DNA from: Candidatus Hydrogenedentota bacterium
GTDB lineage: Bacteria > Hydrogenedentota > Hydrogenedentia > Hydrogenedentales > SLHB01
Length of the DNA: 64,000 nucleotides
Direction: 5' to 3'
NCBI GenBank assembly: GCA_045863295.1
Contig: BTWA01000005.1
Location: forward strand, 128,001 to 192,000
In this document: positions 1-64,000 of the stretch, piece after piece
Position numbering within the stretch: position 1 is the stretch's first letter
Layout of the letters: each line of letters starts with the position of its first letter
The notes under the pieces: generated by a model
Told to the model about the DNA's origin: nothing
What the model saw: the letters and a program-made list of their open reading frames with translations, nothing else
Databases searched by the model: none
Position numbers and translations under genes: made by a program

Positions 1-661
1 CGCGCCTTCCGCGGCTATAGCCGTTTAGCTGGGCCAGTGCCTCCGGCAGTTCCGCCAATGCAGCAATCCTTGCATGTGCGCCTTGCCATTCCCGCTCATT
101 GCCGAAGCCGTACAGCGCCGCGACCGAATATATTCCGTGGGCGGATGCGGCACGTACATCATCCACCCGGTCCCCGATGACGACAGCCGGCCGGGTCTCG
201 CATTGGGCAAGCAGATATCCCGTCATTTCAATCTTGTCTTTGAAGCGATCCGCCCTGCACATGGGGATATCCACCAGTTCGCGCAAGCCGTGATGATCGA
301 GCACCTCGTCAAAATAGTCTTGGGGTGCGTTTGAGGATGTGGCGATAGTGCAGCCGCTTTCCTTCAATAGTCGCAGTGTGTCAATGGCACCCGGATACAA
401 GGCGCCCGCTTCGGCGATTAATTCCAATTCACGCTTATCGGTTTGCTCCACGATGACGTCTAGCATGCCGAGTGGGCACTGCTGCACCAACCACGCATGG
501 TAGTCTTCGACGTGCGCTCCAAAAAACGTCGCAATGATTTTCGCGTCGGGAACCGGGAGTCCGTGTGCGGCAAAAGTTTCCTGAACGGCGGGAATAGTGA
601 CGCGATCGGCTTGGAACAACGTACCATCGACATCGAATATCAGAAAGAGTTGTGAACTCAT
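1..661 (-). CDS. HAD-superfamily hydrolase (phosphoglycolate phosphatase-like), 3' end runs off window
   Basis: Manual translation from ATG at 661: MSSQLFLIFDVDGTLFQ (DxDGT motif I), later SNA and VIGDRVDD (motif IV). No stop in window, so it is absent from the ORF track. Confidence 0.85.
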   Translation of the reverse strand, partial: MSSQLFLIFDVDGTLFQADRVTIPAVQETFAAHGLPVPDAKIIATFFGAHVEDYHAWLVQQCPLGMLDVIVEQTDKRELELIAEAGALYPGAIDTLRLLKESGCTIATSSNAPQDYFDEVLDHHGLRELVDIPMCRADRFKDKIEMTGYLLAQCETRPAVVIGDRVDDVRAASAHGIYSVAALYGFGNEREWQGAHARIAALAELPEALAQLNGYSRGRR

Positions 662-769
662 GTTCTCGCTTCCGGTAGCGGTTTGCCGGAGATACTGGGC
701 AGGTGTACACTCTCGACTCGACTCTGGAACTTGCCCATTATGCCAAATCCCTGACATGGAGCGCCAAGC

Positions 770-1468
770 ATGAGACTGGTCTATCTTCAACATGTTGATG
801 CCGAGGACCTGGCAAACATCGAGCCCTGGGCGACAGCCAAAGGATTCGCCATCAGGGGCGTGCCGATGCATCGGGGCGGTGTGCTGCCAGATGTCCAGGA
901 CCTCGATTGGCTTGTGGTCATGGGTGGGCCAATGAATATCCACGAGCATGACGCGCATCCGTGGCTGGTTTCGGAGAAGGCGTTTATTCGCGCATGTATC
1001 GAAGTAGGCAAAACGGTTGTAGGCGTTTGTCTTGGAGGTCAACTCATTGCCGACGTGCTGGGCGGTCCGGTCACGCGCAATGAGTACAAGGAAATCGGAT
1101 GGTGGCCGGTCAACCTTACGGACGAAGGCGCGGCCCTGCCGTTGTTCGAGGGGTTTCCCAAGGAATTTGTGGCCTTCCACTGGCACGGAGATACGTTTGC
1201 CACGCCGCCCGGGGCGGTGCGCGTCATCGAATCCGAGGGTTGCGCGAATCAGGCGTATCTATATGGCGACCGGGTGCTGGGACTTCAGTTTCACCTTGAA
1301 GAATCGACAGCCGCCGTTGATCAGTTGCTGAAACACTTCGAGCACGAGATGACGCCGGGAAGATACGTGCAATCGCCGGAACAAGTGCGCGAAGGACAAT
1401 TGTACATTCCCGCGATGAACAAGCTGCTCTATAAAATGTTAGATGGGCTGTTTGCGAGTAACCGGTGA
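770..1468 (+). CDS. Class I glutamine amidotransferase-like protein
   Basis: GGPM, GVCLGGQ (nucleophile Cys), WHGDTF and LQFHLE (His-x-Glu). Confidence 0.9.
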   Translation: MRLVYLQHVDAEDLANIEPWATAKGFAIRGVPMHRGGVLPDVQDLDWLVVMGGPMNIHEHDAHPWLVSEKAFIRACIEVGKTVVGVCLGGQLIADVLGGPVTRNEYKEIGWWPVNLTDEGAALPLFEGFPKEFVAFHWHGDTFATPPGAVRVIESEGCANQAYLYGDRVLGLQFHLEESTAAVDQLLKHFEHEMTPGRYVQSPEQVREGQLYIPAMNKLLYKMLDGLFASNR

Positions 1469-1603
1469 ATGCGGAAAACGCCCACTCTCAACTGGCCGAG
1501 TGCGAACCGCACAGTATCCAATGAGTGAGCTTGTCTCTTCTTTCCAGCCCAACTTTGCACTGCATCCAACTCTACGTTGGGGTCGTGAAACGACACAATT
1601 CCT

Positions 1604-2281
1604 TTATTTCACAACCTTGGCGCGGATGACAATATCATCAAAACATCCGACATCGTCGAACGAGCCGATCCCGATGGCGCCAGTTGCGAACGTTTTGTCC
1701 TCGGCTACCATGATGGGCTTTTCCATGTCGTTGAAGTAGACTTCGATGCTGCCGGATTCGGTATTGCGAACGACACGCACAGTATTGTACGAGTCGGTTG
1801 ATCCCCAATCGGTGCCACTAGTGCGATCTTTCGCAATCGACACGCGTGGTTCGTTGTTCACGAGAAAGATTGAATTGGCGTGGTCATCGGCCTTCGTTGC
1901 GATGTGGACGTAATAAAAGTGAGCGGCATCCTGTTTGCCGAAAAAGATGCAGAGATCGCGATGTCCGTACTCCTTGCCGGTCTGCTTCAGCTTGCCTTCA
2001 AAGACAAAATCAGAAACGTTCAGGTCCTTAATCCACGCAATGTTCAACGGGGAACGCACCGGCGGAGCATAGTCGCTGCCTTGAAACAGATGAAAAACTT
2101 TGTTTCCGCCTTCGTCCTCGATCTTCCAGGCCTTTGTGTCGGTCGGTTCCCAACGATCGGCGCCGTTTTCGAAATCATCCTCGAACACAACTGGCAATTT
2201 GTCCTCGGCCTTCGTGTCCTCCGCCGTTGCACAGCAGCTTAGCACAAACACAGCGGCGGCGGTCCAAGTCAGATTTCGCAT
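1604..2281 (-). CDS. Secreted beta-sandwich (DUF1080/ConA-like) protein
   Basis: Signal peptide; FEDDFE start and GAIGIGSFDD..FDDIVI end are typical of this fold; GGAGG RBS upstream. Confidence 0.6.
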   Translation of the reverse strand: MRNLTWTAAAVFVLSCCATAEDTKAEDKLPVVFEDDFENGADRWEPTDTKAWKIEDEGGNKVFHLFQGSDYAPPVRSPLNIAWIKDLNVSDFVFEGKLKQTGKEYGHRDLCIFFGKQDAAHFYYVHIATKADDHANSIFLVNNEPRVSIAKDRTSGTDWGSTDSYNTVRVVRNTESGSIEVYFNDMEKPIMVAEDKTFATGAIGIGSFDDVGCFDDIVIRAKVVK

Positions 2282-2305
2282 GGCATTTCCTCCAGTAGTC
2301 GCCGA

Positions 2306-3028
2306 TTAATCTTCATCGCCCAGATAGGCCTCTTTTACTCTTGGATCGGTTAGAAGCGAGGCCGCTTTGTCCTGCAAGACGATTTCGCCCGTTTCCAGCA
2401 CGTAGCCGCGGTGCGCGAGCCTCAACGCGAGATGCGCGTTCTGCTCCACCAGCAAGATGGTCATGCCCTGCTGATTCAGTTCGCGAATGGTTTCGAAAAT
2501 TTTCGCGGTCAGGATCGGGGCGACGCCCATGGAGGGCTCGTCCATCAACAACAATTTGGGCCGGCTCATCATGGCGCGGCCGATTGCGAGCATCTGCTGT
2601 TCGCCGCCGGACAACGTGCCGCCCAACTGACGGCGGCGTTCACCCAGGATAGGAAACAGCGCGTAGACTTTATCGAGGTCCGACTTCACACCGTCCGCAT
2701 CCCGCCTCAAATAGGCACCGAGTTCCAAATTTTCCAGCACGGTCAATTTAGAGAAGATCCGGCGGCCTTCGGGCACCTGGGCCAGACCGCGCGCTACAAG
2801 CGTATGCGCTTTGCAGTTGGCAATGTTTCTGCCATCAAAATGAATAGCGCCTTTGCGGACTGGATGAATGCCGGAAACGCACATCAAGGTTGAGGACTTT
2901 CCCGCACCGTTCGCACCTATCAACGTCACGATTTCCCCGGGAAAAACATCCAGCGAGACGCCCTTCAGCGCCTCGATAGGTCCGTAGCCGGCCCGCACCT
3001 CTTTAATGGACAGAAGCGGCTCTGCCAT
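2306..3028 (-). CDS. livF: Branched-chain amino acid ABC transporter ATPase
   Basis: GANGAGKS, VPEGRRIF, LSGGEQQMLAIGR, LLVEQN. Confidence 0.93.
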   Translation of the reverse strand: MAEPLLSIKEVRAGYGPIEALKGVSLDVFPGEIVTLIGANGAGKSSTLMCVSGIHPVRKGAIHFDGRNIANCKAHTLVARGLAQVPEGRRIFSKLTVLENLELGAYLRRDADGVKSDLDKVYALFPILGERRRQLGGTLSGGEQQMLAIGRAMMSRPKLLLMDEPSMGVAPILTAKIFETIRELNQQGMTILLVEQNAHLALRLAHRGYVLETGEIVLQDKAASLLTDPRVKEAYLGDED

Positions 3029-4059
3029 CAGACGTTTTCCGTGCCGAGATAGGCCTTGCGCACCTTGGGGTCGGCCTGCACTTCATCCGGCGTGCCTTCG
3101 GCAATCTTATTTCCGTAATCGAGCACCGCAATGCGATCGGAGACGCTCATGACGAGATCCATGTGATGTTCGATTAACACGACGGCAATACCGCGATCCC
3201 GTATTTTTCGAATGAGGCCCATCAACTCCACCGATTCCGTCGGATTCATACCCGCTGCGGGTTCGTCGAGGAGAATGATTTTCGGTTCGCTGGCCAGCGC
3301 GCGCGCGATCTCAAGCCGCCGTTGATGTCCGTAGGAAAGCGAAGCAGCGGGTGCGCTGGCGTCGTCGTCGAGTTCGACAAACTCGAGCAATTCCATGGCC
3401 TTCCTCTGTGCGTGCGCCTTTTCCTTAAAGTAATACGGCAATCTGAAGGCCGCGTGCCAGAATCTGGATCGGAGTTTGGTGTCCATACCTACCAATACAT
3501 TCTCCAACACGGTCATCTGGTGGAAGAGGCGCGGATTCTGAAATGTCCGCGCCACACCACAGTTGGCCACGGCATCGGGGGTGCGCCTCGCACGATTCCA
3601 CACCGCATACGCTCCCGCCAAACCAATCCCAAACCCAGCCGCCGCGGGCAGGGCGTTCAACGTCCACGGCTGTTGCCGGAAGAACGTTATGCTGTCCGCG
3701 AGCGCTTTTCGCCATGGAAACGCTTGCTGATAAACATAGTTCGCCGTGATTGAAGCATCCCAGAGGCCCTGTAAATTGAGCGCGGCTGCGCAACCCAGCG
3801 AGGTCAGGCACGTAACGAGGATCAGGCCTGTGGCGGTGGTGAGCGTAAATGGTCGCATACCACGGACACCGCCAATCAATACGGCGCCCTCCGTGGGTTC
3901 GTACACTCCGGTAATTGCGTTGAAGATGGTTGTCTTGCCTGCGCCATTGGGGCCGATAATCGAAAAGATCTGCCCGCTTTCCACTTTCACGTCGACGTTG
4001 TTTACTGCGGTCAGTCCGCCGAAACGCAACGTGACATTTTTAACATGCAGCAAGCTCAT
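3028..4059 (-). CDS. livG: Branched-chain amino acid ABC transporter ATPase with ~90-aa hydrophobic insertion
   Basis: Start MSLLHVK overlaps livM stop; GPNGAGKTT, ARTFQN, LSYGHQRRLEIARAL, LIEHHM, AYLG. Confidence 0.9.
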   Translation of the reverse strand: MSLLHVKNVTLRFGGLTAVNNVDVKVESGQIFSIIGPNGAGKTTIFNAITGVYEPTEGAVLIGGVRGMRPFTLTTATGLILVTCLTSLGCAAALNLQGLWDASITANYVYQQAFPWRKALADSITFFRQQPWTLNALPAAAGFGIGLAGAYAVWNRARRTPDAVANCGVARTFQNPRLFHQMTVLENVLVGMDTKLRSRFWHAAFRLPYYFKEKAHAQRKAMELLEFVELDDDASAPAASLSYGHQRRLEIARALASEPKIILLDEPAAGMNPTESVELMGLIRKIRDRGIAVVLIEHHMDLVMSVSDRIAVLDYGNKIAEGTPDEVQADPKVRKAYLGTENV

Positions 4060-5144
4060 CACGGACAGGCTTTCTTCTTTTTTGCGGCGCGCGCGTCTTC
4101 GTCGGCTTCGTGCAATTCCGCGCGCACTTGTCGCGAAGGCAGCAATCCCTCCGGTTTGAACCGCATGGTGAGGATGAGCGCCAGACCAAAGACCATGTAT
4201 TTCCAATTGCCGGGAACAGTCAATACATTTTGTGTATCGACGATGCCACGCTGTGTAAGGATATCCGTCAACTTAACCAGAATGATGGAATTAAATCCTA
4301 CCATGACCAAGGCGCCGAGCAACACGCCGCTAATATTGCCCATACCGCCGATGATGACCATGCAAAGCGCAATAATGGAGATATTGAAGTCGTAATTGCC
4401 GGGCTCGCCCGTCGAGCCCAGATAGGCCGCCCACAGTGCGCCGGACAGACTTGCCAGCGACGCGCCCATGGCAAAAGCCAACAACTTGGTCTTTACCGGA
4501 TTGATGCCCATGCATGTGGCTGCAATTTCGTCCTCGCGGATCGAAATCCACGAGCGGCCCACCCGCGAATGCTCCAGATTGCGGTTCAAGATCACAACCA
4601 CGGCCAACACTGCCAGTAACAAAAAGTACCATGGCCGCCAGTTTTCCGAAACGAGCACATAGCCAAACACAGAAGGTGGTGGAAGCGGATTTATGCCTTG
4701 CGTGCCTTGGGTGATTGAATCGAGATTCTTCAGCGAATCCTGCACCATCTCGCCGAAACCGAGCGTTACAATGGCCAAATAGTCGCCACGCAACCGAATG
4801 GTCGGCAATCCCAGCACGAACCCGGCCGTGGCCCCCACGAGAAGGGTAACGCCGAGGGCGGACCAGAACCCCAATTGAAACGGATAGATGTCGCACGTGA
4901 ATATCGCGTAGCTGTAGGCGCCTATTGCCATGAACGCAGCCACACCCAGATTCAACAATCCGGTGTAGCCCGTAACGATATTCAGGCCGAGCCCAAGAAT
5001 CGCGAAAATGAAGATTGGGCGCATGAGCGCGGCGTGTTGTATCAGGGGTGGCAGGAATGGGTCCACAAAGGGGAGCAGAAGCGCAATGGCCAATAAGATC
5101 CAAATGGAATGGAGAACGAGGAATCGGCGAAGGCTTCGCAGCAT
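4059..5144 (-). CDS. livM: Branched-chain amino acid ABC transporter permease
   Basis: LGLNIVTGYTGLLNLG, RLRGDYLAIVTLGFGE, IREDEIAA. Confidence 0.93.
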   Translation of the reverse strand: MLRSLRRFLVLHSIWILLAIALLLPFVDPFLPPLIQHAALMRPIFIFAILGLGLNIVTGYTGLLNLGVAAFMAIGAYSYAIFTCDIYPFQLGFWSALGVTLLVGATAGFVLGLPTIRLRGDYLAIVTLGFGEMVQDSLKNLDSITQGTQGINPLPPPSVFGYVLVSENWRPWYFLLLAVLAVVVILNRNLEHSRVGRSWISIREDEIAATCMGINPVKTKLLAFAMGASLASLSGALWAAYLGSTGEPGNYDFNISIIALCMVIIGGMGNISGVLLGALVMVGFNSIILVKLTDILTQRGIVDTQNVLTVPGNWKYMVFGLALILTMRFKPEGLLPSRQVRAELHEADEDARAAKKKKACP

Positions 5145-5146
5145 GC

Positions 5147-6109
5147 CTACACCTTTTCACGGGCGGGCACGCCCAACAGGCCGGAAGGCCGAAACGTCAA
5201 TACCACCACCAGGATCGTGAATACGACTACATTGGTCCATTCGGTGGCGATGTATTGGTCACTCATGGCGCGAATGATACCGATCACGATTCCGCCCAGC
5301 ATGGCCCCTGGCAGGTTACCGATGCCGCCCAGCACCGCTGCGGTGAATGCATCCATGCCCACGCGAAAACCCATTTGAAAATAGATGGTTTGGTTGTACG
5401 ACGCGTAGACAACACTGGCCACGCCGGCGAGCGCGCCGCCAATCAAAAACGTGGAACCAATGACGCGATCCACGTCGACGCCCATGAGCCTTGCCGCGAC
5501 GGGATTCTGTGCCACCGCCCGCATGGCCTTTCCCAGCCGTGTGAACTTCACCAGCATGCTCAGCCCGATCATCATGGGCACTGTGATTCCAAAGACCAGC
5601 AACTCATTCCACGTCAAGATAATGTTGCTCTCGTCACCCAACAGGTTCGTACTGGATACGAGCGCGGGGAAATCCTTTGGCGCAGCGGCGGCCACGCCGT
5701 CGCTGAAGACGTCCATGGGGAGGCCGCCCCAAAACAGCCCCAGATTTAGAAACACGAACGAAACGCCGATGGCGGATACCAACGGCGCCAGGCGTGGCGC
5801 ATTGCGCAATGGACGGTATGCCAGACGATCCACGCTCCAATTCAACGTGGCGCAGAAGATGGGCACCGCAATAAAGAGCGGGATGACCCCCCAGGAGACC
5901 ATCGCCGGTTCGGCCATTTGATCCAGGCCGAGAGCGCCCAGAATGGTAAGGGCCAGAAACGTGCCAAGCATAAACAAGTCGCCATGGGCGAAATTGATCA
6001 ACTCGACAATGCCATACACCATGGTGTAGCCAAGCGCGATAAGGGCAATGATCGTGCCGTTCGAAAGGCCTATGATCAATTGCTGCAGAAAAACCTCGGT
6101 GTTGGTCAT
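5147..6109 (-). CDS. livH: Branched-chain amino acid ABC transporter permease
   Basis: ALGYTMVYGIVELINFAHG, AFTAAVLGGIG, FRPSGLLG; start taken at ATG 6109 (MTNTEV). Confidence 0.93.
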   Translation of the reverse strand: MTNTEVFLQQLIIGLSNGTIIALIALGYTMVYGIVELINFAHGDLFMLGTFLALTILGALGLDQMAEPAMVSWGVIPLFIAVPIFCATLNWSVDRLAYRPLRNAPRLAPLVSAIGVSFVFLNLGLFWGGLPMDVFSDGVAAAAPKDFPALVSSTNLLGDESNIILTWNELLVFGITVPMMIGLSMLVKFTRLGKAMRAVAQNPVAARLMGVDVDRVIGSTFLIGGALAGVASVVYASYNQTIYFQMGFRVGMDAFTAAVLGGIGNLPGAMLGGIVIGIIRAMSDQYIATEWTNVVVFTILVVVLTFRPSGLLGVPAREKV

Positions 6110-6142
6110 CGTTGCGCGGACACCCCCCAAGTGCCGTGGGCT

Positions 6143-7345
6143 TTACTGCCCGAGAATCTTCACGAATTCGAACTTGCCGTTTTTCACCGTGTTGCCGCTC
6201 AGCGTTTTCATGGTGATGTCACCGTTCTCGTCAAACGACCATTTTCCCAGCAAGCCGTCGAAATCCTTGATTTGGCCGCATGCGGCGGAAATGGCCGCGC
6301 GGTCTTTCTTTCCGGCGATTCGGATAGCTTCGAGCACCGCCCGCGCGGATTCGTATCCATAGGCCGAATAGGCCTGCGGTTCGCTGTTGTATTTTTCCTT
6401 GTACCGTTGGTAGTAGTCGGCGCCCTTGCCCGTCAGCTTGTCCGCCGGCAATCCGCCAAACGTGATAAATGTGTTGCCTTCCAGATTGTTGGCGCCCGCG
6501 GCTTGAATGAACGCATCTTCAAAACAGCCGTCGGGCACCATGTACTTCACCGTCAAATTGGCTGACCGCAAGTCCTTGGCGATTTGCCCCGCGTTTGTTT
6601 GCGTCGTGCCGCCGAAGTACACCAGGTCGGGCCGCTTCTGTTTGATCTTCGTCACCAGCGACCGGTAGTTCGCGGCTTTGGGGTCGATTCCTTCAAAGCC
6701 CACGATTTGCAAACCCAGCGGACCACTCGATTTTTCAAACATCGTCGCGATGCCTTTGCCGTAGAGTTCGCGATCGTGCAGGATGAACACCTTCGTGCAG
6801 CCCAACTCTTTGGCCCATTGCGCGGCCACCATGCCTTGAATATCGTCCGCGGGCACCACCCTATAATACGTGATCTTACCGGAAGGCCGGTAAATGCCCG
6901 GCTCGTTCGCTTCGCCAATCTTCGGCTTAGTCAATCCCGGCCACGTGTTCGCTGGGCTCACCATCAGCAATTGCGCCTGATTCAGCTTCGGCATCGCAAT
7001 TTTCGCGGCACCGCTGTTAAACGTCCCGATATAGGCCATGATGTCCGGGTCCGCCACTGCCTTGTCCGCGTTGGCCGCTTCCACGGCCGGATCCCACTGG
7101 CCTCGCTCCGGCGAGGCGTCGTCCCACGCTTCGTATTGGATCGTGAACTCGCCCACTTTTCCGCCCACCTCGTCAATGGCGAGTTTAATGCCATTCACAA
7201 TGGTCATAATCTGCGCGTTGGCACTGCCCGTCCGGGGCAGGCTGGACACGATCTTAATCACGTTCGGGGTTTGGGCAAGCGTAACCGGCGCGGCCGCAAA
7301 AAGCGCGATCGCCGCCAAGCATGCACACCATGTAAAGCGCCGCAT
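6143..7345 (-). CDS. livK: Branched-chain amino acid ABC transporter substrate-binding protein
   Basis: Signal peptide, IGTFNSG, SPANT, D..YGKGIA, F...GD C-terminal motif; first gene of the liv operon. Confidence 0.85.
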   Translation of the reverse strand: MRRFTWCACLAAIALFAAAPVTLAQTPNVIKIVSSLPRTGSANAQIMTIVNGIKLAIDEVGGKVGEFTIQYEAWDDASPERGQWDPAVEAANADKAVADPDIMAYIGTFNSGAAKIAMPKLNQAQLLMVSPANTWPGLTKPKIGEANEPGIYRPSGKITYYRVVPADDIQGMVAAQWAKELGCTKVFILHDRELYGKGIATMFEKSSGPLGLQIVGFEGIDPKAANYRSLVTKIKQKRPDLVYFGGTTQTNAGQIAKDLRSANLTVKYMVPDGCFEDAFIQAAGANNLEGNTFITFGGLPADKLTGKGADYYQRYKEKYNSEPQAYSAYGYESARAVLEAIRIAGKKDRAAISAACGQIKDFDGLLGKWSFDENGDITMKTLSGNTVKNGKFEFVKILGQ

Positions 7346-7643
7346 GTGAATGCATCTCCTGGTGTTTGGGATTCAGGCCGCGCGCCGTCCGGCGGTAGTC
7401 CGCCTCCGCGGCAAGGGCCATTGGGTGCCTTCGGAATATCCAGACGCGGCAATACAATGTGTATTCACCGCTCTGGACTCTGATTGTCCATGAGAACGGC
7501 CCCGAATTCAAGGTTTTCAGGCTCACTCACCATTGCGCCGCACCCCAAGGGGTAGCCTCTCTATGAACCGGCGCACGGTCCTGTTGTACAATTCCCGGAT
7601 TGCGCCGCATGCCCTTCGCGACACACGAACAGGTGCCCAAGCC

Positions 7644-8495
7644 ATGGACCGCGTCACGCTACTGATCAAATGCCCCGACCGAAAAGGCATCGTTGCCCGG
7701 ATATCCCAATTCATTTTTGAGACGGGCGGCAACATCATTACCTCGGATCAGCACACCACCGATCCCGAAGGGGGCCGGTTTTTCATGCGCCTCGAATTCA
7801 GCCTGGACACATCCGGGTCGCATCGGGCGGAATTTGAAACGGCTTGTGCGGCGATGGCGGCGTCCATTGGCGCGGAGTGGGAGGCCCACTACGCCAGCCG
7901 CACCATGCGCGTAGGGATTCTCGTCTCCAAACAGGATCATTGTCTGCTCGACCTGCTCTATAGGCGCCGGCGCAGGGAATTAGAAATCGACATTCCTTTT
8001 GTCATTGGGAACCACGAAGAGTCGCGCGAAACGGCGGAACGATACGGCGTTCCATTTCATTACATACCGGTCACCCCTGCCACTAAACTTCAGGCCGAGC
8101 GCGCCATGCTCGATCTCGTGGCGGAGTCCACCGATTTTCTGGTTTTGGCGCGGTACATGCAAGTGTTGTCCGATGGGTTCCTGGGGGCCTATGGGAAAGA
8201 CATCATCAATATCCACCACAGTTTCCTGCCCAGCTTCAAAGGCGCCGATCCTTACCGGCAAGCCTACGAACGCGGCGTCAAAGTTATCGGCGCTACGGCC
8301 CATTATGTCACCGCCGCGCTTGACGAGGGTCCCATCATTGAGCAGGTGGTCGAGCGTGTGAACCCCCGCGATAATGTCGCCGATCTCCGCCGGAAAGGAA
8401 GGCTTCTAGAGCAGCAAGCGCTGGCCAATGCCATTCATGCGCATGTGGAGCACCGTATAATCCGGGACGGTCACAAGACCATCGTATTTCAATAA
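7644..8495 (+). CDS. purU: Formyltetrahydrofolate deformylase
   Basis: ACT domain CPDRKGIV; LARYMQ, INIHHSFLP, GVKVIGATAHYVT, LDEGPIIEQ. Confidence 0.95.
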   Translation: MDRVTLLIKCPDRKGIVARISQFIFETGGNIITSDQHTTDPEGGRFFMRLEFSLDTSGSHRAEFETACAAMAASIGAEWEAHYASRTMRVGILVSKQDHCLLDLLYRRRRRELEIDIPFVIGNHEESRETAERYGVPFHYIPVTPATKLQAERAMLDLVAESTDFLVLARYMQVLSDGFLGAYGKDIINIHHSFLPSFKGADPYRQAYERGVKVIGATAHYVTAALDEGPIIEQVVERVNPRDNVADLRRKGRLLEQQALANAIHAHVEHRIIRDGHKTIVFQ

Positions 8496-8597
8496 TGCGC
8501 GCCGCCGCCCCGTTAGTGTAGAATCAAACTCTTTGGGTCGCACACAGTTTGTCGCCCGGATTGCACCCGCAACCGGCGATTGAAGGGAGAACCAGTC

Positions 8598-9884
8598 ATG
8601 TCCAAGTTGGCGCTGTTCGGGGGAACGCCGGTCCGGGCGAAGACGGCCAAATGGCCTCAATGGCCCATTCACGACGCGGCCGATGTGAAGTTGATGAGCA
8701 AAGTGGTCCAATCCAACCGTTGGTCCTACGACGGACCGGTAGAATGGCAGTTCGCCAAGGATTTTGCGGCGTACCACAAATCCAAATACGGCATCTGCTG
8801 CGCAAACGGCACCATCGGCATCCAGATCGCTCTTGAAGCCCTCGGCATCGGGCAAGGCGATGAAGTCATCGTCCCCGGATACACCTGGCAAGCCACCGCC
8901 GCCGCCGTGCTTGATGTCAACGCGCTTCCCGTCCTGGTCGATGTGGAACCCGACACCTGGTGCCTCGACGTGGCCAAGGCCGAAGCCGCCATCACCAAGA
9001 ACACGAAGGCCATTATCGTCGTTCATCTCTACGGATGCATGACTGACTTGACCAAACTCAAATCACTCTGCAAGAAAAAAGGCCTCTACCTTGTCGAAGA
9101 TTGTGCCCACCAACACGGCGCGTTCTGGAAAGGCAAAGGCGTCGGCGCCATCGGCGACATTTCCAGCTTCAGCTTCCAGGAGTCAAAAGTGCTCTCCTCG
9201 GGCGAGGGCGGCTTCAACATGACCCAAGACAAAGTCCTGTTCGAACGCCTGTACTCGCTTCGCAATTGCGGACGCGGCTACATGGACGATATGACCAACG
9301 CCATGCAATCCGGCAATTTCCGAATCACCGAGTTCCAATCCGTTATCCTGGCCGGTGGCTTGAAGCGCCTTGACAAGCAGGTGAAATTGCGCGATGCCAA
9401 CGCGCAATACCTGAACAAGATGCTCGCGCAGATTCCCGGCATTTTGCCCATGCGCCGCCGGAAAGAGATTGATCAAGCCAGCTACTTCAACTTCACCTTC
9501 CGGCTTGACTGGAACACGCTTGGCGGCGGGAAAGACTTGACGAATGCTCACTTTACCAAGGCGCTCTCCGCCGAACTTGGCTCCAACTGGGAACCGCCTT
9601 ACGAACCGCTGAACAAGTGCCACCTTTACAAGCCCCACACCAAGAAGCGGTACAACCTGAGCGCGGCCTACTGGAAAGCCATCGATCCCAAACGCGTCAG
9701 CCTGCCCGTCTGCGAAGACGCCTTCGGCAAGACCGGCGTCGCTGTGCATCACCACGTGTTGTTGGGAACGAAGAAAGACATGGACAACATCGCCACCGCC
9801 GTCGCCAAAGTCGCCGCCCATGTCGACGACCTCAAAGCCCTCGGCAACATCACCTTCAAAAAAGGCCGCCCGCTCCCCAAGTAA
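8598..9884 (+). CDS. DegT/DnrJ/EryC1/StrS family PLP-dependent aminotransferase
   Basis: NGT, GDEVIVP, VEDCAHQHG, SFQESK (PLP Lys) ..GEGG. Confidence 0.9.
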   Translation: MSKLALFGGTPVRAKTAKWPQWPIHDAADVKLMSKVVQSNRWSYDGPVEWQFAKDFAAYHKSKYGICCANGTIGIQIALEALGIGQGDEVIVPGYTWQATAAAVLDVNALPVLVDVEPDTWCLDVAKAEAAITKNTKAIIVVHLYGCMTDLTKLKSLCKKKGLYLVEDCAHQHGAFWKGKGVGAIGDISSFSFQESKVLSSGEGGFNMTQDKVLFERLYSLRNCGRGYMDDMTNAMQSGNFRITEFQSVILAGGLKRLDKQVKLRDANAQYLNKMLAQIPGILPMRRRKEIDQASYFNFTFRLDWNTLGGGKDLTNAHFTKALSAELGSNWEPPYEPLNKCHLYKPHTKKRYNLSAAYWKAIDPKRVSLPVCEDAFGKTGVAVHHHVLLGTKKDMDNIATAVAKVAAHVDDLKALGNITFKKGRPLPK

Positions 9885-9899
9885 CCGCACGAACATACA

Positions 9900-9939
9900 C
9901 GCCGCCGCCAGATGCAAATCCGGCGGCGGCGTTTTCTTT
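9900..9939 (+). terminator. Rho-independent terminator
   Basis: CGCCGCCGCC-a-GAT-gcaa-ATC-c-GGCGGCGGCG stem followed by TTTTCTTT just after the aminotransferase stop. Confidence 0.85.
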
Positions 9940-10108
9940 AGTGGGTGGGATTGGACTTGGGTCGGATTCTGTCGACTGACGGAGCGCGCTTTCGATTAAG
10001 CAATGCCAGCCAGATGTCGGTGCTCCAATGTGCCAGCACTGCCGGCGCACGACAAGCGTGAGATACAGACATTCCGGCGCAATCCAGATAGAAGTATGTG
10101 CTCCTCGG

Positions 10109-11797
10109 TCATCCTTGCACGCGGCTGGCGGGGACGACGCAGCGGAAGCCCACGGTGGGCAGTTGGCTTTCTTCGAAGAGGCCTTTGCGGAAGGAGCAGC
10201 GGAGTTCATTGGCGGGCGAGTGCCAGGATCCGCCTCGCACGACGCGCTGCGGGGCGGCGCCTTGTTGTTGCGCGGCTTCGCGCTTGGCGGGGTCGTAGGG
10301 AAGGAAGAGGCTGGTCGTCCATTCGTAGACGTTGCCGGCCATGTCGTAGAGTCCGTCTTTGGTGCGGCCTTCGTCGTGCATGGTGACGATGGAAGGCATA
10401 TTCAGGAAATCGCCGTAGTTGGCCTTGTGCGAGTCCGGTTCCTGGGTGCCCCAGGGGTACTTGCGGTTTTCCTTGCCGCGCGCGGCGAATTCCCATTGCA
10501 CTTCGGTGGGGAGTTGTTTGCCGGCCCAGCGCGCGTAGGCCATTGCGTCCGCGAAACTCACGGAGACCACCGGTTGATCGGGACCGTCAAACTCGCGCGC
10601 GCCCCAATACTTCGGGCGCGAATGCCCTGTCGCCTTCATGAACTCCGCGTACTGCGCGTTGGTTACCGGCGCCTGATCGATGTAGTAGGGCTGCACGTAT
10701 CCTTCGCCCGCGGGCGCTTCATCCGGAAATTGGTGATTACCCATGAGGAAACTGCCGCCTTCCATGAACACCATGTTTTCCAAGGACACGGCCGTTTCCT
10801 CGGCGTCGTCCGGCCGTTGAACCGTGACGGTGCGCTTGTACGATTCTTCATAGGCGGCAAGCAACGCGTCTCGGAACTCGGCCGCGGTTTGCCAGCGGTC
10901 CTCCTTGGCCTCGTTGAGCGCCTTGTTGCGCACACGCACGAGCGAGGGGGATACGTCCGTGCGGGCTTTTTCCACGTCAATCGGTGGATCGAGCGGGGTG
11001 CGCAGCGTCAGCAATTCATGAAAGAGGAGGCCGGTGGCGAAGATGTCGGCTCGGAGATCGACGTCTTCGTGAAACCGTTGTTCCGGCGCGGCATAGGCCT
11101 CTGTACCGACTACCCGGTTGTGCTTAATCTCGTCCAGGGGCGAGGGGCGCAGATTTTCTTCGTCAATGGCTTTGGCGAGACCAAAGTCGAGCACCTTGGC
11201 GCGCTCTCCCGTAAGCAGCATGACGTTTTCCGGTTTGATGTCGCGATGCACGACGTACCGATGGGCATAGTCCAACGCGGCCAGTACTTGCGAGGTGATA
11301 TCCACGACAAACCGGATGTCGAGCAGTTTGCGTTCCTCGCGCTTTTGCCGGAGAAACTTTCGCAGCGAATTCCCGCGCACGAATTCCATGGAGATGTACA
11401 GAATGCCTTCGGGGGTGGAGCCCACGTCGTGCACGCCAACGATGTTGTCGTGGCGCAGGCGCCGCGCCCTCTGGGCTTCCTGGATAAAGAGTTGCACGCC
11501 TTTCTGGGTCCGCAGCAGCTTCGGATTCAGGAATTTAAGCGCCACCCGCTCGTGCATCAGCGCGTCGTGCGCGCGGTACACCACGCCCATGCCTCCCGCG
11601 CCGATTACCTGCTCGATGACGTAGCGATCCGAGATGCGGCGGCCCGTGTCGAATGCGATATCCTCATCCGAGAGCGGTTTTTCGGTGGAAGGCACCGTCA
11701 ACGAGGAGCCGCACTGAAAGCAGACGCCCGTGCGGCCCTGTACCGTGCGGGGTACGCGAATGATTAACCCGCACCTGGGGCATGTTACTTGAATCAT
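10109..11797 (-). CDS. Zn-ribbon + Ser/Thr protein kinase + FGE-sulfatase (SUMF1/PvdO-like) domain protein
   Basis: CPRC..CFQC; GAGGMG, ALK, HRDIKPEN, DFGLAK; PVTNAQY, LPTEVQWEFAARG, DMAGNVYEW, RGGSW, VGFRC. Confidence 0.9.
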   Translation of the reverse strand: MIQVTCPRCGLIIRVPRTVQGRTGVCFQCGSSLTVPSTEKPLSDEDIAFDTGRRISDRYVIEQVIGAGGMGVVYRAHDALMHERVALKFLNPKLLRTQKGVQLFIQEAQRARRLRHDNIVGVHDVGSTPEGILYISMEFVRGNSLRKFLRQKREERKLLDIRFVVDITSQVLAALDYAHRYVVHRDIKPENVMLLTGERAKVLDFGLAKAIDEENLRPSPLDEIKHNRVVGTEAYAAPEQRFHEDVDLRADIFATGLLFHELLTLRTPLDPPIDVEKARTDVSPSLVRVRNKALNEAKEDRWQTAAEFRDALLAAYEESYKRTVTVQRPDDAEETAVSLENMVFMEGGSFLMGNHQFPDEAPAGEGYVQPYYIDQAPVTNAQYAEFMKATGHSRPKYWGAREFDGPDQPVVSVSFADAMAYARWAGKQLPTEVQWEFAARGKENRKYPWGTQEPDSHKANYGDFLNMPSIVTMHDEGRTKDGLYDMAGNVYEWTTSLFLPYDPAKREAAQQQGAAPQRVVRGGSWHSPANELRCSFRKGLFEESQLPTVGFRCVVPASRVQG

Positions 11798-11822
11798 GGC
11801 TGCGTGCCGAACTCCCGTCCGG

Positions 11823-12914
11823 TCATTCTTCCACGGGTGCCGTATACTTGACGCCAACGGACTCCAGTTGTTTCATGAAGCCGTCCTTGTCCACGGCTTT
11901 TTTCCATGCTTCTTCCGGCTCCACGACATCCTCTTTGCACAGGCGCGCCAATTCGTCGTTGAGCAGCGTCATGCCTTCCTTCTTCGCGGTTTGCATGATG
12001 CTCATGATTTGCGAGGTCTTGGCTTCGCGAATTTGCGAGGATACCGCCTGATTCACGATTAGCACTTCGATGGCCGCCACGCGCCCTCCGCCTTTCTTCT
12101 TCAGCAAGTTCTGCGCGATCACGCCTTTCAAGGTGCCCGACAGCATGGTGCGGATTTGATCCTGTTGTTCCGCGGGGAACTGGTCAATCAAGCGATCGAC
12201 GGTGGATATGGCCGTGGTTGTATGCAGCGTGCCGAACACGAGGTGGCCGGTTTCCGCGGTTTCAATGGCGATGTGTGTCGTTTCCAGGTCGCGCATTTCG
12301 CCCACGAGCACGATATCCGGGTCTTCGCGCAGCGCCGCGCGCAAGGCCGCTTTGAAGCTCTTGGTGTGCGTGTGCACTTCGCGCTGGTTGATCAGGCACC
12401 GTTTGTTCTTGTGCACGAACTCGATGGGATCTTCAATGGTGATGATATGCTCACTGCGGGTTGCATTGATCCGGTCGATCAGCGCCGCCAGCGTGGTCGA
12501 TTTTCCGCTGCCGGTGGGTCCGGTCACAAGCACCAGCCCTTTGCCCAGCTGACAGAACTTCTTAACCGCCTCCGGCAGGTTTAATTGCTCGCACGTAAGA
12601 ATCGTGGAAGGTATCAGCCGGAAGACTCCGCCGATCCCCTTGTGATCCATGAACACATTGGAGCGGAACCGTCCTACGTCCGGTATCTCATGCGCGAAAT
12701 CGGTGTCATGCACCGCGGCGAACTCTTCCTGATTCTTGTGGGGCATAATTTCCCACAGCAGGTTTCTGACCGCGTCATCGGACAATTCTTCTTCACTGCG
12801 CAAGGCGACCATCGAGCCGTCTTTGCGGAAGATGGGTTTGTTGCCTGTGCACAAATGAAGGTCGGAAGCCCCATGGTCCACCATCATTTTCAAGTACTTG
12901 TCAATTACGGCCAT
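11823..12914 (-). CDS. pilT: Type IV pilus retraction ATPase
   Basis: ASDLHL, GPTGSGKSTT, TIEDPIE, LREDPDIVLVGEMRD, TGHLVFGTLH; start at MAVIDK (12914). Confidence 0.92.
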   Translation of the reverse strand: MAVIDKYLKMMVDHGASDLHLCTGNKPIFRKDGSMVALRSEEELSDDAVRNLLWEIMPHKNQEEFAAVHDTDFAHEIPDVGRFRSNVFMDHKGIGGVFRLIPSTILTCEQLNLPEAVKKFCQLGKGLVLVTGPTGSGKSTTLAALIDRINATRSEHIITIEDPIEFVHKNKRCLINQREVHTHTKSFKAALRAALREDPDIVLVGEMRDLETTHIAIETAETGHLVFGTLHTTTAISTVDRLIDQFPAEQQDQIRTMLSGTLKGVIAQNLLKKKGGGRVAAIEVLIVNQAVSSQIREAKTSQIMSIMQTAKKEGMTLLNDELARLCKEDVVEPEEAWKKAVDKDGFMKQLESVGVKYTAPVEE

Positions 12915-13132
12915 TTGTCCAGTCTCCCTTCCCGACCCCATTCGTACGGGCTCAAACGCTACCACCGTAACTTCAATGAAGCAAATCGTCGCACCGCGCG
13001 GCGGAAATTTGGGCAGTTTTCGCAATTTGGGCCGGAGCGGGGTAATGTCGCATCGCGTTGGCGGTACCATGACCGTGGGTGGTACTCTATTCATTGTGCG
13101 CAACAGAAAACGTTTGGCAAGTGGATAAACGA

Positions 13133-14686
13133 ATGGGTAATTACAGCATTCGACGGGCATTGGCCGCCTCGGCCTTAATCCTCCTTCTTGCCGTGTCCGC
13201 CTATGCTGACGTGACCGTCGGATTGGGCCAGGGTCAGGGTTGGGCGGGCGGCCTTGCCCAGACGCAAGTGAGTCTGCAGGGAAGTCCTGCTCCTGCGGTG
13301 TTGGAAATCCGTTTTTTGTTCGATTCCAACAAACTAGACCTGATCGGAGTGCAACCGGGTCCTGTCGTAACGTCTGCCAATAAGTCGCTCTCATGGGAGG
13401 AATCCCCTCCGGGCCGCGGCAAGATTGTGATTGTTGGTGTTAACACCCAGACCATGTCTAACGGGGTGTTGGCCAGTCTGCAATTTGCCATAAAGTCCGC
13501 GGCCCAAGCCGGCAACGTGATTACTCTCGATGGCGACTCCATGTCGGCCTCGGGCGCGGCGGGTGAAACCCAGGCGACGGTGTTGAACGACGGTCAGGTG
13601 ACCGTTGTGACCTGTTCGCAGCCGGCAACTCCAACCGGACTGACTGCAACCGATGGCGCACACCCCGACAGAGTGCATCTTGCTTGGGCTCCTGTAGCGA
13701 GCACATCGGAGTACGTGATTTACCGATCCACCTCGTCCAACGCACAGACGGCCACCGCAATTGCCACTGTGACGGCAACTGAGTATGACGACCGGTCGGC
13801 GGATGCGCCTGCCGCTGCCGCGGGATGTTCTCCGGGCGGAGTCAAGACCTATAGCTATTGGGTGGCGGCCAAAGCGCCGTGCGGGGAGAGCCCTTTCAGC
13901 GCCAGTGATACCGGTTTTCGCGGATTCGCGAAATTGGCGGTACAAGGCGCTGCAAAAGCGATGACCATGCCTCCGCCTGGGCTTGCCGTTGCCACAGGGT
14001 CGACGGCGGCCGTTCGCCTCACCGCACGGGATCCCATCGACCCGGCCACTTTATGGGGGCAGTTGGATGGGAGGGCGTATCCCGCTGAATGGGTCCCGGT
14101 TAACGAGCGCGACGGCTGGGCTTTGTGCCGCTTGGACGGATCGATAGCTGCGGGAGCTACTTTTATTTGGAGTGCCGGCGCGCGTTCGATTCGTGGTGAA
14201 CTGGTTGGACCGTTCAGTGCGGCCTTCCCGGTTTCGGACGGTGGGGACGCTTCCGATGCACTCCTATCCGATGTTCCTCCGCTGGCGACGGGCGTTGGGC
14301 CGATCCACGTTGTGGGCCCGATGCAAGTATATGACTTACCCTATGTTATCGACATATCCATTCCGGATGGCAGCGAGCCGTCGGAGGTTCAGTTATTTTA
14401 CTACCTTCAGAACGATACAGGCAGCGCCTGGTACCCGGCGGAGGACGTGGAAGGCTGGCTGGCTTCACCGATACAGCCGGTGACTGGCGAGGACGGCCGC
14501 GTTGTCTTGCGCGCCGCAGTCCACCATGGTGGTTTTGTTCAAGTGGGTGTTGGCCATGGTGAGGTACACGCCGCGGGTCTGTCAGGTGGTGTAGACGTAG
14601 CCGGGTTTTCGGGCTCAATCCTTGTCATTGTGCTCCTTTCACTTGCATGTTTGGCCTGCCGGTTTTTCCTTGCTGGCAAGGCCTGA
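13133..14686 (+). CDS. Surface protein: signal peptide, cohesin-like domain, FN3-like domain, C-terminal membrane anchor
   Basis: AYA signal cleavage site; FDSNKL..G....GVLASLQF (cohesin-like); PTGLTATDG...HLAW...YVIYRS (FN3); C-terminal hydrophobic helix plus basic residues. Confidence 0.65.
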   Translation: MGNYSIRRALAASALILLLAVSAYADVTVGLGQGQGWAGGLAQTQVSLQGSPAPAVLEIRFLFDSNKLDLIGVQPGPVVTSANKSLSWEESPPGRGKIVIVGVNTQTMSNGVLASLQFAIKSAAQAGNVITLDGDSMSASGAAGETQATVLNDGQVTVVTCSQPATPTGLTATDGAHPDRVHLAWAPVASTSEYVIYRSTSSNAQTATAIATVTATEYDDRSADAPAAAAGCSPGGVKTYSYWVAAKAPCGESPFSASDTGFRGFAKLAVQGAAKAMTMPPPGLAVATGSTAAVRLTARDPIDPATLWGQLDGRAYPAEWVPVNERDGWALCRLDGSIAAGATFIWSAGARSIRGELVGPFSAAFPVSDGGDASDALLSDVPPLATGVGPIHVVGPMQVYDLPYVIDISIPDGSEPSEVQLFYYLQNDTGSAWYPAEDVEGWLASPIQPVTGEDGRVVLRAAVHHGGFVQVGVGHGEVHAAGLSGGVDVAGFSGSILVIVLLSLACLACRFFLAGKA

Positions 14687-14948
14687 GCGGGCCGCACAGC
14701 CTGTATTATGTACATATTTTAAACACTCCCTGATCGGATTCTTTACGGTCGGAATCCCGTTTCTGTTGTAAGTCCTTTTCTATCAATACCCACTCCATGG
14801 CATTCCAATTGCTGTCCTTTGTGGATATGTGGGTTTGCCGCAGTAAACTTGTGTATAACGCGGATAGTGTGTTTATTAGCAACTGGTGTTATCGTAGTGC
14901 AGCTTTTCTGCTGATCTTGGGTGCTACCGATACAGAGGGAATTCGCGC

Positions 14949-17900
14949 GTGTTGGATCGGGACCGAAACTTACTGTTCGGCGTTTTTGCTGTGCAGCTCA
15001 AGCTGGTGTCTCCTGCACAAATCATGGAGGTGGCTGCCGCTTGGGCGGTCGATCCGTCTCGCGATCTACCGGATCGGCTTCGCGATGCCCGTTTGCTGAC
15101 CGAGAGTGATTTCCAGCTTGTCCTTGATTTTGTAAACCGGGCGGTCGAGGCGCATCAAGGCAATCCATCCATGGCGTTGCAGCGATTCGGCGGCGAGGCG
15201 CTTGCCTACCAGTCGCTCCAACTTTCCGGGCCACAGACGGTCCCCGGAGAAACGGCGCGCGACACCAGCCCCGACGTGCTTGAGAATCTACTTTCTGAAG
15301 AACTCCCCAAGATACTGGAAACGACGGGTCGCTATTCGTTGAAGTCGGAACATGCGCGCGGCGGTCAAGGGCGCCTGTTGCTCGTGCACGACGAGCAGAT
15401 GGGCCGTGACATTATTTTGAAAGAGTTGTTGCCGTCCGGGAAGTCGGGCTTGGGAACGACGACGCCGATACGCCAGACGGCGAATCTGGTTTCGCGTTTC
15501 CTTCGCGAGGCCAAGATTACGGGGCAACTGGAGCATCCGTCCATCGTTCCCGTGTACGAATTGGGTTTGCGGCCCGAGGGCGTACCGTATTACACGATGA
15601 AGCTCGTGAAGGGCCGGACGTTATATTCTTCAATCCGCGGTCGCCACACGTTGGAAGAGCGGCTTGGCCTTTTGCGGAATTTTCTCGATCTTTGCGAGGG
15701 GGTGGCGTACGCGCACAGCCGTGGCGTGTTACATCGCGATCTCAAGCCGCAGAATGTCATGGTGGGGCAATTTGGCGAGACGGTCATTCTGGATTGGGGC
15801 CTGGCGAAGATAAAGGGTTCGCTGGACGACCGTGACGAGATTATCACGCAGATGATTTCCAAGCTGCGTATGGAGGAGACCGACCTCAAAGAGACCGCCC
15901 CGGATGCAATACTTGGCACGCCTGTGTACATGTCGCCTGAGCAGGCACGAGGCGATTTGAAGGCCGTGGACGAACGATCGGACATCTATTCGCTGGGGGT
16001 GACGCTGTATGAGGTCATTACCGGCAATATTCCTTACAAGAGCAGTTCCATGAAACAGGTCATGGAAGAAATCGTGACGAAGGATCCGCCGTCCTGCACG
16101 GCGGTGATTCCCGATGTGCCTCCGGAATTGGCGGCGATCTGCGATCGATGCCTTAAGCGGAAGAAGGAAGAACGATACCAGTCGGCGAAAGATCTGGCCG
16201 ACGACGTTGATCGATTTCTGTCGGGTGCTCTGGTCAAGGCCTATTCCTACAAAACCAGTGAGATACTTGCGCGGGTCTACAAGCGGCACCGGTCGATAAT
16301 CAATCTGGCGGCTGCCGCGTCGGCCGTCATCCTGATCACTATTGGCGTTTCCTACGTGCAGGTATTGCAGGCGCGCAACGAGGCGGTAATTGCTCGCGAC
16401 GATGCGCAATCCGAGAATTACGCGAACCAGATGTTGCTGACAGCGCAATACATGCAAGGTAACCACTACGATCTCGCGCGCCGGACGCTGTGGGAAACGG
16501 AAGAAGCCCTTCGGGACTGGGAATGGGGCTATCTGTTGAACCGGTGCAACGTCGAGTTGGCCGTGTTGGAGGATCGTGTTGGATTTGCGTTCCGTCCGGA
16601 CGGTTTGCAGATGGCGACGATATCCCGAAACCGTCCGATTGAAATCGTGAATGCGGCGACCGGGGAAGTGGTGCGCAACATCGCGGAGAGCGCGGTACGA
16701 CCGTTGGATATAGTCTATAGCCCGGACGGGTCGCTGCTTCTGGCTCCGACGATGAGCGGGGCGGTCATGATTTGGGACGCAGTTTCGGGCGATCGCAAAC
16801 GGGCAATTGCCGTGCCCGGAGCGGTGCCTGAACACGCCGCCTTTGATGCCGCCTCCAAGCGTATTGCCACAACGTGGGATGATGATTCCGTCCGGATCTT
16901 CGATGTGGAAACCGGGGCGAGTCTGGCCCAACTAGAGGGAAAAAAATCCGGTATTGGCAAACCGCAATTCAGCCCGGACGGAACGACCCTTGTGTGTGTA
17001 AGCAGTCAGGCCGGGGAGGCGTCGGCTTGGGCGGCCTATGTGCACGACAGTGCCACTGGGGCAATGTTGTTTTCTATTCCGGCGACTGTGGCACAGTTTT
17101 CGCCAGATGGAGCGTTTATCGTTGGAGCGAATCGAACGGGAATTCAGATTTATGAGGCCGGCGACGGAGAAGTCCGGGTAAAGCTGGCGGAGCATCCCGG
17201 ACTTATTGCGGATTTTTGCATATCGCGAGACTCCGGCTTCGTGGCGACCGGTTGCGCGGATGGGGTGGTGCGGGTATTTGATGTTCACACCGGCGAATTG
17301 CTTGGAGAATATAAAGGCGACAACCCGATACGGTTTGTTCGGATCAGTCCGGACAGTCAATATCTGCTGACGGCTACCCTGGACGGCAAACTGACCGTAT
17401 GGGACCGCAATACGGGTCAAGCAATCAACGAGATGCGCGGGCACACGGATCTCGTCCGGTTGGCCGATTTCAGTCCGGATGGATTGCGATTCGCGACCGC
17501 ATCGTTCGACCAGAGCGTGCGCGTGTGGGGCGTGGCGAGTTCGCCGGGGCAGCGTGTGCTGGCTAAGCCGGCGGCCAACGTGAATTTTGCGACGATCAGT
17601 AAGGACCGGTCGCAGTTGGCCGTGTTGTTAAACAACCGCACTTTGGAGATTCGGCGCATCGCGGACGGATCGACCGTAGCGAATTTCGCCGGGCATGGAC
17701 AAAAAGGCGGATTCGCCGCATCGTTCAGCCCCGACGGCGCGCAGTTGGTGGCCGCTCTCGACGACCATACGCCGACCGTTTGGGATATTGCCGCGGGAAC
17801 TGTGGTTACGCAACTCAATGGACATCGCGGAGCCGTACATGGTCTGGCGTACCGCCCCGACGGCGGGACCATTGCCACCGCATCGTGGGACGGAACGGCC

Positions 17901-19277
17901 CGAACGTGGTCTGCTTCGGACGGTAGTGCCCTGTTCACCATGGAAGGGCATGAAGGACCCGTGTTGTGCGTGGCGTTCAGTCCCGACGGAAAACAGATCG
18001 CCTCTGGGTCGAAAGACAAGACCGTACGCCTTTGGGACGCGGCCACCGGCGTTGCGATTCGCACGTTTACCGGCCATTCCGACGCCGTAAGAGGGATTCT
18101 TTTCTGCCGGCTTTCGAATCGCCTGATCAGTTGTTCGGAGGATGGCACGATTCGGTTTTGGGATTTGAGTACAGGAGGAACCGTACTTACGTTGGAAGGT
18201 CACGAGCAGTCGGTACACCGTGTTGCGATGAGTGGGGATGAGCAGCGGCTGGTATCCTCGGCAATCGACGGCACCTTCAAGGTTTGGAAAGTAGAGACCG
18301 GGGAGGCGCTGGCAACGGTAAAGGCAGCCGAGGGCTTTTTGTGGATCGCATCGTTCGATTCTACGGGCCGGGTCATTGTGTCCGCGTCAGCGACCGGGGC
18401 GATCCGGGCTTGGGAGGCCGTTCCGTGGCACGCATCGGATTTGCCCGGGGACACGAGCATGACCGTTCCGCAGCGGGTCGAGGCATTTAGGGCAGCGCAA
18501 TTGGAGGCCGGCGTTGCTCCCGCAAAGCCGGATAAAGTTCACATTATTGTCGCGATTACCCGAGACGACTTGATCGAGGGGATTGGCCGTCTCGCCGATG
18601 GAATAGAGGCTTCCGTGAAATCCATTGTTCCAGCGGCTGTGTTGACGCCCGAGCCCGTCGTGGTAGACGATCGATTGTACGGCGCGGTGGCCAAGCTGTG
18701 TATGAAGCGAGGCGATCAGATTCACGAGATTGGATCCGTGACAGTGCATCCGGACGATTCGTCGGTTGCGGGTCTGCGCCAACTGGCGCAATCCATCGGA
18801 ACGACGGATACGCTTCCCCTAGTGCGGATCACACGGGGCGTTGACACTATCGAATTGCAGCCGGTGGTGGTGACGCGACGAACTCGCGAGGAAGTAGTCT
18901 CCGTACCACGAGCCCGGCTGCAAGAGTATCTCGACAAACAGGTGGAGTATCTGAAATCGAATTCGGCAGGTGTCCTCAAGAAGAGCCGGGCCGATGCCGC
19001 TGAATTGGGAGAGTTGCCCGAGGGTCAGGAGATTCGCGGAATCGTATTCGATACTGACGCCGATCGGATGCCGCAAACGTTGTTGCAGTCAGTTGGACTT
19101 TCCCAAGGGGATCGCCTGATGGTGCTGGAAGGCAAACCGGTAATTTCCTATAGCCTAGCGGTGCAGACGCTGATCGAATTGCAGTCGCGCGCCCACGGTA
19201 GCGAGCCGGTGTCCATTTCCGCGGAAGTACATCGTGGCAATCTGGAAACGGTGCGGCTTAACATACAAATAGAGTGA
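14949..19277 (+). CDS. Large Ser/Thr kinase - hydrophobic helix - WD40 beta-propellers - PDZ-like C-terminus
   Basis: GTG start after GAGGGA; RGGQG, ILKE, HRDLKPQN, DWGLAK, GTPVYMSPE; many GH..V..FSPDG..SxDxT.RxWD repeats; LGL..GDxL..G.PV PDZ-like segments. Confidence 0.9.
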   Translation: MLDRDRNLLFGVFAVQLKLVSPAQIMEVAAAWAVDPSRDLPDRLRDARLLTESDFQLVLDFVNRAVEAHQGNPSMALQRFGGEALAYQSLQLSGPQTVPGETARDTSPDVLENLLSEELPKILETTGRYSLKSEHARGGQGRLLLVHDEQMGRDIILKELLPSGKSGLGTTTPIRQTANLVSRFLREAKITGQLEHPSIVPVYELGLRPEGVPYYTMKLVKGRTLYSSIRGRHTLEERLGLLRNFLDLCEGVAYAHSRGVLHRDLKPQNVMVGQFGETVILDWGLAKIKGSLDDRDEIITQMISKLRMEETDLKETAPDAILGTPVYMSPEQARGDLKAVDERSDIYSLGVTLYEVITGNIPYKSSSMKQVMEEIVTKDPPSCTAVIPDVPPELAAICDRCLKRKKEERYQSAKDLADDVDRFLSGALVKAYSYKTSEILARVYKRHRSIINLAAAASAVILITIGVSYVQVLQARNEAVIARDDAQSENYANQMLLTAQYMQGNHYDLARRTLWETEEALRDWEWGYLLNRCNVELAVLEDRVGFAFRPDGLQMATISRNRPIEIVNAATGEVVRNIAESAVRPLDIVYSPDGSLLLAPTMSGAVMIWDAVSGDRKRAIAVPGAVPEHAAFDAASKRIATTWDDDSVRIFDVETGASLAQLEGKKSGIGKPQFSPDGTTLVCVSSQAGEASAWAAYVHDSATGAMLFSIPATVAQFSPDGAFIVGANRTGIQIYEAGDGEVRVKLAEHPGLIADFCISRDSGFVATGCADGVVRVFDVHTGELLGEYKGDNPIRFVRISPDSQYLLTATLDGKLTVWDRNTGQAINEMRGHTDLVRLADFSPDGLRFATASFDQSVRVWGVASSPGQRVLAKPAANVNFATISKDRSQLAVLLNNRTLEIRRIADGSTVANFAGHGQKGGFAASFSPDGAQLVAALDDHTPTVWDIAAGTVVTQLNGHRGAVHGLAYRPDGGTIATASWDGTARTWSASDGSALFTMEGHEGPVLCVAFSPDGKQIASGSKDKTVRLWDAATGVAIRTFTGHSDAVRGILFCRLSNRLISCSEDGTIRFWDLSTGGTVLTLEGHEQSVHRVAMSGDEQRLVSSAIDGTFKVWKVETGEALATVKAAEGFLWIASFDSTGRVIVSASATGAIRAWEAVPWHASDLPGDTSMTVPQRVEAFRAAQLEAGVAPAKPDKVHIIVAITRDDLIEGIGRLADGIEASVKSIVPAAVLTPEPVVVDDRLYGAVAKLCMKRGDQIHEIGSVTVHPDDSSVAGLRQLAQSIGTTDTLPLVRITRGVDTIELQPVVVTRRTREEVVSVPRARLQEYLDKQVEYLKSNSAGVLKKSRADAAELGELPEGQEIRGIVFDTDADRMPQTLLQSVGLSQGDRLMVLEGKPVISYSLAVQTLIELQSRAHGSEPVSISAEVHRGNLETVRLNIQIE

Positions 19278-19399
19278 TTTCTGGGGCTGTCCATTGCACC
19301 ATCATGATTTCCCAATGCCCAATGCTGGGAAAAAAGGTGGAGGATTCGCCAGGAAGCGGTCAGTACGTGTGCAATGCCTTGAGCGATCCATGCCTCTAG
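19274..19399 (+). pseudogene. 41-codon ORF or 3' remnant carrying the C-terminal motif of the downstream paralog family
   Basis: Manual translation: (GTG)ISGAVHCTIMISQCPMLGKKVEDSPGSGQYVCNALSDPCL*. The last 30 nt are 25/30 identical to the end of gene 19444-20262. The GTG overlaps the kinase TGA. Confidence 0.7.
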
Positions 19400-19443
19400 A
19401 GCAGCGGAAGTGTTGATGACAACCAACTCCAAGGAGACCGACC

Positions 19444-20262
19444 ATGAGTTACCCGCCCACCGACTTGCCTCACAGTTGTCAGGCTTCGCTATGGATAGCA
19501 CAACAAGCGTTTCCTGCACGGTCGATGGAGTATATCTACGACCTGCCGCTTTACACCGACAACAATTCCGGGTTGCTCGATGTCATGTACGATTTTCTCG
19601 AGGGTACAGCGGACTATACGTATGTGTCCCAGAAGCGCAACAAAGAGATACGGGATTCGATTGATGTTTTCAGGGGCGAAAACACTGCGGGAGACAAGAT
19701 ACAGACGATCAAGCAGATGTTGCGAACGGGAAAGCGGCGCAGCAATGCCAATCCGGGGTCTAAAACACTAAGCGGCTTTTTGCGTGTGATGTTGGACTCT
19801 GGCATTTACTTCGCGAACAACCACACGAATTTGAACAAGGTCAACGAGGTAAAAGCGCTGCTGGATGGAACGGATCCCTATGACACTCCCCTTTGGGACA
19901 TGACGGGAAGTATCGAGGGTGGCCCGCAGAATATCCGATTTGGGAGCTTGACCTATGAGCAATTGTTCAACACGCAACTCCGGAAATTGGATAAAACGCT
20001 TTTCCGGGCTGTGCGGCGAGCGAAGCGGTTGAGCGTGCTCTGGTGCGATGTCACACAACGGTACACCGGCGATCCCGGCGGATCGATCTTCAAAGGGCTG
20101 CCGGACGACATAGTGAAGAAAGGCGGCGACGGAAACGATCAATGTTGTTACAACGGCGCATGCATCACATCTGAGTTTCCCGGCGACTACTGCGGCCAGA
20201 TAGACGATGGCACGGGGACCGGCACGTTTACGTGCAACGCGTTGAGCGATCCGTGCCACTAA
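19444..20262 (+). CDS. Uncharacterised protein with six-Cys C-terminal tail, paralog 1
   Basis: AAGGAG RBS; shares YPP-LP-SC-LW, IY-PLY, NNHT, LWD, AVRRAKR and SDPCH with the next two ORFs. Confidence 0.9.
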   Translation: MSYPPTDLPHSCQASLWIAQQAFPARSMEYIYDLPLYTDNNSGLLDVMYDFLEGTADYTYVSQKRNKEIRDSIDVFRGENTAGDKIQTIKQMLRTGKRRSNANPGSKTLSGFLRVMLDSGIYFANNHTNLNKVNEVKALLDGTDPYDTPLWDMTGSIEGGPQNIRFGSLTYEQLFNTQLRKLDKTLFRAVRRAKRLSVLWCDVTQRYTGDPGGSIFKGLPDDIVKKGGDGNDQCCYNGACITSEFPGDYCGQIDDGTGTGTFTCNALSDPCH

Positions 20263-20303
20263 CCTGACCACAAGTTGACCGAAACCCAACAAGGAGACCA
20301 CGC

Positions 20304-21173
20304 ATGCCGTACCCGCCAGCACACTTGCCTGAAAGTTGTCAGCTTACGTTGTGGCTGGCAGAGTATTGCTTTGTCACGGTATCGCCTGGGCCCATTTTTA
20401 CACCGCATTCGCTTCAGACAATTTATCGGACTCCTTTGTACACCACGTCCGGCGCGCCTGGGATATTGAACATACTCAAGGAGGCGTTTAAGGCCAACCC
20501 GACCTTGCCGCCGCAAGGTTCACCCGCGCCGCCCATCGGCAACTACATTACGCCGGCAAGGCGAGCCCGCGTCGTGAAAGCGATCGATGTCTTTGCGCTT
20601 GGCGGCGCCAATGCACTGACCATAGAGCAAATGCTGATTCAGGGCATCCGGCGAAATCGCGATGCACGAACCCCGCGGACCCTGGAAGGGATTCTCAAAG
20701 TGTTGGCGAACAACGGCATCTACCTGGCCAACAATCACACGTCGCCGAGCGCCAGGACGGAAATCGAGACTCTTTTGGTGGGACGTGCCGGCCTTGAGAG
20801 CAGTCTGTGGGATTATATGGGGACGCTGGGGGCAGGGGGCAATGTTCAGTTTGGCAGCATTACGATGCGGCAACTCTTTGAGACTCCTGCTGCGAACCTG
20901 ACGGGCGAGTTTTTCCTTGCGGTTCGGCGAGCGAAGCGGATGGGTATTTTGTGGGCGCATCCGAGGTACAGCGCGATTGGCGACCCGACGGGTATCGCAC
21001 TTGCGTCGGCTTCTGGATTTGAGGGCGCCGCCATGTTCTACGGCCGGGAAGGCAACAAGAAGTGCTGTTATGAAGGCGCCTGCTGGGATTCCGAGGACGA
21101 CGACGACTATTGCGAACCGGTCGAGGGAGTCAATCCGCCGGTATGCAATGCGATGAGCGATCCGTGTCATTGA
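20304..21173 (+). CDS. Uncharacterised protein with six-Cys C-terminal tail, paralog 2
   Basis: AAGGAG RBS; same conserved motifs as paralogs 1 and 3. Confidence 0.9.
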   Translation: MPYPPAHLPESCQLTLWLAEYCFVTVSPGPIFTPHSLQTIYRTPLYTTSGAPGILNILKEAFKANPTLPPQGSPAPPIGNYITPARRARVVKAIDVFALGGANALTIEQMLIQGIRRNRDARTPRTLEGILKVLANNGIYLANNHTSPSARTEIETLLVGRAGLESSLWDYMGTLGAGGNVQFGSITMRQLFETPAANLTGEFFLAVRRAKRMGILWAHPRYSAIGDPTGIALASASGFEGAAMFYGREGNKKCCYEGACWDSEDDDDYCEPVEGVNPPVCNAMSDPCH

Positions 21174-21229
21174 ACTAAGAGAAGCCGGTTGCGGAACTGG
21201 CGTATCGGGTACTTAGAAGGAGAGTTTGC

Positions 21230-22075
21230 ATGGCCTATCCCCCATCCAACCTGCCGAAGAGTTGCCGATTGACCTTGTGGCTGGCGGAGAGCGCCTATAA
21301 CGTGTCTGTGCCCACCCATGACAATCCCAACAACACCCGGGCACGAACCCTGCGAGAGATTTACGAGTTACCGCTTTATGGAGGCAATGCCGGGCTGCTG
21401 GACCTGATGTACAATCACATAAACAATGCGTCGAACTGGCGCGACTACATGACGGATACGGTGCGTTCCGATATTCTGAATGCCATTGTGAGATTCAAAG
21501 AGAAGGACCAAGACCGCAGTCACCGCTTTACGATTCGTAAAATGCTGCGAGACGGCGAACGGCGGAGCAACGCGAATCCTGGCGCCGGCACGTTGTCTGG
21601 CTTTCTGCGCGTCATGCTCAACAATGGGGTGTACTTCCCGAACAATCACACTGACGAAGACAAGTTGGGCGCAATCGGTGACATTTTGGATGATCCCAAG
21701 CCCGGCAAGACTCCGCTTTGGGACATGGAAGGCGAGATCAAGGATCTTGGCAAGTACAAGTTTGGCGATTTAACCATGAAGATGTTGTTTGAAACCCCGC
21801 TCAAGAAACTCGACCGGGAATTGTTTCGTGCAGTCCGTAAGGCGAAGCGCATGGGCATTATGTGGGCCGATTTGAAGTATAGGGAAATTGGCAATCCAAA
21901 ACCGGTAAGTGGCAAGCGAGATGACCAAATCGAGATGCTGTTTTACGGTGAGGAGAACCAGAATTGTTGTTTTCAAGGCACTTGTTGGCCCTCCGACGAT
22001 CATGACGATTATTGCGGCGCCATTGAGGGTAGCAATCCACCTGAATGCAGCGCCATGAGTGACCCTTGCCACTAA
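21230..22075 (+). CDS. Uncharacterised protein with six-Cys C-terminal tail, paralog 3
   Basis: AAGGAG RBS; same motifs; RRSNANPG.-TLSGFLRVML is shared with paralog 1. Confidence 0.9.
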   Translation: MAYPPSNLPKSCRLTLWLAESAYNVSVPTHDNPNNTRARTLREIYELPLYGGNAGLLDLMYNHINNASNWRDYMTDTVRSDILNAIVRFKEKDQDRSHRFTIRKMLRDGERRSNANPGAGTLSGFLRVMLNNGVYFPNNHTDEDKLGAIGDILDDPKPGKTPLWDMEGEIKDLGKYKFGDLTMKMLFETPLKKLDRELFRAVRKAKRMGIMWADLKYREIGNPKPVSGKRDDQIEMLFYGEENQNCCFQGTCWPSDDHDDYCGAIEGSNPPECSAMSDPCH

Positions 22076-22097
22076 ATTGAAGTGCATTTGTGATTTG

Positions 22098-22134
22098 TTG
22101 CCCATCGGCGATCCGTCTCGGTGGGCAATTTTTT
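22098..22134 (+). terminator. Rho-independent terminator closing the paralog array
   Basis: TTGCCCATCG ... CGGTGGGCAA stem followed by TTTTTT. Confidence 0.85.
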
Positions 22135-22186
22135 CCTATCACCACTATTCGATTCCGCAAAACCCTACTTGTAGTAACACTTTCCG

Positions 22187-22215
22187 TTGACAACCTCTAT
22201 ATGTTGTGGTAGGCT
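22187..22215 (+). promoter_or_regulatory. Sigma70-type promoter upstream of fliQ
   Basis: TTGACA (22187-22192), 17-nt spacer, TAGGCT (22210-22215) with extended -10 TG. Confidence 0.6.
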
Positions 22216-22321
22216 CATTCTTGCCGACCTTGCACACCCATGGATGGGGTAAACCCATGCAAGCGGCTGAAATTAAACAATTTATGGCAATAACTGCCAC
22301 CATTGGGGGCTTTGCACACCG

Positions 22322-22591
22322 ATGTCGCCGGATGTGGTTATTAACTTGGGCCGTGACGCGATGCTCGTCACGTTGCTGGTTTCAGCACCGATGCTGCTAT
22401 CCGGGATGATTGTCGGGCTCGTTATCAGCATCTTCCAGTCGGTCACCCAGATTCAGGAAATCACGCTCACCTTCGTGCCTAAAATTGTGGTGGTGATGGT
22501 GGCGTTTCTGATTTTTCTTCCTTGGATGATGTCGGTATTGCTGGGATTCGTACAACCCTTGTTTGGCGAGTTCGGGACTATCTTGTTCTGA
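22322..22591 (+). CDS. fliQ: Flagellar export gate protein FliQ
   Basis: GLVISIFQSVTQIQEITLTFVPK. Confidence 0.95.
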   Translation: MSPDVVINLGRDAMLVTLLVSAPMLLSGMIVGLVISIFQSVTQIQEITLTFVPKIVVVMVAFLIFLPWMMSVLLGFVQPLFGEFGTILF

Positions 22592-22645
22592 ATCTCGTGC
22601 AGGGCAGCCCCCGTAGCCTTTGGCTGCGGGAGTCGAAAGGCACTG

Positions 22646-23416
22646 ATGGTATTTGAGGTCGAAGTATTCAAGGTCTTTGCGCTGGTGATGATACGTTTCA
22701 GCGGGCTGATCGTGTCGGCGCCCATCCTTGGATCCAACAATTTTCCGGTGATGGCGAAGGCGGGTCTGGCGGCGTTTTGCGCGTTGCTGATCACGCCGGT
22801 GTTGCCATCTTTGCCCGAGCCTTTGCCGGACACGGTGCTGGGACTCGCCGCGATGGGCGTTGGTGAACTGCTCATCGGGTTGATGATGGGGTTTGTGATG
22901 ACGTTGCTGTTTGCCGCGATTCAGGTGGGCGGGCAAATCATCGACATGCTCAGCGGGTTCGCGTTGATGAACATCTTCAATCCGGCCCTGGAAACGCAGG
23001 TGCCCATTTTTGGTTTCTTTTTGTTCATCATGGCGACGCTGTACCTGTTGGTTTTGAATCTCCATCACGTAATGTTGCGCGCGTTGGCGGCGACGTTTGA
23101 CAAGATACCGCTGGGCGGTTTCGTGGCGAATCCCGCGTTGCTTCGTGAAGTGAGCACGTGGGGCAGCGCGATGTTCTATGACGGTCTGTTGATAGCTGCT
23201 CCAGTGACGGCGGCGCTGCTTTTGACGTATGTGACGATGGGGCTGTTGGGGCGGCTGGTGCCTCAATTGCATTTGTTCGTGGTTGGATTTCCGTTGACGA
23301 TTGGCATGGGGCTTCTGGTGGTGGCTTTCTCGATCGGCCTGTATCTGCAGGTGGTCGACGGCATGTATCACCGGATGATCCAGAACTTGACCGTGGTTGT
23401 ACGAGGGATGGCTTAA
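22646..23416 (+). CDS. fliR: Flagellar export gate protein FliR
   Basis: R.SGL..AP, GELLIG, GQIID..SG, LNLHH, RLVPQL..VGFP. Confidence 0.93.
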   Translation: MVFEVEVFKVFALVMIRFSGLIVSAPILGSNNFPVMAKAGLAAFCALLITPVLPSLPEPLPDTVLGLAAMGVGELLIGLMMGFVMTLLFAAIQVGGQIIDMLSGFALMNIFNPALETQVPIFGFFLFIMATLYLLVLNLHHVMLRALAATFDKIPLGGFVANPALLREVSTWGSAMFYDGLLIAAPVTAALLLTYVTMGLLGRLVPQLHLFVVGFPLTIGMGLLVVAFSIGLYLQVVDGMYHRMIQNLTVVVRGMA

Positions 23417-23419
23417 CGC

Positions 23420-24538
23420 ATGGCGGAAGACCTAGGCGGAGAGAAGACATTACCCGCGTCGCCACGGAAGATCAGTCAGGCGCGCGAGGAAGGAAACGTC
23501 GCCAAGAGCGCTGATTTGAACGCAGCGCTGGCGCTTCTTGTCGCCGCGTTCGGCCTGTGGTACATGGGCCGCGAATTGATGGAACGCATGGTGCATACCA
23601 CCGCGGTGTACTTCGAGAACATCGGCACATTTGAAGTGACGGTTGAGAACGCGGTGGACGTGGCCGTGGATGTGACCCAACGGTTGGGCGTGTTGGTGCT
23701 GCCGTTGGCCATACTGTTGACGGTGGCCGGCCTGGCCGTGAATTTTCTGCAGGTGGGGTTTTTGTACGCCCCGAAGGCGCTGCAGCCCAAATTCAGCCGT
23801 TTGAATCCGATTGCGGGATTCAGCCGGTTCTTTAAACTGCGCACGCTGGTGGATTTGATCAAGTCGTTGCTGAAAGTGGCGATTGTTACCTGGATCGTGT
23901 ATCTGACGCTGCGCAGCCGGATGGACGATTTGTTGTTGTACATGTTTTTGACGCCGCTTGGCATTACGCACCAAATGGCCGATTTGATTTACCTTGTGTG
24001 GCTGCGCGCCGCGGGGGCCATGTTGATTCTCGGACTGCTCGACTTTGGTTTTCAGAAGTGGCAGTACAACAAAGACCTGATGATGACCGTGCAGGAGATG
24101 AAAGAAGAGAACAAGCAGATGGAAGGCGATCCGCGCATCAAACAGCGCATTCGCCAGATCCAACGCCAGATGGCGATGCAGCGGATGATGAAAGAAGTGC
24201 CGAAGGCGGACGTCATCATCACCAACCCGATTCGATTTGCGGTGGCGATCCGGTATGACATGGGCAACATGGCGGCGCCGGTGGTTGTGGCCAAAGGCGC
24301 GCGTTTGCTGGCCAAGCGCATCCGCGAAATCGCGATGGAGAATCAGGTGCCCATTATCGAGAAACCGGAATTGGCCCGGGCTCTGTATAAGGAAATAGAA
24401 GTGGGCCATCCGATTCCGGAGAAGTTGTTCAAGGCGGTCGCGGAAGTACTTGCGTTCGTGTACCGGATCGATCGCCGGCAGGAAAAGATTCGCGAACGGC
24501 AGGCGAGCATGGTCCGTCCGACGTACGCGACGCAATAG
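23420..24538 (+). CDS. flhB: Flagellar export switch protein FlhB
   Basis: EKT..SPRK..AREEGNV, EGDPRIK, TNPIR, APVVVAKG, LARALY. Confidence 0.95.
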   Translation: MAEDLGGEKTLPASPRKISQAREEGNVAKSADLNAALALLVAAFGLWYMGRELMERMVHTTAVYFENIGTFEVTVENAVDVAVDVTQRLGVLVLPLAILLTVAGLAVNFLQVGFLYAPKALQPKFSRLNPIAGFSRFFKLRTLVDLIKSLLKVAIVTWIVYLTLRSRMDDLLLYMFLTPLGITHQMADLIYLVWLRAAGAMLILGLLDFGFQKWQYNKDLMMTVQEMKEENKQMEGDPRIKQRIRQIQRQMAMQRMMKEVPKADVIITNPIRFAVAIRYDMGNMAAPVVVAKGARLLAKRIREIAMENQVPIIEKPELARALYKEIEVGHPIPEKLFKAVAEVLAFVYRIDRRQEKIRERQASMVRPTYATQ

Positions 24539-24608
24539 ACGCGAGAGCAATAGGATTTGAGCGCTTCCCGCGAACGGGGAAGTACTCTTATTTGAGCGAG
24601 GGAATACT

Positions 24609-26702
24609 TTGGCGGTAGTGCCCCGGGAAATGACGATGCAGCCGGACACCGGCTGGTCGCGTATGCTGCGCAATCAGGATTTGGCGCTGGCGGTTGCCGT
24701 TGTGCTGATCCTGGCGGTGCTATTCATTCCCGTGCCCGCGATCGTGCTCGACGTGTTGCTGACACTCAATATTTCCCTTTCGGTGGTCATTCTCCTGGCG
24801 ACGTTGTATCTACGCGAACCCGTGGAATTTGCGGTATTTCCCTCGTTGTTGCTGATGTTGACCCTATTCCGGCTGAGCTTAAACGTAGCTTCGACCCGTC
24901 TTATACTCTCGGATGCAAGCGCCGGAAACGTAATTGACGCATTCGGAACTTTTGTGACGAGCGGAAGCTATGTTGTCGGCGTTGTTATTTTCTCCATTCT
25001 GGTTGTGATTCAATTCGTGGTCATTACGCGCGGCGCCACGCGCATCTCCGAAGTGGCTGCGCGGTTTACGTTGGACGCCATGCCCGGCAAGCAGATGGGC
25101 GTGGACGCGGATTTGAACGCGGGTCTTATCACGGAAGAACAGGCTCGGGCACGGCGGCACAAGATCGAGCGCGAAGCCGATTTCTATGGAGCGATGGACG
25201 GCGCGACGAAGTTCGTTCGCGGCGAGGCCATTGCTGGACTCATCATTACGCTTATCAACATCTCGGCGGGTTTCATTATCGGCATGCTGATGATGGGCAT
25301 GGACGTATCCGAATCCGCCGCCATCTATACCCGGCTTACGATTGGCGATGGCCTGGTTTCGCAGATTCCTTCGCTTCTGGTGTCCACGGCGGCAGGCATG
25401 ATTGTCACGCGGGCGGTTTCGGAAGACAACCTGGGTTCGGATCTGACGCGTCAGATGACGCGTTATCCCCGGGCCTTGGGGATAGCGGCGCTGATGCTGG
25501 CTGGCTTTGCCGTAGTGCCGGGAATGCCGACCGTACCGTTCCTGCTGGTGGCCGGATTTCTGGGCATGCTTGCGTTTCAAACGACGCAAGCGTTGAAAAG
25601 AGAAGAAGCGCAGGCCGTGGCCGAGAAGGCGATGGAAAAGGAAATCGCGCCGGAGCAGGCTGCTCCGCGCACGGAAGATTTGCTCACGGTGGATCCGCTG
25701 AAGATTGAGTTGGGATACGGATTGATTTCGCTTGCAGATCCCAAACAGGGCGGCGATTTGTTGACGCGTGTTCAGATCATCCGGCAACAGTTGGCGACCA
25801 AGCTGGGGATAATTGTGCCGGTTGTGCGCATTGTCGACAACATGCGCCTGAAGCCATCGGAATACCGCATCAAGATACGCGAAGCGGAAGTGGCCCGTTA
25901 CGAATTGATCACTGATCGCTACCTCGCCATGAATCCCGGTCTTGTAGACGAAGAAGTGCCGGGCGTGGCGACCAAAGAGCCAGCTTTTGGGTTGCCCGCG
26001 GTTTGGGTGTCCGACGAATACCGGCATCGCGCGGAGCTGATGGGATATACGATTGTGGAACCGACGGCGGTGTTGGCTACTCACCTGACCGAAATCCTGA
26101 CTGGTCACGCGGATGAACTATTGACACGTCAGGACGTGCGCAATCTGGTGGATCATGTAAAAGAGTCGGCGGCGTCCGTGGTTGAAGAACTGACACCGGG
26201 AATACTTTCACTCGGTGAGATACAGAAAGTGCTTCAGAACTTGTTGCGGGAGCGCGTTTCCATCCGGAATTTGGAGAGCATTCTGGAGGTGTTGGCGGAC
26301 TTTGGTCCGCGAACGCGCGATCCCGAGTTGCTGACGGAATATTCGCGTCATGCCTTGGCCCGTCAGATCAGCGCCGAGTATGCCGATGAAGACGGCGCAT
26401 TGCGTGTGGTTACGCTTGCACCCAATGTCGAGCGCGAGATATTGGATGCGATACAGCAGAGCCAAACCGGCGAATATATTCCGTTGCCCCCCTCGCGCGT
26501 GGACGAATTAGGGCGAAAGACGGTGGACGCCGTTCAGTCCCTGGTGATGGCGGGATACGAGCCTGTAGTGCTGACGTCCGCGCAGGTCCGGCGCTATTTC
26601 AAGCGGATTGCGGATCGGCACATGCCAAAGATAGTTGTGTTGTCCTACAATGAAATCGATCCGGCTGTGCGGCTGGAAAGCGAAGGACAGGTGAGCGCTT
26701 AA
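24609..26702 (+). CDS. flhA: Flagellar export protein FlhA
   Basis: FPSLLL, EVAARFTLDAMPGKQM, FYGAMDGA, TIGDGLVSQIP, LLRERVSIRNL; exact start (TTG 24609 or a nearby ATG) uncertain. Confidence 0.95.
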   Translation: MAVVPREMTMQPDTGWSRMLRNQDLALAVAVVLILAVLFIPVPAIVLDVLLTLNISLSVVILLATLYLREPVEFAVFPSLLLMLTLFRLSLNVASTRLILSDASAGNVIDAFGTFVTSGSYVVGVVIFSILVVIQFVVITRGATRISEVAARFTLDAMPGKQMGVDADLNAGLITEEQARARRHKIEREADFYGAMDGATKFVRGEAIAGLIITLINISAGFIIGMLMMGMDVSESAAIYTRLTIGDGLVSQIPSLLVSTAAGMIVTRAVSEDNLGSDLTRQMTRYPRALGIAALMLAGFAVVPGMPTVPFLLVAGFLGMLAFQTTQALKREEAQAVAEKAMEKEIAPEQAAPRTEDLLTVDPLKIELGYGLISLADPKQGGDLLTRVQIIRQQLATKLGIIVPVVRIVDNMRLKPSEYRIKIREAEVARYELITDRYLAMNPGLVDEEVPGVATKEPAFGLPAVWVSDEYRHRAELMGYTIVEPTAVLATHLTEILTGHADELLTRQDVRNLVDHVKESAASVVEELTPGILSLGEIQKVLQNLLRERVSIRNLESILEVLADFGPRTRDPELLTEYSRHALARQISAEYADEDGALRVVTLAPNVEREILDAIQQSQTGEYIPLPPSRVDELGRKTVDAVQSLVMAGYEPVVLTSAQVRRYFKRIADRHMPKIVVLSYNEIDPAVRLESEGQVSA

Positions 26703-26703
26703 C

Positions 26704-27996
26704 ATGGATCAGAAGCTGAGCCGTTATCGGGGTGACACGTTGGACGAAGCCTACGCGGAGATGCGCAGGGCCTTGGGGCCTGATGCGATTGTGCTGCGCA
26801 CGGCGTTTGTGCGTGAGGGCGGTCTCAGGGGATTTCTGGGCAAGAAGCGCGTTGAATTGACGGCCACCCACGCAGATGCGCCCGGAACATCCGATCGGCG
26901 GAAGAGCCCGATGGAGCGGAAGTACTCGGCTCAGATGAGCGGTCCGGACTCCAAGATTGGCTCGGACGAGCGCGTTGCGGATTCAGTGGCTCATTTCCAG
27001 CGCATGTTGACGGATGCGAGGCCTCGGGTGGGTAGTGGCCGCACATTTTCGCCGAGTATGCGGGGCAACGCGGCCATAGCCGTGGATGATAGTCCGATGG
27101 TCAGGGCGTTGCGCAGCGAGATACGCGAAATGCGATCGCTGATGGAAGTGCTGGTGGCCGAGAGTTCCTCAGAGACGGCGGCACCGGAGTATGCGCCCCA
27201 GTATCGGATGCTTGTGGAATCAGGCGTTTCGCGGGAGGCTGCGGCCTCACTGCTGGCACACGTGGCGCGCACGAGCGATGCGGACGTGATCCGGCGGCCT
27301 GAGGTGTTTCAACAACGCATCCACAACGAGATCCAGAAGCGGGTTTCGGTTACTGGTGGGGTTCGTGTCCGGCTTGGCACGTGCCGTAAAGTGGCGCTTG
27401 TAGGACCTACAGGCGTGGGAAAAACGACCAGCATTGCGAAGATGGCCGCCCGGCTTGCCGTGCATTCCAGGGCGCGCGTGGCCTTGATCACGGCCGACAC
27501 CTATCGCGTTGCGGCGCCGGATCAGTTGCGCGTGTATGCGAATATTATTGGCGTTCCCCTCCATGTGGTTCATGACAGCCGGGAGATGGCGGACGCTATT
27601 TTGGCGGTGAAGGACTATGATTTGGTCCTGATCGACACGGCTGGGGGCAGTCCGTTCAATACCACTCAAATTGGGGAGTTGGGTCAGGTGCTTCATGCCG
27701 CGTACCTCGACGAGGTCATGCTCGTGCTCGCGGCGAATACACGCGTGGAAGACATGCGGCACGCCGTGACGCATTTTGGCGCGCTTCGCCCCACGTCGAT
27801 ACTGTTTTCGAAACTGGATGAAACCACGTCGTATGGCGCCATATACACGATGGCGGAAGATACGGATTTACCATTGAGTTACTTCAGCACGGGTCAGAGC
27901 GTACCGGAGGACTTTGTAGCGGCAAAACCAGAGACAGTGGCGGGCCTGCTTTTTGACGGAACCAAAACCATGGCGGCGCTCACGCGCGAACCGTAG
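26704..27996 (+). CDS. flhF: SRP-family GTPase FlhF
   Basis: LGPDAIVL N-terminus, GPTGVGKTT, DTYRVAA, DTAG, SKLDET, GQSVPED. Confidence 0.92.
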   Translation: MDQKLSRYRGDTLDEAYAEMRRALGPDAIVLRTAFVREGGLRGFLGKKRVELTATHADAPGTSDRRKSPMERKYSAQMSGPDSKIGSDERVADSVAHFQRMLTDARPRVGSGRTFSPSMRGNAAIAVDDSPMVRALRSEIREMRSLMEVLVAESSSETAAPEYAPQYRMLVESGVSREAAASLLAHVARTSDADVIRRPEVFQQRIHNEIQKRVSVTGGVRVRLGTCRKVALVGPTGVGKTTSIAKMAARLAVHSRARVALITADTYRVAAPDQLRVYANIIGVPLHVVHDSREMADAILAVKDYDLVLIDTAGGSPFNTTQIGELGQVLHAAYLDEVMLVLAANTRVEDMRHAVTHFGALRPTSILFSKLDETTSYGAIYTMAEDTDLPLSYFSTGQSVPEDFVAAKPETVAGLLFDGTKTMAALTREP

Positions 27997-28007
27997 GAAT
28001 TCTTATC

Positions 28008-28880
28008 GTGTCGGACCAGGCGAGCAATCTTCGGGAATTCATACGCGACAACAAACGTGGGGCGCGAGTATTTGCCGTCACGAGTGGCAAAGGTGGCGTC
28101 GGCAAGACCAGCACGAGCATCAATCTTGCGATCGCGCTCGCGCAGCGGCAGTCACGCGTTGTGGTATTGGACGCGGATTTGGGTCTGGCCAATGTCGAAG
28201 TGATGCTTGGTTTGAATTCCGTTTACAACTTGCAGCACGTGATCACCAATGAACGCAGCATGATGGACATCCTTGTGCAGGGGCCGGGCGGTATCGAGAT
28301 CGTTCCCGGAAGCTCGGGGATAGCCCGGATGGTGGACTTGGGACCGCGCGCCCGGCAAAACGTGTTGAATGGGCTTCGCGATCTTCAGGCGAAGACGGAC
28401 TTCATTATCATCGACACCATGGCGGGGATTGGCCAGAATGCCGTGGCGTTTGCAGCGGCTGCCGACGAAGTGCTGCTGATATCAACACCGGAGCCGTCGT
28501 CTATTGTCGATGCGTATGCGACAGCCAAGACGATATTTCAATTGCGCGAAGATGCTTTTATACGCCTCATCGTGAACCAGGCGGGCAGTGCGCAACAGGC
28601 GCAAGCCGTGGCCGACAAGTTGGTGGCTGTAGCGCAGCAGTTTCTTGCGCGCAAGCTGCATTTCCTGGGTTGGATACCGCGGGATCCCCATGTGCAACAA
28701 GGTATCATGCAGTCGTACCCGTTTTACTTGCGGTTTCCGCACGCCCCGGCGTCCAAGGCGCTTGATGAGATTTCCGAACGCCTGCACCAGCAACGCCCGC
28801 AAACCGTGGATCGGCAACGGGCCGGCGGCGGCTTTTTCAGACGCATTGCGGAGAATCTGGGACTCGCGGGCAATGGCTGA
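28008..28880 (+). CDS. flhG: MinD-like flagellar number regulator FlhG/FleN
   Basis: DQASNLR N-terminus, SGKGGVGKT, DADLGLAN, TPEPSSIVDAY. Confidence 0.92.
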   Translation: MSDQASNLREFIRDNKRGARVFAVTSGKGGVGKTSTSINLAIALAQRQSRVVVLDADLGLANVEVMLGLNSVYNLQHVITNERSMMDILVQGPGGIEIVPGSSGIARMVDLGPRARQNVLNGLRDLQAKTDFIIIDTMAGIGQNAVAFAAAADEVLLISTPEPSSIVDAYATAKTIFQLREDAFIRLIVNQAGSAQQAQAVADKLVAVAQQFLARKLHFLGWIPRDPHVQQGIMQSYPFYLRFPHAPASKALDEISERLHQQRPQTVDRQRAGGGFFRRIAENLGLAGNG

Positions 28881-28906
28881 GACGCCGAATATGCAGGCGG
28901 GTATGA

Positions 28907-29647
28907 TCAGCGGTTTTTACGTCGGTTTTTCTTTAAAGCGTTCTTGTTCTTTTCCGCTTTTCGATCCGCGACGCGTTTTCTGCGTTCCACCGCCTTTAAT
29001 ATGTACGAAGCCGCGTCGGGCGTGACACAATTCGTTTCTCCATGATCCACGTTCACCTTGCCAATAGTCATCGCTGCTCCCAAAGCCATGGCCTGCAAAT
29101 CGTCGTTGCGTAATCCTATGGCAATGAGCGCCTGATTCATGGCGTGGCGCACGCGATTTTTCCTTGTGTGGATCGACGCACGGATTTCATCCACATATTC
29201 CGCGAAATAGGAATTGGGTGGAACCGGGTTTTGAAGCGCATATACGGACAAGGCGGTCCAACCGGCGCTGGCGGTCCATTCCTCGTCTGATTGCGACCAC
29301 GCTTTGATCAGTCTTTGCGCGTAGGGAAGCGAACCGGCTAATTTCGCAAACTCGTCGGTCACAACGTAATTGTCGAGGTCGCGAATCCAGACATCGGCGA
29401 GCGCCCGCGGAAAAGTGGCGGGATCGGCAATCATGCACGCGAGAATGCGCGCGTCATGGACGGCTGAATTCCACAAGGCTTGGGCGAGCGCACTGTCTTT
29501 GCTCAGACGTTTGGCCATCGGTCGCAGGTGTGCGTAACTCACGCCAAAGATCTCGCCTGCGATTCCGTGCCGCCGGTATATGGCCGCATTGTGCAGGGAG
29601 CCAAGCTCCTTGAGCTGTTGCAGGACGTCTTTCGCCTGGTGCGTCAT
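28907..29647 (-). CDS. DNA alkylation repair protein (AlkD-like HEAT repeat)
   Basis: FGVS...LR, LAQALW..HDARILA, MNQALIAIG, IGKV.VDHGET.C.TPDA. Confidence 0.8.
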   Translation of the reverse strand: MTHQAKDVLQQLKELGSLHNAAIYRRHGIAGEIFGVSYAHLRPMAKRLSKDSALAQALWNSAVHDARILACMIADPATFPRALADVWIRDLDNYVVTDEFAKLAGSLPYAQRLIKAWSQSDEEWTASAGWTALSVYALQNPVPPNSYFAEYVDEIRASIHTRKNRVRHAMNQALIAIGLRNDDLQAMALGAAMTIGKVNVDHGETNCVTPDAASYILKAVERRKRVADRKAEKNKNALKKNRRKNR

Positions 29648-29821
29648 GACTTGTCTCGCCGGAGTATACGTTGGCTTGTGCGCCGTTGAGCTGTCCGGCT
29701 ATCAGGGTATCATAGGTTTTTCGTTCCAAATAGTCTTCGCAACAGATCTCTTGTGAGCGTAATGCCGCTGGGGTATGCTGGTATTGCGGGAGACAAGATC
29801 CGTATTCGGGGGTATTCAGGC

Positions 29822-32782
29822 ATGGGCGAACGAGACGAATTGCAGGAGTTACGCGCGTCGCTGAGCCGGCTGCTTGCCGAAGCCGATCAGATATCCCGGC
29901 GGTTGCGGCAGTTGGAATTGCAGGAATTGGAGGGCCGGGCCCGGGAACGTCTCGAAGGCACGTCTTCCATAGAACCGATTCGCGCGCCGGGACCGCCGCC
30001 ACTTCCGCCTACGGCGGCCAAGGCCGTTGCAATGAACAGGCAGGAGCCCGCCGAATTGCCTCCGCTGACGGAAGCACCGGCACCAACTTCTGTCAGTCCC
30101 ATTCGTCAACCGTTGCCTCCTCCTCCTCCTCCTCGCCCTCCCAGGGATCGCGGACCTGGGTGGGAAATCCGGTTGGGGACCTATTGGATTCCTCGCATTG
30201 GCATTGGCTTGGTTACGTTGGCGGTCGTTTTCGCGCTCACATTGGCCATGAACAAGTGGGGCCCTCCCATGCGTGTTGGGCTTGGGTATGGTGTGTGTGC
30301 GGTGTTGCTCGCGCTGGGCTGGCGTCTGGACAAGCGTTATCCGAATTATGCGCGCATCCTCTTTAGCGGCGGGTTCGCGCTCAGTTACTTTGTCACGTTT
30401 GCAGCTCATTATGTGCCGTTTGCAAAGGTCATAGAGAGCACGCCGGTCGCGTTAACGTTACTTGCCTTCGTGGTGGGTATATGGGCTGCCGCGGCGCAGG
30501 TGCGGAAGTCGCGATTGCTCGGCGCGCTTGTCACTATTCTCGGCCACCTCACGGTGCTTCTGGCCATTCAAGGTCCCGGTGGAATCGGGAAGTATGGATC
30601 GTTGGGCGTTGTCGTGCTTAGCGCCGGCAGCGCTTTTTTTCTGCTGCGCAATGGCTGGTATTACATCGCTGCGCTAGGCCTTGCGGGCGCTTACGGCAAT
30701 CATGCGCTTTGGATGTACACGACGACCGGAGCCGACAGTGCGTTCAACTTTTGGGCGAATATCGGCCTGTTGGCAGCGCACTACCTTTTGTACAGCCTGG
30801 CGGAGTATTTCTCGCCTCCAGCCATACGCGAGCGGATACCTCTGGCATTTCGCACGGCGTTTGTTACCGCGAATACGGCGGCCTTATTCGGGTTTGGCAC
30901 ACTCGTTGTCGAGCATTACACCTACAGTCACGGCCACCAGGATCTGTTCCGCTTCGCTGTTTCCGGCGTATTGTTTCTGCTCGCCCTCGGGTACTGGGCC
31001 CGGCGTGACCTCCTGCACAATGCCTATTTTACAAAGGCGGTCACCGCATTGACGCTTGGCCTGGCCGTCCGATATACGGGAGACACGTTGACGGCGTGGC
31101 TTGCGGTAGAGACGGTCGTGCTACTCATCTCAGCGCGACAGTCGGGCCTCACCGTGACTCGCGTGCTCGCATTACTTGTTGGCGCGGCCGGATTTCTATA
31201 CGGACTTACTCAGGGAATGTCCGGTTCCCCCATAGCGTACGAGGATCCCGGTTACGCGCAGGCGTCTGTGAAGGCGTTAATCACCGTGGCTTCATTTTAT
31301 GCGGCCTCGGTAATCTACGAGTTGACGGATTGGACGAACCGATCTCCGAAGTGGTCTCGCATTCCCAATGATTTAGTCGATTTGTTTTGGCAGTTCGATT
31401 TTGCGGAAGCGCCGGCATCGTCAAAGCTTCAGAAGATGGGCGACGGATTGCTGTATCCCGTCTTGTATACTCTGTTCGGCAGCGTACTCCTTTTCATCCA
31501 CGGCCAATTGCTCACTCATGAAGGACACTGGTGTGTCCTGCTTGCCGGGAACGCTGTTGCACTCTTTGTACTTGCCGCGGCTGCCGGAAGCCGTACCTTC
31601 GATCTTGCCTCGCTTGTGTGGCTAGGCGTTGGCGCAGTAGTGGGTACCTACGAGATCGGTACGGTGTCTTCGATGCCGGTCTGGGCTGATATCAGCGTTG
31701 CGGTATTACTTGGGGCCGTCGCCCTGGGTGTGGAGCGCGCCGTCAATGGCCGCTTTCACGCCCTTGAATTTCACCGTCAGCCTTGGACCGCTTACTTCGC
31801 GTATCCAGTTGTATCGTGGATTGTAGCCGCCATATGCATTGATCGACTTGTGCTCACGGTTGAGTTTGCGTCCTTGACATCGGTGGCGGTGTTGCTGGCG
31901 GTGCTTTTTCTTTGGCTTCATCCGCGCGCGATGGCGTACAGTTCGACGATCGTCTTTCTCATTGCCGTTGCACATTGGTACTTCATGCGTGAGTCCGCGC
32001 CGGAAGTTTCTTGGCGAGTTTCCGGCCTTCTATTGATGGCGACACTTTTGGTGGCAGACCGTTTTTACGTATTTGCAGCCCGGCGAAGCGGCGTCGAGCC
32101 GGCGGGCTTTGCCGCTATTGGCATGGCGTGGTGTGTCGCGATGGGCTATGCCCAATTGACGGCCGATCCTGAGTGGCATGCATTCCGATGGGCTGTCGTA
32201 GCGTGCGGTTTTCTGGGTTACGGCCTGGCTTACCGATCGTTACTGGCCGGAGCGCTCGGCGTCATTTCAGCTCTAACCGCGTCGGGCCATCACACATTCA
32301 TTTCGTTGGATGAGACGCAGCCGCAGACCGCCATGACGTTGGGCTTTCTTGCATTGGTGGCGTTCTGGGCCGTATGCGAGCGTCTCGGCACGCGCGTGCC
32401 TTCCCGTGGCGCAATTTCGTCCACCTGGATTACGGTACCCCCGGTCGCCATGGCTACTGGGCTCATGATTGTATTGCTCTATTGCACCCCACAATTTGCG
32501 AGTTTTTATCTCACCGTCAGTTGGGCGGTGCTGGGTGTGGGCTTGTTTGGCTGGGCCATGCTTATCGGTCAGAAGTACTACCGCTACGCGGCGTTGTCCG
32601 TGCTGGGGCTCGCGGTTATACGTGCCATGATTGTAGACACGCGCAATTTGGAGACAATCTACAAGGTACTTGCGCTGGGCGTTCTGGGCGGTGTGCTTCT
32701 GGGAGTCGGCTACGGGTACTTCAAATGGCGGGAGCGAGTTCAAGGGGGCGAAGGATCACCGCCCGATGAGCCTATGGTGTAG
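29822..32782 (+). CDS. DUF2339-like polytopic membrane protein
   Basis: N-terminal coiled coil, Pro-rich linker, WEIRLGTYWIPRIG, many TM helices, C-terminal D....YKVL..LG. Confidence 0.75.
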   Translation: MGERDELQELRASLSRLLAEADQISRRLRQLELQELEGRARERLEGTSSIEPIRAPGPPPLPPTAAKAVAMNRQEPAELPPLTEAPAPTSVSPIRQPLPPPPPPRPPRDRGPGWEIRLGTYWIPRIGIGLVTLAVVFALTLAMNKWGPPMRVGLGYGVCAVLLALGWRLDKRYPNYARILFSGGFALSYFVTFAAHYVPFAKVIESTPVALTLLAFVVGIWAAAAQVRKSRLLGALVTILGHLTVLLAIQGPGGIGKYGSLGVVVLSAGSAFFLLRNGWYYIAALGLAGAYGNHALWMYTTTGADSAFNFWANIGLLAAHYLLYSLAEYFSPPAIRERIPLAFRTAFVTANTAALFGFGTLVVEHYTYSHGHQDLFRFAVSGVLFLLALGYWARRDLLHNAYFTKAVTALTLGLAVRYTGDTLTAWLAVETVVLLISARQSGLTVTRVLALLVGAAGFLYGLTQGMSGSPIAYEDPGYAQASVKALITVASFYAASVIYELTDWTNRSPKWSRIPNDLVDLFWQFDFAEAPASSKLQKMGDGLLYPVLYTLFGSVLLFIHGQLLTHEGHWCVLLAGNAVALFVLAAAAGSRTFDLASLVWLGVGAVVGTYEIGTVSSMPVWADISVAVLLGAVALGVERAVNGRFHALEFHRQPWTAYFAYPVVSWIVAAICIDRLVLTVEFASLTSVAVLLAVLFLWLHPRAMAYSSTIVFLIAVAHWYFMRESAPEVSWRVSGLLLMATLLVADRFYVFAARRSGVEPAGFAAIGMAWCVAMGYAQLTADPEWHAFRWAVVACGFLGYGLAYRSLLAGALGVISALTASGHHTFISLDETQPQTAMTLGFLALVAFWAVCERLGTRVPSRGAISSTWITVPPVAMATGLMIVLLYCTPQFASFYLTVSWAVLGVGLFGWAMLIGQKYYRYAALSVLGLAVIRAMIVDTRNLETIYKVLALGVLGGVLLGVGYGYFKWRERVQGGEGSPPDEPMV

Positions 32783-32784
32783 GG

Positions 32785-33705
32785 TCACGGGCACGATAGT
32801 TTTTCAAGTGCGGAACGCGCTTCGTCCGCGGTGTCTTCGGCGAGGCCGTCGTGTTCCAGCAGTGCCACAAGTGCAGAGCGGGCCTCATGTTTCATGCCGG
32901 CCACTGCGTATAGCTGGGAAAGCACTATGTATCCGTAGTGATAGTGTGGGGCGGCTTGGAGTGATCGCTCCAGCGTGTGTATGGCCTGGCGCAGTTGCTT
33001 TTTCTCAATAAGGAAATTTAATACGGCTGGCAGCGCTTCGATTTGCGCGGGGTCCAAATCGAGAATGCGGGTGAGCATAATGTGGGCCGCTTCAAGATCG
33101 TTTCTCGCTTGATACCTTTCGGCGGCGCTCCACAGTCCGCCCACTCGTTCGGGCAGGTTTTTGGGGCAGTAGAAGACGCCGTATTTGCCGCATGGGAGGT
33201 CCATCAGGGTTTGATGATTCGGCCATGGATCGAAGTCTTCGGGCATCCACTGACTTCGGTGCAATTCGCCCGGGTTACCGTATTGTTCGGGGTGATCCCA
33301 GCCCTCTCCAATGGGAATGTTTACCAGGAGTGCACCTTGCGCCGCGTTGTACAAATGGTGCAACACGGCGATGCCCTCATCCTTGTTCAAGTGCTCAATC
33401 ACGTCGCCGGCGATTACCAGATCGTACCTGTCCAGCGTGGGAGCCACGTCCCGGATGTCCGCAATGCGGATTGACGTATACAGGGCGCGTTGATGAGCCT
33501 GAATGTAGGGTTCAAACAGTTCAATGCCATCGATTCGCGCCTGCCATTTCTCCATCTGAACCCGTCCGGGATGAATGTCCAAATGCATTCGGCATAGGAA
33601 TCCCCATGTGCCGAATCCACACCCCACGTCGAGAACTGAACGAGGGTTGAGATGTGCAATCAGATTCAAGCAGTGACTGAGGTGTATGCCTGTGCTGACG
33701 GGCAT
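32785..33705 (-). CDS. Class I SAM methyltransferase with C-terminal TPR
   Basis: VLDVGCGFG, DVIEHL; TPR-like helices at the C-terminus; AAGGAGG RBS before MPVS. Confidence 0.75.
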   Translation of the reverse strand: MPVSTGIHLSHCLNLIAHLNPRSVLDVGCGFGTWGFLCRMHLDIHPGRVQMEKWQARIDGIELFEPYIQAHQRALYTSIRIADIRDVAPTLDRYDLVIAGDVIEHLNKDEGIAVLHHLYNAAQGALLVNIPIGEGWDHPEQYGNPGELHRSQWMPEDFDPWPNHQTLMDLPCGKYGVFYCPKNLPERVGGLWSAAERYQARNDLEAAHIMLTRILDLDPAQIEALPAVLNFLIEKKQLRQAIHTLERSLQAAPHYHYGYIVLSQLYAVAGMKHEARSALVALLEHDGLAEDTADEARSALEKLSCP

Positions 33706-33866
33706 CAATGAAACCTCCTTCCTCATTCTGGATGAAATGGCGGAGTCCAATCCACTCATGAACGATTGGAGAGAGGAGATATTGTCAAGGACGATTCAAT
33801 GGAGGACGCGCCCGGCAGAATCAAAGTCGCACACAAAGAAGCGGCGAAATTCCGCCACCGACCCTT

Positions 33867-34613
33867 TTACATGGCCAATCCGCCATCGACGGACAGTACC
33901 GCGCCTGTCACATACGACGCCGAGTCCGACGCAAGAAATGAGACGCAAGCGGCAACTTCCTCGGGCCGGCCCACACGGCGGAACGGAATCTTCTTCATGA
34001 TGTAGTCGCGCTGTTCGCCGCTGAGTCCGGAAGTCATGTCGGTATCAATGTATCCAGGCGCAACGACGTTTACCGTGATGCCGCGCGACGCCAGTTCGTC
34101 TGCCAGGCATTTTGAGAAGCCGATGATGCCCGCCTTGGCCGCGCCATAGTTTGTTTGTCCGCCTTGTCCGCGAATCCCGATCACCGAAGAAATGTTAATG
34201 ATCCGTCCTGCGCGCTGCTTCAGCATGTCCCTGGCCACAACCCGGCAGCAATTAAACGTTCCCGTCAGATTGATGTTCATGACGCCTGCCCAATCATCGT
34301 CCTTCATTCGGATGGCGAGTCCGTCACGTGTGATGCCCGCATTGTTTACAAGCACGTGGATGGGACCGAGATCGTCCGTGACCATTTTAACGAGGTCATT
34401 GACGTTTTCGCTCGAACCGACGTCAGCCTCATACCCTTTGACAATTGCACCGGTTTCCTCGGCCAGTTCCTCCGCGGCCTTCTTCGCTGTGTCCAGGGAT
34501 CGACCGCAAATGGCGGTTTTTGCTCCACCTCGTGCGAATTCACGGGCGCAGGCAAAACCGATACCACGCGTTCCACCGGTAATCAATACGACCTTGTCTT
34601 TGAAATCGAACAC
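33867..34613 (-). CDS. fabG: 3-oxoacyl-ACP reductase
   Basis: TGGTRGIG, NNAGITRD, YGAAK, VDGG; GTG start inferred. Confidence 0.93.
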   Translation of the reverse strand: MFDFKDKVVLITGGTRGIGFACAREFARGGAKTAICGRSLDTAKKAAEELAEETGAIVKGYEADVGSSENVNDLVKMVTDDLGPIHVLVNNAGITRDGLAIRMKDDDWAGVMNINLTGTFNCCRVVARDMLKQRAGRIINISSVIGIRGQGGQTNYGAAKAGIIGFSKCLADELASRGITVNVVAPGYIDTDMTSGLSGEQRDYIMKKIPFRRVGRPEEVAACVSFLASDSASYVTGAVLSVDGGLAM

Positions 34614-34642
34614 GTCAGCACTTCTCCCTTTCCGCAAAAGAA

Positions 34643-35530
34643 CTACAATGCAATCCCGTCTGCCGCAGTGACCGTTCCCGCTTCGAACACCTGCGGCGCA
34701 TTCGGCGTGCGTTTGGCGAGCCCCTGAAGCACTTTTCCAGGTCCTGCTTCCACGGCCTGAACGGGCCCCAGCGTACGCATAACGCCGGTCCACTGCACCG
34801 GTCCTCGAATTTGATTCCGCAACGCTTCCCGAATGGCTTCGGGATCTTTCAGGACTGAGCCAGTGACCGAGGATACGAAATCAATACGGGGTGAGGCAAT
34901 GGCGATGCTTTGAAGCGTCTGCCAATAGGTTTCCGCCGCCTCTTGCATGAGGGAGGAATGAAATGGACCTGACACGGCGAGTGGAACCACTCGTTTTGCG
35001 CCCGCCGCCTTCAGAATTTCACCACAGGCATCAATACCGGATTTCGTTCCGGAGATGATTGTTTGATCCGGGCCGTTGAAATTGGCGACCTCAACGCCTT
35101 CCGGCAGGGCCGCTTCAATGACATCCGCCGCGAGTCCGAGAACGGCAGCCATTGCGCCCTCAGGCGCATACTGGCTCATGCAACGTCCCCGTTCGCGCAC
35201 CAGCACATATGCATCGGCAAACGAAAGACACCCGGCGGCAATCAGGGCGGCATATTCGCCGAGGCTGTGACCCGCTGTTACAGTGGCGGAAATGCCGCGT
35301 GCCCGTATATGGGCCAGAATCGCGGCTTCCACCGTGAGCAAAGCAGGCTGCGCGTTCTGGGTAAGGTTCAGCACTTCGGCCGGTCCTTCGAAAATGAGAT
35401 CGAGGAAACCGGCCGGACCATGGGCCGCGGCCTCGTCGAATACTTCGCGAGACGCAGGTGACTTGTCGTAGAAATCCCGGCCCATGCCGGGCGTTTGACT
35501 GCCCTGGCCGGGGAAGAGGAATGCGATCAC
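34643..35530 (-). CDS. fabD: Malonyl-CoA:ACP transacylase
   Basis: FPGQGSQ, GHSLGEY, SGPFHS. Confidence 0.95.
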   Translation of the reverse strand: MIAFLFPGQGSQTPGMGRDFYDKSPASREVFDEAAAHGPAGFLDLIFEGPAEVLNLTQNAQPALLTVEAAILAHIRARGISATVTAGHSLGEYAALIAAGCLSFADAYVLVRERGRCMSQYAPEGAMAAVLGLAADVIEAALPEGVEVANFNGPDQTIISGTKSGIDACGEILKAAGAKRVVPLAVSGPFHSSLMQEAAETYWQTLQSIAIASPRIDFVSSVTGSVLKDPEAIREALRNQIRGPVQWTGVMRTLGPVQAVEAGPGKVLQGLAKRTPNAPQVFEAGTVTAADGIAL

Positions 35531-36558
35531 GGATTCGATTCCTTCTGAGCGATCTGATCTTCGGCTTTGCGCAGTTCACGAATGCCCAGAAGGATGTACT
35601 TATTTACTTCCTTGGTCAGTGCAAGTCGCGCGCCCTTAATTCCATTGGCAACGCCCTTGGCCGTGCATGAACCGTGCAGAATGATCACGACGCCGTTGAC
35701 ACCGAGCAATTCCGCGCCGGTGTATTCATTGGGATCAACGGTGCGCCGTAAGCGCTTGAATGCGCCACGACTCAATAGACCACCCAGCATGCTCAAAGGA
35801 TTCGCCATGATTTCGCGGGTGAGCAAAGTGCGGATCAAGTGGCCGGCGCCTTCGCTGGTCTTGAGTAGCAGATTGCCGGCAAAACCATCGCAAACGAGCA
35901 CGTCCGTTGCGCCCTGATAGAACGCCTTGGGCTCGATGTTTCCCACGAAATTGAGGTGAGGCGCGGCCGACAGTACTTTGTGGACTGTCTTGGCCAATTC
36001 GTTGCCCTTGGCCTGCTCCTCGCCAATGTTGAGCAGTCCTACGCGCGGTTCCTCGATTCCGAGGATCTGGCGCACATACGCCACACCCATTTCCGCGAAG
36101 TCGCAGAGGTGGCGCGCTGTGCAATCCACGTTTGCCCCGAGGTCGAGCACCAGAGAACGGCCTTTCATTGTGGGCAGTTGCTGGCAAATTGCGGACCGGC
36201 TTACGCCTTCGATGGGGCGCAGAATGTTGCGCGCGGCCACCATTACGGCGCCGGTATTGCCGGCGCTGACCATGGCGTCGGCTTGTCCCGTCTTAACCAG
36301 CCGCATGGCCACCAGCATGGAGGCGTCTTTCTTTTTTCGAACCGCCACTACAGGCTGTTCGTCCATGCCAATGATCTCAGACGCGTGCACGACGGAAATT
36401 CGAGGTGGATTCCCTCTTTTTGCCAGCATGGGGCGGATCTTTTCTTCGTCTCCGACGAGGATTATATCGAAGCCGTCAGACGCAAGAGATGCGCACGCCC
36501 CGCCCACTTCCGGGAAGGGGGAGTTGTCTGCACCCATTGCGTCGATAGCGATCCGCAT
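35527..36558 (-). CDS. plsX: Phosphate acyltransferase
   Basis: IAIDAMGAD, SAGNTGA, LDLGAN, NIGEE..KG, DGF.GN. Confidence 0.95.
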   Translation of the reverse strand: MRIAIDAMGADNSPFPEVGGACASLASDGFDIILVGDEEKIRPMLAKRGNPPRISVVHASEIIGMDEQPVVAVRKKKDASMLVAMRLVKTGQADAMVSAGNTGAVMVAARNILRPIEGVSRSAICQQLPTMKGRSLVLDLGANVDCTARHLCDFAEMGVAYVRQILGIEEPRVGLLNIGEEQAKGNELAKTVHKVLSAAPHLNFVGNIEPKAFYQGATDVLVCDGFAGNLLLKTSEGAGHLIRTLLTREIMANPLSMLGGLLSRGAFKRLRRTVDPNEYTGAELLGVNGVVIILHGSCTAKGVANGIKGARLALTKEVNKYILLGIRELRKAEDQIAQKESNP

Positions 36559-36593
36559 GGATTGATTGTCGCTTGGCGCGGCCGTGGACCGGC

Positions 36594-36776
36594 TCAGTCG
36601 TTATCAACATTGATGGCGAGACGATCTTTATAGTGCCCACACTTCGGGCACACGCGATGCGGCATAGCCGGCTCGCCACAACTTGGGCAAGACGCGAAGC
36701 CGGGCTGCTTCAGCGCGTGATGAGACCGCCGCTTCAGCTTACGGGTCTTGCTGGTTCGTCTCTTTGGTACTGGCAC
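36594..36776 (-). CDS. rpmF: 50S ribosomal protein L32
   Basis: MPVPKRRTS, CPSCG..PHRVCPKCG.Y. Confidence 0.97.
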   Translation of the reverse strand: MPVPKRRTSKTRKLKRRSHHALKQPGFASCPSCGEPAMPHRVCPKCGHYKDRLAINVDND

Positions 36777-36779
36777 CGG

Positions 36780-37385
36780 TCATTCCTCCGGACGTTTCGG
36801 CTTGAGGTTGGGGAACAGATCGCCCAGTTTACGCAAGCCGGTGTTAGCTAAGTCGTCATCTTGTGCATGCTTCGCATCACACGAGCATGCCGTATTGTTC
36901 TTGTTTGCGCCGCACCAGGGGCAAAGCCCCTGACACGATTCGTTGCACAGAACCTTGGCCGGTACCGCCAGAACGGTTTCTTCCCAGACACGCGGCGCAA
37001 GATCCAAGGTTTCTCCGTCATGTACGCCGGCGATTTCCGCGCTTTCTTCGAGTTCCTCGTCTTCCGGGTCTTCTTCGGCTTCCAATGGATGGTGCGCGTG
37101 TCCCGGAACGAACAACCATTCCACCTCAATGTGGATGGCTGCCTCCGCAGGGTCAAGGCATCGGTCGCACGTAGCCCAGACCGTGCCACTAAGTGTCCCC
37201 CGCACAAGGACATCCGTATCAATGGGCAGAATCTCGCCCGTCAATGACAGGTCCTTAATCCGGGGCGAGTCAACGCCCTCGGGCCGGACCATCGCTTCCG
37301 TGATGTCCAGGTCGATTTCGAGGCCGTCCGCAGGCACCATGGAAAGAGCTACTTTGAGCATATCCACAGCCCGTCGCACCTCCAC
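36780..37385 (-). CDS. yceD: DUF177/YceD family protein
   Basis: CDRCL, LCNESCQGLCPWCG; position upstream of rpmF; start uncertain. Confidence 0.85.
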   Translation of the reverse strand: MEVRRAVDMLKVALSMVPADGLEIDLDITEAMVRPEGVDSPRIKDLSLTGEILPIDTDVLVRGTLSGTVWATCDRCLDPAEAAIHIEVEWLFVPGHAHHPLEAEEDPEDEELEESAEIAGVHDGETLDLAPRVWEETVLAVPAKVLCNESCQGLCPWCGANKNNTACSCDAKHAQDDDLANTGLRKLGDLFPNLKPKRPEE

Positions 37386-37522
37386 GCAGAAAGCGAAAGG
37401 GTATCAAATAGCGGCGTTTGAAGTCAAACTATGGCTGGACTTGCGACAAATCGGGGTTGCGGTGAATCCGGCGGGTTCCTGTGCTAGAGTGAGGGTGGTC
37501 AAATCTTGGATTTGTTTAGCTC

Positions 37523-38353
37523 ATGCCGCCTAAAACAGCCCGCAAACCGCCCTATTCCAATCCGGATTCAGCGCTTACCCCGCCCTTGAAATGGGCCGGG
37601 GGCAAGCGTTGGTTACTGCCGTTTCTGAAGCCGTTGTGGCAAGACTTCCGCAATTACCGGCTTGTGGAGCCTTTTTGCGGTGGTTTGGCCGTGGCTCTTG
37701 GTCTGAATCCGGCGTCAGCCCTGCTGAACGACATTAACCCTCATGCCATCAATTTTTACAGGCAGTTACAGCGGGGTCTCTCGATCACCATCGATGTGCG
37801 CAACGACGAGACTTTGTATTACCTGCACCGCGATGCGTTCAATCAACTTATCGAGCGAGGCAACGCCGAGACAAAAGAGGCGGCGCAGTATTTCTACTAT
37901 CTGAATCGCACCGGGTACAACGGTCTGTGCCGTTTCAACAGCCGGGGTCTGTTCAATGTGCCTTATGGCAGTTACAAGACCATTGGTTATGCCGTAGACT
38001 TTTCCAAGTACCAATCGGCGTTAAGCCGGTGGGAGTTTGTTTGCGGCGATTTTGAATCCATTTTGCCGGAGCGTAAGGATTTCATCTATGCCGATCCTCC
38101 ATATGACGTTGAGTTCCGTCACTATTCGAAAGAGGGGTTCTCTTGGGAGAGCCAGGAACGGCTTGCGGAGTGGCTCGCCCAGTACAAGGGGCCGGTCATC
38201 GCCTCCAATCAGGCGACTCCCCGCATCCTAAAACTCTATCGCCGGCTTGGGTTCAAAGTCGTGGTGAAGAAGGCGCCCCGGATGATAAGTTGCACCGGCG
38301 ATCGCAAACCCGCCGAGGAAATGCTGGCCATGCGGGGGCCGGGCCTTTTATGA
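37523..38353 (+). CDS. Dam-family (D12 class) N6-adenine DNA methyltransferase
   Basis: LKWAGGK, EPFCG, YLNRTGYNGLCRFN, DPPY. Confidence 0.92.
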   Translation: MPPKTARKPPYSNPDSALTPPLKWAGGKRWLLPFLKPLWQDFRNYRLVEPFCGGLAVALGLNPASALLNDINPHAINFYRQLQRGLSITIDVRNDETLYYLHRDAFNQLIERGNAETKEAAQYFYYLNRTGYNGLCRFNSRGLFNVPYGSYKTIGYAVDFSKYQSALSRWEFVCGDFESILPERKDFIYADPPYDVEFRHYSKEGFSWESQERLAEWLAQYKGPVIASNQATPRILKLYRRLGFKVVVKKAPRMISCTGDRKPAEEMLAMRGPGLL

Positions 38354-38772
38354 AGCTGCGCAATACCAAGACCGGATCCGTGATGGAATTGATGGCACTT
38401 CCCGCATTGCGCATGGGTGGGTACGACGTATCGATTCAGCAGGTGGTGGGCAAACGGCCCGGCGGCCGGCAACACAAAATAGATATTGTCGCCCGCAAGG
38501 ACGACAAGGCCTGTCTTGTATCCCTGAAGTGGCAACAAGTGGGCGGTACTGCGGAACAGAAAGTACCTTTTGAAGTGATTTGCCTTGCCGATATCATATT
38601 TCGAAATCCTAAGCTATATCAGAAGGCCTACCTGGTGTTGGGCGGTCAGGGGTGGACCTTGCGTGAGTATTATGTGCAGGGCGGTTTACATGAGCACCTG
38701 GCATACGGCCATCTTGTGGAAGTACTGACACTTGAAGATTTTGTTGGCAAGGCGAATAAAGGTGAATTATAA
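38350..38772 (+). CDS. Small PD-(D/E)XK-type nuclease, putative restriction endonuclease
   Basis: ATGA overlap with the MTase stop; E..IDIV...SLKWQQVGGTAEQKVPFE; 140 aa. Confidence 0.7.
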   Translation: MKLRNTKTGSVMELMALPALRMGGYDVSIQQVVGKRPGGRQHKIDIVARKDDKACLVSLKWQQVGGTAEQKVPFEVICLADIIFRNPKLYQKAYLVLGGQGWTLREYYVQGGLHEHLAYGHLVEVLTLEDFVGKANKGEL

Positions 38773-38818
38773 GATCTTCGAACTGATCAGTTGCTCTCGC
38801 TCAATCGAGGGGCCCATC

Positions 38819-39634
38819 TTACTCCGCACGATACAAAAGATACACGCATACCACGACGATTCCGAGCACAATCCGGTACCATCCAAAGATCCTGAAGTCG
38901 TGCTTTTGAATGTAGGCCATGAGAAAGGCAATGGAAGCGTATGCGACCAAAAACGACACGACGCATCCTACGGCCAGCACTGACCATTCATGCGGGGTGA
39001 AGCCGCCGCCTTTCTTTACGATCGTGAGCATCGTTGCGCCGACCATCGTGGGAATGGCAAGAAAGAATGAGAATTCGGCCGCCACCGGGCGCGAGGCGCC
39101 CAGGAGCATCGCGCCAATAATGGTGGAAGCCGAACGCGACATGCCGGGCCACATTGCGAGGCATTGAAACAAGCCAATTTTCAGAGCAGTGGCATAGCGC
39201 AAGTCCGCGATTGACGTATGTGTGGGGGATTTGCTCATCGATTCAATGTACAAGAGCGCGGCGCCACCTGCGATCAGCGCTGCGGCAACCGGAACTTCCC
39301 AAAGCAAATACGATTCGATGAGGTCGTCGAACAGAAGCCCAAGCACACCGGCGGGAATAACCGCCACGATCACTTTCAGCCAGACGTCGAAGACCGCCCG
39401 TCTTTCTTGTGGAGGCTTGGCAAACGGCCATAGTCGACTCCAGAAATATACGACCACGGACAGAATGGCCGGCAATTGGATGACCACGATAAATGTCTTG
39501 GCAAACGAAGGGCCGAATCCGAGATCGACAACTCGGTCGACGAGCACAAGGTGGCCCGTGCTCGAAATGGGTATGAACTCGGTAAGTCCCTCCACGGTGG
39601 CCAGGAGGACAGCTTTCAAATACTCCACGAACAC
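38819..39634 (-). CDS. uppP: Undecaprenyl-diphosphatase (BacA)
   Basis: VEGLTEFIPISSTGH, PGMSRS, AEFSFFLAIP, FGWYRI; GTG start inferred. Confidence 0.93.
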   Translation of the reverse strand: MFVEYLKAVLLATVEGLTEFIPISSTGHLVLVDRVVDLGFGPSFAKTFIVVIQLPAILSVVVYFWSRLWPFAKPPQERRAVFDVWLKVIVAVIPAGVLGLLFDDLIESYLLWEVPVAAALIAGGAALLYIESMSKSPTHTSIADLRYATALKIGLFQCLAMWPGMSRSASTIIGAMLLGASRPVAAEFSFFLAIPTMVGATMLTIVKKGGGFTPHEWSVLAVGCVVSFLVAYASIAFLMAYIQKHDFRIFGWYRIVLGIVVVCVYLLYRAE

Positions 39635-39935
39635 GTATCTCCGCGGACGCGCCAGTGCGCCCCATGTGGTGCCGCTTGCGAGCGCCCGCGTATCCCGCAT
39701 GCCAGCCTGAGGTTAAGAAGCTCCATACTATCCAAGAGTGTGCGAGTCAGATGCAAGCCGCGGCCCCTACGTCCGCGCGACTTATCCCCGTTTGCAACTC
39801 ACGGCCAAAAAGTGTACACTTTCTGGACTAAGTGCTTGTTTCAAGTTCGGGGCGGAATCGCAATCATTCGTACCGGTTGAAAACACGATTCAACCGGATT
39901 CAATTCACCTTCTAGGGCTGTCGATACATTACTTC

Positions 39936-40400
39936 ATGAGCGTATTTGGGATAGATATCACTCCGCAAGCGGTGCGCTTTTTTGACCCGGGCGTCTCCAA
40001 ACACGACGCGTTGGATGCTCTCGTGGACGCCATTGTCAGCACGGGCGCGATTCAGGATCCGGCGAGCTTTAGGCGTGCCGTGCACGAGCGTGAGCAAGTC
40101 ATGAGCACGGGCATTGGCCAAGGGGTCGCAATTCCTCACGTGCGCATCGATGCCGTTGCACGGGGCGTGGTGGGTGTGGGAATCGCCAAATGTGGAATTG
40201 AGTTCGACACTCTGGATAACGAGCCAGTCCGGATTATCGTATTGTTCGCCATGCCCAGCGGTTCTCACCGGGAATACTTGACACTGCTGGCCAGTGTCAT
40301 GACGGTAATGAAAGAAGCCGAGTTCCGGGATCAACTAATCGCCTGCGACACGCCGGAAGATATATCTGCCGTGCTCAACGGCGCGTCCAGCCATTTGTAG
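39936..40400 (+). CDS. PTS EIIA (Ntr/Fru-type) domain protein
   Basis: REQVMSTGIGQGVAIPH. Confidence 0.88.
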   Translation: MSVFGIDITPQAVRFFDPGVSKHDALDALVDAIVSTGAIQDPASFRRAVHEREQVMSTGIGQGVAIPHVRIDAVARGVVGVGIAKCGIEFDTLDNEPVRIIVLFAMPSGSHREYLTLLASVMTVMKEAEFRDQLIACDTPEDISAVLNGASSHL

Positions 40401-40482
40401 CTTTCTTTTCCACTAAAACTTTCCGTTTGCACGTTTCAATCCCGCATTTTCGTGGTAAAATCCAGTGGGGGAGATTTCGTGT

Positions 40483-41391
40483 ATGAAACTCTCGCATATC
40501 CTTCGACCCGACTGGGTTGTGACGGGTCTTGCCGCCCGCACCTTGCCGGATGCCATTCAAGAAACACTCACTAAGGCAAGCCGCTTTTCCCCCGCGATGG
40601 ACATTGCGGCCATCGTACGCGCTGTTCAACTTCGCGAGCAGCAAGGCAGCACCGCCGTAGGACGCGGCATTGCGATTCCGCACGCGCGCATAGCCGGTCT
40701 CACGGAGTACTACGTCCTTTTGGGAGTGCCCCAAGAGGCTCTCGCCGAAGTGGGGCAAGACGGTACCGCCATTGATCTCGTGTTCATTCTTTTGGGTAAC
40801 AGCCATCACAGCGAATTCATGCTTCAATCCCTGGCACTTATCGCGGAGATATCCAAAGACAATACGATGATGGCCGCGATTCGTGGCGCGCCAAGTGGCC
40901 GGGAGATATGGGCTGCGATTGACCAGTTTCCACTTCATTTAAAGCAGGGCGTATTTGCGGCGGATGTGATGGAACGTTGCGCGGTGGTTGTCCAGGAAGA
41001 CACCGTCATGGGCACTATGCTGGATCAAATGGCAAAGGAGCGGGTTGACGAAGCAGCCGTTTGCACTACGACAGGCCGATTGATCGGTGAGGTGACATCG
41101 CGCGAGATCATCGCGGCCATATTTCCTGACTGTATGCTGCGCATGCCGGGGGGGATTGGCTTTATGAGTGGCTTTGAGCCATTCAACCAATTTTTTCAAC
41201 GAGAACGGCACATGAAGGTGAAGGATGTCATGAACCGGGCTCCTCTTGTGGTCAGTGCGGACGATGCGCTCTCGCAGGTAGTTTTTCGTATGCACAGCGA
41301 GGGTGTGGCATTGGCGTGGGTGCTATCCGATTTGCAGCTGACAGGTCTGGTCAGGCGTAACAGCATCATGATGCGTGTGTTGAGGACATGA
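40483..41391 (+). CDS. PTS EIIA domain + CBS-pair fusion protein
   Basis: REQQGSTAVGRGIAIPHAR followed by AADVM...GEVT and VKDVM CBS motifs. Confidence 0.8.
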   Translation: MKLSHILRPDWVVTGLAARTLPDAIQETLTKASRFSPAMDIAAIVRAVQLREQQGSTAVGRGIAIPHARIAGLTEYYVLLGVPQEALAEVGQDGTAIDLVFILLGNSHHSEFMLQSLALIAEISKDNTMMAAIRGAPSGREIWAAIDQFPLHLKQGVFAADVMERCAVVVQEDTVMGTMLDQMAKERVDEAAVCTTTGRLIGEVTSREIIAAIFPDCMLRMPGGIGFMSGFEPFNQFFQRERHMKVKDVMNRAPLVVSADDALSQVVFRMHSEGVALAWVLSDLQLTGLVRRNSIMMRVLRT

Positions 41392-42707
41392 TGGAAGCGA
41401 AAGGCTACATGGCTGTTGCCGTGTTCGCAGTCACCTATGCGTTTGTTTTTTCTGGACGCGTGGACAAGACAATCGCTGTTATCACGGGTGCCACGGTTAT
41501 GATTCTGACCGGCTTAATCCGGCAGGGCGACGCATTTCGATCGATAGACCTGAACGTCATTTTCCTTCTGATTGGCATGATGATCATCACCCATTACCTC
41601 GCCAAGAGTGGATTTTTCGGGTACCTCGCAGTCCGAATTGCGCAGTGGGCGCGGGGATATCCGGCAGCGCTGGTTGCGCTGATGTGCGCCGCCACGGGCG
41701 TTTTGTCGTCCTTGGTTGACAACGTAACCACCGTACTGCTGGTGGCCCCCGTGACCTTTATTATCGCGCAACAGCTAGAGATTAATCCTGTGCCTTTTCT
41801 CGTCTTTGAAGTATTGGCGGCCAATATCGGAGGCACGGCTACACTGATTGGCGATCCCCCGAATATTCTCATTGGCAGTCGAGCAGGCCTCACGTTCAAC
41901 GAGTTTCTTTGGCACCTGGCGCCTATCACATTCGCGTGCCTCGCCGGTTTGATTGGCATGGCCGTATTTGTCATCGCGAAGGCTGGCCACGTTCCCCGGG
42001 CTCTGAGGCTTCGTGTAATGGAGATGCGGCCGGAAAAGGCCATCACGGATAAGGTAACGTTGGTCAAAAGTTTGACAGTGCTGGCGTTGGTGCTGGCCGC
42101 ATTCCTGCTGCATGATGTGGCCGGATTTGAGCCGGCAACCGTTGCGTTGGCCGGATCCGCCATCTTGATCTTGATTACGGATGGCAATCCCACTAAGGCC
42201 TTCGAGGCCGTAGAGTGGCCTACCCTGTTTTTTCTCATGGGACTATTCGTACTGGTCAGCGGATTGGATGCGAATGGCGTGCTTCAATGGGCGGCAGGCG
42301 AAGTTATGGGAGTCACGCAAGGCAGTTTGTGGGTAACGGCCCTTATACTGATATGGTTTTCGGCAGTACTTTCGTCCTTGATCGGAAACATTCCCTTGGT
42401 GGCGACCATGATTCCCATCGTACACGCCATGGTTCCTGTGCTGTCGAGTCAACCGGGTGCCGACGCGAAAGCGGTGTCATTCGCGCTGTGGTGGTCTCTT
42501 GCCTTGGGGGCCTGTTTCGGCGGGAATGGCAGCGTGTTTGGTGCCGCCGCAAATGTGGTGGTACTTGAGATTGCCGATCGAAGCGGTACCCCCATATCAA
42601 TGGGTACCTTTTCCCGATACAGTATTCCGGTAACGATTGCCACGTTGGCGGCCTCTTCCGCGTACGTCGTGTTGCGATACGTTGCGGGAGCAGGGCAAGC
42701 TCTATAG
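41388..42707 (+). CDS. ArsB/NhaD (IT superfamily) ion transporter
   Basis: DNVTTVLL, ANIGGTATLIGDPPN, LGACFGGNG..GAAAN. Confidence 0.88.
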   Translation: MMEAKGYMAVAVFAVTYAFVFSGRVDKTIAVITGATVMILTGLIRQGDAFRSIDLNVIFLLIGMMIITHYLAKSGFFGYLAVRIAQWARGYPAALVALMCAATGVLSSLVDNVTTVLLVAPVTFIIAQQLEINPVPFLVFEVLAANIGGTATLIGDPPNILIGSRAGLTFNEFLWHLAPITFACLAGLIGMAVFVIAKAGHVPRALRLRVMEMRPEKAITDKVTLVKSLTVLALVLAAFLLHDVAGFEPATVALAGSAILILITDGNPTKAFEAVEWPTLFFLMGLFVLVSGLDANGVLQWAAGEVMGVTQGSLWVTALILIWFSAVLSSLIGNIPLVATMIPIVHAMVPVLSSQPGADAKAVSFALWWSLALGACFGGNGSVFGAAANVVVLEIADRSGTPISMGTFSRYSIPVTIATLAASSAYVVLRYVAGAGQAL

Positions 42708-44198
42708 GACTCGGCTAAGCGCGTGCGCTTCGATTTCGCGATAACCCCAGCCAAAATTGCGAAGAAAAGTCGAGAACGCATCCCGCTCCGCAGCGGACTC
42801 GAACTCAAACCCAAGGAGGGCGTGTCCTACCTGTTCGCCTGTAAATGCATAGTTGAAGTAGCAGATGTTTGCTTTCCCGCTCGCATTGCGCAAAAAATCT
42901 CGTAGCGCGCCCGCGCGCTCGGGAAACTCCAGCGTAATGAATAAAGGCTTGCAGAACAGTGCCGGCTCATAATGCACCATACGAAACTCGACGTCCGTTT
43001 GCGATGTTACATCCTCACAGGGAATCCCGTGAATTGCCAACTTCGCGAGAGCGTTGTTGGCCGCATCCGGGGGCGCCTCAATCCCTATTACGGGGAAGGC
43101 CTTCTCCGCGTGGATCTTACCGTACTGAAATTCGATGATGTTGACCTCATCCAAGTCTTTTTCAAGCACCTCAAGCAACGAGCCACGCGCCTCCGATAGT
43201 TCAAGCCGCAGGTATCGCCGGGTTGCCATACCGATGCCCGCGTGCCGTGCGATCCACGCCAACTGGCCGAAATCCAGATTGGCCCCGCACAACACGGAAA
43301 GCACCCGTTTTCCCTCCAACCGGTCACGGTGTTTCAGCACGCCCGCGAGTCCCATGGCGCCGGAAGGTTCGGGTATTACCCGTTTAGACTCCCAGAGCGT
43401 CTGAATCGCCGCGCAGACTTCCTCATTGGTGACGGTAATGAATTCATCGATCAATTCGGCGCACATTGGATACGTTAGATCACCGGCTCGCTTGACCGCA
43501 GTCCCATCGCAGAATACGTCGACATGGTCAAGTGTAATCGGGCGGCCTGCGCTCACGGCCGCCGCCATGCTGGCCTGGTCTACGCCTTCCACGCCCACGA
43601 TTCGGATACCGGGGTAATAGGCTTTCAGCCAACACGCCACGGAGGCGGCCATGCCTCCTCCGCCAATCTGCAGATAGGCTGCGTCTATTGGCCCAGCCGC
43701 CATGACCACTTCGTCGGCCAGCGTGCCCTGTCCTCCCATAACCGCCCAGTCGTCATAGGGATGGATGTAGGCAAGGCCAGTGTTGTCAGCCAGCGCACGA
43801 GCTTCCAGTGCGGCGTCGTCATACGTATCCCCGGTCAAGACTACGCTTACCGCGTCGCCTCCGTGGCGGATGACGGCGACTTGTTTCATTTTTGGAGTGG
43901 ATACGGGCATGAAAATATGGGCGTGAATACCCAGTTTGCGTGCGGCGAGGGCCACGCCTTGGGCATGGTTGCCGGCGGACGCGCAGACAACGCCTTCGCG
44001 GATGGCCGGTTCGGGAAGCGTTGCCATGGCGTTGTATGCGCCACGCCACTTATAGGCATGGATTGGGGAGAGGTCCTCCCTTTTAAGCAGAACTTCCGTT
44101 GGAAACGGCAATTCGATTCGTTGCAACGGCGTGGGATCGGACACTGCGTACACGCGCTGGCGGGCCATCAGAATCTCGTTAAACAAGCGCTGGCGCAT
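42702..44198 (-). CDS. ilvA: Biosynthetic threonine ammonia-lyase with ACT-like C-terminus
   Basis: [36 protein letters not shown]. Confidence 0.9.
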
Positions 44199-44330
44199 GG
44201 CCTTTCCTCTTTCCCCTACGGTTCCTGTTACCGTACCTGAACGTATGCGTACAGGGAAAGTCCGGATAGGGGAGGATGGATTCACGCACGATCATTTGAT
44301 ACAACGGTTCCAACTGGAAAGGTGTTCACA

Positions 44331-45509
44331 ATGATTAAGCGAATCGCATCGGTGATGATAGTGGTTTCCATGAGTGCCTCGGCCCAGGAATGGGTGGACT
44401 TCACGCCTTCAACCGGTTTGGCGGGTTGGACCGTGTTTGAAGGCGCATGGAAGAGCGAAGAAGGCGAGTTTACGGGCCAAGCGGAAAGCGGAAACGAGGC
44501 CGCCATCGTGTTTGACCGCGAATTTGCCGATTTCGAATGGGAAATGGAGATACTCGCACCTGCCGCGGGTGCAGCCGAGATCGTGTTTCGCGGGCATCGA
44601 TTGCCGATTTTGCCCGTGGTTCAGCCTTCTGAAGGGGAGGTGCCCATGGGAGTCTATGGGTATAGCATTGGTGTGACAGCGGAAGAGGATGCCGTTTCGA
44701 TTGCATTTGTAGACAGGCTGCGCAAAGGAGAGTTGGTCAAGGCGAGAAAGGCGGCTATCGCTGAGTTCAAATCCGGAGAATGGAATCGCGTGGCGATTTC
44801 CGCGCAGGGGGAGAGCATCGCGGTAACCATAAACGGAACGCCCGCGCTCAGCGGCGAGAGTTCAACCTACTCCAAGGGCATTCTTGCCTTAACCACGTCT
44901 TCAGAGATTCGAGTGCGAGGGATGCGGGTTAAGGATAAGGATCGCGTTGGGGAGTGGCAACCGCTTTTCAACGGCCAGAATTTCGACGGTTGGCAGGTTT
45001 GGGGCACTGAGGAATGGGTCGTTGAGAACAGTGAGATCATAGGCCGAAGCGGCCCTGCAAAATCTGAAGGGTATCTATCCACGTTGCAGACGTGGAAAGA
45101 TTTCCATGTGCGCGGATCGTTTAAAACGCTTGGAGAAGGCAACTACGGGCTCTTTTTTCATTCGACTATTGCGTACGACGACAAGAACTATCCTGTGATC
45201 ACGGGGATCCAAGGAGAGGTCGAGCCGGGATACCCGGGATCGAGCGGTTGGCTGTACGAGAGCTACAAGCGCGGCTGGCTGGTGGAGCCCGACAAGGCGA
45301 CCCTGCCTGCCTACGCCTTGCGCGTGGGGGAGTGGAATGAAATTGAAATCATGAGTAAGGGAAACCGCATGGTCACATGGGTTAACGGTGTAAACGTCAT
45401 GGATTGGCGCGACCCTGCGCCGAATGTCGTTGAAGGATCGTTTGCGCTTCAACTTCACGCGGGAGGAGTGGACGGTATCATGTGGAAAGACATTTACGTC
45501 AAGAAGTGA
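44331..45509 (+). CDS. Secreted tandem DUF1080 protein
   Basis: Signal peptide; LFNGQNFDGW, GEWN, ALQLH. Confidence 0.8.
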   Translation: MIKRIASVMIVVSMSASAQEWVDFTPSTGLAGWTVFEGAWKSEEGEFTGQAESGNEAAIVFDREFADFEWEMEILAPAAGAAEIVFRGHRLPILPVVQPSEGEVPMGVYGYSIGVTAEEDAVSIAFVDRLRKGELVKARKAAIAEFKSGEWNRVAISAQGESIAVTINGTPALSGESSTYSKGILALTTSSEIRVRGMRVKDKDRVGEWQPLFNGQNFDGWQVWGTEEWVVENSEIIGRSGPAKSEGYLSTLQTWKDFHVRGSFKTLGEGNYGLFFHSTIAYDDKNYPVITGIQGEVEPGYPGSSGWLYESYKRGWLVEPDKATLPAYALRVGEWNEIEIMSKGNRMVTWVNGVNVMDWRDPAPNVVEGSFALQLHAGGVDGIMWKDIYVKK

Positions 45510-45576
45510 GTCAAAACATGACATGCCGATCCCTGGATCAGGCACCGCAAATGCGATTGACGCAAGGAGTCTTGGC

Positions 45577-46935
45577 GTGGAAATCAGAAAGTTGCTTTTT
45601 CTGTTTTTGGCTGTCGCCGCACCTCAGGCGTTCGGTGAAATGAAAACCGGTGTTGGCATCTCTGTGATTACCCCGCACGAAGATATGTGGATGTCGGGAT
45701 ACGCGTCTCGTAAAGAACCATCGTCAGGGAAAATCCACGACCTTTATGGAAAGGCGCTGGCCATTGACGATGGCGCGGGCAGCCGAGTGGTTGTTGTCAC
45801 CACGGACCTGATTGGGTTGCCATCGGCCATTTCGGACCGGGTGGCGGAGGCCGCGAAGGCCAAGCACGGGATCGAGCGATCGGGTCTGATGCTTACGTCA
45901 TCCCATACGCATTGCGGCCCCGTTGTGCGTGGAAACCTGATGAGCATGTACGCCCTGGACGAGGTTCAAGGCAAGAAGGTCGCCTTGTACGCGGAATTTC
46001 TCGTTGAGGCGTTGAACAAGGCCGTGGATGAGGCAATCGCAAACCTACGGCCGGGCGAGTTGCACTGGGGGCACGGCCATGCGACTTTCGCGAAAAACCG
46101 GCGCCAGTACACGGTGGGCGGGCTTGTGAACGGCATCAACCCTATCGGCCCTGTGGACCATGATGTGCCCTTACTGGTGGCACGCAATGGAGATGGTTCA
46201 ATTAAGGCCGTATTGTTTGGGTATGCCTGTCACAACACCACGCTGAGTTTCCAACAAATCTGCGGCGACTACGCTGGTTTCGCGCAGGCCTACATACAGG
46301 AGAATATACCGGGCGCAACGGCACTGTTTGCCATGGGGTGCGGCGCTGACGCAAACCCGCAGCCGCGAGGCAAACTCGAATTGGCACAACAGCACGGAAC
46401 TGAATTGGGTAAAGCTGTCTTGGAAGGTTTGGAAGGTGAACTGAAATCGATTTCCGGTCCGATACACGCCGCGTTTGAGGAAACAGCATTGCCGCTGACG
46501 CCTCCCCCCACGCGCGAAGAAGTCGAGGCGCAGCTCAACGACAAAGACGTTTACATTCAGCGACGGGCCCAATGGTTGTTGGAATCCATCGACCGCGATG
46601 GACCGCTCAAGGCCAGCTATCCTTGCCCGGTACAAGTGTGGCGTTTTGGAAACGACTTGCAGATAACTGCCCTTGGCGGTGAGGTCGTAGTCGATTATGC
46701 TCTTCGCATCAAGTATGAATTGGGCCAGGACAATCAGTTTGTAGTCGCGTATGCAAACGACGTATTCGCTTATGTGCCTTCGCTGCGTATCCTGCGCGAG
46801 GGCGGCTACGAGGGCGACACATCGATGATTTACTATGGATTGTACGGTCCCTGGGCTCCGGAAGTGGAAGATACCTTGCTCGATGCCGTCAGGCGATTGA
46901 CAAAGCAGACGGGTGGGAAACTGTTGGAACAATGA
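45577..46935 (+). CDS. Neutral/alkaline ceramidase-like hydrolase
   Basis: MSGYASR, SHTHCGP, YACHNT, GCGADANP, EGGYE; GTG start after AAGGAG. Confidence 0.75.
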   Translation: MEIRKLLFLFLAVAAPQAFGEMKTGVGISVITPHEDMWMSGYASRKEPSSGKIHDLYGKALAIDDGAGSRVVVVTTDLIGLPSAISDRVAEAAKAKHGIERSGLMLTSSHTHCGPVVRGNLMSMYALDEVQGKKVALYAEFLVEALNKAVDEAIANLRPGELHWGHGHATFAKNRRQYTVGGLVNGINPIGPVDHDVPLLVARNGDGSIKAVLFGYACHNTTLSFQQICGDYAGFAQAYIQENIPGATALFAMGCGADANPQPRGKLELAQQHGTELGKAVLEGLEGELKSISGPIHAAFEETALPLTPPPTREEVEAQLNDKDVYIQRRAQWLLESIDRDGPLKASYPCPVQVWRFGNDLQITALGGEVVVDYALRIKYELGQDNQFVVAYANDVFAYVPSLRILREGGYEGDTSMIYYGLYGPWAPEVEDTLLDAVRRLTKQTGGKLLEQ

Positions 46936-46983
46936 CTTATCGAATTCCGGTTCGAAGTTCGATGCGTGACAGGGAGACGTCAA

Positions 46984-48354
46984 ATGCATAGGGCACTTGC
47001 TGTGACGGCGTTGGCCGTCTGGATGGCCTCAGCGTCTGCCCAATCGACGATTTCTGTGGCCTATTTCGAAATCGATGTGACGCCGCCGATTGGCACCCCT
47101 TTGTGTGGCGGGTCAGTCAAGCCCGCCATGGCAATAGATGATCCGTTGAGCGCGCGCGGCCTTGTCTTACTGCCGAAGAATCAGGCGGCCATAGTCTTGT
47201 GTGCGGTAGATTGGGTCGGGATTGCCAACGCAAGCTACGACGATTGGCGTGGAGCGCTGGCCTCGGCGGCGGACACAACTCCGGAGCGGGTAGCCGTGCA
47301 CACCCTTCACCAACACGATGCGCCGTTCGTCGATCAATCCACCGAGGAACTGATCGCGGCTTATGGTCTCGGCGGGCAGATGTACGATGTGGCGGCGGCG
47401 TCTGACTCTATTCAGCGCGCGGCCAAAGCCGTGTCCGACGCTGTTCTCGCGGCCGTTCCAGTAACCCATGTGAGCACAGGTAAAGCAGTGGTGGACCGAG
47501 TTGCATCGAATCGCCGAATCCTTGGCGAGGACGGCCGGGTGGAGCATGTGCGCTGGACTGCGACGGCCGACTCCAAAGTGAGAGCCTTTGGTGTGGGCAC
47601 GATTGACCCTTACGTGCGTTGCATTGGCCTATGGAACGAAGGCGCACCCGTTGCCGCTTTGACCTACTATGCCACACACCCGCAGAGCAACTATGGTAGG
47701 GGGCGTGTAAGCGCGGATTTTGTGGGAATGGCGCGAAGCATGTTGGAACACGAATTGCCCGGTGTCAAGGTGGTTCACTTTAATGGCGCCGGTGGAAATG
47801 TCGGCGCGGGAAAATACAACAACGGTGCCATCGAAAACCGGACTGTCTTGGCGGAGCGGCTGTTTGAAGGCATGCGGCTCGCGTGGGAGTTCGGCGAACG
47901 AACGCCCGTATCCGCAGCCGATGTGACATGGCTTGTCCACTCAGTCGCGCTTCCTCTTCGCGACGATGTGGACGAGAATCATGAGCGGGTACGATTGGCG
48001 GACGAAGCCCTGAAACCCGGTGAACGGGAGCAAGCCGCACACGAAATTGTCTGGATGGAACGTGTAAGGCAGGGACACAAGATCGATCTGAGCCTGCTAA
48101 ACATAGGCCCCGCATCAATTCTGCATATGCCGGGCGAACTTTTTGTCGAGTATCAATTGGCCGCGCAAGCGATGCGACCCGAGGGGTTTGTAGCCATGGC
48201 TTCCTATGGTGAATATGGGCCCGGCTACATTGGCACGCGCATAGCGTACACTCAAGGTGGGTACGAAGACGCTGTATATGTATCCCGTACCGCGCCCAAG
48301 GTGGAGGTTGTCTTGCTTGAAGGAATGCGGGCTCTTTTAGAGCAGTCTCGATAA
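46984..48354 (+). CDS. Second ceramidase-fold secreted protein
   Basis: DVTPP.G, HQHDAP, YATHP, PGELFVEY, GGYE. Confidence 0.65.
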   Translation: MHRALAVTALAVWMASASAQSTISVAYFEIDVTPPIGTPLCGGSVKPAMAIDDPLSARGLVLLPKNQAAIVLCAVDWVGIANASYDDWRGALASAADTTPERVAVHTLHQHDAPFVDQSTEELIAAYGLGGQMYDVAAASDSIQRAAKAVSDAVLAAVPVTHVSTGKAVVDRVASNRRILGEDGRVEHVRWTATADSKVRAFGVGTIDPYVRCIGLWNEGAPVAALTYYATHPQSNYGRGRVSADFVGMARSMLEHELPGVKVVHFNGAGGNVGAGKYNNGAIENRTVLAERLFEGMRLAWEFGERTPVSAADVTWLVHSVALPLRDDVDENHERVRLADEALKPGEREQAAHEIVWMERVRQGHKIDLSLLNIGPASILHMPGELFVEYQLAAQAMRPEGFVAMASYGEYGPGYIGTRIAYTQGGYEDAVYVSRTAPKVEVVLLEGMRALLEQSR

Positions 48355-48433
48355 CAGCAAACAGTTTAAATTTGTACCTGCACGGTATACTCTTGTGACC
48401 ATCAAGGGCAGCACAACATAGGAGGATCGCGCG

Positions 48434-48583
48434 ATGCCGATGCTGAGGCGCAGTACCGTTCGCAGTGTTGGGGGCAGCATATTTGCGATTGTAGTTCTGG
48501 TGATTGGCGTGGCCATTGCAGCAGCGCTGTTAGGGATTAACATTCCGGGATTGAACATCATTTCCAGTGCGCTTGGGTTTTGA
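48434..48583 (+). CDS. Small (49 aa) single-pass membrane protein
   Basis: AGGAGG RBS; MPMLRRSTVRSVGGSIFAIVVLVIGVAIAAALLGINIPGLNIISSALGF*; below the ORF-track cutoff. Confidence 0.6.
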   Translation: MPMLRRSTVRSVGGSIFAIVVLVIGVAIAAALLGINIPGLNIISSALGF

Positions 48584-48585
48584 GT

Positions 48586-49707
48586 ATGCGTATTGAACAC
48601 TTTGTATTTGCTACTTGCGCATGTCTGTGCATCGGACCGGCAGTTGCGGCGGACCCGGCACCGGCAGAGAATTTTTCAGTCGTACCGGTCATGCGTGAAC
48701 GGTTCGACGCATTGGGCCGCTCTCTCCGGTTCTGGGGTGGTGGCCCCGACGAGTTTGACGCCTGGTCTCGTGTAGCGCGGCCGATGCTTGAGTGGACTAT
48801 TGGCCTGGACACTATGAAGACATGCGCACTGAACCCGGCCGTGTCTGAGCGGGTTGACGCGGGTGACCATTGGCGCGAACGCGTGGTAATCCAGGTGGAG
48901 CCCGGCTTACACATGCCCGTCTTCGTGCTTATTCCAAAGTCCGGCGATGCTCCTTTTCCCGTCGTCATTGCACCGCACGGCCATGGGGGGGGCGGCAAAA
49001 CGGCTGTTGCAGGAGTGGCTAGCACGCCCGAAGTGGGCAAGGCCATTGAGAGCTTTAACTACGACTACGGTTTGGATTTTGTGCGGGCCGGGTTCATCGT
49101 GTTTTGCCCGGATGCCCGTGGATTTGGAGAGCGCCAAGAGGACATCGTGAAGGGAGATCCCATTCGCCATTCCTGCCAGTGGATCAATAATATGGCGATG
49201 CCATTGGGGCAAACAGTCACGGGCATGTGGGTGTGGGATCTAAAGCGGCTTGCGGATTATGTGGAGACGCGGCCGGATTGCGATTCAAGACGAATTGGAT
49301 GTGCCGGGCTTAGCGGAGGCGGCCTGCAAACGTTGTGGTTCACGGCTCTGGACGAACGTGTGAAAGCCGCCGTCGTGAGCGGGTACTTTTATGGCGTGCG
49401 AGAATCTCTGTTGGATATGCACCAGAATTGTTCCTGCAACTACGTCCCGCATTTGTGGGAAATCGCGGACCACGGGGACTTGGGTTCGCTCATTGCACCG
49501 AGGCCGTTAATGATTCAGACGGGCGACGAAGATTCCCTAAACGGAGCGAGCAATCTGGACAACGTCCGGCCGCAAGTTGCGATCGCGCTGGAAGGCTACA
49601 AGTCTTTCAACGGGGAGGGCGCGCTGGTTCACGACATTTTTCACGGACCTCACCGTTGGGATTCTACCAACAGCGTGCCGTTTCTGGTGAAGGCATTGCA
49701 GCCGTAA
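48586..49707 (+). CDS. Secreted alpha/beta hydrolase (dienelactone hydrolase/acetylxylan esterase-like)
   Basis: HGHG, GLSGGG nucleophile elbow, APRPL..G..D, GPHRW. Confidence 0.8.
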   Translation: MRIEHFVFATCACLCIGPAVAADPAPAENFSVVPVMRERFDALGRSLRFWGGGPDEFDAWSRVARPMLEWTIGLDTMKTCALNPAVSERVDAGDHWRERVVIQVEPGLHMPVFVLIPKSGDAPFPVVIAPHGHGGGGKTAVAGVASTPEVGKAIESFNYDYGLDFVRAGFIVFCPDARGFGERQEDIVKGDPIRHSCQWINNMAMPLGQTVTGMWVWDLKRLADYVETRPDCDSRRIGCAGLSGGGLQTLWFTALDERVKAAVVSGYFYGVRESLLDMHQNCSCNYVPHLWEIADHGDLGSLIAPRPLMIQTGDEDSLNGASNLDNVRPQVAIALEGYKSFNGEGALVHDIFHGPHRWDSTNSVPFLVKALQP

Positions 49708-49735
49708 TCGGGCTTGGGACTGGCGCGGGATCTTC

Positions 49736-51871
49736 ATGACGCGACCGCAATCGACATCTCAACCGACGCGCGACACAAAGCGCGTCGAAGTATTCTTCCA
49801 GTGCATTTTGTGTGGAACAGCCTTTGTGTACGTGGAATCTCTTCGTGCCCACCGGTCCGCCTTCTGGCATGGCCTGCCCCTGAATGAAATGGGTGGCATG
49901 ATTTTGGGGGCAGGAGCTTACGCGGCTGTCGTGGCTTGTCTCTATTTCACGCTGATGCCTGTCCGTTGGTGCTTGTCTAGCAATAGTCGAACGAGTACTG
50001 CCGCAGTTCCATTAAGTCTGAGCCTCTCCGCCGCAACTTGTTGGCTGACGGTGACCATACTTGCGAACGGTGCGATGCGCCTGTCGGACCTGTGCGCGTC
50101 AGCCATGATTGCGGCGTCGCCTGTTTTGGTTTTGTGGGTTGTTCGTTTAACAGGCACCACTCGCTTGGCCGCAATCGGATCCGCGATCGTTATTCTTGTT
50201 GCTGGAATAGTCGCACAGACCGTGGTTGCCCATGTCTATGTCCACCGCCTCGATGTCAGACCGTTGTACGTAACCGCGGGACCGGCAATCTGGATGGTTC
50301 TTGGCGCCCTCATGTTCTTCTTGTTGTTGACATGGCAAAACCGCCTGGCCGTCTCCATTCCACGTCGGATGACTGCAACGGGGAAGGTTGTGTGGACGGT
50401 AGCCGCCATAGTGTATGTGAGTGTTCCAGTTGCAGCCACTCGCTTTGCCGCATTTGCCGTCAAGGCACCCCAAGCCGACGCGCCGCCCAATCTCGTTATC
50501 GTCACCTGCGATGCCTTACGTGCCGATTGGATGAGTGCTTATGGCGGTCCCGTGCCCACACCGAATGCCGACACATTGTCGAGTCGTGGCGTGCTCTTTG
50601 ATCGCGCATATTCGCTGGCTCCGTGGACGATACCGTCCATGCACGGCATGTTTTCGTCGACTTATCCGTTCGGATTGACCCCTGGCGCAAGCTTTGACCA
50701 GTGGAAAGAAGAGGTAGGCCGATACGCCTTTCCAGACGCACCTACGCTCGCGGAAGTAATTCGCAGCAATGGGTACGCCACCGCCGCATTCACCGGCAAT
50801 CCCCTCTTGGGCGATCCAGAGGGAATCATGCGCGGCTTTCAAATTACGGCCAGCTACCCGGCACATGCGCCAGTGCGTGTGAGCCGATGGTCGCAGTTAC
50901 CCTACATGGAATCGCTGCTATTTCGATTCTGGCCGGGTGCAGTGGACTTGCGGCCGGTAGACTCCACGGCTGTGCTCACGACATTGGCCAGGACATTTAT
51001 CCAGCAGAATGCCTCCCGGCCCTTTTTACTTTGGGTTCACATGCTTGACCCCCACGACCCGTACGACCCGCCCCAAGCGCTCCGAGGCCCCGAGCGCGGG
51101 CCGTGGCCATTATTCAGCCCGCTTGCCCCCTACTACGGCACGCCACAACTTGACGACCACGGCAATATTGAATTGAGCCACGCGGAACAGAATTACGTTC
51201 GGGCGCTCTACGCGGCCGATATTCGATATGCGGATGCCGGTCTGGGCCGCATTTTGGATGCCCTCTCGGAGTGGGGCCTGGATTCAAACACCTATGTCGT
51301 GCTGTCGGCGGATCACGGCGAAGAAATGTGGGACCATGGCCGGTTCAACCATGGACAAAGCCTCTTTGATGAGTTGGTTCGAGTACCGCTCATCGTATCC
51401 GGTCCCGGGTTGGAGAAAGGCAGAGTCCAAACGCCGGTATCCGCGATAGACGTGATGCCGACCCTCGCGGATCTTTTGGGGATTGCCGCGCCCCCTGAAT
51501 GGCAGGGAATGAGCCTTGAATCATCGCTTCTCAACCCAATAGAAGGCGCAGAAGGGCGGCCGGTGATGGCTTTGGGCACAAACCGGTACGCCTGGCCCAA
51601 TGTTTACCACATGATTGTGGACAGTCGGTGGAAGCTGATTCATGAACTTACCGGGGACACCATTTCATTGTACGATTTGGCTTCAGATCCCGGCGAACAG
51701 GCCGATTTGAGCGGCCGCCAACCTGAGACTGCGGCAAGGCTCTTGGAAAGCCTGGAAGAGTGGCGACTCCAATTCCCGCTGGAGTTCACGGCCGCCGATG
51801 GCGCGACCGGCGAGACTTCCGAGACCAGTGATTTGCTTGAGAGGATAAGGTCAATGGGCTATGTAAGGTAA
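49736..51871 (+). CDS. Membrane-anchored alkaline-phosphatase-superfamily (sulfatase-like) protein
   Basis: N-terminal TM helices; CDALRAD, APWTIPS, DPHDPY, SADHGEE, LYDL..DPGE, RSMGYV. Confidence 0.85.
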   Translation: MTRPQSTSQPTRDTKRVEVFFQCILCGTAFVYVESLRAHRSAFWHGLPLNEMGGMILGAGAYAAVVACLYFTLMPVRWCLSSNSRTSTAAVPLSLSLSAATCWLTVTILANGAMRLSDLCASAMIAASPVLVLWVVRLTGTTRLAAIGSAIVILVAGIVAQTVVAHVYVHRLDVRPLYVTAGPAIWMVLGALMFFLLLTWQNRLAVSIPRRMTATGKVVWTVAAIVYVSVPVAATRFAAFAVKAPQADAPPNLVIVTCDALRADWMSAYGGPVPTPNADTLSSRGVLFDRAYSLAPWTIPSMHGMFSSTYPFGLTPGASFDQWKEEVGRYAFPDAPTLAEVIRSNGYATAAFTGNPLLGDPEGIMRGFQITASYPAHAPVRVSRWSQLPYMESLLFRFWPGAVDLRPVDSTAVLTTLARTFIQQNASRPFLLWVHMLDPHDPYDPPQALRGPERGPWPLFSPLAPYYGTPQLDDHGNIELSHAEQNYVRALYAADIRYADAGLGRILDALSEWGLDSNTYVVLSADHGEEMWDHGRFNHGQSLFDELVRVPLIVSGPGLEKGRVQTPVSAIDVMPTLADLLGIAAPPEWQGMSLESSLLNPIEGAEGRPVMALGTNRYAWPNVYHMIVDSRWKLIHELTGDTISLYDLASDPGEQADLSGRQPETAARLLESLEEWRLQFPLEFTAADGATGETSETSDLLERIRSMGYVR

Positions 51872-52085
51872 TGCCTCCCAGAATGTTGCATGGGGTACTC
51901 GAGTGCCCGCGTGCACGATGGTACATCAGATAAGCCTATTGTTGACCTGAACCGTTCCTCAAACGGTTTGGAGTTGTAAAAGCACCCGCAAGGATTTACG
52001 ACTCCTTGATTTCCGGCAAAGTCTGGTAAAATGTCAATTGGGACCGAACCGGGATCCTGGTGGATGCCTCACAGGAGAGGATTTT

Positions 52086-52712
52086 ATGGCTTTCAGACGC
52101 TACGGGTTTACTCTGCTTGAGCTGTTGATAACCGTTGCACTCCTGGCGGTTGTGTCCCTGTTGGGGTTTGTTGCCGTCCAAAGTTCGGTGGCCTCAGCCG
52201 GCACGGCTGCCGCGAAGAGCGATGTTCAACAAGCGGTACGAGACGTGATGGCGATAATGGTCACGGAACTGCAAACCGCGGCCAAAGCAGACAATGATGC
52301 TTTGAATCCGCCCTTGGATCGATTGGCCGTAACGGCGAACCCTGCTGCCAATTGTCCTATTGAAGTCTCTTTTCAAGTACCCTTGGATGGTACTGCGCGA
52401 AACTGGTCGAACCGCATCCGATTCCGCCATTACGACGAAGATGCCAACAACAATGAGTGGCTGGATTCCGGCGAAGATGTGAACGGCGACGGTGTTCTGA
52501 CGCGCTGTATTTGGCGGATGGAAGACACCAACGGTGATGGTACCCCGGACGAGACGCGGGAAGTGGGTGGTGCGAATTGCATCAGCAATGTGCAATTTGT
52601 GCTCAACGGAAATGTCCTTACGATTACCCTTACGGCGACGCAATTGCTTCCGGGATTTCGGCAAAACCCGGTTACGGCAACGACTTCGACCGATGTGTAT
52701 CTGTTGAATTGA
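52086..52712 (+). CDS. Prepilin-type (PilW/GspJ-like) protein
   Basis: RRYG^FTLLELL class III signal; DxNxDG repeats. Confidence 0.85.
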   Translation: MAFRRYGFTLLELLITVALLAVVSLLGFVAVQSSVASAGTAAAKSDVQQAVRDVMAIMVTELQTAAKADNDALNPPLDRLAVTANPAANCPIEVSFQVPLDGTARNWSNRIRFRHYDEDANNNEWLDSGEDVNGDGVLTRCIWRMEDTNGDGTPDETREVGGANCISNVQFVLNGNVLTITLTATQLLPGFRQNPVTATTSTDVYLLN

Positions 52713-52963
52713 GGGCCGGTATGTTCCAAAACAGGGCTGAATCGCCTGAAATCGCACGGCATTTTGGCAATGTTCGCGGACGTATGGTAGATTTCACTCA
52801 GGATCAGTGCTCCAATGCGAATGCGAGCGGTTAATGCCGTTCCCGGCGCAGTTGGGGCATTTTCTTTGTTCTGGCGTTGAAGCAAGGCGAGCGGCAAGGA
52901 ATTGAGACAGCGTATGTTTGACCACGGGTCTGTGACCGTGGGGCATACAGGAGATCCCAAGTC

Positions 52964-53398
52964 ATGGTTAAGGCGATTCTTCAGCGATTGAACCGTCAGC
53001 GCGGCAAAAAGGCAGGTATGACCTTGGTCGAACTGACACTGGCCCTCGCAATATTCGCCATTGTACTTGGCGCGGCGGCGCAGTCGCTGGTCTCGTTTTA
53101 CGTGGCCTTGGACATGCAAAACCAGCGTAACACTGCACTTCGCAATTGCCTGAGCATTATCAACGCCATGCGGAATGTACGTGACGCGAATCTCGACAAC
53201 TTTCCGGGAATAATTACCAATACCTGGCCGGACGGTGCCGAGGTGCCGAACGCGGGGTCGATGCGGAATGAGACGGTGACCGTCGACTATACCAATCCGG
53301 CGGCCAATCCGCTGGAGGTGACCGTGTTCAGCCAGTTTACGGATATGCAGGGCCGGCCCATGCAGGTTCGAATCTCGACCATGCTTACAAATGGTTGA
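52964..53398 (+). CDS. Prepilin-type (PilV/GspI-like) protein
   Basis: KKAG^MTLVEL class III signal. Confidence 0.85.
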   Translation: MVKAILQRLNRQRGKKAGMTLVELTLALAIFAIVLGAAAQSLVSFYVALDMQNQRNTALRNCLSIINAMRNVRDANLDNFPGIITNTWPDGAEVPNAGSMRNETVTVDYTNPAANPLEVTVFSQFTDMQGRPMQVRISTMLTNG

Positions 53399-53456
53399 TC
53401 GCCCGGTCAGACGTTTTCGTCTGTACCGTTGCGACATTCCATTGGAGGGTAACCGT

Positions 53457-55697
53457 ATGAATACAAGACAGACCACCCGATCGCGCGAAGAGGGAATGGC
53501 GTTGATACTGGTTGTTTTGGCCGTTATCGCCATTCTTGGCGCAGTCACGCTTGTCGTGGGGCGCGTTCAAAGCACCAAGCGCAACACCGATGCGACCGTC
53601 AATCGGGCTATGGCCGAGGAGGCCTGTAAAGCGGGCATCGACATGGCTATCGAACGCATTTGGAACCAATATGTACTGACCACCGGCAACACGACAGGGA
53701 ATCTGGCCTCATATCGTCTATTTGTTTCCAATCTTATTCAGAACAACGAAGACACGAACAACAATGGTGTGCAGGACGCGGGCGAATTCGACAGCGACGG
53801 AGACGGCGGTTTCGACATGAACCCGCCGTGGGTGGTTGTCACCGACGATCAGCCCGTGGCACTGGCTTCGGGCGGCGGAATCCGTTCGGTAACGGTATCG
53901 CGAACGGATGATTTGACTGGCGCGGTATTGACCATACGGTCCACAGGGCGGTACGGCGACACCGAACGCACGGCAGTGCAGACCGTGCGGGTGGGCGGCG
54001 AGCCGTTTGAGGGATTCGAGTACGGCATTTTGGCAAACAACATAAACTGCATTCTGTGTCATGCCAAGTTTTACTCATTGGATTTGGCCCGAAACACGAA
54101 TCCCTCGAACTACAATTCGTTTGATCGCATTAAAGTTGCCGCACTTGAGTCGTTGATGATCCGGACGAACGAGAACATTCATACGCGTGTTGCCGGCACG
54201 ATTTATACGCGGGGCACGGTATACAACCAGACCGGCGCGCAGCTGAGCGCGAACTCGATCGCCTCATCCACATTGCGAGCATTTCAGTTTAACAATACGA
54301 ATGGAAAGATTGTCCAAAACAGCAGCGGTGCCATGTCCGAAACGTCGTTTGCGAATGCAACGACCAACAGCCAGGGTTTGTTGAATCCGTTCAGCAACCT
54401 GTATTTGAATTATCCTGATGATCGTCAGTATCAGACCGATGGAACACTTCCGACGCATTTCCCGGCGCCTTACCCGGACGACAACGAAAACCGATATGTC
54501 GACGACGATGAATTCGATCGTGTGGTGAATAGCGCAAACGGCCGTCTTCAATTTACCGTCGATCCAAATCAGCCGGGGTCGCTTCAAGCGGGTGTGGCCT
54601 ACGGCGTACCTCATGGTTCCGCCTATGCCGGCACGAGTCTCCCGACTAGCAGCAATGGCGCGTTGTCCAGTTTGAGCACCGACGGGAGTTACGAAGGCAA
54701 CCTGATTCTGATAGGGACCAACGACGATCCCATCGTAATTGACGGGGCGGTCGCCGTGGACGGCGATTTGGTCATCAAAGGCCCGGTCAAGGGTTGGGGC
54801 CAGATATTCGCGCGCGGCAACGTGTACGTAGTTGGTGACGTTACGTATGCCGATGCCCCGGGCGAGTTCGGCGTGGCCTCTGACGGCACACGCAATGGTC
54901 TTGCACTCACGTCTGGCGGCAGCATCATGATGGGTGACTACCTAACGATTCGTGGCAAGCAACATACGGCGGAGACGACCAAATTTCCGGGCGGCGGTTT
55001 CATCGACACCCGCACCGCGAACAGGAATGTGACGATCTCGAAGAGCGGAAGTTCCAACCAGACGCACGCGATCGGCTATTTCGATTCGGGCGTTACCGAT
55101 GCCGGCTGGACAGTAAACAATCAGCCGCAGCTCAGCTTCACCACATCGGAGTTGATGTTGTTCAATCAGCAGGAATACCTGCGCAAGCAAGCGGATTCGA
55201 CGTATAAGCCGCGCTATTACCGGTTGCGCCCTGACCAGCCCATTTACCGGTATTCCGCGAACGACGAGCACACGGTGAAGTATACAGACGCGGGCGTTCA
55301 AATCATCACCAATCCGGGAGACGCGGCGATTCACGATTTGAACCCCAACAATTTCTGGTTGACGGAGAGCGCCTTGCGCAATTTCTGGTGGACAGACGAG
55401 ATGACCCGGCCCAGTAGCGGCCGTCCAATGAAGTTCGACGGACTGTTGTACTCAAACAACAGCATTTTTGCGATAACGCGCAGCAGTGACCGGCATAAGT
55501 CAAACACGCGCGGTCGCATGGAGGTGCGAGGCAGCATCGTGACATCCGACCTTGGCGTGTTGGTACCGGGCCCCGACTTTTCCGTGCCCCGATCGGCGCT
55601 TGACCTGTACTACGACCGCCGCGTCGCGGACTTCCTTCGCGTGGAAGACACGACGGTGGTGCAGTACAACCGTCTGGCCTTCCGGTTCGAGCAATAG
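53457..55697 (+). CDS. Large PilX/GspK-like minor pilin
   Basis: REEG^MALILVV (no Glu+5), A...AGI, IRSTG, C-terminal YDRR; contains CILCH. Confidence 0.75.
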   Translation: MNTRQTTRSREEGMALILVVLAVIAILGAVTLVVGRVQSTKRNTDATVNRAMAEEACKAGIDMAIERIWNQYVLTTGNTTGNLASYRLFVSNLIQNNEDTNNNGVQDAGEFDSDGDGGFDMNPPWVVVTDDQPVALASGGGIRSVTVSRTDDLTGAVLTIRSTGRYGDTERTAVQTVRVGGEPFEGFEYGILANNINCILCHAKFYSLDLARNTNPSNYNSFDRIKVAALESLMIRTNENIHTRVAGTIYTRGTVYNQTGAQLSANSIASSTLRAFQFNNTNGKIVQNSSGAMSETSFANATTNSQGLLNPFSNLYLNYPDDRQYQTDGTLPTHFPAPYPDDNENRYVDDDEFDRVVNSANGRLQFTVDPNQPGSLQAGVAYGVPHGSAYAGTSLPTSSNGALSSLSTDGSYEGNLILIGTNDDPIVIDGAVAVDGDLVIKGPVKGWGQIFARGNVYVVGDVTYADAPGEFGVASDGTRNGLALTSGGSIMMGDYLTIRGKQHTAETTKFPGGGFIDTRTANRNVTISKSGSSNQTHAIGYFDSGVTDAGWTVNNQPQLSFTTSELMLFNQQEYLRKQADSTYKPRYYRLRPDQPIYRYSANDEHTVKYTDAGVQIITNPGDAAIHDLNPNNFWLTESALRNFWWTDEMTRPSSGRPMKFDGLLYSNNSIFAITRSSDRHKSNTRGRMEVRGSIVTSDLGVLVPGPDFSVPRSALDLYYDRRVADFLRVEDTTVVQYNRLAFRFEQ

Positions 55698-55712
55698 TAG
55701 GAGAACTTGACC

Positions 55713-56633
55713 ATGAAGCAATTCGCTTTTTGTGCTTGTATTGCAGTGGCTGCAACGTGGTGTGCCTTGGCGGATACGGTGCATTTCAAAGACGGCCGTA
55801 CGTTAGAGGGCATAACGTCGCAGCCCAACCCGAATTGCGTGGCTATCAGCATGGGTCAAAGCAAAGTGATATTCTCGATGGAAGACGTCGATCGCATCGA
55901 GAAGAACGACAAGACAGGGGAAGGGTATGACTTGGCCAGTGTGAGTCCAATGGCCGTGCAGCATCTCAAGATGATGGAAGAGATGTACGGTGTTTCGCAG
56001 GAGCAGCGCGAAGAGTTGCTGGCACTGCTGGAGCGGCTCCGGTCCGAAGATACGAACGAGCATCAAGTAGTCATGAGCCAGCTTGCAACCATCAACGGCA
56101 GTGTCGATGTCATGCGGTTTCTTGAGGCGGCCATGGCCAGTTTTGGAAAGCGACTGGCCCCCAAAGCGCTTGAGGCCATGGCCACGTTGAATCCTGAACG
56201 TGCCAAGACAACTCTGCGTGCGCGCACCCAGGATGCCGTGCCGGAAACCCGTGCTAAAGCAGTAGAGTTGCTTGCGAAGGTGGGTGACGCGGAAAGTCTT
56301 GAGCTCGTCGCCCGCGGCATGAAGGACTACGACGAGTCGGTGCGAATCGCCTCGGCAAATGCGCTGGCCGCCATGGGCGACAAGCGGGTTACGCCGGTTC
56401 TGATCGACGGTTTGTCCAGCACGGATGCGCGCGTGGTGAATGCTTCGCGCCAGGCCCTCACCCGACTGTGGGGTTCGGCCGAGTCGCCTGTCGCATTTGA
56501 AAAGACAGAGGAGTGGCAGGCGCTCTGGAATGGGGAACAAAGCAAGGTGGCCAATCCCATACAGGTGGCCCAACTGCAGCCCTTGGCGGAACTCGATCCC
56601 AATGCGCCGGAAGGCTACGATCACAGCGAGTGA
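55713..56633 (+). CDS. Secreted HEAT-repeat protein
   Basis: Signal peptide, DTVHFKDG N-terminal domain, VR..AA.AL..GD repeats. Confidence 0.75.
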   Translation: MKQFAFCACIAVAATWCALADTVHFKDGRTLEGITSQPNPNCVAISMGQSKVIFSMEDVDRIEKNDKTGEGYDLASVSPMAVQHLKMMEEMYGVSQEQREELLALLERLRSEDTNEHQVVMSQLATINGSVDVMRFLEAAMASFGKRLAPKALEAMATLNPERAKTTLRARTQDAVPETRAKAVELLAKVGDAESLELVARGMKDYDESVRIASANALAAMGDKRVTPVLIDGLSSTDARVVNASRQALTRLWGSAESPVAFEKTEEWQALWNGEQSKVANPIQVAQLQPLAELDPNAPEGYDHSE

Positions 56634-56696
56634 GTTTTACGGTTCAATGGGTTCCAAGACGCCGCCGGGGGCCGCGATCTCGCTGAGTCCAAGTGG

Positions 56697-57500
56697 TCAG
56701 CCGTCGGGCACGCCCTCGACACCCCCTTTGGCAAGGCGATTGAGGTTCCATACCTTTGCGTATTTGGTGAAGACCGAAAATGCCGCCAGTCCGCACAATA
56801 CGGCTCCGTGATACCCGTCCAAGAATCCCCGCCGCAACACGAACATCTTGACAAAACGGGACCACGGACGAATGGTCAGGTCAAACAGGGATGGGCGTTT
56901 GCCATTGTCATACAAGTCTTGTGCGGACCAAGAGGTAAACCTCTGAAAGGTCGCAAAGTATTCTTCGAAGTTTCGCTTGTCGTCGTGATACATGACCTCG
57001 TCGATCTGACCCATTAGGCCGTCCACCTCGATCGTGGAATGAACGCGCTGGGTACGGTAGCGGCCTTTCTTTGTGCGGAAGAGACGTACGTTGTAGTCAC
57101 GGTCCCAGCCGCAATGCAAGATCAATTTTCCGAAGAAGTAGGATAATCGCTTTATGCGATAGCCGTCCCGGCTTGCCGGGTTCGTAATGATCTGGCGAAT
57201 ATGCTCCGCGAGTTCCGTTGAAACCCATTCATCCCCATCGAGCACCAGTGTCCATTCCGTTTTAATCTGAGGAATGGCCCAGTTGCATTGATCGGCTTTG
57301 TTTGCGTAAGGATGTTCGACCACATGATTGGAGTATTGCCGTGCGATTTCTGCTGACCCGTCAGACGTACGCGGATCGACAACCAGGAATAAGTCATCCG
57401 CCCATTTCACGCTTTCCAGGCAGCGTGGCAACCTATCGCCCAAGTTGTGAATGAGGATCAGAACCGTGAGGGTTCCTGTGTTTTTGCCAGAAGATTCCAA
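56697..57500 (-). CDS. GT2 glycosyltransferase (WaaE/KdtX-like)
   Basis: CLESV, SDGS, LVLDGDE, VRLF, VH, GFLDG..G, KYAK; start uncertain. Confidence 0.82.
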   Translation of the reverse strand: MESSGKNTGTLTVLILIHNLGDRLPRCLESVKWADDLFLVVDPRTSDGSAEIARQYSNHVVEHPYANKADQCNWAIPQIKTEWTLVLDGDEWVSTELAEHIRQIITNPASRDGYRIKRLSYFFGKLILHCGWDRDYNVRLFRTKKGRYRTQRVHSTIEVDGLMGQIDEVMYHDDKRNFEEYFATFQRFTSWSAQDLYDNGKRPSLFDLTIRPWSRFVKMFVLRRGFLDGYHGAVLCGLAAFSVFTKYAKVWNLNRLAKGGVEGVPDG

Positions 57501-57668
57501 TGTGATTCTCGCTTTGGTTCCTTGCCGTTTGCGGCGTATTGTAACCAAGCGGGATCGGGCAGGCGAATTGACCGGCTATCACGGCTGCGCGGCCTTCTCC
57601 TTTTCGGGCCCGCGTATCACCTTGGAATTGGCAATGGCGGTTGTCGGGCGCGTTCCGCCAAATTTGGG

Positions 57669-57857
57669 TTATGCGGCGTGGGTTTTACTACCGCATCCGT
57701 GGCTGTGATGATAGGCGTCAATTTCGAGTAGCGCTTTGTCCAGGCATTCGGGGCAATAGCTGTGCGACACCAGGGTAGTCGAGGGTACCGGCACGTGGAA
57801 TCGTTTCCAGTTGCCATTGAGGCGGATGCGTTTACAGTCACAACATTGAACGATCAT
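57669..57857 (-). CDS. Small Cys/His-rich putative zinc-finger protein
   Basis: CCDCKR...W...SHSYCPEC; GAAAGGA RBS. Confidence 0.7.
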   Translation of the reverse strand: MIVQCCDCKRIRLNGNWKRFHVPVPSTTLVSHSYCPECLDKALLEIDAYHHSHGCGSKTHAA

Positions 57858-57894
57858 ACAACACCGTCCTTTCCGTCAGCTCCGTTTCACTATA

Positions 57895-57910
57895 CGCATA
57901 TCCCATGCCG
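57895..57910 (-). promoter_or_regulatory. Possible sigma54 (-24/-12) promoter for the small Zn-finger gene
   Basis: Minus strand reads CGGCATGGGATATGCG, giving GG-N10-GC spacing. Confidence 0.35.
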
Positions 57911-58180
57911 ATGGGTTCTGTGAGGGTTGGATTGCAATAACTGATTTTGTTACAATGGTTTATGATGTTGGCTTAGAATTTGCGCCAGGCGGTAAATAGT
58001 TGACACTGCCCAAAATCAGGCAAAATGATCCGGTTTCGGGCAGACCAATACTGCCGGTCAGTGCCCCAGTTCCCCTGTCCTCGTCGGCGGGCGGGATGAA
58101 ACCTTTTGCATGGTCCTCGCGTTTCACTTAAAGTACGCGTTTCGTCGGGCAGAAACCTCGCGTGGTAAGTAGCAGCAGAT

Positions 58181-59113
58181 ATGATTGAAGCCAAAGGGCT
58201 AACGAAATATTACGGGTCAATTACCGCCATTTCCGGGATAACGTTCCAAGTGGACAAGGGCGAGGTTATTGGCTTTCTTGGACCGAACGGCGCCGGCAAG
58301 TCCACGACAATGCGCATCCTGACAGGATTTACCGTGCCGTCCAGCGGAACGGCGCGCATTGCCGGCTACCTTGTTGAAGACCAACCGCTCGAAGCAAAGC
58401 GATGCATTGGTTACCTGCCGGAAAGTGTGCCTCTCTATCCCGAGATGTTGGTCGAGTCGTTTCTGCGGTTTGTCGCGGAGGCGAAAGGTTTGCCGCGCGG
58501 CCAGCGAAAGTCCGAAGTGGGCCGCGTGATTGAGCGAACCGGTTTGGCGGGTATGGAGAAGCGTGTTGTCGGAAACCTTTCTAAAGGGTATCGGCAACGT
58601 GTCGGATTGGCGCAGGCGCTGCTCGGTAATCCCCCCGTGTTGATTCTGGATGAGCCGACAGTTGGCCTTGATCCAAAACAAATTATTGAGATCCGGCAAT
58701 TGATCAAGGAATTAGCCGCGAACCACACCGTGCTGTTGAGTACGCACATCTTGAGCGAAGTAACGATGGTGTGTCAGCGAGTGGTTATCATCAACCGCGG
58801 CCGGGTGGTCGCGCAGGATGCCATGGCCAACCTTGCCGGGGAAGACGGGAAGGTTGTGTATCGAATAGAGGCAGCGGGACCCCGAGAACGTGTCCTGGCG
58901 GTGCTGCAAAGTGTTTCTGGCCTATGTGAAGTGCGCCATGAAGGAGGTTTTGGTTACAAGGCCATGGCCACTTTAGACAGCGATCCCAGCGAGGCGCTGG
59001 CCAAGGCCTTGGTTGCCAATGACTGTCGTCTTACAGGTTTAAGCAAGGACAACCGCACATTGGAAGACATATTCATTCGCGCCATTTCCAGCGAGCAGGA
59101 GGCGGCCACATGA
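58181..59113 (+). CDS. ABC-2 ATPase (GldA-like)
   Basis: GPNGAGKST, LSKGYRQRVGLAQA, LDEPT.GLDP.Q, STHIL. Confidence 0.9.
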   Translation: MIEAKGLTKYYGSITAISGITFQVDKGEVIGFLGPNGAGKSTTMRILTGFTVPSSGTARIAGYLVEDQPLEAKRCIGYLPESVPLYPEMLVESFLRFVAEAKGLPRGQRKSEVGRVIERTGLAGMEKRVVGNLSKGYRQRVGLAQALLGNPPVLILDEPTVGLDPKQIIEIRQLIKELAANHTVLLSTHILSEVTMVCQRVVIINRGRVVAQDAMANLAGEDGKVVYRIEAAGPRERVLAVLQSVSGLCEVRHEGGFGYKAMATLDSDPSEALAKALVANDCRLTGLSKDNRTLEDIFIRAISSEQEAAT

Positions 59114-59943
59114 GCGGCGCGTGGGCGTTGTGCAAGCGCGAATTGAAAGGGTTCTTTCTGACGCCAGTAGGATATGTTGTCGTAGGCACGTTTGCCGCGA
59201 TAGCCGGATTGTATTTCGGCGTCATTTTCATCTGGTACTCCCGTGTGACCCAGAATCCTTCGGCGTTCGACTACAATGGAATCCCCGACTTCGAAGAGTT
59301 CATGTTGAGCCCATTCCTGGTCTTTTGCGGGCAGTTGATCATGTTTCTCGGGCCGTTGGTAACCATGCGACTGATCGCGGAGGAGCGTTCGCGCGGCACG
59401 ATGGAGCTTCTTCTCACGTATCCATTGCGCGATCGCGACATCATTCTGGGCAAGTATTTTGGGTCGCTTGGAATTGTCGCGGTGCTTATGTCGGTCATTT
59501 GCATTTTTCTGGTTCTCATGGGGTATTACAATCCGCGCGTGGAACCGTCTGTGCTGGTGTTTGGATTGTTCACCGTGTTTTTGATGAGTGCTGCTTTCAT
59601 GAGCCTGGGTCTGTTCGTCTCGGCGCTCGTTAAGAGTCAGATTACGGCCGCCACCACTACCTTTGGCCTGTGGTTTATCCTTTTCATTCTGGGCACGGCG
59701 GGTGGGGAAATGGCGCCCACAATGACCATTCCCGAGAGCTGGGCGGGCAGCTATCGAGACGCCGCACAGCTTGTGTATTCCGTCTTTCGTCAATTGGTCT
59801 TGGAACTGCCGCTGGACAATCACGCGGAAGACATGGCGCAAGGGGTGTTTGCTCCTATCGACATCGCGTACTACATCTTGTTCGCGGCGTTTTTTCTGTT
59901 CCTCACATTTCGCGCGCTTGAGTCGCGCAAGTGGAGGGCATGA
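59110..59943 (+). CDS. ABC-2 permease (GldF-like)
   Basis: RELKGFF.TP, TMRLIAEER..GT.ELLLT.P, LGKY. Confidence 0.88.
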   Translation: MSGAWALCKRELKGFFLTPVGYVVVGTFAAIAGLYFGVIFIWYSRVTQNPSAFDYNGIPDFEEFMLSPFLVFCGQLIMFLGPLVTMRLIAEERSRGTMELLLTYPLRDRDIILGKYFGSLGIVAVLMSVICIFLVLMGYYNPRVEPSVLVFGLFTVFLMSAAFMSLGLFVSALVKSQITAATTTFGLWFILFILGTAGGEMAPTMTIPESWAGSYRDAAQLVYSVFRQLVLELPLDNHAEDMAQGVFAPIDIAYYILFAAFFLFLTFRALESRKWRA

Positions 59944-61619
59944 CCATGCGTGTCCTTCGTACGCTGGCGGTGGTTATTGGAGTTCTGGGCGTAGCCATCG
60001 GCTTGAATTGCCTGATACTCGGTTTCGGGCTGTTTACCCTTCAGGTATGGGCTCCCATCGCCGTGGGCGCCGTAGGGTTTGTGGTTTGGTTTGTACTTAC
60101 ATTGATAGGCCTTGCCACCGGAGGTGAGGGCTCGCGCAGTTTATCCGGTTTGGCGTCCGTGTTTGGCGGGGTTGTATTTCTGGGCATTTGCATCGTTTTG
60201 TATGCTTTTGTGAAGCGATGGGATGTTGCTTGGGACCTGACGCAAGAAGGGCGGCGTGAACTTTCCGAGCAGACCGTACGTGTACTGGAGACGCTGACAG
60301 ATGAAGTGACGGCCTATGCGCTATTCGTGCATGACGGAAGCAACGATGCACTGATGAATGCCCACAGCAAGACCATTCGTTTTCTCGAGCGTTGCCAAGA
60401 GCACACCGACCGGCTGAAAATTGTTGAAATAGACCCCGTGGCAGAAACGGCTCGTTTGACGGCCGAAGGGTTTACGTTCGCGAATCCGTTGCAGGGCACG
60501 GTCGTGCTGAAAGCCGGGGCGCGTCCTCCGCGAAGTATTGCGTTGAAGGGTGCGAATCCGCGTCTCGAAGAACGCGAGTTTACTAATGCGCTGATAAACG
60601 TGTCTCGCAAGTCCCAGCCAGTGGTCGGATTCTTGACGGGTCACGGGGAGCGTAACCTGGCGCATCCGGAATCGGCGGGTATTAAAGTTCTATTGGGGAA
60701 TGAAGGGTATGTGCTTGAGGATGTTGCCATCGACATTACGAACGGCAAGATCCCGGAAAAGTTTGATATCCTCTTCATTAATTCCATGCTTATTGATGGC
60801 GGCGGCGATTTGCACCCCAAGGAAATCGAGGCCATCGAGGCCTTTCTACAGTCAGGCGGCCGGTTGTGCATTCTCGTGGATCCCATGGTGTCGCAGGACG
60901 GCGTCGTGCGGCGTAAACAACTTTTTGCGTGGCTGGAACAGAAATACGGGGTCGTGGTTGGCGAAGATCTGGTAATGTCGATGTTGAACCAGCGTCCGGG
61001 TGAAGTTACCGTCGTACCGGACGCTTCGGTTCCCAGCATCATGAGCCAATATGAAATGCCGGATTCGGGTTTCGAAGGTTGTTTCGATCAGAATAACCCA
61101 ATAACTCGCGGTTTCGATCAGCGGCTGGATCTCGGCGCGACACGCTCGATTACCGTTGCGCCAAAGCTTCCGTCCAATGTGACCGCCTCCGCGCTGTTGC
61201 GTACGTTGCCCTTATCCTATGCCGAGAAGCAGGTACACTTACTGATAGGTCAGAACGCCAAGCCTCCCGAACAAGGCCCGGATGAGCCAACGGGATCCAT
61301 TGGCATTGCCGTGGCGGCGACTATTAACAATGAAGAGCCGGTCGAAGACGCGCGCATCGTTGTCGTGGGCAACTCTGGATTTGCGACTACGAAGTCGGTG
61401 GGCGTTGGTGGCAATCTCAATTTTGCGCTGAATATTTTCAATTGGCTTAGCGAAGACGAAGACCTAATTGCAATTCGGCCGACGGGCAAGGAAGAACAAC
61501 CACTTTACCTCTCGGAAAAGGACGAACAAGTGATTGTCTGGACGGCCAGCCTTGGCGCGGTTCAGGCCGTGGCACTGGCATGGTTTGTCATGTTTCTCTG
61601 GCGGAGACGGTATCAATGA
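59940..61619 (+). CDS. GldG-like ABC auxiliary (GIFT/IFT52-like) protein
   Basis: WDLT....LS.QT, FLTGHGE, SGGRL..DP, RIVVVG, N..FALN..NWL, C-terminal TM. Confidence 0.82.
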   Translation: MTMRVLRTLAVVIGVLGVAIGLNCLILGFGLFTLQVWAPIAVGAVGFVVWFVLTLIGLATGGEGSRSLSGLASVFGGVVFLGICIVLYAFVKRWDVAWDLTQEGRRELSEQTVRVLETLTDEVTAYALFVHDGSNDALMNAHSKTIRFLERCQEHTDRLKIVEIDPVAETARLTAEGFTFANPLQGTVVLKAGARPPRSIALKGANPRLEEREFTNALINVSRKSQPVVGFLTGHGERNLAHPESAGIKVLLGNEGYVLEDVAIDITNGKIPEKFDILFINSMLIDGGGDLHPKEIEAIEAFLQSGGRLCILVDPMVSQDGVVRRKQLFAWLEQKYGVVVGEDLVMSMLNQRPGEVTVVPDASVPSIMSQYEMPDSGFEGCFDQNNPITRGFDQRLDLGATRSITVAPKLPSNVTASALLRTLPLSYAEKQVHLLIGQNAKPPEQGPDEPTGSIGIAVAATINNEEPVEDARIVVVGNSGFATTKSVGVGGNLNFALNIFNWLSEDEDLIAIRPTGKEEQPLYLSEKDEQVIVWTASLGAVQAVALAWFVMFLWRRRYQ

Positions 61620-63472
61620 GGCCCCGTTCGCTAGCCGTACTTACTTCCTTGCTGATATTGCTGTGCGCGGGGTACTGGTTCACTCTGCGGCAGGAAGAGA
61701 ATGCTACGAAGCGCGCGGAACAAGCCAAACTCCTGTTCAACGCAAAGCTTTCTGATGTGACCAAGCTCTCGATTCTCCGCGAAGGAGAACGGCCGACAAC
61801 GGCCGTGCGGACTGACGACGGGACATGGCGTATTGACGAGCCCTATGCAGTTCCCCCCAGCCCGGGCGTTTGGGATGATCTTACGAAGCTCTTTCTGAAT
61901 CTAAAGAGCGAACGTACTGTGCGCGAAGTACCGGAGGGCTTAGAGGATTACGGTCTGGATAATCCGCCTTTGATACTTCGAGCTGAGATTAAAGGCGTGG
62001 CGCCCGTAGAACTGAAATTTGGAGACGCGGATCCCACGCAACAATTCCGGTATGCGCAACTCAATGGTGGACCAGTACTCCTTGTGATTGCGAAAACCAT
62101 GGCCGAATTGGATAGACCGTTACTCAAATTGCGGGACAGGACCGTGTTTGCCAGCGGCGAATCGGGAATCGCATGGCTGGAATACACGCCCATCCGGCCG
62201 AGACAGGAGGGAGATGCGCAACCGGCGGCGGATCTACCTGCACATTTGGCCAACGCGGTGGAACTTCAATCACTCGTCGTCGCGTTGCACGACGATGCCA
62301 AGTGGTACATAGAAATGCCCGAACCCGGCTATGCCGATCAAGGTATGGTGAGCCAACTTGTCAGCACTGTGCAATACACGGTCAGCAACGACTTCATCGA
62401 CAAACCGGAAAACTATAGCGATTATGGTTTGGCGCCACCACGCGCCAAGATAGCCGTGAGGTCCGCAGTGGATGGGCCGGTTCAGGTCTTGTATCTGGGC
62501 GATCTCGTCACGCCCGGAAATGCGGAAGGAGGTATTTATGCCAAGAAGCCGGATTCCGATTCGGTCATGCTTATCGACGGCATCATGACAGCACTCCTAC
62601 CGACTGATATTAATGCGTTTCGCGAGAAGCGCCTTTTGACCGGGAAGGCCACGGAGCTGGAATGGCTGACGTACAAATCCGGTGAAACCTTCGTGCGAGC
62701 GATTAACGATCCGGTCAACGGTTGGTCGATAGCCGCGCCCCAAGCAGCCGACGCCGATCAGATTACTGTTTCGACCCTGCTGAGCATGCTTAAAACTGTG
62801 GAAGGCAAAAATCTATTTCAAGGCGATCTGGCACAGTATTCACTGGAAAATCCTGACATTGAAATTGCGGTCAAATACCGGGACCAGGCCGAACCCGTAA
62901 AAATCCGCATCAGCATGCCGATTGGCGATGAAAAGATTTCATATGCCACTCAGGATACCGGCGGTATTACGAGCCTCGAGAATCCTGTTGTGGAAGGCAT
63001 GAGGCTGACGGTATCCGACTTCATTTCCAAGCGGCTACTCACTTTCAAACCGGAAGACGTCCAAGGCGTGTCCGTGCGGTTCGACGGCACTTCTTACCGC
63101 TTCGAAAAAGGAGAACGCATCTGGACAGTGATTGAGCCGGCCGGAAAGATCTTGGAGAGTCAGGCCGACATGGATGCCATTATCGATGCCCTTCACAAGC
63201 AGACACGCGCCGAATCCGTGTATAGCCTGCAGCCGGCGGCGGATTCCGTAGCGCTTGGCATTGATTCGCCTGTTGTGGAAGCCTCGCTCACACTTACTCC
63301 AGGCACCGACGGTCTACCTCGAAGCGTCGGACCAATCAAAATTGGAGAGAATTGTCCCGACAATTTGCGGGAGCGATATGCGGTGGTGGAGGGACGGCCG
63401 GAAGTTTTTCGTATCCGCCAGACCATTATCACCGAGCTTCGCCAGGCATTTCGGGGTGTACGCGACCGATAG
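61616..63472 (+). CDS. DUF4340 repeat protein
   Basis: N-terminal TM; repeated W....P..D...Y(G/S)L..P..LRD motifs; follows the GldG-like gene. Confidence 0.75.
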   Translation: MRPRSLAVLTSLLILLCAGYWFTLRQEENATKRAEQAKLLFNAKLSDVTKLSILREGERPTTAVRTDDGTWRIDEPYAVPPSPGVWDDLTKLFLNLKSERTVREVPEGLEDYGLDNPPLILRAEIKGVAPVELKFGDADPTQQFRYAQLNGGPVLLVIAKTMAELDRPLLKLRDRTVFASGESGIAWLEYTPIRPRQEGDAQPAADLPAHLANAVELQSLVVALHDDAKWYIEMPEPGYADQGMVSQLVSTVQYTVSNDFIDKPENYSDYGLAPPRAKIAVRSAVDGPVQVLYLGDLVTPGNAEGGIYAKKPDSDSVMLIDGIMTALLPTDINAFREKRLLTGKATELEWLTYKSGETFVRAINDPVNGWSIAAPQAADADQITVSTLLSMLKTVEGKNLFQGDLAQYSLENPDIEIAVKYRDQAEPVKIRISMPIGDEKISYATQDTGGITSLENPVVEGMRLTVSDFISKRLLTFKPEDVQGVSVRFDGTSYRFEKGERIWTVIEPAGKILESQADMDAIIDALHKQTRAESVYSLQPAADSVALGIDSPVVEASLTLTPGTDGLPRSVGPIKIGENCPDNLRERYAVVEGRPEVFRIRQTIITELRQAFRGVRDR

Positions 63473-63495
63473 CATTTAGGCGCATCGCGCGACCG

Positions 63496-64000
63496 CTACG
63501 GTTTCGGTTGGAACTTCGTGTCGTCGTTTTTCAACGCCTGAATCTCCTCTTCGATTCGTTTGACAACGGGTCCCGCAACGCCCTTTACGGTCAGCCCTTG
63601 TGTAAACAGACTTCGTACGAATAATGCCGCAATATCTGCCGTATTTACCGGATCCGTCAGGCCGAGATCGTTCAAGGTAAAGGGATCGAGTGTCAGCTTT
63701 AACGCGCCGCCGGGCGCAAAGTTGGAACTCGCGTTCAATATGGCGGATTCACATCGCAATTCGTTTACCGTGCAATGCCGCTTTACGCCTCTTGTGTCGG
63801 CCCCTGCCGTGTATCGCTCGCGGCTCGCGGCGGCGTAGATGGCGCGCAGGTTTGTGCCGGTGCCGGCCTCATACCTCAGATTCACGATGGCATCCCGCAG
63901 TACAATTCGATCGACCGCGGGAACATCGTCGAAGACTGTTCCCAATTCGAACGAGATTGACGTAACCGGAAACGCCATTGCCACGCCTTCTTCGAAAGGG
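63496..64000 (-). CDS. C-terminal part of an AsmA-like/hypothetical protein (5' end outside window)
   Basis: Frame is open to the window edge; IDRIVL....V.Y.....GTNL resembles AsmA/DUF748-type proteins. Confidence 0.45.
   Translation of the reverse strand, partial: PFEEGVAMAFPVTSISFELGTVFDDVPAVDRIVLRDAIVNLRYEAGTGTNLRAIYAAASRERYTAGADTRGVKRHCTVNELRCESAILNASSNFAPGGALKLTLDPFTLNDLGLTDPVNTADIAALFVRSLFTQGLTVKGVAGPVVKRIEEEIQALKNDDTKFQPKP

Follow-up and report, generated by a model that had tools for sequence, protein, structure and literature searches.

In tandem arrays of paralogs, genes are gained and lost by birth-and-death turnover, and truncated pseudogene fragments, or gene relics, are what this turnover leaves behind. 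Two other systems also come close to the case described here. Overlapping genes may be translationally coupled through ATGA or GTGA start-stop overlaps, and pilS of Neisseria consists of silent partial cassettes that serve gene conversion. How does a short paralog-like fragment in a Hydrogenedentota genome compare with these systems? In the window, which is the whole stretch of 64,000 nucleotides analysed, a Ser/Thr kinase gene is followed by three tandem paralogs (P1, P2 and P3), and in the gap between kinase and paralog 1 the 69 bases 19331-19399 of the plus strand are homologous to the C-terminal end of all three paralogs, with paralog 1 the closest. The features of the locus are listed in Table 1. 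It is likely that the 69 bases are a non-functional relic of a fourth, first-in-line member of the array, called P0 below, and that the body of this gene was removed by a non-homologous deletion.

Table 1. Features of the kinase-paralog locus, with positions counted in the window
Feature	Position	Strand	Remarks
Ser/Thr kinase, 1442 aa, WD40 propellers	14949..19277	+	Pfam Pkinase and WD40; C-terminal region of about 290 aa
41-codon open frame, GTG over the kinase TGA	19274..19399	+	Translation VISGAVHCTIMISQCPMLGKKVEDSPGSGQYVCNALSDPCL, then stop; 4 Cys
Stretch between kinase stop and fragment	19278..19330	+	53 nt, no match to any paralog
Fragment, likely relic of the 3' end of lost array member P0	19331..19399	+	22 codons and TAG, KKVEDSPGSGQYVCNALSDPCL, then stop
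Spacer ahead of paralog 1	19400..19443	+	Shine-Dalgarno decamer CAAGGAGACC at 19430-19439, serving paralog 1
Paralog 1, 272 aa	19444..20262	+	Intact copy nearest the fragment
Paralog 2, 289 aa	20304..21173	+
Paralog 3, 281 aa	21230..22075	+
Hairpin and run of six T, terminator-like	22097..22134	+	RNA fold

The fragment, its boundary and its flanks

The sequence-only reading had translated 19331-19399 and aligned it without gaps to the end of paralog 1, and both its coordinates and its translation are exact. The comparison was anchored at the stop codon and allowed no gaps. The five differences claimed for the last 30 nt were all found again: three are synonymous (AAT/AAC, GCC/GCG and CCA/CCG, fragment first), one lies in the stop codon (TAG/TAA), and CTC/CAC, which gives Leu for His, is the sole amino-acid difference. 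This last one is not evidence of damage, because family members differ in their final residue (H, P, N, S, V, G or none). For the nine core codons, 23 of 27 nucleotides are identical (binomial p 1e-10). The proportion is 18 of 39 for the 13 codons upstream of the core (p 0.0036), and the same segment in the same register has a BLOSUM62 score of 24, a value reached once in 20000 shuffles and twice in 20000 random 13-mers. For the 19 codons farther upstream, up to the GTG, it is 13 of 57, which is background (p 0.71). In this anchored comparison the homology starts at 19331, with similarity at background level from 19328-19331 upstream.

The fragment holds the C-N-A-L-S-D-P-C core with which the family ends, together with a long loop of the paralog-1 type. 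This loop region is gap-free against paralog 1, in which the loop from Cys to Cys has 13 residues, compared with 10 in P2 and P3, and the replacements within its 13 codons are conservative (V/I, E/D, S/T, Y/F). Searches that did not use the anchor gave the same place. A tblastn search of the source genome with paralog 1 matched 19334-19393, and the family HMM had the fragment as its single extra match among the 334 frames of 13000-23000 (E 0.014), aligning positions 265-276 of 277 and nothing more. Five places in the six frames of the 6.3-Mb genome carry the motif C[NSG][AS][LMQT]S[DEQ].C: the three paralogs, the fragment, and one unrelated place on contig C21. At 19370-19399 CNALSDPC is followed by Leu and the stop, which is within the 0-12 residues from the stop at which the family criterion places the terminal motif.

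Is the junction between kinase and fragment real? An assembly chimera at about 19280-19330 had been named as the condition that would undo the claim. It is ruled out by a contig from an independent run of another study, which covers 19110-19379 with 0 differences; a second contig covers 19356-19546, also with 0 differences, and contigs of a third study cover 19030-19287 and 19311-19558. The junction is thus bridged unchanged and exists in the DNA.

The 53 nt on the kinase side carry no trace of a paralog in local alignments to each of the three, since the observed scores were reached by 1153, 513 and 646 of 2000 shuffles. Several candidates for an upstream extension of the homology were considered and rejected: a gapped-DNA match with P1 through a CATC..TGA..TTTCCC stretch, one with P2 through TGCTGGGA, and a 7-nt tandem CCAATGC, which would shift the frame, all three seen by eye. 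None of them was above shuffles. This stretch may be all that remains of the spacer between kinase and P0, or P0 sequence that has decayed, and the putative deletion junction is at, or inside, its right edge. On the other side, the spacer ahead of paralog 1 had been said to mirror that between paralogs 1 and 2. With 44 and 41 nt the stated lengths are right, as are the quoted words, and for the whole spacer the observed global score was reached by 27 of 5000 shuffles (15 of 2000 in the local version). However, only the Shine-Dalgarno decamer is common beyond chance; the score of the part ahead of it was reached by 1683 of 5000 shuffles (976 of 2000 locally).

The protein family, the array and the kinase

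Paralogs 1-3 are members of a family, so far unannotated, of proteins of about 280 aa that is present in MAGs of Hydrogenedentota. Its proteins are labelled 'hypothetical protein' in the source records and have no Pfam or NCBIfam family, and the protein atlas gave no usable match; a literature search on Hydrogenedentota, WD40 and kinase showed nothing on this family in the titles and abstract beginnings listed. Each protein is built of a six-Cys tail that a flexible linker joins to a helical body of about 205 aa. The body carries two conserved N-terminal motifs, Y-P...C..L-W and G-[IV]-Y-x-P-x-N-H, and in the AF2 model the tail folds separately, behind a linker of pLDDT under 50. The fold is predicted with confidence and has no match among solved structures: the best E in Foldseek against the PDB was 0.64, and in a wide structure-alignment search Z did not exceed 2.3, so that 0 chains reached Z>=5. 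The six conserved tail Cys are arranged as N-x-K-C-C ... C ... Y-C ... C-N-x-x-S-D-P-C in a 25-row alignment. All 25 rows have the Cys of CC and YC and the last two, and at least 90% have the third; nowhere in the family is conservation higher than in the terminal C-N-[AS]-[ML]-S-D-P-C. The fragment has only the last two of these Cys in register, the invariant CC and YC being missing. It has no helical body either; the HMM match is restricted to the end of the profile and nothing paralog-like is found upstream of 19331.

Within the family P1-P3 form one clade (support 99/97). A search with paralog 1 matched the source genome alone among 41, so that a full fourth paralog was found in 0 of the 40 relatives. 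Because P1-P3 are one clade and no relative has a copy by this search, the array may be regarded as a local, lineage-specific expansion, in which gain and loss of members are plausible. No fragment of the family body was found elsewhere in the 96%-complete assembly, and the tail motif was not found outside full genes in the loci of 12 relatives (L016-L021, L024-L029). A metagenome scan for an intact P0 gave 156 pattern matches, none of which was confirmed, and all contigs compared at the site have the identical sequence.

Family genes usually lie directly 3' of an STK-WD40 kinase. In the source genome the 3' end of this kinase is complete, its C-terminus aligning to the last residues of the kinases from four relatives. 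The missing DNA is placed downstream of the kinase stop because the kinase ends where its homologues end. Might the tail be added to the kinase by a -1 frameshift or by readthrough? This was judged unlikely, as by eye the 0 frame reaches a second TGA after 8 codons. The -1 frame of the kinase end is open only from 19259, no X-XXY-YYZ slippery site occurs in 19259-19277, and no tail was found on the kinases of the relatives.

A consensus scan found no terminator-like site above chance between kinase and paralog 1. Behind paralog 3, the fold of 22090-22140 has -18.8 kcal/mol and z -3.84, with 0 of 200 shuffles as good, and the hairpin in it probably ends a transcription unit of kinase, relic and array. 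This hairpin was missed by the consensus terminator scan, its loop being apparently longer than the scan allows. As for the neighbours, the long plus-strand ORFs of 13079-27996 and one long minus-strand ORF (11823-13394) were scanned with Pfam. The matches were cohesin, Pkinase/WD40, flagellar export proteins, an SRP54-type GTPase and a T2SSE ATPase, and none of the maturase families that would accompany a RiPP-type precursor peptide with a Cys-rich core (radical SAM, LanM/LanKC-type, YcaO and the like) was listed among them. The idea that the flagellar genes 3' of the array are shared with the locus of relative G011 was wrong, since the gene there is an ABC-transporter ATPase. The subtilase of G011 had no homologue in the source genome at E<=1e-5, in a search without positive control.

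Origin, age and possible use of the fragment

How did the fragment arise? The sequence-only reading had offered a scar, left when a fourth array member lost its 5' part to a deletion, and this fits all tests run. It is supported by the restriction of the homology to the last 22 codons, the intact kinase, the absence of a body fragment elsewhere and the lineage-specific clade. The ancestral order would have been kinase - P0 - P1 - P2 - P3. A non-homologous deletion would then have taken the ribosome-binding site, the start and about 250 codons of P0, so that its 3' end remained, followed by the P0-P1 spacer with the Shine-Dalgarno sequence of P1. The 41-codon frame would exist by accident, 19 unrelated codons happening to be open in the frame of the relic. 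A former full P0 at this place, one deletion that removed it and no useful translation of what is left are what we infer from the sequence; the full gene itself is not seen, because no relative with an intact P0 at the site was found.

Was there ever a full P0? The 69 nt might have arrived as a partial duplication, a template switch or a conversion patch from the tail of a paralog, and it would suit such an origin that nothing paralog-like lies upstream of 19331 and that no relative has a full fourth gene at the site. We consider it very unlikely in view of the substitutions. Over the eight core codons, fragment and P1 differ at 3 of about 4.3 synonymous sites and at 0 of about 19.7 non-synonymous ones, and against P2 and P3 the synonymous differences are as many or more. 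A patch should match its donor at synonymous sites, but no paralog is matched in this way; the codon choices are a mosaic of P1, P2 and P3 plus a unique CCA. An old patch should show non-synonymous decay, but the core has none, and the conservative loop replacements indicate long evolution in a coding gene. By these codons P0 appears to be a paralog that had already diverged from P1, not a recent duplicate of it.

When would the deletion have occurred? The intact copies show among themselves the same synonymous-only pattern in the core. In the relic the synonymous sites of the core are near saturation, yet there is no non-synonymous change. As the core differs from that of paralog 1 by 3 synonymous and no non-synonymous changes, the deletion seems recent relative to the P0/P1 duplication, and by a rough count the neutral phase of the relic would take up at most about a fifth of the divergence path from P1. 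The intact core would fit a recent deletion and continued selection on a peptide equally well.

This leads to the question whether the fragment is still used. A 41-aa frame with 4 Cys, opening at a GTG that overlaps the kinase stop, had been described and is confirmed (GAG-TGA, with GTGA at 19274-19277). Re-initiation after the kinase TGA, at this GTG or at ATG 19304 or 19322, would give a free-tail peptide of 26-41 aa ending in the C-x6-C loop CNALSDPC, which might for example compete for whatever recognises the tails of P1-P3. The overlap is of a form that can allow coupling and the frame is open. The synonymous-only core, the conservation of the terminal stretch, the separate fold of the tail in the AF2 model and the lack of an above-chance terminator-like site ahead of paralog 1 also speak for such a peptide. 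Nevertheless we hold it to be unlikely. No GGAG, GAGG or AGGA stands ahead of GTG19274, ATG19304 or ATG19322; in each of P1, P2 and P3 there is AAGGAG 7-8 nt ahead of the ATG. The missing Shine-Dalgarno sequence is weak evidence, because only 652 of 1817 crudely called long ORFs of the genome have one (146 of 1817 control sites). The peptide would further have two of the six conserved Cys in register and would be without the invariant CC and YC, and its two extra Cys fall in the part with background similarity. Its first 19 codons are unrelated to the paralogs, and the chance that another 19-23 codons stay open beyond the 22 inherited ones is estimated at about one in three. We read the 41-codon frame as a chance chimera of 19 unrelated and 22 relic codons.

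Database searches also count against the peptide. Among proteins of 24-77 aa in 5.8 billion clusters, the tail profile gave four candidates, none at E<=1. The ten longer matches were all family members, and the tail was on no other scaffold in the databases searched. The exact 41-codon product and the version from ATG19304 are absent from a collection of 15 billion proteins in which paralog 1 is present. The alternative put forward with the scar, a stand-alone tail peptide translationally coupled to the kinase, therefore finds no support, with no Shine-Dalgarno sequence, two of six Cys and no stand-alone tail homologue. In a more specific form, the 41-aa peptide would present the C-x6-C loop alone, as a free ligand or competitor for a receptor of the P1-P3 tails; we think this quite improbable. 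The C-terminal region of the adjacent kinase, which is PDZ-like, would be a candidate receptor. PDZ matches below threshold came from 3 of 5 C-termini of homologous kinases and none from that of the source kinase. The predicted complex of tail and kinase C-terminal region, with a score of 0.02 (mark 0.32), speaks neither for nor against binding. If the peptide did act in this way, the tail would serve as a portable recognition module that connects a receptor-type kinase with a new protein family.

There is a further possibility, that the fragment serves as DNA or RNA: as a silent partial cassette donating to the tails by conversion, or as an RNA element regulating the ribosome-binding site of P1. 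It does lie directly upstream of the array and carries the most conserved segment of it. However, a single copy of 22 codons from the least variable part of the gene has no diversity to donate, and the trace of a recent conversion is absent. As RNA, 19268-19460 does not fold better than shuffled sequence (z +1.05; 169 of 200 shuffles do at least as well). Such a role is extremely improbable.

Taken as a relic of P0, the scar is ordinary: the array would have had at least four members and lost one, which is gene birth and death in one genome. For annotation it is a warning that sequence alone gives no ground for listing the 41-codon frame as a gene. Of greater interest than the scar is the family, which is unannotated, has an invariant six-Cys tail and lies repeatedly 3' of a Ser/Thr kinase of membrane type with WD40 propellers. 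Should the tail be a recognition element, the relic would amount to a tail-only construct made by nature.

Comparison with known systems

Like the gene relics of birth-and-death turnover, the fragment is a short 3' piece of a paralog at the edge of an array, without start or ribosome-binding site, and the intact neighbour copies form a lineage-specific clade. Unlike them, it has a core free of non-synonymous change and a frame that is open back to the stop of the upstream gene, which leaves its translation conceivable. With coupled overlapping genes it shares the overlap of GTG 19274 with the kinase TGA at 19275-19277, but there is no Shine-Dalgarno sequence within the end of the kinase gene, and the small ORF is conserved nowhere searched and is half unrelated sequence. 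The pilS cassettes are likewise promoterless partial copies of a neighbouring expressed gene; here, in contrast, there is one copy, it holds the conserved and not the variable part, and it bears no signs of exchange. Finally, set against the Hydrogenedentota family itself, the relic shows the terminal C-N-A-L-S-D-P-C and a loop like that of paralog 1, but neither the linker nor the helical body of about 205 aa, and of the six tail Cys it lacks the first four.

A tail fragment between the kinase and the array

How far does the similarity to the paralog tail extend in the gap after the kinase? A 41-codon frame opens there at a GTG overlapping the kinase stop and translates to VISGAVHCTIMISQCPMLGKKVEDSPGSGQYVCNALSDPCL*. 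It was compared with paralog 1 without gaps, anchored at the stop. In the terminal core of the six-Cys tail (9 codons, C-N-A-L-S-D-P-C and the residue after it), 23/27 nt are identical (p 1e-10). The next 13 codons upstream, KKVEDSPGSGQYV against GQIDDGTGTGTFT in paralog 1, share 18/39 nt (p 0.0036), and their BLOSUM62 score of 24 was equalled by 1/20000 shuffles and 2/20000 random 13-mers of the window. The other 19 codons, which reach back to the GTG and share 13/57 nt with paralog 1, are at background (p 0.71). Since 22 codons lie above background and the 19 further up do not, the homology starts at 19331, as the sequence-only reading had placed it. Its literal statements all proved correct on rechecking; of the five differences from paralog 1 in the last 30 nt, three are synonymous third-position changes, one puts TAG in place of TAA, and one gives Leu (CTC) where paralog 1 has His (CAC). 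Of the likeness it saw between the following spacer and that between paralogs 1 and 2, the lengths (44 and 41 nt) stand, while similarity beyond chance is confined to the decamer CAAGGAGACC, which is the following gene's Shine-Dalgarno region.

Across all six frames of the 6.3-Mb genome there are five occurrences of the tail-core motif: four are in the paralog array, where C-[NS]-A-[LM]-S-D-P-C-H* ends all three paralogs, and the fifth is within an unrelated frame on contig C21. With all filters off, the family HMM gave a single additional match over the 334 frames of 13000-23000, namely the fragment (E 0.014, HMM positions 265-276).

An assembly chimera, under which neither a lost fourth paralog nor a separate tail peptide would stand, is excluded by Logan contigs from four runs, each of a different study, compared over 18000-22600: they show no joint or indel in the gap between the kinase and paralog 1. 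One run, possibly the source of the assembly, has a single contig across the whole interval. A run of another study covers 19110-19379 (270 nt) and 19356-19546 (191 nt) with 0 differences, and contigs of a third study cover 19030-19287 and 19311-19558. The pieces matching the array are all identical in sequence and thus uninformative on variation.

Features of the locus (window positions) and of relatives' loci (L handles, positions within each locus)
Feature	Coordinates	Strand	Remark
Cohesin-domain protein	13079-14686	+	
Ser/Thr kinase	14949-19277	+	1442 aa, WD40 propellers
Gap, kinase to paralog 1		+	166 nt
41-codon frame	19274-19399		
CCAATGC-CCAATGC	19315-19328		7-nt tandem repeat, just 5' of fragment
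A6 run	19329-19334		at homology boundary, after the repeat
Tail fragment	19331-19399	+	22 codons and TAG
Paralog 1	19444-20262	+	272 aa
Paralog 2	20304-21173	+	289 aa
Paralog 3	21230-22075	+	281 aa
Hairpin, then six T	22097-22134		3' of paralog 3; z -3.84, 0/200 shuffles fold as well
fliQ, fliR, flhB, flhA, flhF	22322-27996		downstream of hairpin
Kinase-type ORF	L024 8281-12591	-	
Kinase-type ORF	L025 171-4766		
Kinase-type ORF	L026 4050-6936		
Kinase-type ORF	L028 2-2983		
S8 subtilase	L024 6858-8159	-	RREFLKF twin-arginine leader
S8 subtilase	L027 2451-3926	-	
Tandem family pair	L017 1015-2754	+	
Tandem family pair	L020 1498-3212	-	

The array lies directly 5' of the flagellar genes, with no fliP seen between it and fliQ (22076-22321). 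The hairpin behind paralog 3 is strong; a consensus terminator scan did not pick it up.

Gene or relic?

Does the 41-codon frame still encode something? The fragment is probably a dead relic. A translated, useful peptide, which the sequence-only reading had offered as one of two options, a stand-alone tail peptide coupled to the kinase, is quite unlikely. The GTGA overlap with the kinase stop and the undamaged core speak for such a product, but 19 of its 41 codons are unrelated sequence, and no Shine-Dalgarno precedes any possible start, whereas AAGGAG stands before paralogs 1, 2 and 3. A third point in favour of a product is that the signal is not universal in this genome, being found at 652/1817 long ORFs against 146/1817 control sites. 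The product is also absent from a 15-billion protein collection, and a search with a profile built from nine tails returned no protein of 24-77 aa; its 10 matches to longer proteins (139-291 aa) are all family members. Among RNA runs, none was found to contain this sequence. With neither a ribosome-binding site nor a small tail-only protein found, the stand-alone module is left unsupported.

One lead keeps the tail-only peptide worth a bench test. The last ~290 residues of the kinases look, in sequence, like PDZ-type repeats: PDZ_6 matched 3/5 homologous kinase C-termini at E 1e-5 to 1e-4, under Pfam's cut-off, and the window kinase's own C-terminus gave only a 0.13 match, to another model that is PDZ-adjacent. 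C-terminal peptides are the typical ligands of PDZ domains, and the extreme C-terminus encoded by the gene downstream of these kinases is invariant. When the tail was modelled in complex with the kinase C-terminal region, the single prediction spoke neither for nor against binding.

Probable loss of a fourth paralog

If the fragment is a relic, what was lost? Of the six tail Cys, the first four are missing from it, as are the body and linker and, further 5', the start with its ribosome-binding site. The kinases of four relatives stop at the aligned position of the window's kinase (…VERG…, about 10 residues, stop), so the latter is complete and the missing DNA lay 3' of 19277. No family body fragment was found elsewhere in the assembly (96% complete). 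The bounded homology, the intact kinase end and the absent body support the reading of a scar of a fourth array member. The simplest history is that a fourth gene, P0, once stood between the kinase and paralog 1 and was lost by a non-homologous deletion with its right end at ~19330. Unequal crossing-over between paralogs would be expected to give a full-length hybrid, not a stump. The CCAATGC repeat and the A6 run are typical slippage sites; they may mark decay of P0 sequence.

The fragment is nearest to paralog 1, with 43/69 nt identical; paralogs 2 and 3 reach 35 and 34, their loops, shorter by 3 codons, putting them out of register past the core. Judged by its divergence, it did not arise by recent copying of any paralog. 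Against paralog 1, the 8 core codons differ at 3 of ~4.3 synonymous and 0 of ~19.7 non-synonymous sites, a pattern also seen among intact copies, and the replacements in the 13-codon loop are conservative. The fragment thus diverged from paralog 1 mostly while it was still part of a functional gene. From small numbers and saturated synonymous sites, it would have escaped selection over no more than roughly one-fifth of its divergence path.

The paralog family and its kinase

No Pfam or NCBIfam family covers paralogs 1-3, and a word-indexed search of 5.8 billion clusters returned only these three. A HMMER scan of 1.84 billion representatives gave 27 proteins at E<=1e-3, three of them the window's own; two long repeat proteins, matched repeatedly by a short stretch, were left out. 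The 22 others (139-345 aa), recorded as 'hypothetical protein' from Candidatus Hydrogenedentes MAGs, were fetched and aligned with the paralogs in 25 rows. Nearly all invariant columns belong to the tail (N-x-x-C-C, Y-C, C, S, C); at the third tail Cys and at one N-terminal Cys, conservation is 90% or higher. By eye, an RRxF[LM] twin-arginine leader precedes the conserved Y-P...C..L-W start in 5/22 proteins (P0005, P0009, P0010, P0011, P0012), and the Pfam TAT_signal model matched one fetched protein (E 0.005). The window paralogs start right at this motif without a leader, so the cell compartment may vary among members. AlphaFold2, given the 25 rows, confidently modelled (pLDDT 87.4, pTM 0.85) a helical body (1-207), a disordered linker (208-228, pLDDT <50) and a small tail rich in beta structure (229-272, means of 89-94 over 10-residue blocks). 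Foldseek (best E 0.64) and VIA-align, the latter over 48161 chains (best Z 2.3), found no similar solved structure.

The family matched 11/135 genomes of the phylum at E<=1e-5, the window's own included. Among the six best loci outside that genome (L024-L029), four carry the family gene 3' of a same-type kinase ORF on the same strand (genomes G112, G111 on contig 31, G114 and G011), and the C-terminal regions of all four ORFs align with the window's kinase. Of the three ORFs scanned for Pkinase, only that of G112 has it; those of G114 and G111 contig 31 matched WD40 only. A Tat-signal S8 subtilase stands between the two genes in G011, where the flagellar neighbourhood of the window is absent. 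In the other two loci, on G111 contigs 158 (a subtilase directly downstream) and 267, the family gene does not follow such an ORF. A subtilase adjoins the family gene in 2/6 loci; that of L024, used as a query, found no homologue in the window's genome. By eye, a hydrophobic segment follows the kinase domain in the window's kinase, so that its WD40 portion may be extracytoplasmic.

A tree built from 24 rows, with the 139-aa fragment P0024 dropped, joins the window paralogs in one clade (support 99/97), and the array is therefore a local expansion. More distant members occur in tandem pairs in two further genomes of the phylum, so tandem duplication of the family recurs. As a phenomenon the fragment is an ordinary gene relic; the unannotated kinase-linked family is the more interesting object.

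Follow-up and report, generated by a model that had tools for sequence, protein, structure and literature searches.

Some bacterial phyla possess very large numbers of receptor Ser/Thr kinases with WD40 ectodomains; to our knowledge, inputs or outputs have been identified for almost none of these. C-termini are the typical targets of PDZ domains, and the PDZ domains of DegS, DegP, and RseP read exposed ones. In plants, SRK is a single-pass receptor Ser/Thr kinase genetically linked to the Cys-rich ligand SCR/SP11. Among bacterial kinases, AfsK carries propeller repeats. The Streptomyces protein KbpA is encoded next to afsK and is reported to bind unphosphorylated AfsK and to block its autophosphorylation (PMC6988585). 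In the PknG–GlnH–GlnX system of Actinobacteria, as described in PMC11032199, the genes adjacent to the kinase encode proteins that feed an outside signal to it.

The 64,000-nucleotide stretch of Candidatus Hydrogenedentota DNA analyzed here (hereafter the window) carries a locus that resembles each of these systems in part. By description, the AfsK–KbpA pair is similar in that a modest-sized soluble protein, which in Streptomyces acts on the kinase, is encoded directly beside a Ser/Thr kinase. The kinase of the window, however, spans the membrane and has a PDZ tandem at its end, and its partners, often present as duplicates, have a putative Cys knot. GlnH is a classical solute-binding protein that is exported, and GlnX resides in the membrane, whereas the family described here has no such folds and is mostly signal-less. 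As for DegS, DegP, and RseP, the last 278 residues of the kinase are a PDZ tandem closest to RseP homologs and DegP/DegQ, and the hallmark of the family is a conserved C-terminus, but the tandem is fused to a kinase instead of a protease and its putative ligand mostly lacks a signal. Like the SRK and SCR/SP11 genes, a receptor kinase is linked to genes of fast-diverging Cys-framework proteins; the domains are nevertheless unrelated, the protein is of 270 aa against ~50–80 for the plant ligand, and secretion, intraspecific polymorphism, and a recognition function are here only hypothetical. Finally, six Cys within ~40 C-terminal residues recall the SCIFF/ranthipeptides, which are Cys-rich RiPP precursors. 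In contrast to these, a 200-aa folded N-domain stands in place of a short leader, the tail is conserved rather than variable, and no radical-SAM maturase was found among the neighboring ORFs scanned. The arrangement, a partner gene beside a kinase gene, is of an already known kind; the family is undescribed.

Organization of the Array

Three tandem paralogous ORFs of 272, 289, and 281 aa occupy positions 19444..20262, 20304..21173, and 21230..22075 of the forward strand, with pairwise identities of 40–46%. Each is preceded by its own AAGGAG ribosome-binding site (19431..19436, 20291..20296, and 21217..21222, forward strand) with a 7-nt spacer to the ATG. The array is closed by an intrinsic-terminator-like hairpin on the same strand (22097..22135), a G+C-rich stem of 12 bp followed by U6, with a folding energy of −18.8 kcal/mol and a z-score against shuffles of −2.44; a simple consensus scan overlooks it because its loop exceeds 8 nt. 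These data bear out the gene organization proposed in a sequence-only reading of the same DNA, which described three adjacent ORFs with separate AAGGAG sites and a strong terminator, and every shared motif that it listed is present in the three copies. In a search with a three-sequence profile, each paralog matches at E 1e-139 to 1e-148, so that their similarity is not due to chance. A longer N-terminus of ORF1 is excluded by an in-frame stop codon at 19417–19419.

Directly upstream, at 14949..19277 of the forward strand, lies the gene of a receptor-type Ser/Thr kinase of 1442 aa, the conserved partner gene of the family. This neighbor had been overlooked by the sequence-only reading. Between it and ORF1, a fourth-tail relic is found at 19304..19399 (forward strand), in the form of a 31-codon ORF ending in ...YVCNALSDPCL-stop. 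Over its final ~30 nt it aligns closely with the 3′ termini of all three paralogous ORFs; the relic shows no match to the tail profile at E ≤ 1. Sludge metagenomes from other studies contain near-identical contigs that span the junctions between the remnant and ORF1 (19356–19546), ORF1 and ORF2 (20083–20877), and ORF2 and ORF3 (21039–21409). Because independent contigs bridge these three junctions, the array is not an assembly artifact.

No flagellar link emerged: the flagellar genes fliQ-fliR-flhB-flhA-flhF are found downstream of the array in this window only, with the terminator standing between the array and fliQ. The genes downstream in related loci differ, and include glycine-cleavage genes, DUF1559, and TPR proteins.

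A Rare and Undescribed Protein Family

The family is undescribed and very rare, and neither a known family nor a solved fold corresponds to it. Searched with a profile in HMMER, 1,835,955,588 representative proteins yielded 27 matches at E ≤ 1e-3. Three of them are the window's own proteins, 22 are single-stretch matches of 139–345 aa, and two are long repeat proteins. A word-indexed search of 5.8 billion clusters found the three window paralogs alone. Neither Pfam nor NCBIfam gave a match to the window ORFs at E ≤ 0.01, the only rows with E up to 1 (0.078 and 0.12) being far below the curated cut-offs. Similarly, none of 43 members has a Pfam or NCBIfam domain model at this threshold, Tat-signal models excepted. 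Searching the PDB sequences with the family profile yielded nothing (best E 0.039, a CTP synthase), and the ESM Atlas gave no usable match, its rows at 0.90 being unnamed clusters at noise level. A cluster look-up of ten relatives returned none with a name. With the Tat-bearing member P0009 as query, a metagenome scan retrieved a single contig, 1.3 kb long, that matches over 43 residues and offers no gene context; for the G120 member, a scan of genomes recovered nothing beyond the record of that member itself. A partner family of such kinases is mentioned neither in the literature covered by a full-text search on Planctomycetes Ser/Thr kinases, WD40, and PDZ nor in the text of PMC11032199. The alignment of 25 family sequences contains no conserved stretch of 7–10 columns.

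All statements on phylogeny are derived from a quick tree. In this tree, the three copies of the window form a single clade (SH-aLRT 99), and we therefore attribute them to a lineage-specific duplication followed by long divergence. The old, selected diversification suggested from the divergence between copies is right as to the length of the divergence, but the copies are duplicates restricted to this lineage.

A Conserved Cysteine Tail on a Helical Domain

Paralog 1 consists of a helical domain (residues ~10–195), a disordered linker (208–228), and a Cys tail (234–272, encoded by 20143–20262). The tails of paralogs 2 and 3 are encoded by 21063–21173 and 21965–22075. The pattern is CC-x4-C-x9-C-x13-C-x6-CH in ORF1 and CC-x4-C-x9-C-x10-C-x6-CH in ORF2 and ORF3, exactly the six-Cys tails that were described initially. 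The tail is the best conserved region of the protein and is kept in all 44 relatives examined. Five residues are invariant in 43 sequences, N231, C235, C240, C250, and C264, all of them in the tail, and the four Cys are also invariant across an alignment of 26 tails. A C-terminal motif ...C-N/S-x-M-S-D... is conserved as well. There is no invariant Ser/Thr in the family; S268 reaches a conservation of at least 90% but is located within the folded tail.

The AlphaFold2 model of the full-length protein has a pLDDT of 87.4 and a pTM of 0.85. The tail is modeled packed on the helical N-domain with a pLDDT above 90, and the C-terminus lies within the folded mini-domain, not as a free strand. Conversely, the variable linker has a pLDDT below 50. 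Compared with the PDB by Foldseek, the full-length model has a best E of 0.64, and VIA-align over 48,161 chains found no match (best Z 2.3). For a model of the tail only (pLDDT 84), Foldseek gave nothing better than E 5.5 and VIA-align nothing at Z ≥ 2, searches that have little power at a length of 48 residues. In both models the tail has four strands, and the four invariant Cys are placed on two β-hairpins, as in a Cys4 mini-domain. A metal-binding tail, one of the three functions envisaged by the sequence-only reading, is possible. The spacing differs, however, from the CxxC of classical zinc ribbons: the first gap is C-x4-C, and the second, C-x10/13-C in the window tails, is of 7–14 residues across the 26-tail alignment by our count.

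The two remaining Cys, C234 and C271, go together: 27 sequences have the two, 17 have neither, and no sequence has just one. This extra pair appears specific to one branch. The tails of the other, four-Cys branch end in ...MSD, with no Cys after the Ser. The quick tree calls for two changes of the pair, but grouping all four-Cys tails in one clade is compatible with the data by an AU test (p 0.475), and an argument from the pairing of C234 and C271 therefore rests on possibly one event.

Linkage to a Single Kinase Subfamily

The kinase is composed, in this order, of an N-terminal domain (~1–125), a kinase domain (Pfam Pkinase, residues 179–412), a transmembrane helix, WD40 propellers matched by many propeller models, and a C-terminal tandem PDZ region. 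The single predicted helix (~449–472) is read from the sequence as a hydrophobic stretch after YKRHR. We assigned the topology following PMC11032199, which reports the WD40 parts of such kinases as predicted to be periplasmic. The tandem PDZ region (residues 1165–1442; 18441..19274, forward strand) was recognized with a profile of ten orthologs against the PDB sequences, by matches to the tandem of an Aquifex RseP homolog (E 6.6e-9, two stretches) and to the PDZ of DegP/DegQ (E 1e-5); Pfam alone gave nothing significant for it. The same kind of search with the N-terminal domain found nothing (best E 0.5).

Over its full length, the window kinase is collinear with the kinases adjoining relatives in three other genomes, with 35–39% identity. 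An orthologous kinase of ~1450 aa adjoins the family in 28 of the 31 assessable loci, all from one small phylum: it is upstream on the same strand in 26 and divergent in two. Twenty-four of the linked loci show a kinase-domain match (46–59% identity), and the other four only the WD40 or the PDZ part. Three arrays are without a kinase neighbor (G015:C158, G015:C267, and G013:C4). The C-terminal region of the kinase occurs once per genome, in 14 of the 133 genomes of the order. Where a genome has two or three modules, as in G117 and G121, each kinase is paired with its own member or members. A rare family with four invariant Cys and one invariant Asn thus exists and is almost always linked to an orthologous kinase. 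The module represents a clean one-to-one genetic pairing between one kinase subfamily and one partner family. With the tail kept throughout and this neighbor conserved, the proposal of an undescribed family with a Cys-framework tail holds.

Evolution within the module is fastest in the members and in the PDZ tandem, with mean Kimura distances of 3.00 and 3.24, respectively, against 0.68 for the kinase domain. In a mirror-tree analysis of 17 kinase–member pairs, the member distances show a weak correlation of similar size with each of the four kinase regions (r 0.25–0.38), which loses significance once the kinase domain is controlled for by partial correlation (p 0.08–0.17); the analysis is non-discriminating because the distances are saturated. 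A complex prediction of a member with kinase residues 1–440 and the PDZ tandem gave no answer (score 0.00, without controls) and is uninformative either way.

Export Signals

The window paralogs have neither a Tat motif nor a hydrophobic stretch in their first 70 residues, in agreement with the lack of signal peptides noted at the outset. In total, 37 of 44 members, these three included, are signal-less. The other seven relatives carry Tat signals, a count obtained from script flags corrected on reading (P0014 removed as false, P0004 added). Some of the Tat-bearing proteins share a clade with the G016 member, which is signal-less, and in G099 Tat-bearing and signal-less copies stand in tandem. 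S8 proteases adjoin two relatives, one with a Sec-like and one with a Tat-like signal. That one fold with four invariant Cys exists with and without a Tat signal is puzzling, and the answer would bear on how metals or disulfides are handled across compartments.

A Probable Role as Kinase Partners

Since the family is found almost constantly beside one kinase, its members are probably dedicated partners of that kinase. We put at roughly 0.4 the probability that the three ORFs encode substrates or modulators dedicated to this kinase subfamily, with a Cys knot stabilized by metal or by disulfides. Each member, made of a ~200-aa helical domain, a disordered linker, and a four-stranded Cys mini-domain of ~40 aa, would form one module with the kinase. 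As they have no export signal, we infer that the window proteins stay in the cytoplasm. There, by analogy with AfsK and KbpA, they may act on the output side of the kinase, either as phospho-substrates or as modulators binding its cytoplasmic N-terminal or kinase domain. The tail would be a structural knot, a Cys4 metal site or two cross-links, packing on the helical domain, with the branch-specific C234/C271 pair possibly stapling its two ends; it would stay attached and not be released as a peptide. Against a substrate role counts the lack of an invariant Ser/Thr, S268 lying within the folded tail. The Tat-bearing relatives, the signal-bearing S8 proteases, the non-CxxC spacing, and the three arrays without a kinase also speak against this reading. 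The confident predicted structure of the partner, with no match among solved folds, offers a specific entry point to ask which half of the kinase is bound, the cytoplasmic or the periplasmic one.

The members could instead be extracytoplasmic ligands or co-sensors on the input side, the proteins or their disulfide-knotted tails reaching the periplasm or the exterior and being read by the WD40 propellers and the PDZ tandem, with the C-terminus in the PDZ groove. The conserved extreme C-terminus, together with an RseP/DegP-type PDZ tandem at the end of the kinase, is more readily reconciled with a ligand in the periplasm than with a substrate in the cytoplasm. In view of the Tat signals of the seven relatives, it can be argued that some members at least function beyond the cytoplasm, on the side of the WD40 and PDZ regions, the former placed there by the prediction given in PMC11032199. 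The tandem of G099 would permit co-export of a dimer, and the signals of the S8 proteases point to the same compartment. Joint presence or absence of C234 and C271 is expected of a disulfide pair, but a single evolutionary event can account for it. Fast divergence on both sides and repeated tandem duplication would be those of co-evolving ligand–receptor pairs. However, most members, among them the three of the window, have no Sec or Tat signal and no transmembrane helix, the upstream DNA leaves no space for such a signal, and the C-terminus is modeled as folded. The idea that the PDZ tandem reads the C-terminus conflicts with the window proteins because they lack export signals; it is nonetheless the only form in which the shared C-terminal signal suggested by the sequence-only reading survives. 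We consider a ligand role rather unlikely; if true, it would constitute a new mode of bacterial signaling. A more specific version, distinctly improbable, is a bacterial counterpart of the SRK–SCR pairs. In such a system, the Cys-knotted proteins would be exported by Tat in some lineages and by piggy-back or another route in others, and their C-terminus would be read by the PDZ/WD40 ectodomain, lineage-specific duplication and fast co-divergence producing private specificities for cell–cell or kin signaling.

It is similarly doubtful that the proteins are effectors or enzymes switched by the kinase, with an activity of their own in the helical domain (Cys12, the His of NNHT, and the Asp of LWD being the suggested catalytic residues) and tandem copies diversified, for instance, for conflict or defense. 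Tight linkage to a sensor kinase and repeated lineage-specific duplication would suit such a role. These residues, however, are not conserved throughout the family: Cys12 is found in only 34 of 44 sequences, and the four-Cys branch has H-F-C-x-P-F in place of the NNHT/LWD region. The fold matches no enzyme by Foldseek or VIA-align. None of the 5027 PADLOC models is matched by the members, and the similarity of the kinase to the PD-T4-6 defense kinases is generic, since the PADLOC matches cover only the universal kinase domain.

The proposal of a RiPP-like or self-processing precursor, in which an oversized leader (the helical domain) would precede a core (the Cys tail) that is cut at the linker, possibly modified, and released, is very unlikely because the tail is the most conserved region, the reverse of most RiPP cores, is modeled packed on the N-domain, and has no maturase linked to it in the ORFs scanned. 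By Pfam, no radical-SAM enzyme, LanM/KC/L, YcaO, cyclase, or lyase was detected in 17 large ORFs of the window (6143–34793) or in 34 neighboring ORFs of seven related loci. Neither the three ORFs nor the 43 members match the NCBIfam SCIFF model or another precursor model. Kinase-dependent lanthionine formation is known, and the S-x-x-C motif of the six-Cys branch beside a kinase gene loosely recalls it; however, the only kinase nearby is of receptor type, without lyase or cyclase domain, and the four-Cys branch has no Cys following the Ser. A disordered, variable linker between the two parts would suit cleavage, as would the serine proteases beside four relatives, but these are confined to one genus and to 4 of ~38 arrays. 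They are S8 proteases in G013 and G015:C158 and a chymotrypsin-like GDSG protein in G015:C31 and G015:C267, the latter matching a Glu-specific protease at E 4e-4.

Three Tandem Paralogs with a Cysteine Tail

Three ORFs, found exactly at the positions and with the lengths given by the sequence-only reading, form a tandem array directly downstream of a receptor kinase gene: ORF1 (19444–20262, +, 272 aa), ORF2 (20304–21173, +, 289 aa), and ORF3 (21230–22075, +, 281 aa). As that reading had also stated, each of the three ATGs is preceded by its own AAGGAG ribosome-binding site, at a spacing of 7 nt. Because of an in-frame TGA at 19417, ORF1 cannot start further upstream. The terminator proposed to close the array is a 12-bp hairpin followed by U6 (22097–22135, −18.8 kcal/mol, z −2.44); its long loop explains why a simple terminator scan did not pick it up. 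The three proteins are 40–46% identical, and every motif said to be common to them, including the tail CC-x4-C-x9-C-x10/13-C-x6-CH, was found in all three copies. Near-identical contigs that other studies obtained from sludge metagenomes bridge each of the three array junctions, and the array is therefore not an assembly artefact. Between the kinase gene and ORF1 lies a 31-codon ORF (19304–19399, +) that terminates in YVCNALSDPCL-stop. Over its final ~30 nt it closely resembles the 3′ ends of ORF1–ORF3. It probably represents what remains of a fourth copy lost by deletion; an independent mini-gene is less likely. Such a relic is a sign of gene turnover within the array.

Distribution of the Family

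ORF1–ORF3 have no match in Pfam or NCBIfam. Among 43 members of the family that they form with their relatives, the same databases returned Tat-signal models alone, each matching one member. A word-indexed search of 5.8 billion clusters recovered solely ORF1–ORF3 themselves. A HMMER profile search of 1.84 billion representative proteins yielded 27 matches at E ≤ 1e-3: three from the window, 22 proteins of 139–345 aa matched over a single stretch reaching the last profile positions, and two long proteins matched by 8–9 short stretches each. In the latter, P0021 (1111 aa) and P0025 (842 aa), the matched part corresponds to profile positions of about 34–70, the I-Y-x-x-P-L region; these stretches may derive from that segment, multiplied into a repeat, or belong to an unrelated repeat. 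Ten of the relatives were checked, and all are unnamed. The window's own genome holds these three copies only, according to both the full and the tail-only profiles. At E ≤ 1e-4, the 43-sequence profile matched 29 of 135 genomes of the phylum. Leaving aside the window's genome, the matches fall in four of 15 families (14/53, 3/14, 1/1, and 10/15 genomes); the other families gave none (e.g., 0/23 and 0/10), several of the negative genomes being incomplete. According to a quick tree, on which all clade statements for the family are based, ORF1–ORF3 group together in a single clade (SH-aLRT 99), the three copies of genome G123 likewise make up a clade of their own, and those of G117 and G120 interleave. 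Tandem expansion has therefore occurred repeatedly.

Association with a Receptor Kinase

The 1442-aa receptor Ser/Thr kinase upstream of ORF1 (14949–19277, +) consists of an N-terminal domain, a Hanks-type kinase domain, a hydrophobic helix following a basic patch, WD40 propellers, and 278 C-terminal residues. This last region is a PDZ tandem according to a profile built from ten orthologs, with an RseP-homolog PDZ tandem as best match (E 6.6e-9, two stretches), followed by DegP/DegQ. Searched as a single sequence, the C-terminal region was found in 14 of 133 genomes, always in single copy. In such kinases, the kinase domain is predicted to be cytoplasmic and the WD40 part periplasmic, according to excerpts of PMC11032199.

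The loci compared contain about 38 member arrays, seven of which cannot be assessed because the contig or stretch is too short. The kinase adjoins 28 of the 31 assessable arrays, upstream on the same strand in 26 cases and divergently in two (G099 and G095). The kinase domain itself is visible in 24 of these 28; the other four show the WD40 or PDZ part only, at a contig or stretch end (G015:C31, G117 array A, and G116) or as an isolated C-terminal piece (G051). The members beside the G045 and G051 kinases were recovered by profile search. The remaining three assessable arrays (G015:C158, G015:C267, and G013:C4) are without a neighboring kinase. In other genomes, kinases adjoining a relative show full-length collinearity with that of the window, with 35–39% identity, rising to 46–59% for the kinase domains alone.

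Residues 282–284 approximately read D-W-G in each of the four kinases aligned from this subfamily, the usual Hanks motif being D-F-G; their other catalytic motifs (HRDLKP and the Lys of ..LKEL..) are present. The N-terminal domain (residues 1–125, 14949–15323, +), with the conserved pattern RNLLFG..AVQL...SP....E.AAAWA.DP, has no match in Pfam or PDB sequences and by eye is reminiscent of the GspE/MshE N-domains with their paired-helix repeats. In L031 (G019:C128, 4918–8933), L043 (G015:C120), and L042 (G051:C4), two or three overlapping ORFs stand in place of one kinase gene, or its C-terminal piece alone is present, which may reflect frameshifts, assembly errors, or decay.

Directly after the terminator of the array lie fliQ, fliR, flhB, flhA, flhF, and a MinD/FlhG-like gene (22322–28880, +). 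Comparison of related loci showed that flagellar genes are not a conserved neighbor of the family. This export-gate cluster is devoid of fliP, and the only FliP match of the assembly lies on a different contig, at its end (G000 C4:184–780, −). Four relatives, confined to one genus, have a protease as neighbor. S8 subtilases account for two of these cases: one in L032 (G013:C22, 9861–11159, −), located between kinase and member and starting with a Tat-like RREFLK signal, and one in L028 (G015:C158, 2454–3902, −), adjoining a member and carrying a Sec-like signal. The other two are chymotrypsin-like GDSG-motif proteins encoded just downstream of a member in L029 (G015:C31, 3847–4821, +) and L030 (G015:C267, 9128–10066, +). 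They are homologous, 313–325 aa long, without Pfam match or signal peptide, and weakly similar to a Glu-specific S1 protease (E 4e-4).

Conserved Residues and Predicted Structure

We aligned 44 sequences, three from the window, 24 from other genomes, and 17 metagenome representatives, excluding the fragments P0006 and P0023 and three duplicates. With ORF1 numbering, C235, C250, and C264 are present in all 44 and C240 in 41; in a 43-sequence MAFFT alignment, C240 and N231 are invariant. C234 and C271 occur together in 27 of the 44 members, are both absent from 17, and are never found singly. The six-Cys tail therefore combines a core of four Cys with a pair specific to one branch. This distribution would suit a disulfide or staple joining the tail ends, and may reflect a single evolutionary event: the quick tree implies two changes, and a single clade of four-Cys tails is not rejected by the AU test (p 0.475). 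The suggested catalytic site made of Cys12 and the NNHT His did not hold across the family, as Cys12 is found in 34/44 members and the NNHT region becomes H-F-C-x-P-F in 16 of the 17 four-Cys members.

The AlphaFold2 model, built from 25 aligned sequences, is confident (pLDDT 87.4, pTM 0.85). It comprises an all-helical domain (about residues 10–195), a disordered linker (208–228, pLDDT < 50), and a four-stranded mini-domain (233–265, pLDDT > 90). The tail modelled alone from 26 sequences shows the same four strands (pLDDT 84). The whole model is unlike any PDB structure: the best Foldseek match has an E of 0.64, and VIA-align against 48,161 chains reached at best Z 2.3, models without a clear match typically reaching Z 7–8. 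The tail-only model likewise had no structural match, an absence that carries little weight at 48 residues.

Possible Roles of the Family

These data firmly support a new protein family, whose fold is probably also new, and its association in a module with a single subfamily of receptor kinases. Genetic linkage between a kinase and an accessory protein is known from other systems. What appears undescribed is the accessory family itself, along with its apparent fold and the strictness with which it is paired with a WD40-PDZ receptor kinase: the family matched only Tat-signal models in Pfam/NCBIfam, and we found no mention of it or of this pairing in a literature search or in the excerpts of PMC11032199.

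No Sec/Tat signal or transmembrane helix was detected in 37 of the 44 members, including ORF1–ORF3. The remaining seven carry clear twin-arginine signals (G099_2, G095, P0004, and P0008–P0011; script output checked by eye, which removed P0014 and added P0004). Some of them share a well-supported clade with the signal-less G016 member, upstream of which no relic signal exists in any frame. In the G099 tandem pair (L035, G099:C10, 7702–9647, −), one copy is Tat-bearing and the other signal-less, an arrangement that would let the two be exported piggy-back as a heterodimer.

With modest confidence, we propose that members would act as cytoplasmic partners, either substrates or binding modulators of the cytoplasmic half of the kinase, their Cys tail being a putative knot stabilised by metal or cross-links. 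Tat is the route for pre-folded, often cofactor-bearing proteins; a cytoplasmic fold that is occasionally Tat-exported is slightly more consistent with a metal site than with disulfides. The proposed partner role resembles that of KbpA toward AfsK, as outlined in excerpts of PMC6988585.

The main rival places the members on the input side, as exported Cys-knotted ligands whose conserved C-terminus would be read by the PDZ tandem of the kinase. The presence of this tandem and the Tat or Sec signals on some members and neighboring proteases are in line with such a role, as is the fact that members (mean distance 3.00) and PDZ tandem (3.24) evolve faster than any other part of the module, the kinase domain being at 0.68. 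However, most members are without an export signal. A mirror-tree test did not tell the kinase regions apart. The RiPP-like or self-processing precursor envisaged in the sequence-only reading is unlikely, since no maturase was found among 17 large ORFs around the locus or 34 neighbor ORFs of seven related loci, no NCBIfam precursor model matches, and the tail is conserved more strongly than any other part of the protein and forms an integral piece of the predicted fold.

Other Genes of the Window

At 10109–11857 (−), the window encodes another Ser/Thr kinase, unrelated to the first, that carries a fused FGE-sulfatase (sulfatase-modifying-factor) domain. It is overlapped by a 579-aa ORF (10028–11767, +) without Pfam match, which is probably spurious. 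With starts as predicted, an ORF for a T2SS/T4P-type ATPase (11823–13394, −) overlaps a cohesin-domain ORF (13079–14686, +) by about 300 nt.
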